A stretch of 28,800 bases of DNA from an uncultured Methanosarcinales archaeon (GTDB lineage Archaea; Nanobdellota; Nanobdellia; Woesearchaeales; CAXGTL01): contig CAZHVK010000003.1 of the NCBI GenBank assembly GCA_964535955.1, positions 124,001 through 152,800 of the forward strand, read 5' to 3'. The translations under genes were made by a program, and so were the position numbers. Positions 1 through 28,800 of this stretch are shown in pieces. Within the stretch, counting starts at the first letter, position 1. Each line of letters starts with the position of its first letter. The notes beneath the pieces are model-generated. The model saw only the letters and a list, made by a program, of their open reading frames with translations, did no database searches and was not told where the DNA came from.

Positions 1-797
1 TCTGATTTACAATGAAAATCTGTTTTTTTCTTTCCAAATTCCACCATTTTTTTTAATTCAAATTTATAAAAAAGATCATAGAATGACTTAAGATACTTAT
101 TAGTCTCTTCAAAATGTTTGATAATATCTTTGCTCAATTTCATTGGTTTTTTTGTAAGGTGGTGTGCAATATCATTATACAAATCACCAATCTTTTCAAG
201 TTCTTCAGTAATATAATATATAGTAGTTGTTTTATTTACAGGAGTGTACCCTTTTTTATTTAGGATTCTTCTACAAAAATCAGTAAACTTGTTTATGTTA
301 ACATCTCTAAGAGTGATACTCTTTATATCATCTATATTCTCTCTTTTAGATGCATCCAAAAGATCATCACCCATTGCAAGCAAGAACAAGAAAGTCCTTC
401 TAAAAAGTGTATCAAACTCTTCATATACAGCATGTGTTATTTTTTTGATAGATACATTTTTCTTACCTTCATTAACAATAGCCAATCCTATGCAGGAGTC
501 ACTCATTATCTTTTGTACTTGTTTAAGTTCATTTGAATTTTCAAACGTCACATTTATATCATCATACCCTGACTTATAAGCAGCTGCAATAGTTCTTCTT
601 ATCATGGGATCTAAACCAGATATATTAAGCTTAATACTTTTTGTAGCATATCCTTTTTCTGTTGATATAACTAAAGAATTATCATTTTGTTCAACATTGA
701 TTTCATCACCTCCTTTCAAACCATACTTTTTGACCCATTTAGCAGGCAATGTAATAGTATGTGTACTGTGTCCTTGTTTTATGATTTTTCTTCTCAT
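1..797 (-). CDS. AbrB/SpoVT-domain phosphate uptake regulator, PhoU family (3' end outside window)
   Basis: Not in the ORF track, apparently because there is no stop in the window. Manual translation from ATG 797 gives MRRKIIKQGHSTHTITLPAKWVKKYGLKGGDEINVEQ, a typical AbrB-like N-terminus of archaeal PhoU regulators. GGAGGTG SD upstream; same frame is still open at position 1. Confidence 0.85.
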   Translation of the reverse strand, partial: MRRKIIKQGHSTHTITLPAKWVKKYGLKGGDEINVEQNDNSLVISTEKGYATKSIKLNISGLDPMIRRTIAAAYKSGYDDINVTFENSNELKQVQKIMSDSCIGLAIVNEGKKNVSIKKITHAVYEEFDTLFRRTFLFLLAMGDDLLDASKRENIDDIKSITLRDVNINKFTDFCRRILNKKGYTPVNKTTTIYYITEELEKIGDLYNDIAHHLTKKPMKLSKDIIKHFEETNKYLKSFYDLFYKFELKKMVEFGKKKTDFHCKS

Positions 798-1056
798 ATA
801 TAGGCACCTCCAAAATACTCAAGTAATTATATTCAATATAATTAAATAAAGCTCACACTACCTTTTTTACAATAATATTGATAGTAACACTACTATATAT
901 ATTTTTCGCAATCACTATTGATATATTAGAATACAATAATCACAAACCGGATGCAATATTTACAAATCTTGTAAAGCCATTATTCTTGAGTAACACCATC
1001 ACTATTGAAAATATGCCACCTTATTTTATCCTGTGAACAAAACTATATACTATCCC

Positions 1057-1103
1057 TACTGTAATACATACTGTAAGGATACAATAAAGATACAATAAAG
1101 ATA
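1057..1103 (+). promoter_or_regulatory. Phased direct repeats upstream of RHH gene (candidate operator)
   Basis: TACTGTAA at 1057 and 1069, TACAATAA at 1080 and 1091 (11-12 bp period). GATACAATAAA is an exact tandem duplicate (1078-1099). Confidence 0.45.
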
Positions 1104-1121
1104 AAGAGAGGTTACAGAAAC

Positions 1122-1316
1122 ATGAAATATGTAAATGTTCCATTACCAAAACCAATCATAGATTTGGTTGATAAGATAATTTCAGATGAAAGTAAGGGAT
1201 TCAGATCAAGACCTGATTTCATCCTCCATCATATAAGAATTGCCTTAAAAGAGGAGGACAAAAATGCCCTACAAAATACCTATACAATGTCCGTACTGCG
1301 GCAAGGCACAGATTGA
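1122..1316 (+). CDS. Ribbon-helix-helix (CopG/Arc/MetJ-like) DNA-binding protein
   Basis: YVNVPLPKPIIDLVDKII...GFRSRPDFILHHIR matches the beta-strand/helix/G-x-x-SRxxF helix pattern of RHH proteins. GAGAGG SD upstream. Confidence 0.8.
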   Translation: MKYVNVPLPKPIIDLVDKIISDESKGFRSRPDFILHHIRIALKEEDKNALQNTYTMSVLRQGTD

Positions 1317-1443
1317 GGTTCCTTACAAAAAAGGAACACAAGAAGAATTAGTGTTAAGAGTAGAATTTCTTGAATCACAATTACATAGACTAATGAAAAC
1401 AAACATGGACCTTAGAAAAACCCTATCTAAGGTGATAAAATAA
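1264..1443 (+). CDS. Small CxxC (CPYCG) plus coiled-coil protein, 59 aa
   Basis: Manual translation MPYKIPIQCPYCGKAQIEVPYKKGTQEELVLRVEFLESQLHRLMKTNMDLRKTLSKVIK. GAGGAGG SD at 1251-1257. Below ORF-track cutoff. Confidence 0.65.
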   Translation: MPYKIPIQCPYCGKAQIEVPYKKGTQEELVLRVEFLESQLHRLMKTNMDLRKTLSKVIK

Positions 1444-1467
1444 TTGGGTGAATAGAGAGGTGATAAG

Positions 1468-1587
1468 ATGTTTATGCCTACAATAAGATATCGAAAAGAT
1501 ATGAAACATTTATTTAAATCTAAGTACAGCAACAAAAACAATATCATAACACAAAAAATAAGGTGGGGATTGAAAAATGCAAGCTGA
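1468..1587 (+). CDS. Small basic hypothetical protein, 39 aa
   Basis: MFMPTIRYRKDMKHLFKSKYSNKNNIITQKIRWGLKNAS, with GAGGTGA SD at 1457-1463. Confidence 0.45.
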   Translation: MFMPTIRYRKDMKHLFKSKYSNKNNIITQKIRWGLKNAS

Positions 1588-1687
1588 TATTGAAGCAACT
1601 TAAACAAAAAAAACAAAACATTTTTTTTCATTGTGGGTATGCAACTAGTACATAAAAATCATATAAAATCATGCAAAGGTGATTCAT

Positions 1688-1765
1688 GTGTTGACAAAGC
1701 TGAGAAAAAAACTCAAAGCACTTCGAAGGAAATCAAGAAAAAAGTCAAGAAAAAAAAGAAAGTAA
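1688..1765 (+). CDS. 25-aa Lys/Arg-rich peptide
   Basis: GTG start, MLTKLRKKLKALRRKSRKKSRKKRK, with AGGTGAT SD at 1677-1683. Confidence 0.45.
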   Translation: MLTKLRKKLKALRRKSRKKSRKKRK

Positions 1766-1799
1766 AACAAAAGTAAAAATTTAAATAAAAAACAGGCAG

Positions 1800-4379
1800 G
1801 TGATAAAAATTTCACTTGAAAATAAAATCCAATATCTTGCAATAGGTGAGTTAGCCTTAGGCACAAAAGCATACGACTCCAGAGCAATGGATGGCTTAGC
1901 TTTATTCTTAGAGATAAACAACTACAAGATTGACAACCTTGTAATTGATTCTGGTCTAGTCCCACTTATTCCAGAATATTATGGCATTAATAATGCGAAA
2001 GCTATGAGATTTCTAGGCAACAATGATCAAAAAGAACCAAATAAAAGAGCAGAATTAGTTTTAAGGTCAGATATTGAAGACAAAGATAAAGAATACATTG
2101 AAAAATATATTCTAAAAAAAATAGTAAACAAAAATGAAGCAGTTGATTTTGCAAAAAACGAATTAAAAAAACTAACAGATATTCTAGGGAATATAAGAAT
2201 TGATTATGTCCATGGTGAAGAAGATCAAAGAAATATAATTGCATTAGAGGAATTAAAAATAAATGATTATAAAAGACTGGCACAAAATCAAAATGATTTA
2301 GAAGAAAAAATAAACATATACAAAAAAAACATAAAAAACCTAAAAAAAGAAGAATCAGATATAAGAGAAGAAAAAACAATTCTTCAATATGCTAGGAAAT
2401 ACTTAAGACACAAAGAAAACAAAAAGGGATACATAAAAGAATTTATTCCAATTCTCATTGAAAAAAAACAAGATGAATTTTCAAAATTAAATGATAAGGA
2501 TGCAGAAGAACTCAAACAATTCCTTAAAAAAATAAAAACAACAGATGACATACAAAATAAATTAAATCAGATATATCAAGATCAAAACAGAGCAAATTCA
2601 GAGATAAAACATTTAACCAAAAACATAAGAGAATGTAATATAAGTTTAAACGCACTTGAACGTGAAAAAGAAGCTTCTGGTTTTTTTAGAATAACAAAAA
2701 GACAACATATTAAGCCTGATGAGGAAGAATTATTATATAGATTAGCAAAAAAAGAATACAATGATTTATTATATAATATAATTGATTCTAATAATTTTCA
2801 TATCCATACAGACAAAGAAGTAAACCTTGACATAAACAATACAACATTTTCAATTTATCATAATCCAAACCTAGCTTCAAATAGGCCTTCAAATCAATCT
2901 TTAAAAAAACTTATACAAGAAACTAATCATGATAATAAAACAAGGAAAATTCCACCTGATATAAGAATTACAGCTCATGGTTCTAATGGTTTTAGATTTA
3001 TTCCTACTAGAAAAGATACTGAAAATACTATTCAGGGTGAAAAAAGAAAAACCCCAGAAGTTTCTATGAATATTAAACTACCAACTTTTCAATCACCAGA
3101 CAACCTTGAATACTTAAAAAAGAAAGGTATCACAAATTGGCACACAAAAAGATATACACAAAAAAACTATGCATCAGGAGCAGTAATTCACACAATAACA
3201 CAAGATGGACTTCAATCAATAGAATATTTAGACCATAAAGAATTAGTTAAATTTGGGGAGATTTCCCAAAAAATTAAACAATTAAAAACACAACTAAAAC
3301 AAAATTCCTCCAAAAAACAAAAAACAAGACAAGAAAATAAATCACAAAAATATAAAAAAATAGAGAAAAGTATAAAACAGGAAATCAAAGACTTAGAATA
3401 TTTAGTAAAAACAGAAACTAAAAAAATTGAAGTTTTAGGTGATGTCCATATAGGTTGCCCAAATACACCTGGAAGACCAAGCAATTACCAAGTATTAGAC
3501 AAATGTAAAGAATATCAGCAGAAGAATGGTCTTCCAGATGTAGTTGTTGCAAGCGAAATTCTTCATGGTACAATTGATAAAACCTTTGGAAGCAATAAAC
3601 AATATTTAGCATATGAACCAGCAAAAGTTCAGCAATTGGAAGACAAAATAATAAACAGCAACCTATCTGATAAAGAAAAACTAAAAAAAATAACAGAATT
3701 AAGAAGAGAAACACAAGAAGCAATACCAATAACAAGCAACAGTGTAGCAAAAATTGAAACAAAAAGAAGAGTTATCCCTTACCTAGAAAATATACTAAAC
3801 CTTGGAGGAAAAGTAATTCTTGTTAGTGGAAACCATTATAATGGTTCTACAGGGGAAGATGAAGCATATGAATTAGCATCAATGCTCCCATTAAAATACA
3901 TTGATAATGGTCAAGTTGTAATTTTCCATGGCTTAGGACAAAGATATGGTTGTGGAACAACAAGATTAGATGATAAAAACATTTTATTTTCTGCACATAA
4001 ACCAAAAAAAGGTGCAGATGTGGTTGCAGGTGCAATGCAGCAAATGTTATCTGCAAACAAAAATGCAGATTTGGTAATTTTCTTTGATAAACATCATGCT
4101 GGTGGTGGTTATGCAGATAATTCAACATATACAGCAGCTGCACCCATGCAACCTTATTCTACATATGTGGATATGATTGGAGTAGTTTCTTCTCTTCGCG
4201 GTATCATAAACCTATACTATGATCCAAATAAGCAATACAGAAAATGGGACCTTGTTCTAGATCCTGTTCTTGAACATACACAAAATCAAAACAAAACACA
4301 AAACAAAACACAAAACAAAAATAAAAACAAAAACAAAAACAAAAATAAAAACAAAAACAAAAAGGGTGAGAAAAAATGA
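1800..4379 (+). CDS. Large calcineurin-like metallophosphoesterase-fold protein with coiled coils (degenerate N-terminal and intact C-terminal domain)
   Basis: C-terminal motifs GDVHIG, ASEILHG, SGNHYN, SAH and DKHH. The N-terminal counterparts GELALG, DSGL, HGEED, IYH and TAHG are degenerate. Long K/E-rich coiled coil inserted. Confidence 0.7.
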   Translation: MIKISLENKIQYLAIGELALGTKAYDSRAMDGLALFLEINNYKIDNLVIDSGLVPLIPEYYGINNAKAMRFLGNNDQKEPNKRAELVLRSDIEDKDKEYIEKYILKKIVNKNEAVDFAKNELKKLTDILGNIRIDYVHGEEDQRNIIALEELKINDYKRLAQNQNDLEEKINIYKKNIKNLKKEESDIREEKTILQYARKYLRHKENKKGYIKEFIPILIEKKQDEFSKLNDKDAEELKQFLKKIKTTDDIQNKLNQIYQDQNRANSEIKHLTKNIRECNISLNALEREKEASGFFRITKRQHIKPDEEELLYRLAKKEYNDLLYNIIDSNNFHIHTDKEVNLDINNTTFSIYHNPNLASNRPSNQSLKKLIQETNHDNKTRKIPPDIRITAHGSNGFRFIPTRKDTENTIQGEKRKTPEVSMNIKLPTFQSPDNLEYLKKKGITNWHTKRYTQKNYASGAVIHTITQDGLQSIEYLDHKELVKFGEISQKIKQLKTQLKQNSSKKQKTRQENKSQKYKKIEKSIKQEIKDLEYLVKTETKKIEVLGDVHIGCPNTPGRPSNYQVLDKCKEYQQKNGLPDVVVASEILHGTIDKTFGSNKQYLAYEPAKVQQLEDKIINSNLSDKEKLKKITELRRETQEAIPITSNSVAKIETKRRVIPYLENILNLGGKVILVSGNHYNGSTGEDEAYELASMLPLKYIDNGQVVIFHGLGQRYGCGTTRLDDKNILFSAHKPKKGADVVAGAMQQMLSANKNADLVIFFDKHHAGGGYADNSTYTAAAPMQPYSTYVDMIGVVSSLRGIINLYYDPNKQYRKWDLVLDPVLEHTQNQNKTQNKTQNKNKNKNKNKNKNKNKKGEKK
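4278..4361 (+). repeat. Low-complexity tandem repeat (ACACAAAACAAA then AA[C/T]AAA units) encoding a TQNK/NK tail
   Basis: Directly visible; encodes TQNQNKTQNKTQNKNKNKNKNKNKNKNK at the C-terminus of the 859-aa ORF. Confidence 0.85.
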
Positions 4380-5344
4380 ATCTTAAAAAAACATTAACAA
4401 CAACATTAACAGCTTTGGCATTATTATTTAACCCAATATCATCATCAATATCATCAACAATTTCTAAAACAGAATCTAAAACAGGTTCTTTGATGAATTT
4501 AGTAAGGCAAGCTTATGATAATAAATATGACAATCATTCTTTTTTTACCACAAATGAATACTTAGAAAATATATACAAGTCTTGTTATGAGATTCACACA
4601 AGCCACCAATATGAAGTAGATTATTATGATTTAACAAAAAAGTTAAAAAAAGACAAAAAAGGCAGGATAAAGAGGCCAATAAAAGAAACAAAAACACAGT
4701 ACATAATGAGTGCAGGAAGTTCTTCAGGCTTAAAGATAGTAGATAATGAACTTTATCTAATAACAAACCACCATGTTGTTTCTCCAGAATTTGAAGAAAT
4801 GGATGTTTATAATTTTGTTATTCCTGTTGGTCATGCTAAACTAAAAAAAACAAAAGTTTTGCTTTTTACCAACCCTAAACTAGATCCAGAAACAAAAGAA
4901 CATATTTCAGATGAAGGATTAGAATTAGAATTAGTTGCAAGTGACAAAGACCTTGACATTGCAGTTCTAAAAACAAAAAAACAAGATTATGATAAAATAA
5001 AGGATTACATAACATATGGTAATTTTGGTGACAGCAGTGATCTAAGCCCTGGAAACTGGCTTTATGCAATTGGTTATCCCAACATGTTATCAAACCAATT
5101 AGTCCAAGGTATCTACAAAGGAAATGATAATCCTCATTATCCTAATGATGATACTATCTATCATATGAGCTGCACAGTTATACCAGGTAATTCTGGTGGA
5201 CCTGTTTATGCTCTTAGAGATGGTGTTCCTGAATTAGTAGGCATTGCACGTCAGACACATGGAGCACAAGACGGCGGTGCAATAAAGATCAATCTAGTAA
5301 AAGATTTTCTTAAGAAAAATAAATTAGAGAGGTTATTAGAATGA
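4376..5344 (+). CDS. Secreted trypsin-like (S1) serine protease, no PDZ domain
   Basis: Catalytic triad motifs TNHHV, DIAVL and GNSGGP. N-terminal signal peptide. ATGA overlap with the upstream gene. Confidence 0.9.
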   Translation: MNLKKTLTTTLTALALLFNPISSSISSTISKTESKTGSLMNLVRQAYDNKYDNHSFFTTNEYLENIYKSCYEIHTSHQYEVDYYDLTKKLKKDKKGRIKRPIKETKTQYIMSAGSSSGLKIVDNELYLITNHHVVSPEFEEMDVYNFVIPVGHAKLKKTKVLLFTNPKLDPETKEHISDEGLELELVASDKDLDIAVLKTKKQDYDKIKDYITYGNFGDSSDLSPGNWLYAIGYPNMLSNQLVQGIYKGNDNPHYPNDDTIYHMSCTVIPGNSGGPVYALRDGVPELVGIARQTHGAQDGGAIKINLVKDFLKKNKLERLLE

Positions 5345-5658
5345 CAGAAAAAAAGCAACAACCAAATAGATTAGATAAATTAGTAAACACTGCAAAATTA
5401 TTAGGCAAAATTACTTTTGTAACAGCATACTCTGGAATTTTTCTTTATATAGGATATGCATCAAATGATATTATTCATCAAAAAAATCTAGAAGAAAAAC
5501 CATTATTTGAATCATATTCTTATCAATATGTAGAAGTATACAAAGACAAAGTAATCACACATTCTGAAAAACATGAAGAACTTCCTCCAGCTTTGTTCAA
5601 ATATAATTCTCAAAAGGATCAACAACCAAAATCAAGATCAGATAGACACAAGATATAG
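5341..5658 (+). CDS. Hypothetical single-pass membrane protein
   Basis: ATGA-coupled to the protease; one hydrophobic segment ITFVTAYSGIFLYIGY. Confidence 0.65.
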   Translation: MTEKKQQPNRLDKLVNTAKLLGKITFVTAYSGIFLYIGYASNDIIHQKNLEEKPLFESYSYQYVEVYKDKVITHSEKHEELPPALFKYNSQKDQQPKSRSDRHKI

Positions 5659-5690
5659 GAGAATAAAACAGAAATAATAATTTAAGAACA

Positions 5691-6059
5691 ATGTCAAAAA
5701 ACAATAACAAAAAATTATCAGAACTTTCACACACTGAATTAGTCCATAAAATAAAAAGAAGCCCAGGATTAATAGGGCTTGAAAATATTATAACAGCTTC
5801 TGAAGAAGTAGATTGTTATAATGAAAAAAATAGATTAGTCACTTCTCCTGACATTGTTTTTTACTTAGGAAACAATAATTACATTGCAGTTGAAGTTAAG
5901 ACAAGCAATAGTAGAAGTGCAAGGTTAAAAATGGATATACAACTTCATCGTTATTATGATTTTTTTTTAAAATATTATGGTCTTGAATACGAAATTTTAG
6001 GCGTTTATGTAGAATATGATAAACTCAAGGTCATAAAATATGATCCCAAAAAAAATTGA
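5691..6059 (+). CDS. PD-(D/E)XK nuclease-superfamily protein
   Basis: E...SPDIVFY...IAVEVKT...QLHRY follows the PD-(D/E)XK plus QxxxY pattern. Confidence 0.7.
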   Translation: MSKNNNKKLSELSHTELVHKIKRSPGLIGLENIITASEEVDCYNEKNRLVTSPDIVFYLGNNNYIAVEVKTSNSRSARLKMDIQLHRYYDFFLKYYGLEYEILGVYVEYDKLKVIKYDPKKN

Positions 6060-6070
6060 GGTTGATACAT

Positions 6071-6379
6071 ATGAAAAATACAAAAAAAACAAAGTCAGAA
6101 CTAATTGAAATGGTTGATAAAACATACAAATCTGTTCCAAAAGAAGTTATTGATAATTTAAGAGATGCATTTAGTAAATGGTCAGATCCTAATACACCAG
6201 AATGGGAAAGATATGGTTTAGAAAAAGGTATTGGTGAATTTATTCTAAATCTTCATGATGCAGGCTATTATACAGAAATGTTTAGTAGGGCTTATCTTGC
6301 AATCTTAAAAAATTTTTACAAAAAAGGGTATGCAACTAGTCCATCAAAATTTTATAAAGAATTTATAGGTGAAAACTAA
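6071..6379 (+). CDS. Hypothetical protein
   Basis: ORF 6056-6379. ATG at 6071 preferred because GAGGTTGA SD lies at 6058-6065. Confidence 0.7.
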   Translation: MKNTKKTKSELIEMVDKTYKSVPKEVIDNLRDAFSKWSDPNTPEWERYGLEKGIGEFILNLHDAGYYTEMFSRAYLAILKNFYKKGYATSPSKFYKEFIGEN

Positions 6380-6603
6380 TGAGATTAGAACACATCTGTC
6401 AGCATGTTAGTACAACAAAAGACAGTAAATATTATTGTAAAGCCAGATCAATCGCAGCTCTTGACTGCAAATATCTTGGTAATCTATTCACATATGACAA
6501 GACCCCTTACAGATTTTGTGAAAAACCAGGTGATCCTGTGATTGACATTTACAATTTTTTCAAGAATTTATTTTTACAATTTTACAATTGCGTTGTGAAA
6601 TAG
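6379..6603 (+). CDS. Small Cys-rich hypothetical protein
   Basis: TAATG stop/start overlap, AGGTGA SD, five Cys in 74 aa. Confidence 0.6.
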   Translation: MRLEHICQHVSTTKDSKYYCKARSIAALDCKYLGNLFTYDKTPYRFCEKPGDPVIDIYNFFKNLFLQFYNCVVK

Positions 6604-6743
6604 TAATGATGTTTAGGAAAAAATTGTTGTGGTTTGAATAATTTTAACTCATCCCCAAACCTGAGATTAAATTTCTATCAGACCACCACAAAAAACCTAA
6701 CAATATGAAATTCATAGTGAGGGGCTATCCTAGACATCTGCTA
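6601..6743 (+). ncRNA. Candidate structured RNA leader upstream of Lon
   Basis: Nested stems 6601-6618/6728-6743, 6624-6637/6678-6691 and 6704-6716, with three G-U wobbles that only work on the + strand. Confidence 0.4.
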
Positions 6744-6752
6744 AGATTTCAT

Positions 6753-6776
6753 CACACACACACACACACATACACA
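6753..6776 (+). repeat. (CA)9-TA-(CA)2 microsatellite
   Basis: Directly visible, 27 nt upstream of the probable Lon start. Confidence 0.9.
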
Positions 6777-6803
6777 TTTCACCAAAAAACAAGAGGGATA
6801 ATC

Positions 6804-9320
6804 ATGAACTTAAAAAAGTACAAACTAGATTATAAGGAAGTAAGAAAAACATGCAACAAAACTAACTTCAAATCTTTAAAAAAACAAAAAAAACTTGAAG
6901 AGATAGTAGGACAGGAAAGAGCAGTAAAATCACTTGATTTTGGCATTAAAATAAATGCTCCAGGCTATAACATCTATGTGGGTGGTGAAGAAGGAACAGG
7001 AAAAAAGACTTTGATAAAATCACTTTTAACAAACCATACTAAAGATATGCAGGTTCCTATTGATCAGTGTTTAGTTTATAATTTTAAAAATCACAGAAAT
7101 CCTAATGTAATTGAATTAGAATCAGGGAAAGGAAACGAATTCAAAAGTGACATTGAATTATTAATAGAACATCTAAACAAATCCTTACCATCTTTATACA
7201 CACAGCAACAGAACTTAGGATTAATACAAGCTGTTAAAGAGGTAGCATATAATAATGAAAGAAAATTAAAAAATGAATACAATAAAAAGTTAGGAGAATT
7301 AGGTTATGGCATATTAATTGAAGATGGGCATATTGGTTTAAAACCAGTAGATCATGATCAAGAATCAATAATTAATTTTATTCATGCACAAAAGACATTA
7401 TTTAAAGCACTTAACTCACAACTTAATGAATTAGGTTTAATTTTAGTTGAAGATGGTCTTGGTCATTATATTGACAAAAAAGATTCTACAATCTCTGATG
7501 AAAATTTTGTTGAAGGACAAGAACTTTTAGAAAAATACCAGGAATCTTCAGAAATATTAGCAAAAGGTTTTGTTGAAGATAGTCTTGATAAAAATAATAA
7601 TTCACAACAATTTAAAGTAGCAAAACAATTAGTAAGGGAATACACACAAAAACAATCAGAGATAATTAAAAAGTATAAAGAAAAAGTAATTCTAGCTAAA
7701 AAATTAGTTGCTGATAGGTATTTATCAGGTTTTGTTACAAATTTAAGCAAAAAGTATGAAAATAATAAGATCTCAAATTATTTATTAGATTTTAAAGAAA
7801 GTTTACTTAAGAATTTGGGATTCTTTTTGTTAAACGAAGAAAAAAAACAAGAACATTCCTATTTCCTAGATAAATACAAGATTAATGTTATAGTTGATAA
7901 TTCAAAAACAAAAGGTGCCCCAATAATATTTGAACCAGATCCAACATATGAAAATCTTTTTGGAAGCATTGAAAGGATAATGTCACTTTCAAGCGGAAGC
8001 AAGGGAAATAATTCTCATCTTAAGGTAAATATTGGTTCATTTTGCAAAGCTAATGGTGGTTATATTATTATAGATGCATGGAAGGCTTTACAAAATAGGA
8101 ATGTCTGGGAATCATTAGTTTGTGCTTTAGAAAACAAGTGTGTACGAATTCATGATGGAAATGAATTTTATTCTTCAACTATCAAAACAAAATCTATAAA
8201 AGCAGACACAAAAGTAGTACTTGTTGGTGGAAGGTATTTAAAGTATTTAATGCAACACTATTTGCCAGAATTTAATCATTTATTCAAAGTCAAAGCAGAT
8301 TTTTCATCAGAAATGAATTATTCTGAGGAAAATGTGAATAAATATTATAGTTTTATACATAACCTTTGTGATAAAGAATCATTGCTTCATCTGAATGAGA
8401 AAGCAGTTTCAGCAGTTGTTGAATATGGTATGAGATTAGTAGACAGCCAAAAAAAGCAGTCAACAAATTTTGGAAAAATAGCAGATTTAATTAGAGAAGC
8501 AGATTATTGGACAAGGTTGGATAATAAAAAAACAATAACACAAGATTATATTGAAAAAGCACAATCAGAAAAAATATTTAGATCAAGAATAATCGAAGAA
8601 AAAATCCATGAATATATTAATGATGGTATAATCAAGATAAAGACAGATGGAGAGCAAGTAGGACAGATAAATGGATTAGCTGTATATTCATACCCAGACA
8701 ATCCTTTTGGAATTCCAACAAGAATAACAGCAGTGACTTCTGTAGGAAAAAAAGGTTTAATAAATATAGAAGAAAGATGCGAACTTTCAGGAGAAATACT
8801 AAACAAAAGTGCAGAAATAATTTATAGAGGTGTATTAAAAGGAAGATTTGCACAAAACAAAAACATATCATTAGATGCAACTATTTGTTTTGAACAGACA
8901 TATAATGGTGTTGATGGTGATTCAGCATCAATTGCAACATTATGCGCAATATATTCACACCTTTCACAATTACCAATAAATCAACAATTGGCTGTAACAG
9001 GTTCACTTGACCAATTTGGAAATGCACAAGCAATTGGTGGTGTCAATGAAAAGATTGAAGGTTTTTATTATACTTGCAAAGACAAAGGTTTGACAGGAGA
9101 TCAAGGTGTTGTGATTCCAAAAGATAATATCAATGATCTGATGCTAAACAAAGAAGTGACAAATGCAATAAAAAACAAGAAATTTCATATATATGCAGTT
9201 GAAAGCATTGATCAAGCAGCAGAAATTCTTATGAACAAAGATTCAAAAAAAATTTACAACAAGATAAACAACAGATTAATAGAATTATCAGAATATCATA
9301 AAGATCAAGAAGATAAATAA
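6804..9320 (+). CDS. lon: Lon-family S16 protease, LonC-like (AAA-like domain with coiled-coil insert plus Lon_C)
   Basis: IVGQERA, Walker A GEEGTGKK, ANGGYIIIDA, catalytic Ser in VDGDSAS and Lys in GGVNEKIEG. Start moved to ATG 6804 (GAGGGA SD). Confidence 0.9.
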   Translation: MNLKKYKLDYKEVRKTCNKTNFKSLKKQKKLEEIVGQERAVKSLDFGIKINAPGYNIYVGGEEGTGKKTLIKSLLTNHTKDMQVPIDQCLVYNFKNHRNPNVIELESGKGNEFKSDIELLIEHLNKSLPSLYTQQQNLGLIQAVKEVAYNNERKLKNEYNKKLGELGYGILIEDGHIGLKPVDHDQESIINFIHAQKTLFKALNSQLNELGLILVEDGLGHYIDKKDSTISDENFVEGQELLEKYQESSEILAKGFVEDSLDKNNNSQQFKVAKQLVREYTQKQSEIIKKYKEKVILAKKLVADRYLSGFVTNLSKKYENNKISNYLLDFKESLLKNLGFFLLNEEKKQEHSYFLDKYKINVIVDNSKTKGAPIIFEPDPTYENLFGSIERIMSLSSGSKGNNSHLKVNIGSFCKANGGYIIIDAWKALQNRNVWESLVCALENKCVRIHDGNEFYSSTIKTKSIKADTKVVLVGGRYLKYLMQHYLPEFNHLFKVKADFSSEMNYSEENVNKYYSFIHNLCDKESLLHLNEKAVSAVVEYGMRLVDSQKKQSTNFGKIADLIREADYWTRLDNKKTITQDYIEKAQSEKIFRSRIIEEKIHEYINDGIIKIKTDGEQVGQINGLAVYSYPDNPFGIPTRITAVTSVGKKGLINIEERCELSGEILNKSAEIIYRGVLKGRFAQNKNISLDATICFEQTYNGVDGDSASIATLCAIYSHLSQLPINQQLAVTGSLDQFGNAQAIGGVNEKIEGFYYTCKDKGLTGDQGVVIPKDNINDLMLNKEVTNAIKNKKFHIYAVESIDQAAEILMNKDSKKIYNKINNRLIELSEYHKDQEDK

Positions 9321-10307
9321 TTACAACAACAAAAACAAACCATAACCCACAAAACAACCAATAGTGATAAATGGCATTGCAGGATAAAACTTATTTTTTC
9401 TAGTATAATAAAACAGATAACCTAGAGCAATTGTTGTACATATAGGAATTATTAAGATCTTAAGAAAACTTATCCAAAAATCAGTAACAATAATATATTT
9501 CATAATTACACCTGCAAACAATAAAGGAAATGCAATATCTCCTCCACCAAGTATTGCACTTGACACTTGTCTAGTTTTTCTTTTTTCAGTCTTTTTGTCC
9601 TTAATCTTTTTCTTATGTTTCATATTTATTTTTACATTTTTACTTATTTTGTTTTTAATTTCTTTACTTTTTTTCACAACTTTGCTGATCTTAACAATCT
9701 TTCCACTCTTCTCATCATATGGTACAAAAAAACCAGCAAAAACCTTTGATTCTGTTTGAAAATTTGCTAATTTAATCATATGTTTTGATTTCCAAACAGC
9801 ATACATATCATAAAAAGATATCAAAATTAATAATATAATCATACTCATTTGATCTAATATAGGAACAAATATCACAGCCAATCCAGCATAAATAAACAGT
9901 TCTGTCAAATTATGTACATAGGTATTTGGTTTAATAATTTTAAAATAACCTAATACTAAAGAAATCAAAAATGCAATGAGGGCACTCATAAAAGTAGCTA
10001 AAGCTACTGTCAAACACATAACAATAGCTAAATAAAACCATGCTTTCCAAAATGACATTAATTTAAATTTAATCAAAATAAGTAATAAACTTGTTCCAAG
10101 CAAAATTCCACCAATAATATAAATCCATGACCATGACTCATCAACTTCAGGTCTTTCAGCACCACCTGGTAATTCAACAAACTCAGCTTTTCCAGTCTCA
10201 GCACTCTTTTCAAAATCAATATTCTGACTAATAATATACAAACCCAATATTTGTGAAACTAAGAAAAATATGATTAAGATTGTTGTTAGTTTGATAGGAT
10301 GTTTCAT
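9321..10307 (-). CDS. Presenilin/signal peptide peptidase family (GxGD) intramembrane aspartyl protease
   Basis: Multi-TM protein with FYDMYAVW, LGGGD and YPAMPF (PAL-like) motifs. Confidence 0.93.
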   Translation of the reverse strand: MKHPIKLTTILIIFFLVSQILGLYIISQNIDFEKSAETGKAEFVELPGGAERPEVDESWSWIYIIGGILLGTSLLLILIKFKLMSFWKAWFYLAIVMCLTVALATFMSALIAFLISLVLGYFKIIKPNTYVHNLTELFIYAGLAVIFVPILDQMSMIILLILISFYDMYAVWKSKHMIKLANFQTESKVFAGFFVPYDEKSGKIVKISKVVKKSKEIKNKISKNVKINMKHKKKIKDKKTEKRKTRQVSSAILGGGDIAFPLLFAGVIMKYIIVTDFWISFLKILIIPICTTIALGYLFYYTRKNKFYPAMPFITIGCFVGYGLFLLL

Positions 10308-10383
10308 ATATATTATTTTTAGAAAGATAGTATATAAATGTTATGAAAAAAATAAATAAAAAAATAAAAGAAAAAAAAGATGC

Positions 10384-11460
10384 TTATACATCCTTTAGTC
10401 CAGTAGTTTCAAGATAAAAATTACATTCACCATCAGGCATATTAGGAGAATCAATCAACTTAGCAACCCTGCTCCCTTTTTTACCTTTTGTCAGATAAAT
10501 CCTAAATGTTGATGCGTGCGCAACTATATTTCCACCAACAGCTTTTGTTGGATCACCAAAAAACTGTGCAGGATCTGATTGTACTTGGTTTGTTAAATAA
10601 ACACAAACATTACTCATGTCAGCTAACTTAAGCAGAACATGCATATGTTTATTCAACTTTTGTTGCCTTTCAGCTAAAGTTCCACGTCCGATAAACTCTG
10701 CTCTAAAATGTGCTGTTAATGAATCAACTATAACTAATTTAACATTCAATTCTTGTTTTTTAACCAAATCTTCAATCTTTTCAGCTAACAACATCTGATG
10801 ATCTGAGTTATAAGCTCTTGCAACTCTAATATTCTTAAGAACTTTTTCAGGATCAAGTCCAAGTCCAGCAGAAATTTCTTTTATTCTTTCTGGTCTGAAT
10901 GTATTTTCTGTATCAATGTAGACAGTTACAGGATTTTCTTCATCAAGAAGTTGTGTTGTTACAGCTAAAATATGCGCAATTTGTGTTTTTCCTGAACCAA
11001 ATTCTCCAAAACATTCTGTAATTGCTCCTGTTTCAAATCCACCACCAACCAATTTATTAAAATTTTCTGAACTAGTTGATATTTTTCTTACAAGTAGTCT
11101 TTTCTTAAGCATATCTTCACCACTTTTGAAACCCATGTCACAATTATTTCTTGATGCATTTATTACTTTTCTTGCTGCTGTTTCAGTCATTCCTGTAGCT
11201 CCTACTAATTCTCCTGGTGTTGCAACAGCTACAGCTATTACATCACTAAATCCAGCATCTTTTAATTTTTCAATTGTTGCTGGACCTACTCCTGGTAAGT
11301 CATTTAGTGTAAACTCTTTTTTTATTTCTTCTTTTTTTATTTTTTCTTCATTCATTGTCTTTTTTACATACTTTTTGTATGTTTTTACAATCCTTTTACT
11401 TTTGTCTTTGATCATCTGCTCAGGCAGAATTTCGTCTGATTTTATTGTTTTAGATATCAT
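10384..11460 (-). CDS. radA: DNA repair and recombination protein RadA
   Basis: HhH LPGVGP, GFKSG polymerisation motif, Walker A GEFGSGKTQ, YIDTENTFRPER, VDSLTAHFRAE. Start at 11460 has GAGGTGA SD. Confidence 0.97.
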   Translation of the reverse strand: MISKTIKSDEILPEQMIKDKSKRIVKTYKKYVKKTMNEEKIKKEEIKKEFTLNDLPGVGPATIEKLKDAGFSDVIAVAVATPGELVGATGMTETAARKVINASRNNCDMGFKSGEDMLKKRLLVRKISTSSENFNKLVGGGFETGAITECFGEFGSGKTQIAHILAVTTQLLDEENPVTVYIDTENTFRPERIKEISAGLGLDPEKVLKNIRVARAYNSDHQMLLAEKIEDLVKKQELNVKLVIVDSLTAHFRAEFIGRGTLAERQQKLNKHMHVLLKLADMSNVCVYLTNQVQSDPAQFFGDPTKAVGGNIVAHASTFRIYLTKGKKGSRVAKLIDSPNMPDGECNFYLETTGLKDV

Positions 11461-11538
11461 AAATATCACCTCATATATATTTTTTATTGTTGTGGATAAT
11501 GAAACTGCTGCCACTAAACAGTCTCATTACACCTGCTA

Positions 11539-11808
11539 TTAAGCAGCAGCGTCTTCTCCAATCCCTTTTAGAGTTAGGTATTCAAACGCTTTGCTAAGAA
11601 CAACAACAGCTTTAGGTAAATCATTAATCCTAAGAGAATTAGTTGACTTCCATTCGCCTTGCTTATCCTTATATCTTCTGTCAAAACTTACAGTTCTGTA
11701 TTCTGTAGCTTCTCCAGTTGTCTTACTTTGGCCTATATTTCGCCACACAGTTACATTTATTGCACCTGTGCTAAACCTTTTTTCAGGTAAATTAGGTAGT
11801 TCTTCCAT
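11539..11808 (-). CDS. Conserved small protein, putative ssDNA-binding (PC4/Whirly-like fold, inferred)
   Basis: PEKRFSTGAINVTVWRN...RRYKDKQGEWKSTNSL..NDLPK suggests beta strands plus a C-terminal helix. GGAGGTGA SD; directly upstream of radA. Function is inference. Confidence 0.65.
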   Translation of the reverse strand: MEELPNLPEKRFSTGAINVTVWRNIGQSKTTGEATEYRTVSFDRRYKDKQGEWKSTNSLRINDLPKAVVVLSKAFEYLTLKGIGEDAAA

Positions 11809-11897
11809 AGAACTCACCTCCATTGCTTTCGCATTTTATTTCATCATCTCCTTGATTATGCACACACTTTTTTGTAAATGGTACCAGAGATGGGAGG

Positions 11898-11913
11898 GCA
11901 TCATCGATGATGC
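11898..11913. promoter_or_regulatory. Perfect 16-bp palindrome GCATCATCGATGATGC
   Basis: Directly visible, next to the TA-rich promoter-like tract (11914-11946) of the radA unit. Confidence 0.5.
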
Positions 11914-11957
11914 TTATAATATATATAAGTAAAGACCCTTTATAAGTCTCACACGCA

Positions 11958-12053
11958 CATGTCCAGTGACCACTGAGAATGAGCTAAGAGCTTGTATCTT
12001 AAGAAATCAAGCATTTAAGGTCAGTGGACATGGTTTTTCAGAGTGTCCACTGA
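11958..12053. repeat. Cluster of TGTCCACTGA-like inverted/direct repeats
   Basis: CATGTCCAGTGA 11958-11969, CCACTGA 11970-11976, TCAGTGGACATG 12021-12032 and TGTCCACTGA 12044-12053. Confidence 0.7.
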
Positions 12054-12135
12054 TAGAGCGGAAAACATGGATATTTAACTAATTATTAACTACAATAAAT
12101 AAATATTTTTATACTATTACAAAAATCCTATTACT

Positions 12136-12441
12136 ATGACAGAAGAATACACTAATAAAGAGAAATTAAAAACAGCTCAGCAATTATATGAAGAATCTAA
12201 AGATACAAGTGGTTATCTTAAATATTTTAAACAATATGTCTCAAAAGATAAATTTATTTCTATACGTTACATTAAAAAAACATTACCAAAAGATTTTGAA
12301 CAAGGTTCATTGTCAGATTTAATTGAAAAATTATTAGAATCAGGAATAAGTGTTGTGGATAAAGAATTAAGAAGAAAAGCAAGAGCTAGGGAAGTACAAC
12401 AGGAGATGAAAATGAGATCAAGAAAACATTTCAACTTCTAA
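12136..12441 (+). CDS. Hypothetical protein
   Basis: 101-aa ORF with typical composition, filling the gap and converging on the next gene. Confidence 0.7.
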   Translation: MTEEYTNKEKLKTAQQLYEESKDTSGYLKYFKQYVSKDKFISIRYIKKTLPKDFEQGSLSDLIEKLLESGISVVDKELRRKARAREVQQEMKMRSRKHFNF

Positions 12442-12444
12442 ATA

Positions 12445-12894
12445 TCAAAACAATATAACCACAACAACCATAATCAAAACAATATTCAAAAACATTTCCA
12501 GAAACCCTCCTGTTTTCATAAACCCACTAATTTTTAATTTAGATATAGGATAAAAATAATTAATTCCAGCATAGTTCAAACTATCAATCAACAAATGTGA
12601 TAAGTAACCAATTAATAAAGCAGCACCATAATCAAATCCATAAAAAAAATAAATAACTAAAAACAAAATAAAAGGAATAACCAATGAATGAAACACACCT
12701 CTATGTTTAAACACAAAACCAAGAATTTTAGTAAGTTTCAATTTCTGATTTATAAAAGAATTAAATGAATCAATATCAGGAACCAAAGCACCAAACAATA
12801 CTAAAGAAAAATAAACATATTTATCAATTCCTACATATTTATAAGTCAACAAACCAATCAAGAATCCAAATATTAAGTGAGTATAGAATAACAA
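12445..12894 (-). CDS. Membrane-bound metal-dependent hydrolase (YdjM family)
   Basis: YTH, PDID, HRGVFHS and SHLLID motifs in a hydrophobic protein. Confidence 0.9.
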   Translation of the reverse strand: MLFYTHLIFGFLIGLLTYKYVGIDKYVYFSLVLFGALVPDIDSFNSFINQKLKLTKILGFVFKHRGVFHSLVIPFILFLVIYFFYGFDYGAALLIGYLSHLLIDSLNYAGINYFYPISKLKISGFMKTGGFLEMFLNIVLIMVVVVILF

Positions 12895-12903
12895 CTATAC
12901 CAC

Positions 12904-13905
12904 CTATTGTAATTTCTCAATCTCTTTATCTAAATCTTTGATTTCTTTATCAAGATTGACATTAGTAAAAACAAGACTTGCATTAAATTCTAACCTGTCA
13001 AACATATCATTTTTCTTAGCACGGCCAATAAATTTAGAAATTGTTCCTAATAATTTATTCTTTTCATCAATAAAAGCATTAGGATCATCTTTATACATAA
13101 GCATTTTATTCTCATCGATTTCTAATAATTTCAAAGCTTGGTTTCTAAAGCAAGTAACACGAATAGTTTCGCTTCCATCATCTAGGTGTAAGTTCACAAG
13201 ATAACCATAATTTGGTTGTACAGATCCATGTGTTGGGCACATATAATTGCCTTCAGTAAATTTAGACCTTTTACTACATTGAGGACAAATTTCATAAAAT
13301 CTAGGGTCATAAACCTGTACAATAGTACCTAATAATTCAATATTTTGATCACCATCTTGAAGATCAACAATCTTTTTTTTATTAGATGTAAATGTTTTAA
13401 CTTCTCCAACACTTTCTCCTTCTGGATTTACAATAACTTGAGAATTATCATTTAAATGAATTTCAACACGATTATTATTTTCTTTTGCATAGCCTGATTT
13501 TATTTTAACAACATCACCTTCTTTAAATTTTTTTAGATGTTCAGTCATAGCATGCCATGCAGTAACTCTTACACTACCTGTTTCATCAGCAATTATAAAT
13601 GAACCTACTTTTCCTTTATGGTCTCCTGTATCAAATTCATTAATATTAAAAACTCTTTGCACTTTCCCAACTGTTTCTACATTTCTCATTCCAGCTAAAA
13701 TATTCTTTATTTGTAATTTACCACTAATTTCTTCAAATAGTTTCACACCTAATTTATTTGCAATTATATGTGCAGCACCTTCTTTTGAGATATATCCAGC
13801 TAATGCTTGCATTTTCTCATCAATCATTTTATTAATTTCTTCTATAGAAAGATTAGTTTTACCTTTTATTTTATCAATAATTTCATTTATTGGCATTTTT
13901 ATCAT
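12904..13905 (-). CDS. rpa: Replication protein A (OB folds plus zinc finger)
   Basis: IADETGSVRVTAW and LDDGSETIRVTCF OB motifs; CPQC...CPTH zinc finger. Confidence 0.92.
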   Translation of the reverse strand: MIKMPINEIIDKIKGKTNLSIEEINKMIDEKMQALAGYISKEGAAHIIANKLGVKLFEEISGKLQIKNILAGMRNVETVGKVQRVFNINEFDTGDHKGKVGSFIIADETGSVRVTAWHAMTEHLKKFKEGDVVKIKSGYAKENNNRVEIHLNDNSQVIVNPEGESVGEVKTFTSNKKKIVDLQDGDQNIELLGTIVQVYDPRFYEICPQCSKRSKFTEGNYMCPTHGSVQPNYGYLVNLHLDDGSETIRVTCFRNQALKLLEIDENKMLMYKDDPNAFIDEKNKLLGTISKFIGRAKKNDMFDRLEFNASLVFTNVNLDKEIKDLDKEIEKLQ

Positions 13906-14008
13906 ATTATTTTCACCCCATTTACATAATTAATAATTTATATATATCAGTGTAATTCAATGCAAATTTAATAGCTTTATATAGTTTTCTGTGATAGATT
14001 AGATATAT

Positions 14009-14091
14009 AGCAAACGCAAAAAATAGTAAAATCTGATTATTGCGTTTGCTTATTACGAAAAGCAAACAAATGTTCAATAATTATTTGCTTT
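14009..14091. repeat. Two adjacent AGCAAA-based inverted repeats (possible terminator or operator)
   Basis: AGCAAACGCAA 14009-14019 / TTGCGTTTGCT 14040-14050 and AAAGCAAA 14059-14066 / TTTGCTTT 14084-14091. Confidence 0.7.
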
Positions 14092-14104
14092 GAGTATAAA
14101 AGAA

Positions 14105-16003
14105 TTATGATACTACAATAGATTCAATTTGTCCTTCTACAATCTCTAATTTATTCTCAAACAAATCTTCAGCAATAATAGTATATTTATGTACTCCTGT
14201 TGGTAAAGGGCCATCTAAATAAGAATTTTCATTTTTATTAGCAGAATATATTCTCACATCATTTCTATAGATATGATATTTTTCAACATCTTTTATTTGT
14301 TTTTCTTCTAAATTATTCCAATTAATTCTAACTTGTTTTTCAATGGCTGTTAACTTGAATTCAACTTTAGGTGGAGCAGTATTATCAGGTATAAATAATG
14401 CAAAATAAATATTTGGTTTTTCACCAAACGCAAATTGTGTATTTGTATTATAGCAAAGATTAATTTTTCTATGCTTGTAAAAGTCATCAGAAATATCATT
14501 GACATTATCATTATTATCATTATCACCACTATTACATATTCCTATTTCTATCCTGTCACCAAACTCACCCTTACTAATATCTTCAACACATTTCTTAATA
14601 TCTTTTTGATCAACATCACAATCCAAAACAATCTTTTTAGAAAATTCAACACTTTTTCTATAATCATCAAAATCATAATCAATTATTATATTAAATGAAG
14701 GTTTTATTGAATATTCACCTATTTCTACAACAGTTTCTGAACTTTGTGATCCTATATTTTCAGTAATTTCAGTATATCCTGCTCTACCTATAGGATCTTC
14801 ACCAACAAGATCACCATATTCACCAAATTCATTTCCACCAATCTCCATCAACATTAATCTAACACATTCATCAGCAAGCCTAGTAGATTTTTTTGATATT
14901 TTTCCTTTATATTTACTTTTACAGCTTCCAGAATCAGATGTTAATGCTTCTACTATATCATTTGAAAAATAACAAAGCGGGCTCACACCTTTGTTTTTCG
15001 AAACTAAATCATCTATTTGTTTAGAAATCTTGAAAACAAGACCAAGATCATATATTATCTCTCCAGTACCACCAATAAGACCAACAGGATCACCCTCACT
15101 TATCTCTTTTCCTTGAGAAATTCCTTCAGAAACTTTAGAAAGGTGTGCATATAATGTAAAAAGATCCACATCGTGTTTGATCACAACATAATTACCATAC
15201 AAAGAAGAACACGTTCTTCCTTGCACACATTTTTTTTCTATTCTATCAACAACCCCATTTGCAACAGATTTCACTTCTGTATCAATATTTGCACTTATTT
15301 CTATTCCATTATTTTGCATTCCTTGTTGTCCATAAGAACCAAAACAAGAAGCAAGATTTTTACTGCTTGGCACAGGCCATGTCTTAAATGTTGTTTTTTC
15401 ATTTTTTATTTCATCTAATCCAATCTTTTCTTTTTTCACACCACCTTTTAAATCAATAACAATTGAATTTATTGCATCACCCTTTATTTTTAATTTTTTA
15501 TTTTTTTTATCATAAAAATCCTTTTTTTCTTCTTCTTTAATTTCTATTTTATGATTATTCAATTCAAACTCATTTTTTTCTAAATATTTATTTAGATTAG
15601 GAATATAGTAATCATTAAAATTACCAATAAATATACTCTTTTCATCAAAAGGATAACATTCCATAGTTTTGTGCTGATCATTTTCATCTATCTTTGTCCA
15701 CATATTTATATCCTGAAAATTACCGCATTCAGAATTCTTTAAACCACCCTTCTTATTCATTTCTAAAATACCTTTATAACCTGCATATTCACCTGATTTA
15801 TCAATATTATAAAGTATATTTTCACCTGTTTGGTAAGTTTTTATAAGATTAATTTGTCTTTCACCTACTTTTTTATCAAGTTTACCTTCTTTATTATTGA
15901 TGATGACTAATGCTGAGATCAGAGCAGCTACCACTATCAAGACTATCACTATGTTATAGATCAATGCTTTTTTGTTTTTGTTTCTTACTTTTCTTATATT
16001 CAT
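14105..16003 (-). CDS. Class III signal peptide protein with degenerate M23/LytM domain and C-terminal Fn3-like domain
   Basis: KNKKA plus hydrophobic helix; WPV...GIEI...VKSVANGVV...YGNYVVIKH...TLYAHLS...VGLIGGTG; C-terminal DNTAPP...INW...YHIYRN...YTIIAED. Confidence 0.85.
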   Translation of the reverse strand: MNIRKVRNKNKKALIYNIVIVLIVVAALISALVIINNKEGKLDKKVGERQINLIKTYQTGENILYNIDKSGEYAGYKGILEMNKKGGLKNSECGNFQDINMWTKIDENDQHKTMECYPFDEKSIFIGNFNDYYIPNLNKYLEKNEFELNNHKIEIKEEEKKDFYDKKNKKLKIKGDAINSIVIDLKGGVKKEKIGLDEIKNEKTTFKTWPVPSSKNLASCFGSYGQQGMQNNGIEISANIDTEVKSVANGVVDRIEKKCVQGRTCSSLYGNYVVIKHDVDLFTLYAHLSKVSEGISQGKEISEGDPVGLIGGTGEIIYDLGLVFKISKQIDDLVSKNKGVSPLCYFSNDIVEALTSDSGSCKSKYKGKISKKSTRLADECVRLMLMEIGGNEFGEYGDLVGEDPIGRAGYTEITENIGSQSSETVVEIGEYSIKPSFNIIIDYDFDDYRKSVEFSKKIVLDCDVDQKDIKKCVEDISKGEFGDRIEIGICNSGDNDNNDNVNDISDDFYKHRKINLCYNTNTQFAFGEKPNIYFALFIPDNTAPPKVEFKLTAIEKQVRINWNNLEEKQIKDVEKYHIYRNDVRIYSANKNENSYLDGPLPTGVHKYTIIAEDLFENKLEIVEGQIESIVVS

Positions 16004-16632
16004 TTTTTACAAATCCACACAATAACTTTCTTATCAGACAATGATTTGTCATATAAATCTAATACTTGACCTAAACATTTACTTCCAGGCACATTTAAAG
16101 GTTTGATAATACTTATATCTACATCAATAGGCATCTTTATGCCGTCTATTATAAGGTGAAAATCTTTATCATCTTTTGACTTTATTTTCTTGATTTCTTC
16201 ATTAGAAAAACGACTAACTCTTAGCCATATATTATGATCTTCATCATCTTGTTTTTTTTCAAACATTTTATTAACAATATTTTTTAAAAATTCACATTTT
16301 TCATTATTTCTTAAATAATTATCAATAGAATGATCAGCACACCTGTATGTTTTTTTTTCATTATTTTCTTGATCAATTATTTCTTCCTCTAGCATGACCA
16401 CCATATCATGCATTGTCATGCTTGTTTCTTCATAAACAATAGGTGTTTTTAGAAAACCTAACAAGATATTATTTCCTTCAATCTCCTCAACCTCAGAACC
16501 AATAACATCTTCTTTTAGTTCTGCTTTTATTGTAAATATCAAAAAAAACACAATCACAACTAAAACAAAAGCCAGGTATGAATAAAAATCTACCAATGGT
16601 CCGCCTATTGTAGCTTTTTTACTCTTTCTCAT
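16000..16632 (-). CDS. Class III signal peptide (pilin-like) protein
   Basis: MRKSKKA-TIGGPLVDFYSYLAFVLVVIVFF; AGGAG SD supports start 16632. Confidence 0.75.
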   Translation of the reverse strand: MRKSKKATIGGPLVDFYSYLAFVLVVIVFFLIFTIKAELKEDVIGSEVEEIEGNNILLGFLKTPIVYEETSMTMHDMVVMLEEEIIDQENNEKKTYRCADHSIDNYLRNNEKCEFLKNIVNKMFEKKQDDEDHNIWLRVSRFSNEEIKKIKSKDDKDFHLIIDGIKMPIDVDISIIKPLNVPGSKCLGQVLDLYDKSLSDKKVIVWICKK

Positions 16633-16648
16633 TCTCCTACACATTAGT

Positions 16649-17251
16649 TTATTCATTTGGCACAGCAACCTCTATTTTAATTTTCCCAGGATAAAAATCA
16701 TTATTATACTTAAAAACAGTATCAAACTCTCTTTCTACAACATAAGAGCCTCTTTCCAGATCTTTTTGTCCATACAATAGGTTAAAGAAATTTTCATTAA
16801 AATATATTTCTCTTTCTCCTTTTTTTTGTTCTATTTTTTTACCCTGGGTTTCTTCTTTTTTTTCATCTTTTTCTTTTTTCTCTTCTTCAAACATATCAGA
16901 ATAATAAGTTATTCTTGCACCCATCCTATTTGTTTTTTCACCAAACCTTTCACCAAAACCTAAATTCTTATTAATTTCTTTTTCAATTTTTTCAAGATCA
17001 TTAATATCAATCACTCCAGGATAAACCCTTCCAATTTCTTCATCATAATAAGAAATTCCATTTTTTGAATACATTAAAACAAAATCATAGACATTTGTTT
17101 CAGCTTGTTCAGTATTAACTTTTGTAACAATAAACCCTCTTATGAGAGCTAGTACTACAAATAATGCAATTATTGTAAAAAATATTCTAGGAATATAATA
17201 CATTACCATCTGGCTAATCTGTGCTTTTTTATTTTTTTTAATTATTTTCAT
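16649..17251 (-). CDS. Class III signal peptide (pilin-like) protein
   Basis: KKNKKA-QISQMVMYYIPRIFFTIIALFVVL. Confidence 0.8.
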   Translation of the reverse strand: MKIIKKNKKAQISQMVMYYIPRIFFTIIALFVVLALIRGFIVTKVNTEQAETNVYDFVLMYSKNGISYYDEEIGRVYPGVIDINDLEKIEKEINKNLGFGERFGEKTNRMGARITYYSDMFEEEKKEKDEKKEETQGKKIEQKKGEREIYFNENFFNLLYGQKDLERGSYVVEREFDTVFKYNNDFYPGKIKIEVAVPNE

Positions 17252-17284
17252 TATACTTGTTATTTTCTTTATTTTATTTTTGTT

Positions 17285-17707
17285 TTAACTTATTCCTTCT
17301 TTTATTTCTAACTTATTTTCTTTATTTGAAAATATTATTTTTTGTGGTTCTTTGATATCTGCATCGAAACTTCCATCATGAGACAAATATGGAAATACTT
17401 TTTTATTGCCTGTTTTTTCAGAAACAAACACATTACTATCTAACCATACAAATTCAAATTTATGCAGTACTGTATCACCAGAATACATAGCATATTCAAA
17501 TTCAATATCTTGTGGAGAATTTTCAATAATAGATGTTGTTAATGCTAAGTCTCTTGACAAATAATTTCTTTCAAACAAAGTATTGTCTTTTATTGATATT
17601 AAGTAATATGTTAATCCAAGCCCCATGATTCCAACCAAGATAATTTCTAATATGACAAACCAAACTAGGTAAGTTGTTGCTTTTTTATAAAATCCTCTTT
17701 TTTTCAT
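17285..17707 (-). CDS. Class III signal peptide (pilin-like) protein
   Basis: MKKRGFYKKA-TTYLVWFVILEIILVG; ATG 17707 lies about 30 nt downstream of a TATA tract. Confidence 0.75.
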   Translation of the reverse strand: MKKRGFYKKATTYLVWFVILEIILVGIMGLGLTYYLISIKDNTLFERNYLSRDLALTTSIIENSPQDIEFEYAMYSGDTVLHKFEFVWLDSNVFVSEKTGNKKVFPYLSHDGSFDADIKEPQKIIFSNKENKLEIKEGIS

Positions 17708-17759
17708 GTTATTACTATGATTTAATATAATTTTATATATATATGTTTTGTTTTTTATG

Positions 17760-17874
17760 TGTTGGTACAAGCCGCCAGTTTGGCAAGTGAGCCAAAATTA
17801 GATTCGTAAGACTGCCTTGGTACTCTATTTATTATTTTTGAAATTAGAGTAGGCGAACGAGGGTTGTACCAACA
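17760..17874. ncRNA. Structured non-coding element, copy 1 (RNA or ssDNA/MITE-like)
   Basis: 11-bp terminal inverted repeat; shares AGTGAGCCAA, TAAGACT, TTGGT and AGGCGAACG plus covarying stems with 24861-24972. Confidence 0.6.
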
Positions 17875-17939
17875 TTTGTTTTTTATGTGTACCAAAACAC
17901 ATAAATCTTTAAATACAAAATTTTATTCCAAACACTAAA

Positions 17940-20573
17940 ATGTCAAACAAACTCCTAAACACATCATTATCATTACTAATGTCATGTTTTTTATTCTTTA
18001 TTCCAACAAAAGCAAATTCACAATCAATATCAGGCCAGGTCTTTGCAAACACATCAACAACTCAACAACCTGATTATAAACAGGCACATTCTCTTGAGAT
18101 GAAATTAATATCAAAACAAAACAAAGAAAAAATAATAAAAACAGATGAAAATGGCTGTTTTAATATTGATTTTGATTCTGTACATGATATTGAATACTCA
18201 ATCTCTCATAAAGGTGGTGTAATAAAAGGAGAAAATTACAAACCAGGAGTAATATCAATTGACTTAAGCAAACTAGGTGTTGACAAGCAGTATGAATTCA
18301 CAGTCACATATGACAAAGATGATTTTGACAACAAAAGAGACATTTTTCAACACATCTTCTTATATCCACAACAACACTGGGACAGTGGAAATCTTTGGTT
18401 TACACTAACTTGTAGAAAAAAACCAGACCAAAATAAAAAACCATTGTTACTAATTGGTGGTTTTCACAATGAAAACAAAGAATTTGGAAATTTTCATGAG
18501 ATATTTCCATCACAAGAATATGATATTTATGAATTAAATTACCCTTATGATCAAGATATACCTTTGAGTTCTTGGTTATTAAGAGATACTCTGGATTTTC
18601 TTAAACAAGTATATGGTTCAGACATAGATGTTGTGACACACAGCAAGGGTGGACTACTACCAAGAACTCTTATTCAAAACAAAGCATTGTTTCAGAAAAA
18701 CCTAGAAACATACTTAACAGACAACATAATCATTCCTTATAATCATAACATAAGAAACTTAGTAATGCTTGCACCTCCTAATTTTGGAAGTTACCAAGCA
18801 TACAGGATTGTTTTTGAAAAAGGTTTTGCATTTTTAGAAGAACACGCACCGCAGAGAGGTTATAAATCTAATTCACCAGGATCAAAGAGATTAGCTAAAG
18901 GAAACAAATTTTTATTTGACCTTTTTATAGATTATATAACTAATCATGAACAATACACAAAGATTCCTACAATGATCATAGCAGGAAATAATGACAAACT
19001 CGCATTTGGCTCAACATTGGTTCCAGAAACAAAATCAAGACAAGGTGATGGTTTTGTATCTTTATTAAGTGCACATCTTCCTTTTATTGAAAACACATTT
19101 GTTATTAATGAGAATCATGCTACAATAAGAACAAATAGTACTGATGGAAAATCTTTAACAAAAGAAGAATGTAATTATTTTTTACAACCAATTGCTTATT
19201 TTTTAAGAGATAAGATAGAATTTATAAGAAAACTCAAACAATTTTCAAAAACAGGATTCAGGCAATATGATCCTAAAGATATGAATGGTGGAATATTATT
19301 AAAAACAGACACAATAGACAACTATGTATTATCATTAGACAATGTTATAGATGACTCTGACTTCTTTTTTTTAGAAGATCCAGGAGAAAGATTAAGATTA
19401 TCAGAACATACTGTTAACACAAATCCAGATATTTATGCAGAACCACCAATTGAACTTGATCCTAATTCAAAAAATCTGGTTTATTTTATATTCAACAGAG
19501 CACATCTCAAAGATAGATTAAAATCTAAAGACAAACAAAAACCAATATCTGGTTTGCCTCCTGGTGAATATTTTTTACTAACATATGAAAAAACAAGAGA
19601 CTGGAATGCAACATTAAAATTTTGGTCAGGAAAACCAAAAACAATAATAAAAATCAAACAGAATCTTGGTAAGGTTAAAATCTTTCCAGGCCAGTTCACA
19701 GTCAGTTCTCTAAAAAACAACAAACTAAAAAATATTTTTGAACAAGAGGTTAAGGTAATACAACCACAACAAATAGCACAAGATTATTTACAAAAGGCAA
19801 AATCAGCAAGAACACTTGATGAAAAAATAGAACTTTGTAATACTTCAATTGACATTGATCCTGATTTCTCAGACCCTTATCTTCACTTAGGAGCAATCTA
19901 TTGGAAAGAAAAAAATGATCCTGAAAAAGCACTAGAATGTTTTAGAAAACATAATGAATTATGTACTGATGCTGAAACAAAAGCTAAAGTAGAAAAGTAT
20001 ATTGGATTTTTAGAACAAGAAAAAGAGACAAAACATGAAAATATAATTATTTGTATAAAAAATATTGATTCACTTTATGTAGCCACTACTCGTGCTATAG
20101 CATTGGAATTTAATTCAAAATATGACTTTGTAAGACAAGGGTTTAGTTCTCTCTTAACAAATAAACTTATTAGATCTATCCCAAGATGTTCTGAAAATGG
20201 AACTTATAAATATGATTCTTCAAAAGGAAAAGAATTAAAATGTACTGTTTATTGTTCAAAACATGGTTATTTAGAAAATATTCTTGAAAAACATGGTTTT
20301 GATTTAGACACACTAAAAAGAGAACAAGTGTATAAACAAATACAAACAACGCAATCTCTTGATAAAAAAATAAGATTATATGAAAGAGCAATCTATTTAG
20401 ATCATGATTTTCCAGATTCTTATCTTCATCTTGGTGCCATCTATTGGAAAGAAAAAAATAATCCTAAAAAAGCATTAGAATATTTTAGAAAACATAATGA
20501 ATTAAGTGCAGACAATGAAAAAAAGAGCAAAGTGCAAAGATATATAAATTTGTTAGAACAAGAAATTAGATAA
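17940..20573 (+). CDS. Secreted alpha/beta hydrolase (PGAP1/lipase-like) with duplicated C-terminal TPR modules
   Basis: Sec signal peptide; LLLIGGF, VTHSKGGL nucleophile elbow, LAPPNFGS, GDGFVS, NHA; two YLHLGAIYWKEKN TPR units. Confidence 0.85.
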   Translation: MSNKLLNTSLSLLMSCFLFFIPTKANSQSISGQVFANTSTTQQPDYKQAHSLEMKLISKQNKEKIIKTDENGCFNIDFDSVHDIEYSISHKGGVIKGENYKPGVISIDLSKLGVDKQYEFTVTYDKDDFDNKRDIFQHIFLYPQQHWDSGNLWFTLTCRKKPDQNKKPLLLIGGFHNENKEFGNFHEIFPSQEYDIYELNYPYDQDIPLSSWLLRDTLDFLKQVYGSDIDVVTHSKGGLLPRTLIQNKALFQKNLETYLTDNIIIPYNHNIRNLVMLAPPNFGSYQAYRIVFEKGFAFLEEHAPQRGYKSNSPGSKRLAKGNKFLFDLFIDYITNHEQYTKIPTMIIAGNNDKLAFGSTLVPETKSRQGDGFVSLLSAHLPFIENTFVINENHATIRTNSTDGKSLTKEECNYFLQPIAYFLRDKIEFIRKLKQFSKTGFRQYDPKDMNGGILLKTDTIDNYVLSLDNVIDDSDFFFLEDPGERLRLSEHTVNTNPDIYAEPPIELDPNSKNLVYFIFNRAHLKDRLKSKDKQKPISGLPPGEYFLLTYEKTRDWNATLKFWSGKPKTIIKIKQNLGKVKIFPGQFTVSSLKNNKLKNIFEQEVKVIQPQQIAQDYLQKAKSARTLDEKIELCNTSIDIDPDFSDPYLHLGAIYWKEKNDPEKALECFRKHNELCTDAETKAKVEKYIGFLEQEKETKHENIIICIKNIDSLYVATTRAIALEFNSKYDFVRQGFSSLLTNKLIRSIPRCSENGTYKYDSSKGKELKCTVYCSKHGYLENILEKHGFDLDTLKREQVYKQIQTTQSLDKKIRLYERAIYLDHDFPDSYLHLGAIYWKEKNNPKKALEYFRKHNELSADNEKKSKVQRYINLLEQEIR
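19815..20564 (+). repeat. Internal duplication of a ~205-bp TPR module (about 19815-20021 and 20358-20564)
   Basis: Near-identical translations (LDEKI...YLHLGAIYWKEKNDPEKALECFRKHNEL...LEQE vs LDKKI...YLHLGAIYWKEKNNPKKALEYFRKHNEL...LEQE) with visible DNA similarity. Confidence 0.9.
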
Positions 20574-20578
20574 AAATA

Positions 20579-21118
20579 TTAACCTGGTCTATCACTAGGA
20601 TGTACAGGCTCAGATAAATCCCTTTTCTTCATTACTCCACCACTTCTATCATCATTTTTAGGATTCACACATCTTCCGGGTTTACCATCATCAATTTCTT
20701 TTGCAATAAGTTTTGCACATGCTTCACTATACTTACCTAAATCTCCTTTTTCAGGATCATCACTCCTTCCATCATCAGGTTCACAACCCCTTGCAATCTT
20801 ATCCTTGTCTTCATCTTTTAATGTATTATGGCAAATGGATACACCATCTGAATCTTCATTAGTACACACACAATTATCACAATCATCAGGAAACTTATCA
20901 CCATCCACATCAATATAATCTCCTGTCTGCGGCAGGTCTGCTTTTTGTTTACAGAATTCATACTGTGCTATATCAATGAACCTGCCAGTTTCTCTTCCAA
21001 ATAGATTAAATCCTCTATTCTGCATCCATATTATGGTAAATGCCACTATAAACAGGATTAATATTGTTATGAGTATTGTAACAACCATTGTTGCTGCTTT
21101 TTTGTTCTTTTGCATCAT
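20579..21118 (-). CDS. Class III signal peptide protein with TSP3-like DxDxD Ca-binding motifs
   Basis: KNKKA-ATMVV; DVDGDKFPDDCDNCVC and DEDKDKIARGCE. Confidence 0.8.
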   Translation of the reverse strand: MMQKNKKAATMVVTILITILILFIVAFTIIWMQNRGFNLFGRETGRFIDIAQYEFCKQKADLPQTGDYIDVDGDKFPDDCDNCVCTNEDSDGVSICHNTLKDEDKDKIARGCEPDDGRSDDPEKGDLGKYSEACAKLIAKEIDDGKPGRCVNPKNDDRSGGVMKKRDLSEPVHPSDRPG

Positions 21119-21252
21119 ATAACTATCTTTTAACACATTTATCTATATAAACCTATTTATTTTTATATATTCATTTAATAGACATAAATAATAAAAAACA
21201 ACAATATTTAAATATCTAAAAATAAACCCTAAACCAATACAGAGATGATATT

Positions 21253-22149
21253 ATGCTTGAGAATATACTAAACAATTGGAAAGGAAGATTATGTTTAACT
21301 ATTGCAACTCTCGGTCTAGCAACCACTTTATGTTATGATGTTGCCAAAGCAGATTCTGGCGATGTTTTGGATGGCCTTGATCAATGGATTGAACAAAAAC
21401 AAACACAAGAACAACAATCACCAGAAGAACAAGTACAAGCAATGATACGCATGAATCTTGATCTGCTTGATTCTGGCCAGTATGATGAATTAGTTCATAA
21501 TTTTTTTTATATTAATAAAGATAATTTGTTTCTTAAAGAATATGGTTCTACTATGGATGAGGTTGTAAAAAATCTTGAAAACAATTTTAAAGGAAATATA
21601 ACTGAAAGTAGAAAAATGTTATCCCCTCTCTTAGATATAAAACCTGAAATAAAAAGAGATAATAATCTTGCAATTTTGTATAATGAAGAAATGAGATCAT
21701 ATTTTGTTTTTGAAAGAATTGAAGATAATTGGTATTTTATAGGTGCAGAGGACGATTATAATACTATAAAACTAATGAGTACAATCCAAGAACAAAGAAC
21801 AATGAAAAAAGAAATAAGGGAGTCAATAGATTATTCTCTTAGATTATTTAATCAAGGAAAATATGAGAAATTTGTTGATTCTCTTTTTAATTATAAAGCT
21901 CAACAAGAATTTGAATCATCTCTTGATAGAAGTAGAACTTCTAAAACAGAATTTACACAAAAAAGGTCAAGTTTTATTAATTTTTTTAAAAGTGGAACTA
22001 AGAACACAAAAAAATATATTCTCATTTTTCAAAATTTTTTAAAGACAGAGCCAGAATTTCGTGAAAATAAAGCAAAACTAAATGATGGTAAAGGAGTTGA
22101 ATTTTATTTTATTAAACAAGGAGATAAATGGTATGCAATAATGGATTGA
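21253..22149 (+). CDS. Secreted hypothetical protein with two internal repeat domains
   Basis: Signal peptide ending AKA-D. Two halves share L.L...G.Y...V...F, KPEIKRDNNLA/EPEFRENKA and F.RIEDNWY/F.KQGDKWY. Confidence 0.8.
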   Translation: MLENILNNWKGRLCLTIATLGLATTLCYDVAKADSGDVLDGLDQWIEQKQTQEQQSPEEQVQAMIRMNLDLLDSGQYDELVHNFFYINKDNLFLKEYGSTMDEVVKNLENNFKGNITESRKMLSPLLDIKPEIKRDNNLAILYNEEMRSYFVFERIEDNWYFIGAEDDYNTIKLMSTIQEQRTMKKEIRESIDYSLRLFNQGKYEKFVDSLFNYKAQQEFESSLDRSRTSKTEFTQKRSSFINFFKSGTKNTKKYILIFQNFLKTEPEFRENKAKLNDGKGVEFYFIKQGDKWYAIMD

Positions 22150-22191
22150 TACATATAATTTAACAATATCTAATCTTTCTAATTATAACCT

Positions 22192-23298
22192 TTATATTGT
22201 TCTGCAATTATTAGTTGCTCCCCTCCACCATTGCCATTTACATTCATCCACTTTATTACAAGGATCAATAAAACACATTTCTTTATCATCACCATAATCT
22301 TCACATCTATTAATCTTATTACAATCTACACAATAATTATCACTAAATAATCCAATACCATCATAAGTCCATCCACCACAATTCAATCCACATTCATTAT
22401 ATTCACATACATACTCTGTTTTATAATCCTTGCATTTCTTTATATCTTTACAATCATCCACTTCTTCAACTATTTCTTCACCTTGTCCTCTTTTAAAACA
22501 TCCTTCTTCATTATTCCATCTACAATTTCCATATTTACAAGGATCTTTTTCACATACATATTTTCTTTTAGGATCATAATGTTTACAATCTTTATTAACA
22601 GGGCAATTCATACATGATAACATAATTCCCCCAGAATAATGTGGAACACAATTATCATAAATATTGCATGTATTATCTAAACAATCAACTTCATTTGTTC
22701 CATAATCATTACATTTGTCTATTTTACTACACTTTTCTAAAAATTCTTGTTTTTCTTCTTGTCTTCTTTCTTGTTCTGCTAATCTTTGTTCAATAGCTTG
22801 CCTTCCTTCTTCACTTTCTTCATCATCATCTTCTTCTTCTTCTTCTTCTTCACTTCTTGTCATTCCTTCTTCTTCAGGATAACATCTTGCATCTTTGCCT
22901 TGATCAAGCCTTTTTGAAATTTGTATACTACATTTTTTATTATAAACACCACTACTTAAAGAATCATCTAAGTCACATTCATCAGCAATCTTATCTTTAT
23001 CTTCATCATCTTTTAGATTGTCACACCCAGAATCTTGAGAACAAACACAATTATCACAATCATCAGGAAATCCATCCTCATCAATATCAAGATATTCATC
23101 TGTTCCAAGCAACTTCCCTTTTTCTTTGCAATAATTATATTCTTGTTCATTAAGTGATCTTCTAGTTTGTTGTGTAAATTTATCTAACCAATTATTTTGT
23201 ATAAAAACTATAGAAAAAGCAACAACAAGTAATATGACAACTACAATAATTATTCTTACAACCATTGTTGCAGCTTTTTTATTTTTAAGAAATAACAT
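22192..23298 (-). CDS. Class III signal peptide protein with TSP3-like motifs, acidic linker and four Cys-rich repeats
   Basis: Paralog of 20579-21118 over its first ~140 aa; poly-E/D linker; C-x2-(I/V)-x2-C-x-(D/H)Y...C-x3-4-C repeats. Confidence 0.85.
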   Translation of the reverse strand: MLFLKNKKAATMVVRIIIVVVILLVVAFSIVFIQNNWLDKFTQQTRRSLNEQEYNYCKEKGKLLGTDEYLDIDEDGFPDDCDNCVCSQDSGCDNLKDDEDKDKIADECDLDDSLSSGVYNKKCSIQISKRLDQGKDARCYPEEEGMTRSEEEEEEEDDDEESEEGRQAIEQRLAEQERRQEEKQEFLEKCSKIDKCNDYGTNEVDCLDNTCNIYDNCVPHYSGGIMLSCMNCPVNKDCKHYDPKRKYVCEKDPCKYGNCRWNNEEGCFKRGQGEEIVEEVDDCKDIKKCKDYKTEYVCEYNECGLNCGGWTYDGIGLFSDNYCVDCNKINRCEDYGDDKEMCFIDPCNKVDECKWQWWRGATNNCRTI

Positions 23299-23299
23299 A

Positions 23300-23563
23300 T
23301 TAACTAATTGTTTTACAACATTCTTTTTTATTTTCTCCTTCTACTTCAGGACAACTTAATAATGTCATCAGAGTACCACCATCTTCTTTACATTTCCCAG
23401 ATTCAACACATTCATAGCCTTTACTTTGACAATCTTCAAGTCCTGTGTTGAACCAGTCAATCTTTCCAGTAAATATCATGATCATCACAACCAAAACAAT
23501 CAATAGAAGAACAGCAATTATGATTGTTCTTAATGACAATCCTTGAGCCTTTTTATTTATCAT
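23300..23563 (-). CDS. Small pilin-like protein with six-Cys head
   Basis: MINKKA-QGLSLRTIIIAVLLLIVLVV; AGGTGA SD; ends in CC. Confidence 0.85.
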   Translation of the reverse strand: MINKKAQGLSLRTIIIAVLLLIVLVVMIMIFTGKIDWFNTGLEDCQSKGYECVESGKCKEDGGTLMTLLSCPEVEGENKKECCKTIS

Positions 23564-23581
23564 ATTAATCACCTTTTTTAA

Positions 23582-24661
23582 TTAATTTATCAGTTTATCA
23601 TAATCTCTTTTTTTAATGCAAACATCTTTATTCATGAACTCTGTTAATTTTTGTTTTGCTTGTTCATCCCAATCATTAATAGGATATTTTGAAGAATACA
23701 CACCTTTTTTACAAGAATGAACAATATCTTTACTATATCTATATTCCACTGTTACACTTAGTTTTCCAATTAATTTATTCATCTCTCTTTTATCAACACC
23801 TTGTTCATCACCAGCAGTTATCAATCTTTCAACACAATTATCAAAAAATATTTTCATTCCCCATGGACTTTGTTGTCTGAATTCAAAATCAATCAAATTA
23901 AGATAAGTATCTACCATACTATCATAATTATTTTGTTCAGAATACAATTTTCCAAGTTCTTCTAAAGTACCTCTATAATCAGCTAATCTATCTTCACTAC
24001 CTGTACCTGAACCAAATATTTCTTCATAAAGTTTGATTGCATCTTGTTTATCATCTCCCTCATCTCTTCTAGATAAAACATCAGCTTTCAAAACCTTTAG
24101 ATATAATATGAATGATTGATGTGCATTTACACCTTTTGCTTGTTCTATTTTAAGATATTTTTCAATTTCCTTTAATACATTACCATAATCTCCTTGAATC
24201 TTCATCGCTTCAATCAATTCCAAAACATTCAACCTTTTATAACCAGGATCTTCAGTTGTTTCAATTAAATCCTCAATATATCCTTCACCTTTTTTAGGAT
24301 CAATTTCAGTTAAGATTCTGCCATGATTATATCTCATATTGTCTTTTTCAAATTTCATACCCTTAAATTCATCAGGAAAACATTTTTCAAACCCTTTAAA
24401 AAAACTTTCATCTGATTTATATATTACAACATTCCTATCTATCTTTTCTCTATATATTTCTTTGTACTCACTCAATGTTATACCTGTTGCATCACATTTT
24501 TTATCACTCAAAGAATCAACCCAATTTTTAAACACATTAAATCCAGGTGTTATACCTTTACTTATAACACCAATTAAAACAGTAAATAAGAGTAATAATA
24601 GAATAATGATTAAAACAATTACTTTTATACCAACTCCTTTTTTATTTATTCTTTTTCTCAT
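23582..24661 (-). CDS. Class III signal peptide protein with TPR-like helical domain
   Basis: INKKG-VGIKVIVLIIILLLLL; DAIKLYEEI and LEELGKLYSEQNNYDSMVDTY TPR-like helices. Confidence 0.8.
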   Translation of the reverse strand: MRKRINKKGVGIKVIVLIIILLLLLFTVLIGVISKGITPGFNVFKNWVDSLSDKKCDATGITLSEYKEIYREKIDRNVVIYKSDESFFKGFEKCFPDEFKGMKFEKDNMRYNHGRILTEIDPKKGEGYIEDLIETTEDPGYKRLNVLELIEAMKIQGDYGNVLKEIEKYLKIEQAKGVNAHQSFILYLKVLKADVLSRRDEGDDKQDAIKLYEEIFGSGTGSEDRLADYRGTLEELGKLYSEQNNYDSMVDTYLNLIDFEFRQQSPWGMKIFFDNCVERLITAGDEQGVDKREMNKLIGKLSVTVEYRYSKDIVHSCKKGVYSSKYPINDWDEQAKQKLTEFMNKDVCIKKRDYDKLIN

Positions 24662-24664
24662 GAT

Positions 24665-24823
24665 CTAAAGACCAGATATATCTACATTTCCAAAATAATT
24701 TTTAGCCCATATCAAAAATAAGACAATCACACCTAATAATGCCAATAATAAAACTACCTTTATCAATAACTGCATAGACATTTCAAATCCTTTTTTGTTT
24801 TTAAAAAATCTCATTATTTTCAT
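24665..24823 (-). CDS. Minimal pilin-like peptide, 52 aa
   Basis: Manual translation MKIMRFFKNKKG-FEMSMQLLIKVVLLLALLGVIVLFLIWAKNYFGNVDISGL; stops 3 nt before the next start. Confidence 0.8.
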   Translation of the reverse strand: MKIMRFFKNKKGFEMSMQLLIKVVLLLALLGVIVLFLIWAKNYFGNVDISGL

Positions 24824-24860
24824 ATTAATACCTTTATTTATTTAAATGTTTATATATATT

Positions 24861-24972
24861 TATGTGCATAGTGCCTGTAAGGCCAGTGAGCCAATTTACA
24901 TATCATAAGACTACATTTGGTGCTTCATTTACTTTTGTAGCATTTGAAGCAGGCGAACGTGCTATGCACATA
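24861..24972. ncRNA. Structured non-coding element, copy 2
   Basis: TATGTGCATAG/CTATGCACATA 11-bp terminal inverted repeat; same conserved blocks and stems as 17760-17874. Confidence 0.6.
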
Positions 24973-24977
24973 TGATT

Positions 24978-25874
24978 TTAAACAGCTTTTGTCACAATAT
25001 ACTTACATCCTAACTGATTTTGCACAGTATCCTTATCATACGGCCTTAACATTACAAAAGCAGCCCATTCAAAATCTTCTTGTGTAAATTTAGATGCTAC
25101 ATATGTCCAAGTAATACCAATCACTGCTAATGGGATTGTAACCTTTGCACTAACAATTCCCAAAGCAAGAAGAGCAATACTCCCACCTGTTGTTGCTCCC
25201 CCACCACCATAATATTTTATTTTTCTAACAAAATCATTCCATTTATCTTTTCCTTTTACATAAACAAACATAACACTATATTCTTTACTCTTTGAAGTAT
25301 CAATTGTTCCAATAAAATTTTGATTTTCATTATTATATTTTAAAAATTCAGAACCATCTGTTTTAAATCCTGTTAAATATCCATAATATGTTGGTATTTT
25401 CTTGTCTTTGTATTTATAATGCTCACCACTTGGAATCTTTTTTACAGCCAAGTATTCACCAAAGTCATCTATAACTAAATCATCATCTTCAAATGTTATA
25501 TGACTGCAAACACCACAATAAATATTTGGATTTTCAAACAATTCTAAAGTTCCTTCTCCATACTGGTCCCAGCAATCATACATAGATTCAGCAATGATTT
25601 CTTTTGCTTTATCATTTTCTTTTTTTTCAATAGTAATCAGATCTGTTTTACAATTAGGTGGATTTTCCTTTGCATCTATTTTTAATTTTTTAGCTAACTT
25701 AGTTCCAAAATTCCCATAAACACTAGCTTTGCATATCTGTTTATCAGTATTTTCATCAATCTCATTAAATGTATTTGCATAAAAAACACCAAATATAAAC
25801 AACACAATCAACAATATTACCATAGTTATGATTAATTCCATTGACATGCTTTTTTTATTATTCTTAGAAAACAT
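24978..25874 (-). CDS. Class III signal peptide-like protein with conserved Cys domain
   Basis: NNKKS-MSMELIITMVILL; CKASV...C...DCWDQYGEG...YCGVCS; internal hydrophobic Gly-rich segment. Confidence 0.8.
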   Translation of the reverse strand: MFSKNNKKSMSMELIITMVILLIVLFIFGVFYANTFNEIDENTDKQICKASVYGNFGTKLAKKLKIDAKENPPNCKTDLITIEKKENDKAKEIIAESMYDCWDQYGEGTLELFENPNIYCGVCSHITFEDDDLVIDDFGEYLAVKKIPSGEHYKYKDKKIPTYYGYLTGFKTDGSEFLKYNNENQNFIGTIDTSKSKEYSVMFVYVKGKDKWNDFVRKIKYYGGGGATTGGSIALLALGIVSAKVTIPLAVIGITWTYVASKFTQEDFEWAAFVMLRPYDKDTVQNQLGCKYIVTKAV

Positions 25875-26705
25875 TTAATCCACCCATGGTTCCCAAAGAA
25901 GCTGGTCACAGTAATTTCCTGTTTCTCTTCTATCTCTTGTATCTTTTTTATAATTATCATCCATTTTCTGCAATCCTGATTCATGAACAATAAATACATC
26001 TTGGAATTCTTGTTTTTCATATTTATCCTTCGTTTTTTCAGCATCCTTTGGCAAAATTATATCTCCTATTCCTTGTGCTCCTTCAACAATCCAAGACAAT
26101 GCTTTTCTTCTAAACACTACTATATAATTATTTTCATTATTTTCACTAGATTTTTCTATTTTTTGTATTGTTTTTCCATCTTTTCCAAATACACCTGAAA
26201 ATGAGGAATATGTTTCATATTTTAAATATTCATTAAGTTTTTTCTTAGGATTATGTTTTGAATCTCTGAATTCTAATCTACTATTTAATTCAGTCAATTC
26301 AATATTATTATTAAGTGTAAATTCAGAACACACAATACAATAGGTTTGATGAGCAGCTTCAGAACCGTGTACTTTAAAATCACCAGCACCCATCTTATAC
26401 CAGCAATCATCTAATTGTTTTAGAATAGAATCAATATTATTTCCTGTTGTATCTTTTGCCTCTGCTTTGTAAGCAATAGCAGGGCATTGTATAGTTGTTT
26501 CATCTATTATTGATTTACCTATATTCTCAACTTCAGAATTAATCATCACACTAAACCTGCATGTATCAATATCAGCTCTTTTTCTTGTCAAGTTAGCAAA
26601 CCTGACTCCAGCATATATCAATATTCCGCCTGCGATCAATGCAATTATCAATATGATTAACACAGACATTGCCATTGTTTTTTTATTAAATGTTTTTTTA
26701 ATCAT
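25875..26705 (-). CDS. Class III signal peptide-like protein, paralog of adjacent 298-aa gene
   Basis: FNKKT-MAMSVLIILIIAL; CRFSV...C...DCWYKMGAG...YCIVCS. Confidence 0.8.
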   Translation of the reverse strand: MIKKTFNKKTMAMSVLIILIIALIAGGILIYAGVRFANLTRKRADIDTCRFSVMINSEVENIGKSIIDETTIQCPAIAYKAEAKDTTGNNIDSILKQLDDCWYKMGAGDFKVHGSEAAHQTYCIVCSEFTLNNNIELTELNSRLEFRDSKHNPKKKLNEYLKYETYSSFSGVFGKDGKTIQKIEKSSENNENNYIVVFRRKALSWIVEGAQGIGDIILPKDAEKTKDKYEKQEFQDVFIVHESGLQKMDDNYKKDTRDRRETGNYCDQLLWEPWVD

Positions 26706-26709
26706 CTTT

Positions 26710-26832
26710 TTATACAAACAATTTATTTTTCAAAGCAATAAACAAACCTATCAAAACAGCAAAAATAAACAGAATCAATATTATCCTAACCAATACTTTT
26801 GGTGTAGGATATTTATACCCTCTTTTATTCAT
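26710..26832 (-). CDS. Minimal pilin-like peptide, 40 aa
   Basis: Manual translation MNKRG-YKYPTPKVLVRIILILFIFAVLIGLFIALKNKLFV; TATA tracts upstream; stops 4 nt before the next start. Confidence 0.7.
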   Translation of the reverse strand: MNKRGYKYPTPKVLVRIILILFIFAVLIGLFIALKNKLFV

Positions 26833-26942
26833 AGATTTATACATATATATAGATTAGAATTATGGTATATATAAATCTTTTGTAGAAAGATTTATGCTTA
26901 AAAATTCTCAGAATTTTTATTGTATAAAGTTAGTGGTGAATT

Positions 26943-27293
26943 TTAATCACAACAAGATAATCCTACTCTGCATTTCCTATCTTTATTACCAGTTATTGGT
27001 TGAGATTTTTTCTTTTCTTGCAATATACATTTTTTTCTACATGTTCCCTTATTTGTTGAAATATCTCCACTTTCAGTTGTATAATCACAACCCTCAATAT
27101 TTTCACCAATAGTACCAAACCCGAACTGTTCAGTATCACCAACATCTTCAGCCTGTTCTCCCCACAGACCCAACTTATTAGCAAAAACAGCAATAAGAAC
27201 AACCAAAACAACCAAAGCTAACACAGCTATTATTATTGTTCTGATTGACATACCTTGTGCTTTTTTATTAAAAAGATTTATCATTTTCATCAA
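26943..27293 (-). CDS. Small pilin-like protein with six-Cys head
   Basis: FNKKA-QGMSIRTIIIAVLALVVLVV; ends in SCCD; ATGA overlap with upstream paralog. Confidence 0.85.
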   Translation of the reverse strand: MMKMINLFNKKAQGMSIRTIIIAVLALVVLVVLIAVFANKLGLWGEQAEDVGDTEQFGFGTIGENIEGCDYTTESGDISTNKGTCRKKCILQEKKKSQPITGNKDRKCRVGLSCCD

Positions 27294-27586
27294 ATATTTT
27301 CGTTTTTCTGTTCACCAACAGGAATACAACATATAGGTCTGTCTTCTCCAGAATCTTTTTCACATGAAGTCTTTGTTAATACAGAATTAAGTGCACCTTT
27401 TTGTTTACATTCTAAAATATTAGCAACACAAGTACCACCTTTTTCAGTACAATCTTCTATTTTTTCACTCCATGGACCAATTTTTCCAACAAATACAGCA
27501 ATTAACACAACCAATACAACCAAAGCAATAGCAGCTATGATTATAGTTGTAACAGAAATTCCTTGAGCTTTTTTATGTTTAAACAT
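27290..27586 (-). CDS. Small pilin-like protein with six-Cys head
   Basis: MFKHKKA-QGISVTTIIIAAIALVVLVV; GAGGTGA SD; CTEKGGTC...ICC. Confidence 0.85.
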   Translation of the reverse strand: MFKHKKAQGISVTTIIIAAIALVVLVVLIAVFVGKIGPWSEKIEDCTEKGGTCVANILECKQKGALNSVLTKTSCEKDSGEDRPICCIPVGEQKNENI

Positions 27587-27670
27587 GATAATATCACCTC
27601 TGATATGTACATTAATATTATATCTATATATAAATATTACTATTTTATAAACGTTTCTATAGATTCAATC

Positions 27671-28780
27671 TTAAGGAAGCCATGATTTAGGATTTTTCAG
27701 CTTTTCAGGAAGATAGTTAGTTATTACATAATTTAATCCATGCTTGGAAAGACTTTGCTGTTCGCACCTTACTTTCATTTGTCCCATAAGTTTCAAAGCT
27801 TTTTGCCATTCTTTATGATGATGAATAAAAGGATCATTCTTAAGTAGGTCTTTTATTTTTTTAACATCTACTTCTTTTAAAGGATGTGTAGGAAGTTTAT
27901 AATCAATTATATCTTTAGGAGTTATTCCTATAAATTTTGCTTTTGGAACACAGAAGAATTCATTAATATGCGCAGCATTTCCAGAACCAACTTTTAATGT
28001 TCTATATATTGAACCAAATCCATAAGGGTCTCCATCTGTAAATACATAAACAGGTATTTTACACATATCACTTAGTCTTCTGATAAATCTTCTGCATGCT
28101 CTTGTAGGAACACCACCCATTGAAATTAGTATACAGTTTGCTTTTTTATAATAACCATGTTTAACCAATCTTTGAAACATACCAGCTGTTTCAATTGCTA
28201 GGACAAATTTAGCTTTTGTTTTGAATTTAAGATGTTCAACAGAACTAGGTAGAGAGTATGCACCAGAACCAAATTTAGTGCAATCAATTTTTAGTTGTTT
28301 TTTCGTGATAGGGTCTGCATCAATTACTACTAACGCACCTGCAACATCGCCACCTTTTTGTTCAGGTATAAAACCAATCTGTTCTCTATTGACCATCATC
28401 ATTGCTTCAATATCATCCATAACAGTAAATGCTTCTGATTCTTCTTTAAACCTAGCTTCTCCCCAATTTTTAGAGACATAATAAGCTTCTCTTTTTGTAG
28501 CAATATCATCTTTTTCAACCAAACTTTTTGATAAACCCATTAACCTAAGAGTTTGTGCAAATGTTTTTACAGTTGTTGCAGTCAATGCTCGTTCTTTCAT
28601 CTTACCAAGTAATTCAAAATAACCTTGTTTAGGATCATACTTAACATTTGATAATGATCTTAATGGACTTTTTAGAACAGGAGATTTTTTTTTCATGATT
28701 TTATTATAAACATTATTAGCAATCTTTTTTATTTCTTTTACAACATTCACATTTGATTTTTTCTTATCTTTTTTACTCAT
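27671..28780 (-). CDS. top6A: DNA topoisomerase VI subunit A
   Basis: TKREAYY catalytic Tyr, LAIETAGMFQRL, GGVP, FTDGDPYG Toprim motif. Confidence 0.97.
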   Translation of the reverse strand: MSKKDKKKSNVNVVKEIKKIANNVYNKIMKKKSPVLKSPLRSLSNVKYDPKQGYFELLGKMKERALTATTVKTFAQTLRLMGLSKSLVEKDDIATKREAYYVSKNWGEARFKEESEAFTVMDDIEAMMMVNREQIGFIPEQKGGDVAGALVVIDADPITKKQLKIDCTKFGSGAYSLPSSVEHLKFKTKAKFVLAIETAGMFQRLVKHGYYKKANCILISMGGVPTRACRRFIRRLSDMCKIPVYVFTDGDPYGFGSIYRTLKVGSGNAAHINEFFCVPKAKFIGITPKDIIDYKLPTHPLKEVDVKKIKDLLKNDPFIHHHKEWQKALKLMGQMKVRCEQQSLSKHGLNYVITNYLPEKLKNPKSWLP

Positions 28781-28800
28781 CCTTTTCTACCTTTTTTCTT

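Follow-up and report, generated by a model that had tools for sequence, protein, structure and literature searches.

The class III (type IV prepilin) signal peptide consists of a short basic leader followed by a hydrophobic helix. DPANN archaea depend on contact with other cells, and for the Woesearchaeales bacterial hosts have been suggested only from scattered transglycosylase genes. Large murein transglycosylases (fam00969) have been described in Woesearchaeota and Pacearchaeota, i.e., the organisms considered here, together with the same suggestion of bacterial partners, drawn from peptidoglycan-acting domains (Castelle 2021, PMC8204110; Vigneron 2022, PMC9723730). Archaeal peptidoglycan hydrolases that kill bacteria, which comprise M23 and other wall hydrolases as do the loci below, are prominent in Nanoarchaeota (Strock 2025, PMC12352652). 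With respect to filaments, the Epd pilus of Methanococcus maripaludis, or archaeal T4F system 1 (clade 1, Makarova 2016, PMC4858521), shares with the genome studied here one ATPase and two platform genes, as well as many class III proteins and major-pilin candidates outside the locus, and may also share its long type of A24 peptidase; system 1 pilins are reported in 1990 Nanobdellati genomes in the part of Sivabalasarma and Albers (2026, PMC13705601) that deals with them. Among bacteria, the Kil/Tad pilus tips of Myxococcus resemble our locus in their minor-pilin clusters, predicted tip complexes, variable distal domains, disulfides and contact with bacterial prey (Herrou 2025, PMC12075869). 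Below, the window refers to the whole stretch of 28,800 nucleotides that was analysed.

Results

Positions 14105-27586 of the window hold 14 minus-strand ORFs, namely 12 of 87-632 aa and two micro-ORFs of 40 and 49 aa, each starting with a K(K/R)[A/G/S/T] leader and a hydrophobic helix. The co-oriented row of 14 genes in the original prediction holds as far as these leaders are concerned, with the correction that two plus-strand genes (17940-20573 and 21253-22149, 3.5 kb together), neither of which passes the leader test, split the row. The features are as follows.

27290..27586, minus: six-Cys mini-pilin-like protein, 98 aa, KKA|Q leader; paralogue of the 23300 and 26943 genes, homologues in relatives
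26943..27284, minus: six-Cys mini-pilin-like protein, 113 aa, KKA|Q, from its leader and paralogue comparison
26710..26832, minus: micro-pilin-like ORF, 40 aa, leader and helix only, conserved place before the F0 pair
25875..26705, minus: F0a, conserved pilin-like protein, 276 aa, six Cys, KKT leader
24978..25874, minus: F0b, conserved pilin-like protein, 298 aa, six Cys, KKS leader; matches in 30/41 genomes
24665..24814, minus: micro-pilin-like ORF, 49 aa, conserved place after the F0 pair
23582..24661, minus: pilin-like protein of a variable slot, 359 aa, helical; weak TPR_7 signal under the cut-off (E 0.0026)
23300..23563, minus: six-Cys mini-pilin-like protein, 87 aa, KKA|Q
22192..23298, minus: pilin-like protein of 368 aa with 32 Cys, an acidic linker and DxDxDG (TSP3-like) motifs
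21253..22149, plus: unknown-family gene, 298 aa, without class III leader, splitting the row; one genus relative has a homologue in this position
20579..21115, minus: pilin-like protein, 178 aa, duplicating the N-terminal part of the 22192-23298 product (148 aa aligned at 46% identity)
17940..20573, plus: alpha/beta-hydrolase, lipase-like, TPR tail, no class III leader, genus-specific insertion
17285..17707, minus: F3, pilin-like protein, 140 aa, without Amidase_3-like domain
16649..17251, minus: F4, conserved pilin-like protein, 200 aa, KKA|Q; modelled with confidence as N-terminal helix and alpha/beta head
16000..16632, minus: F11, conserved pilin-like protein, 210 aa
14105..16003, minus: F1, terminal pilin-like protein, 632 aa (scaffold N-half, M23 insert, scaffold C-half, Fn3-like tail)
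15023..15313, minus: M23-fold insert of F1 (aa 231-327), no HxxxD or HxH zinc ligands
14432..14725, minus: F1 scaffold C-half (aa 427-524), adjoins the N-half directly in insert-free relatives
14165..14386, minus: Fn3-like tail of F1 (aa 540-613), E 1.3e-4 to a profile of the relatives' PF00041 regions
12904..13905, minus: RPA gene, a conserved neighbour on the downstream side; YdjM-family and radA genes come next

A relaxed class III leader test was passed by 11 of 11 called minus-strand genes inside the row and by 52 of 1293 (4%) elsewhere in the genome, in a control that covers genes of at least 85 aa, both micro-ORFs lying below this cut and the 27290 gene being dropped by the overlap filter; a separate leader count includes all 14, among which 12 end in [KR][KR][GA] and the other two in KKS and KKT. 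Members of the array families in relatives pass a similar test in 346 of 384 cases. The strict FlaFind-type pattern at -2 to +2, which was not made for this lineage, fits four of the 14 leaders. In the array families Q+1 is found in a minority, E+5 is among the common residues only in F3 (9/60), and the array families do not display the DUF361-type combination of both residues described for pilins (PMC3875500). Searches of the array scaffolds against Pfam and NCBIfam, pilin families included, returned no match, and the product of 27290-27586 has only a defensin-like Pfam match below cut-off (E 0.003). Regarding the payloads initially listed, the M23 fold is present without its zinc ligands, the DxDxDG motifs and six-Cys domains are visible in the sequence with no significant Pfam match, Fn3 is reached only through the profile of relatives, and TPR stays below cut-off; the 23582-24661 product found no BLAST match among the fetched relatives. 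In 19 of 20 wide loci the F0 genes are accompanied by at least one micro-ORF of leader and helix. A sigma-70 promoter scan, which is unsuited to an archaeon, gave hits at chance level.

The genome encodes a complete archaeal T4F core machine: an A24 prepilin peptidase on contig C21 (433 aa, A24 and Arc_PepC domains, both aspartate motifs, longer than the 230-position FlaK model), a VirB11/TadA-type (T2SSE) ATPase split across contigs C15 and C14 with a 55-base end overlap and, beside it, two adjacent T2SSF platform genes (C14:498-1292 and 1292-2323). The original prediction was to be refuted by a genome devoid of peptidase and ATPase, and the A24 peptidase, the ATPase and two platform genes were all found; profile searches also bore out its statement that assembly ATPase, platform and prepilin peptidase genes do not occur in the window itself. 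As judged from these genes, assembly of a pilus in trans is possible. Candidate major pilins with Q+1 and E+5 lie on the unlinked contigs C9 and C11 (PF04021 E 2.6e-4, below cut-off). Machine genes are unlinked to the row in 19 of the 20 wide loci, and in the remaining one (L021) the ATPase and both platform genes immediately precede the row and share its strand. A presenilin-type GxGD protease is encoded inside the window (9321-10307) and was rejected as the leader-processing enzyme because the genome has an A24 peptidase. An archaellum locus was also rejected; the archaellin profile PF01917 found no match in this genome of 31 contigs rated 100% complete. The sequence is contained in 8 DNA runs from 2 studies, with no RNA run among the sequencing runs listed.

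These data bear on a reading in which the proteins are membrane-anchored surface subunits, bindosome-like or forming a short pseudopilus, that display wall-acting domains without an extended pilus. Class III leaders also occur on substrate-binding proteins, according to the relevant passages of PMC13705601, the array lacks E+5 and has S/T at the end of two leaders, and a filament subunit would rarely be expected to carry a head as large as 200-1300 aa; against this stand the full machine and the Q+1/E+5 candidates in the genome, the relative whose machine genes are in line with the row, and the helix-only ORFs of 40-50 aa and six-Cys mini-proteins at fixed places, which would suit a filament better than ligand binders. 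On balance, we regard such anchoring as unlikely.

In the structural models, a long helix at the N-terminus is accompanied by antiparallel strands (pLDDT 80 for the F1 N-half and 89 for F4). Foldseek against the PDB gave no match at E <= 0.001 for either model, and the best Z values of a wide fold search, 4.8 (F1 N-half) and 6.0 (F4), do not stand out; among the matches listed by this search there was no pilin head, the only pilin being one from Pyrobaculum that matched over a helix of 40 residues (Z 4.2, rmsd 1.9), and F4 matched Cache/PAS-like sensor domains at Z 5-6. Nothing significant came from profile searches of solved structures, the best being an archaellin N-terminus (E 0.59). The neighbours of F4 in the ESM Atlas are Woesearchaeota clusters, with DUF7287 and DUF7288 at 0.82 and 0.77 as leads only, and F0b had no usable match there. 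The fold searches on these models neither show nor exclude a pilin fold for the F1 N-half and F4. The predicted complex of the F1 N-half with F3, F4 and F11 scored 0.39 against 0.10 for the best control, its runs sharing at least 56% of contacts with a partner pLDDT of at least 38. Of 157 solved pairs 116 attain the mark for a complex, as do 2 of 215 mismatched ones, and at scores <=0.60 it is attained by only 18 of the 157 and by both mismatches; the prediction lends weak support to such a complex, in a score range more often wrong than right unless the pairing is likely beforehand.

The row is an order-wide Woesearchaeales operon in fixed gene order, not a local library. The F1 profile matches 172 of 201 Woesearchaeales genomes, nearly always in single copy, and among 75 F1 loci the upstream genes are F4 in 67, F3 in 62 and F11 in 55. 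Instead of the diverse library first proposed, we find a conserved operon in which two or three slots vary; local amplification of paralogues into a library was rejected as well, since paralogy inside the row is limited to the three six-Cys mini-proteins, the F0 pair and the TSP3-like pair. Pfam searches on all F4 and F11 members revealed no shared family. Word-based homologue searches yielded only 2 and 4 proteins. RPA lies at most three genes downstream of F1 in 46 of the 75 loci; in the window it shares the strand of F1, and radA follows at a short distance. One could imagine a DNA- or nucleotide-uptake pilus coupled to the lysis of neighbours, by analogy with streptococcal competence fratricide, that would explain the RPA/radA link; a gap of 199 bases separates F1 from RPA and a conserved neighbourhood by itself is no proof of joint function, and we consider this reading highly improbable.

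F1 is a split scaffold with one insertion site, a peptidoglycan-acting domain being lodged between both halves in 25 of the 44 proteins in which both were found. Pfam searches on 59 newly fetched F1 proteins identified M23, SLT, NlpC/P60, M15/VanY, 3D, Amidase_2, glucosaminidase or YkuD in 32 of them, the other families being TPM and Fn3 only. With our own profiles, a peptidoglycan-acting domain was detected in 47 of 76 F1 and in 37 of 66 F3 proteins (Amidase_3-like in F3), 29 of 76 F1 being without detected payload, and at least one such domain occurs in 62 of 75 loci. Where checked, the F1 payloads of relatives mostly keep the residues that catalysis would require: both M23 motifs are found in 16/21 and the SLT Glu in 21/24; amidase-like domains keep all motifs in only 10/40. 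Mapped on an RPA tree of 44 loci with 3 of 41 branches well supported (26 of 70 labelled loci have no RPA), payload type changes 25 times against a shuffled mean of 26.8, a count as low arising in 36 of 200 shuffles, which is weakly consistent with repeated swapping.

The F1 protein of the window comprises a scaffold N-half (aa 1-190), the M23 insert (aa 231-327), the C-half (aa 427-524) and the Fn3-like tail (aa 540-613). Its M23 domain is clearly recognized (PF01551 E 2e-15, 57 bits against a cut-off of 28.7). HxxxD and HxH are the zinc-ligand motifs of active M23 metallopeptidases; both are absent here and in three genus relatives (4/4 genus members). Because these ligands are lost, the insert in this genus would likely bind bacterial walls rather than cut them. 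The F3 amidase is absent in 3/3 genus members examined and the array of the window holds no intact peptidoglycan hydrolase; therefore, the argument for a bacterial target rests on the relatives. The catalytic Glu motif is retained in two transglycosylases of the genome, and the C-terminal HxH motif in a second M23. That unrelated domains, all acting on peptidoglycan, fill the same slot in relatives gives the bacterial target put forward in the original prediction much better support than it had from the window; the M23 of the window, devoid of catalytic residues, and the lipase, which is no pilin, do not. The lipase-like protein of 17940-20573 retains Ser-Asp-His and is nearly confined to this genus (4/4 genomes versus 2/57 others). 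It was discarded as a pilin payload since it is encoded on the opposite strand and failed the leader test.

Two further readings depend on these payloads. According to the first, the apparatus would hold and digest dead bacterial wall material (necromass) instead of engaging living hosts or prey. The slot seems to accept any chemistry that cuts peptidoglycan, as bulk digestion predicts, and peptidoglycan of dead cells has been proposed as food of Pacearchaeota (in the pertinent passage of PMC11537232); an enzyme present in one copy and fixed to an elaborate conserved scaffold would nonetheless make a poor bulk digester, and keeping a catalytically dead M23 across the genus would fit recognition better, which makes necromass feeding quite improbable. 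According to the second, this genus no longer targets peptidoglycan, the dead M23 being a relic or a binder of another surface and the lipase marking a shift to membrane-lipid attack or another partner. The loss of M23 ligands, the absence of the amidase and the genus-wide lipase-like gene all agree with such a shift, to which the retained transglycosylases and second M23 are opposed, as is the lack of a class III leader on the lipase. Bacterial lipids are ester-linked and archaeal lipids ether-linked, and an ester hydrolase would suit the former. We give this shift only a small chance.

Discussion

The explanation that we favour, by a modest lean, is that the array encodes the minor or tip pilins with which an Epd-like type IV filament would contact bacterial walls, in this genus by binding only. 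The A24 peptidase would remove the leaders of the array proteins, all 14 of which are of class III type; the ATPase and platform, whose genes are present, would assemble these subunits with major pilins from elsewhere, presumably the Q+1/E+5 gene products of C9 and C11. F3, F4, F11 and F1, which keep a fixed gene order, would form the tip complex, from which F1, through its one insertion site, and F3 would present a wall-acting domain to the bacterial partner. In this genome, where zinc ligands are lost as in 4/4 genus members, wall cutting, if any, would be left to the separately encoded transglycosylases. The few strict leaders (4/14), the two S/T endings and the lack of conserved E+5 in the array families count against the pilus.

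A wider proposal, to which we accord somewhat less than an even chance, is that most Woesearchaeales share a type IV filament whose tip subunit is a socket for at least eight unrelated peptidoglycan hydrolase families, and that the order consists of ectoparasites or predators of bacteria. If this is true, one could read from the payload of a genome, or from a disarmed payload such as the present one, in what way the lineage engages its bacterial host. A single-copy, order-wide scaffold with one site refilled by unrelated peptidoglycan-acting domains is a much stronger genomic argument for bacterial partners than scattered transglycosylases. F1 could be used as a marker in imaging or to capture hosts, its inserts could be expressed and assayed, and the window offers a natural disarmed version, useful for separating binding from cutting. 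Our literature searches did not find this operon, with its swappable wall-acting domains, in print.

The M23 insert of the window recalls the degenerate LytM/M23 proteins EnvC, NlpD and ActS, which share the M23 fold without zinc ligands and activate the amidases of their own cell; here, in contrast, the host is an archaeon without such a wall, the domain is inserted in a pilin-like scaffold, and matches to the EnvC, NlpD and ActS models are weak and far below cut-off. The enzymes of Strock 2025 (PMC12352652) are Sec/Tat-secreted and carry wall-binding domains, and the word "pili" is absent from the main text. The fam00969 transglycosylases, whose median length is 1947 aa, have a SignalP peptide in 79% of cases, with only GH23 noted, and the passages of these papers that treat them mention no pilins, operon or interchangeable hydrolase families. 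Unlike Epd/system 1, the array members have no conserved E+5 and no Pfam/NCBIfam pilin match, the machine genes are usually unlinked, and peptidoglycan-acting inserts are present; the pilins of Nanobdellati are described as scattered in PMC13705601, whereas the pilin-like genes here form an ordered operon across the order. Kil/Tad is a bacterial Tad system with a secretin and a needleless T3SS; its genomes hold several paralogous tips each, in contrast to F1, which occurs in one copy and differs from one genome to the next. By analogy of architecture and prey contact, the Myxococcus Kil/Tad tips may be taken as the closest working analogy for the array.

The leader-bearing row

As the original prediction had it, each of the 14 minus-strand ORFs within 14105-27586 opens with a basic leader, closing on K(K/R)[A/G/S/T], and then a hydrophobic helix; two of these ORFs, 40 and 49 aa long, encode nothing beyond leader and helix. 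The leader ends in [KR][KR][GA] in 12 of the 14 and in KKS/KKT in two; a strict FlaFind-type pattern matches four. The leader test is passed by all 11 called minus-strand genes inside the row and by 52 of 1293 genes in the rest of the genome. The supposed co-oriented array of 14 genes stands as far as the minus-strand ORFs go, which, three gaps apart (110, 163 and 33 bases), abut or overlap, and fails in that two plus-strand genes lie inside it.

Features of the row discussed in the text
14105-16003, minus strand: F1, terminal pilin-like gene with M23-fold insert
16000-16632, minus strand: F11
16649-17251, minus strand: F4
17285-17707, minus strand: F3
17940-20573, plus strand: interrupting gene, lipase-like alpha/beta hydrolase with TPR tail
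21253-22149, plus strand: interrupting gene

The lipase, which the original prediction took together with a peptidoglycan-related domain as a sign of bacterial targets, is not a pilin payload: the gene lies on the opposite strand, a class III (type IV prepilin-type) leader was looked for in it and is absent, and its matches are nearly restricted to the genus (4/4 genus genomes versus only 2/57 others). Its Ser, Asp and His are all retained in three genus members.

Other genes of the window include an 859-aa protein (1800-4379, plus) with no significant family match, coiled-coil stretches, a low-complexity N/K tail and, by eye, metallophosphoesterase-like motifs, with a trypsin-like protease gene (4376-5344) after it; an 871-aa LonB/LonC-like AAA protease (6705-9320, plus); and, directly after radA, a presenilin-type GxGD intramembrane aspartyl protease (9321-10307, minus; PF06550 above cut-off, NF041679 below).

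An operon conserved across the order

The 298-aa gene of the F0 pair (24978-25874 and 25875-26705) has matches in 30 of 41 genomes, and gene order was read from twenty 15-20 kb loci around such matches. The common order runs from an upstream block (F2, F10, F12, F9) through six-Cys mini-proteins, a micro-ORF, the F0 pair, a micro-ORF and variable genes to F6, F3, F4, F11, F1, RPA, a YdjM gene and radA. By a loose test, 19 of the 20 loci hold 9-20 co-oriented leader-bearing genes each; in one, L029, the row is broken up. In the window's genome F6 is on contig C9, and the upstream block is on the window's own contig, ~100 kb off; that region (C3:22908-39241) also encodes a 3476-aa, 121-Cys surface protein and more class III genes.

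A profile of the F1 N-half matches 172 of 201 order genomes, almost always in single copy (five of the 172 are unpublished and enter no further claim); across the phylum it hits 118 of 151 genomes. In other orders of the class it has 23 matches, whose open frames of 150-292 aa leave no room for an enzyme insert; weak ones among them could be paralogues. Among 75 F1 loci, with contig ends scored as misses, F4 (67), F3 (62) and F11 (55) lie upstream and RPA (46) downstream; this last neighbourhood might be read as DNA uptake tied to RPA and radA, which we regard as highly improbable. The operon is real and order-wide. As to the organism, an F1 homologue in a same-order genome is labelled Candidatus Woesearchaeota at source, and the F4 neighbours in the Atlas are Woesearchaeota clusters.

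A variable payload slot

F1 has a scaffold split into two halves, and both were identified in 44 cases. In 25 of these the wall-acting domain is inserted between the halves, in 4 it follows them, and in ~14 one half directly adjoins the other; 15 times the C-half belongs to a protein that did not score as F1, usually that of the following gene. Sixty further loci, one per family, were drawn from among the F1 matches listed, several at contig ends being skipped, and gave 59 F1 calls. A peptidoglycan-acting Pfam family is present in 32 of these 59 (SLT 13, M23 11, NlpC/P60 3, M15/VanY 3, 3D 2, Amidase_2 2, glucosaminidase 1, YkuD 1; counts overlap, some F1 carrying two or three domains), the only other families being TPM and Fn3. 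The first locus set adds GDSL hydrolases and one C39-like domain. Profiles seeded from these hits find a wall-acting domain in 47/76 F1, an Amidase_3-like domain in 37/66 F3 and at least one wall-acting domain in 62/75 loci; in the window's genome they find four wall-acting genes among ~1300. The 29 of 76 F1 with no payload detected count against the wall-acting reading; ~7 of them have hydrolase-like motifs by eye. The catalytic motifs of F1 payloads are mostly kept, both of them in 16/21 M23 payloads and the Glu in 21/24 SLT payloads, against intact motifs in only 10/40 amidase-like domains. Such domains might instead serve necromass scavenging, which seems to us improbable.

Several relatives have unusual arrangements: a 1336-aa F1 combining M23, SLT and L,D-transpeptidase (YkuD) domains (L046:2521-6528, minus); a 1737-aa gene after F1 joining metallophosphoesterase, GH3 glycosidase, phosphodiester glycosidase and F1 C-half (L075:106-5316, minus); and, immediately after F1, prolipoprotein diacylglyceryl transferase (Lgt), a bacterial-type enzyme (L078:3085-3852, minus).

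The F1 N-half is modelled as a 75-residue N-terminal helix with antiparallel strands (pLDDT 80) and F4 as a helix with an alpha/beta head (pLDDT 89). In fold searches the best Z scores were 4.8 and 6.0 respectively, and no match stood out for either model. Predicted together with F3, F4 and F11, the F1 N-half scored 0.39 (best control 0.10), with shared contacts of at least 56% and partner pLDDT of at least 38; the score mark is reached by 116/157 solved and 2/215 mismatched pairs, 18 of the solved and both mismatches lying at <=0.60. The prediction weakly supports a possible complex of the four.

Loss of the M23 motifs in the genus

In the window's M23 (aa 231-327 of F1) the first His/Asp are replaced by Asn/Glu and HxH is absent. 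In three genus relatives differing substitutions have removed both motifs, one unrelated genome likewise lacks both, and in the three genus members examined F3 is 135-146 aa long with no amidase. The fold is retained among genomes whose F1 are ~40-50% identical, which suggests that a binding role was kept; that the target changed in this genus instead appears hardly likely. Transglycosylase-domain proteins with the Glu motif (1125 and 270 aa) and a short M23 protein are encoded in the window's genome. The 1125-aa protein has its transglycosylase domain at its end and stands in a row with a class III gene and three lipoprotein-like genes (C3:11078-19428); the stand-alone M23 (C16:14843-15328) lacks a signal peptide and keeps the C-terminal HxH motif.

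Assembly machine and proposed mechanism

The 1.49-Mb genome encodes a single A24 prepilin peptidase (433 aa, both aspartate motifs), a TadA/FlaI-like ATPase, its gene divided between C15 and C14 (two contigs with a 55-base overlap at their ends), and two adjacent T2SSF (platform) genes. The original prediction was to fall if the genome held no prepilin peptidase or assembly ATPase; with these genes encoded outside the window, it therefore survives that test. Contigs C9 and C11 carry major-pilin candidates that have both Q+1 and E+5, and no archaellin was found in the genome. In one relative (L021) the row is directly preceded, on the same strand, by the genes of the ATPase and of the two platform proteins. 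Behind the window genome's own ATPase and platform genes, C14:3007-15941 encodes a protein with collagen repeats and two that are rich in Cys, 654 and 3311 aa long.

It is plausible, though unproven, that the row proteins are pilins; their display as membrane anchors with no filament seems unlikely. We lean, by a small measure, towards a filament: the A24 peptidase would cleave the row leaders, the single ATPase and platform pair would assemble the subunits with unlinked major pilins, and F3-F4-F11-F1 would form a cap offering the wall-acting domain to a bacterium, the tip in this genus binding without cutting. In our judgement the row probably functions as the tip of a type IV filament would, its wall-acting modules being exchangeable.

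Comparison with known systems

PMC13705601 reports T4F cores in 2942 Nanobdellati genomes and system 1 pilins in 1990, and terms the pilins scattered. Clade 1, EppA and Q+1/E+5 pilins are defined in PMC4858521 and PMC3875500; since the array members lack a conserved E+5, we do not class them as Epd pilins. Bacterial partners are inferred from GH23 genes in PMC8204110, PMC9723730, PMC10936187 and PMC11537232, in whose searched text the word 'pili' does not occur; PMC12352652 treats secreted archaeal wall hydrolases, and none of five terms looked for occurs in PMC8421398. The operon is apparently undescribed: in searches covering the main texts of openly accessible papers we found no published description of it, nor of pilins that carry hydrolase domains in such archaea. 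The closest functional analogy is offered by the Myxococcus pilus tips with variable domains, as described in PMC12075869.

Follow-up and report, generated by a model that had tools for sequence, protein, structure and literature searches.

A family of small structured elements, putative non-coding RNAs of Woesearchaeota-type archaea, that matches no described family

No described family accounts for the structured element reported here, which occurs twice in the window (the whole 28,800-nt stretch of DNA analysed) and once in a second genome; the family is new, and its function is unproven. As orphan structured RNAs are common, the claim made here is that of a new family and not yet of a new mechanism. 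The conservation and covariation of the element, its position, and its presence or absence at related sites were observed directly, and the original proposal of a possible new non-coding RNA is supported, as are selection on the fold and the lack of a match to a known family. DPANN genomes are tiny and contain little non-coding DNA, and a conserved two-copy RNA of 115 nt is therefore likely to be functional; in the window, two diverged copies have been kept within 7 kb. The explanation towards which we lean is an undescribed family of independently transcribed, stable small RNAs that act in trans as a scaffold or as a guide-like RNP RNA, the trans-acting role itself being a best guess with three members known. 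If the RNA is of this RNP or guide-like type, its variable segments of fixed length point to a targeting system undescribed in archaea; if the element is mobile, it is a rare one whose ends are kept by pairing and not by sequence. Either way, it offers RNA discovery a defined candidate from a lineage for which a non-exhaustive survey of open-access titles and abstracts indicated almost no non-coding RNAs beyond rRNA, tRNA and C/D sRNAs.

Members of the family

Both window copies fitted the predicted two-copy pattern exactly, the regular expression GCC-N5-GGC-N-AGTGAGCCAA-N11-TAAGACT-N3/4-TTGG-...-GGCGAACG matching once in each region, at 17774-17859 and 24873-24959 (Table 1). The shared 10-mer alone was not significant, with two matches against 1.28 expected at up to one mismatch. 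A covariance model built from the two window copies (R1) recovered both with the scores given in Table 1, and among the 22 matches listed in the window at E values up to 10, the next best scored only 11 bits and corresponded to the reverse strand of copy 2, so that the window carries exactly two copies. Both are intergenic, copy 1 within 17708-17939 and copy 2 within 24824-24977. Outside the conserved blocks the two have diverged to near randomness, which fits long purifying selection on each copy.

Table 1. Coordinates of the two window copies, their predicted helices and segments, and associated features
Feature	Position in window	Strand	Remarks
Copy 1, putative RNA, 115 nt	17760..17874	+	regular expression; covariance model, 128.7 bits
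Copy 1, P1	17760-17773/17861-17874	+	
Copy 1, P2	17774-17776/17782-17784	+	
Copy 1, P3	17787-17792/17853-17858	+	
Copy 1, P4	17793-17795/17817-17819	+	
Copy 1, P5	17821-17827/17845-17851	+	17-nt loop
Copy 1, variable 11-mer	17796-17806	+	
Copy 1, box TAAGACT	17807-17813	+	
Copy 2, putative RNA, 112 nt	24861..24972	+	regular expression; covariance model, 133.4 bits
Copy 2, P1	24861-24872/24961-24972	+	
Copy 2, P2	24873-24875/24881-24883	+	
Copy 2, P3	24886-24891/24953-24958	+	
Copy 2, P4	24892-24894/24917-24919	+	
Copy 2, P5	24921-24927/24945-24951	+	17-nt loop
Copy 2, variable 11-mer	24895-24905	+	
Copy 2, box TAAGACT	24906-24912	+	
TATA-like box TTTATATA	17732..17739	+	8/8 to TTTAWATA; centre 24.5 nt before copy 1 P1
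TATA-like box TTTATTTA	24833..24840	+	7/8; centre 24.5 nt before copy 2 P1, by reading
T-run TTTGTTTTTT	17875..17884	+	directly after copy 1 P1
Short T-run TGATTTTA	24973..24980	+	directly after copy 2 P1
Exact 16-nt direct repeat TTTGTTTTTTATGTGT, left copy	17747..17762	+	overlaps first 3 nt of copy 1 P1
16-nt direct repeat, right copy	17875..17890	+	abuts copy 1 P1 end
Divergent neighbour of copy 1, 140-aa protein	17285..17707	-	basic N-terminus, Gly-Phe, one hydrophobic segment
Divergent neighbour of copy 2, 52-aa protein	24665..24823	-	MKIMRFFKNKKGF, then hydrophobic segment

The search of a collection of genomes from 185,579 species with a strict three-block pattern gave no matches, the source genome itself included. 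Because both copies lie within 10 kb of the TopoVI-A gene, this gene was used as the locus query, and a homologue set of 80 loci with 10-kb flanks (1,198,174 bases) was assembled from 314 TopoVI-A relatives, the other 234 being left out. Among the 80 loci, R1 detected one further member, at 10592-10707 (- strand) of locus L048, with 47.4 bits and an E value of 7.3e-8. With a model rebuilt from the three sequences (R2) no fourth member was found in the 80 loci; nhmmer run with its filters off (--max) gave a best match of E 1.2 after the three members, and R2 with filters off reached at best 11.5 bits, and no copy, in the 83,975 bases of the five loci that are closest or syntenic. Two low-scoring matches of R1 and R2 were rejected as members, one in L079 (15.5-16.7 bits), which is without the GCGAAC block and lies in apparent coding sequence, and the other in L063 (16 bits). 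A script requiring the motif plus a stem returned seven candidates, i.e. the three members and L077, L018, L019 and L020; these four, with stems of 8-9 bp but, as far as reading shows, without any other block, were likewise rejected. Phage and plasmid sequences, searched with blastn, gave only chance matches of 21-33 nt (E 0.08-0.3). The known members thus comprise three sequences from two genomes, for which reason each count of covariation given below draws on two or three lineages; covariation statistics corrected for phylogeny would require more members than these three. Their GC content (0.40-0.49; 0.40-0.41 for the window copies) exceeds that of the background (0.26-0.31).

The window is AT-rich (25-34% GC) and encodes RadA, TopoVI-A, LonB, an RPA-like protein and a presenilin-type peptidase, as revealed by a Pfam scan of its ORFs. 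The best relatives of its TopoVI-A, 70-95% identical, are on contigs titled Woesearchaeota, Nanoarchaeota or Nanoarchaeia. The host is thus an archaeon of Woesearchaeota type. TopoVI-A genes 67-95% identical were also present on contigs titled 'uncultured Methanosarcinales', Planctomycetota, Eisenbacteria, Bacteroidota and Binatia (L001, L004, L006, L050, L070, L073, L077, L078, L080 and others), which are probably mislabelled bins or contaminant contigs.

Fold and covariation

Closing stems of 11 bp, different in sequence yet perfectly paired in each copy, had been predicted. The stems are real, but they span 12-14 positions: the closing inverted repeat of copy 1 (TGTTGGTACAAGCC/GGGTTGTACCAACA, 17760-17773/17861-17874) comprises 14 nt with 93% complementarity, and that of copy 2 (TATGTGCATAG/CTATGCACATA, 24861-24871/24962-24972) comprises 11 nt with 100% complementarity, or 12 when a U·G pair is included. 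The inner 7-bp hairpin differs between the window copies at three pairs, all of them re-paired, as had been noted from the sequence. In L048, both the closing stem and the inner hairpin are built from other bases, with pairing fully restored. Folding of the window copies was better than that of shuffled sequences, with z -4.37 (0/200 shuffles) and z -2.27 (4/200).

In the alignment of the three sequences, 73 of 75 cells are paired (97.3%) and 15 of 25 pairs have changed on both sides, including 9 of the 12 pairs of P1 and 6 of the 7 pairs of P5. This alignment was fitted to the model and is not independent of it; none of 500 shuffles matched its pairing and covariation, and when partners were slid by 1-3 columns only 17-39% remained paired. 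These figures substantiate the earlier proposal that the structure is under selection. RNAalifold, applied to the same alignment, recovered P1, P2, P3 and P5, with P3 as a G-C/U-A...G-C/C-G helix around the GA/GA block, and altogether five helices (P1 to P5) are supported by the three sequences.

P3 (GUGAGC/GCGAAC) is invariant in all three members and includes tandem G·A pairs, GA standing opposite GA with flanking G-C pairs. It had been suggested that the pairing of these blocks and that of the neighbouring GCCAA and TTGGT would give two mutually exclusive folds; instead, as the third homologue shows, the two can coexist as P3 and P4 (CAA/UUG). P4 consists of C-G, A-U and A-U pairs in the window copies as against G-C, C-G and U-A (GCU/AGC) in L048, and the distance from P4 to the conserved box is equal in all of them despite the three exchanged pairs; the helix is only 3 bp long and its support comes from one lineage contrast. 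The loop closed by P4 measures 21-22 nt and is made up of 11 variable nucleotides, UAAGACU or UAAAACU (UAARACU), and 3-4 further nucleotides. In all three members, the 11-nt segment before UAARACU and the 17-nt loop of P5 are fixed in length and free in sequence.

The central fold is uncertain. In L048, the predicted minimum-energy fold has other pairings and is 7.4 kcal/mol better than that with P3 enforced (-48.0 vs -40.6 kcal/mol), while the corresponding gap in the window copies is 1.3-3.0 kcal/mol. Nor is the strand settled by energy, because the reverse complements fold about equally well (-33.5 vs -37.4, -33.5 vs -33.2 and -48.1 vs -48.0 kcal/mol for reverse complement and RNA strand, respectively). 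The RNA is assigned to the + strand by virtue of the tandem G·A pairs, the single U·G pair, the T-runs and the TATA spacing.

According to the explanation that we favour, the product in Woesearchaeota-type (DPANN) archaea would be an RNA about 112-118 nt long, with its ends paired in the long closing helix P1. P1 would stack on the small conserved hairpin P2 (GCC/GGC), and a third arm would open with P3 and then split into P4, whose loop would present the variable 11-mer followed by UAARACU, and the hairpin P5. The invariant junction may serve as a protein-binding or architectural core of the k-turn or k-junction type, and the variable segments of fixed length may set the specificity of each paralogue. 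The specificity that these segments would give each paralogue leads us to infer action in trans, the RNA serving as a scaffold or as the guide-like RNA of an RNP.

Transcription signals, neighbouring genes and related sites

The TATA-like box of copy 1 lies within the 52-nt spacer common to the copy and the divergent gene (ATG 17707). That of copy 2 borders directly on the TTTAAATA box (- strand) belonging to the divergent gene (ATG 24823); the best box found there by script was another 8/8 match, which is centred at -8 from P1 and thus too close to serve. L048 has a 7/8 match centred 30 nt before P1. By comparison, the leaderless protein genes of the window show clear TATA boxes at -26 to -32 from the ATG. 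Matches of this kind are weak when taken alone, since such octamers are common in AT-rich (28% GC) DNA. T-runs begin 0-5 nt past P1 in all three members, and none is present on the opposite strand; the T-run of copy 1 is likely to be an archaeal oligo-T terminator, and that of copy 2 overlaps the stop codon of a convergent gene (24978-25874, - strand). As P1 starts 37-55 nt from the ATG of the divergent gene in all three members, one TATA region appears to be shared with that gene. The TATA spacing, the T-runs and the shared TATA region are suggestive, although not proof, of a separate transcription unit, in which each RNA gene would borrow the TATA region of a divergent protein gene and end at the T-run.

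No ORF conserved in the three members was found. Copy 2 contains a 37-codon ATG-to-stop frame (24862-24975, + strand), copy 1 one of 14 codons and L048 none on the RNA strand, and a small-peptide reading was rejected as the frames are not conserved across the members. The frame of copy 2 spans the whole element and could therefore be annotated wrongly by an automatic gene caller. A riboswitch or 5' leader was also rejected: copy 2 faces the 3' end of the convergent gene and has no gene downstream on its strand, and the gene that follows copy 1 or the L048 copy is set off from it by a T-run and a TATA box.

Of the pilin-like genes said to adjoin both copies, the genes themselves (ATG 17707 and 24823, - strand) exist and are divergent, but their pilin-like nature could not be confirmed, neither product belonging to a Pfam family at cut-off; all that both show is a basic N-terminus, then Gly-Phe and a hydrophobic stretch. 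A link with pilin promoters is in any case not a property of the family, because the L048 copy adjoins ABCE1: it lies between this gene, which runs in the same direction beyond the T-run and TATA box, and an unrelated 141-aa gene on its other side without a Pfam match. These findings bear on the possibility that the element acts in cis as part of the shared promoter region, controlling or insulating the divergent gene at the DNA or RNA level. Such a role would agree with the constant placement of P1 across one TATA region from the divergent ATG, and with the fact that the two neighbours in the window, both of them small membrane proteins, resemble each other at the N-terminus. It is, however, difficult to reconcile with the unrelated neighbour in L048, with the syntenic locus L015, in which the 140-aa gene has a relative and the TATA region is kept although no RNA lies beside them, and with a multi-helix core with invariant loops that exceeds the needs of an insulator. 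Moreover, complementarity of the loops to the neighbouring mRNAs was not above that of shuffles (fractions 0.04-0.91), the cross pair scoring no worse than the cognate pair. We thus regard a cis-acting role as decidedly improbable; an RNA acting in trans as part of an RNP, which we prefer, would not regulate the adjacent genes. No antisense targets of the variable segments or loops above shuffles were found across the whole window.

Each of the small membrane-protein genes stands first in a run of same-strand genes (14105-17707 and 22192-24823, both - strand) whose Pfam matches are weak or lacking. A TPR protein and an M23 peptidase protein of 632 aa are encoded among them, and the runs may represent surface or secretion operons.

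Orthologous sites were compared by local alignments of the flanks, as global MAFFT alignments proved misleading. L015 is syntenic with the window: of 27 window proteins queried, 12 have relatives there, and their order is conserved. At the site of copy 2, its flanks align up to 24853 and from 24973 onwards, with 22 unrelated nucleotides in place of 119; at the site of copy 1, its left flank aligns up to 17752 and its spacer, which does not resemble the RNA, falls short by about 89 nt. Likewise, L045 shares with L048 the arrangement of ABCE1 (84% identity) and the 141-aa gene (82%), with a spacer of 136 as against 221 nt and no RNA. The search for empty sites advised in the original prediction thus showed the element to be absent at all three orthologous sites, two in L015 and one in L045, which keeps a mobile-element reading alive. 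At the position of the L048 RNA, L045 (about 11560-11590, - strand, upstream of ABCE1) carries about 72 nt of unrelated filler, in which a perfect 8-bp hairpin (GGTTTGGT...ACCAAACC) immediately precedes the TATA box of ABCE1.

Mobility is also made possible by the exact 16-nt direct repeats that flank copy 1, repeats of at least 16 nt having been obtained in only 1 of 20000 random placements. The flanking repeat of L048 is 9 nt long (1.3% of placements), and copy 2 has none beyond chance (6 nt, 32% background). Copy 1 is followed by a perfect 9-bp hairpin (17882-17890/17897-17905) and a second TGTACCAA. Since the 16-nt repeat, this hairpin and the second TGTACCAA follow copy 1, an alternative closing stem of 18 nt (17752-17769/17888-17905, 83% complementary) around copy 1 and its T-run is possible, which might stem from a past local duplication or belong to a precursor.

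According to the mobile-element reading, the family would be a small non-autonomous element, either MITE-like or spreading via an RNA or ssDNA intermediate, whose fold is recognized by a mobilizing enzyme and whose transcription, if any, is incidental or serves only its spread. Like MITEs and SINE-like repeats, the element is about 115 bp long, ends in inverted repeats, is flanked by direct repeats in two of three copies and varies in presence, three different sites being occupied in two genomes; the whole element also folds as ssDNA (z -5.67 and -1.93). Unlike them, its terminal inverted repeats are kept by pairing and not by sequence, with 9 of the 12 terminal pairs differing on both sides, which an end-reading transposase would not tolerate, and its internal loops are conserved. 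Flanking repeats of 16 nt, 9 nt and none may argue against a fixed target-site duplication, the copies are few, the two in the same genome are old and divergent and not recent, no copy was found in the 84 kb of closest or syntenic loci with filters off, and L015 and L045 carry unrelated filler and not clean empty sites. HUH-type mobilization, which had been proposed, gained no support either: the 29 window ORFs scanned against Pfam contained no HUH/Y1 transposase or TnpB partner and no other transposase, integrase or reverse transcriptase domain. The divergence outside the blocks and the non-conserved ends argue against a classical transposon, while the empty sites and the flanking repeats speak for a gene that moves or is quickly turned over. 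We therefore consider mobility as the primary identity of the element unlikely, if deserving of attention; the ideas of an RNA gene and of a mobile element are not mutually exclusive.

One combination of the two, more speculative and rather less probable still, would be a prokaryotic counterpart of SINEs, in which an RNA gene selected for its fold and not its ends copies itself, perhaps via an RNA intermediate and a DPANN reverse transcriptase, and persists only if its landing site adjoins a TATA box already present; in this cycle, a new catalytic core might be provided by the hammerhead-like junction. Reverse transcriptases are said to be common in DPANN archaea.

Relation to known RNAs

As predicted, no known family was recovered. 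With membership defined as a score at or above the family gathering cut-off, the 4227 models of Rfam 15 gave no matches in the whole window, and scans up to E 10 around copy 1, copy 2 and the L048 copy returned only unrelated noise of 9.9-26.8 bits, far below the cut-offs. ARAGORN detected no tRNA or tmRNA genes in the window. Neither Rfam nor ARAGORN thus supported 5S rRNA, tRNA, hammerhead, C/D, SRP, RNase P or group II domains, and nothing similar to the element was found among the titles and abstracts surveyed in the open-access literature.

Archaeal C/D box sRNAs resemble the element in several respects. Their genes are squeezed against the promoters or ends of protein genes, and they too are small, are independently transcribed (as the element presumably is), have a protein-binding core based on G·A pairs and occur as paralogues that differ in a variable segment of fixed length before a short conserved box. 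C/D boxes lie near the termini, with C being RUGAUGA and D being CUGA. The element, by reading, has AGUGAGC/GCGAAC in their place, is twice the size and has five helices; Rfam C/D models did not match it and gave only noise-level matches elsewhere in the window.

A self-cleaving ribozyme of hammerhead-like architecture, perhaps on a mobile unit, was considered because the element is small, sporadic and organized as a three-way junction closed by a terminal helix, as type III hammerheads are. The order of its parts (closing stem, hairpin, 6-nt linker, U-G-A-G...C-G-A-A arm, closing stem) follows the type III topology, a closing stem and two arms being recovered as P1, P2 and P3 by RNAalifold, and small ribozyme-bearing repeats likewise show a sporadic distribution. 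In the hammerhead consensus, stems I and II are joined by the seven nucleotides CUGANGA, and stem III is preceded by GAAA. All three members, however, have (A/C)AGUGA and GAAC-G at these places, so that the linkers of the core are shorter by one base and deviate at positions held to be essential; the 15.1-16.1 position would be C-G instead of A-U, two hairpins branch off the second arm, and neither the hammerhead nor any other Rfam ribozyme family was matched even up to E 10. A ribozyme would accordingly seem a very doubtful identity for this fold.

A highly divergent housekeeping RNA missed by the models (5S rRNA, an intron-bearing tRNA, or a fragment of SRP RNA or RNase P) is already largely refuted, and scarcely any likelihood is left to it. 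The element does recall 5S rRNA in its size of about 115-120 nt, its long terminal helix with paired termini, its three-way junction, its G·A-rich motif of loop-E type and its own promoter, which for the element is a putative one. It differs in helix order and loops and is not universally present, being missing from syntenic relatives, and neither a 5S model (RF00001) nor any other housekeeping family scored up to E 10; ARAGORN found no tRNA. In addition, Rfam-detectable 16S-23S-5S rRNAs, including a canonical 5S, are reported from 203 of 208 complete Nanobdellota genomes, Woesearchaeales included (10.64898/2026.05.13.725050). The lack of any RF00001 score, the canonical 5S of the lineage and the absence of the element from relatives led us to reject a 5S identity.

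The tandem G·A/A·G pairs characteristic of k-turns are present in all three members, with a presumably sheared geometry, and their position beside a three-way junction is shared with k-junction RNAs such as the TPP riboswitch junction and DUF-3268. In a k-junction, as defined in PMC10573300, the loop is on the bulged strand, the third helix is on the non-bulged strand and helices C and T are coaxial. Measured against this definition, P1 of the element would be on the non-bulged strand, with P2 as the C helix and P1 as the T helix, and the P1/P2 linker of 0 nt is as expected if the two are coaxially stacked as in a k-junction. Its loop, in contrast, has 4 nt, two of which could pair (G-C, U-A) with the 4-nt 3' linker, so that a plain helix with an internal G·A block would fit the P1/P2/P3 junction equally well. 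The element has no sequence relation to TPP or DUF-3268 and no Rfam match to either.

Another small RNA-like gene, of hairpin type, which also lacks an Rfam family match, was observed in the window at 11958-12035 (+ strand), within the intergenic region 11824-12135. Its closing stem measures 12-13 bp and contains one mismatch; a TATA-like box lies upstream at about 34 nt, GGTTTTT follows immediately, and the 3' arm could alternatively be paired with a third arm (about 12041-12052). This region is 78% identical over 208 nt to positions 3328-3534 of L015, where the stems are kept and the interior is variable.
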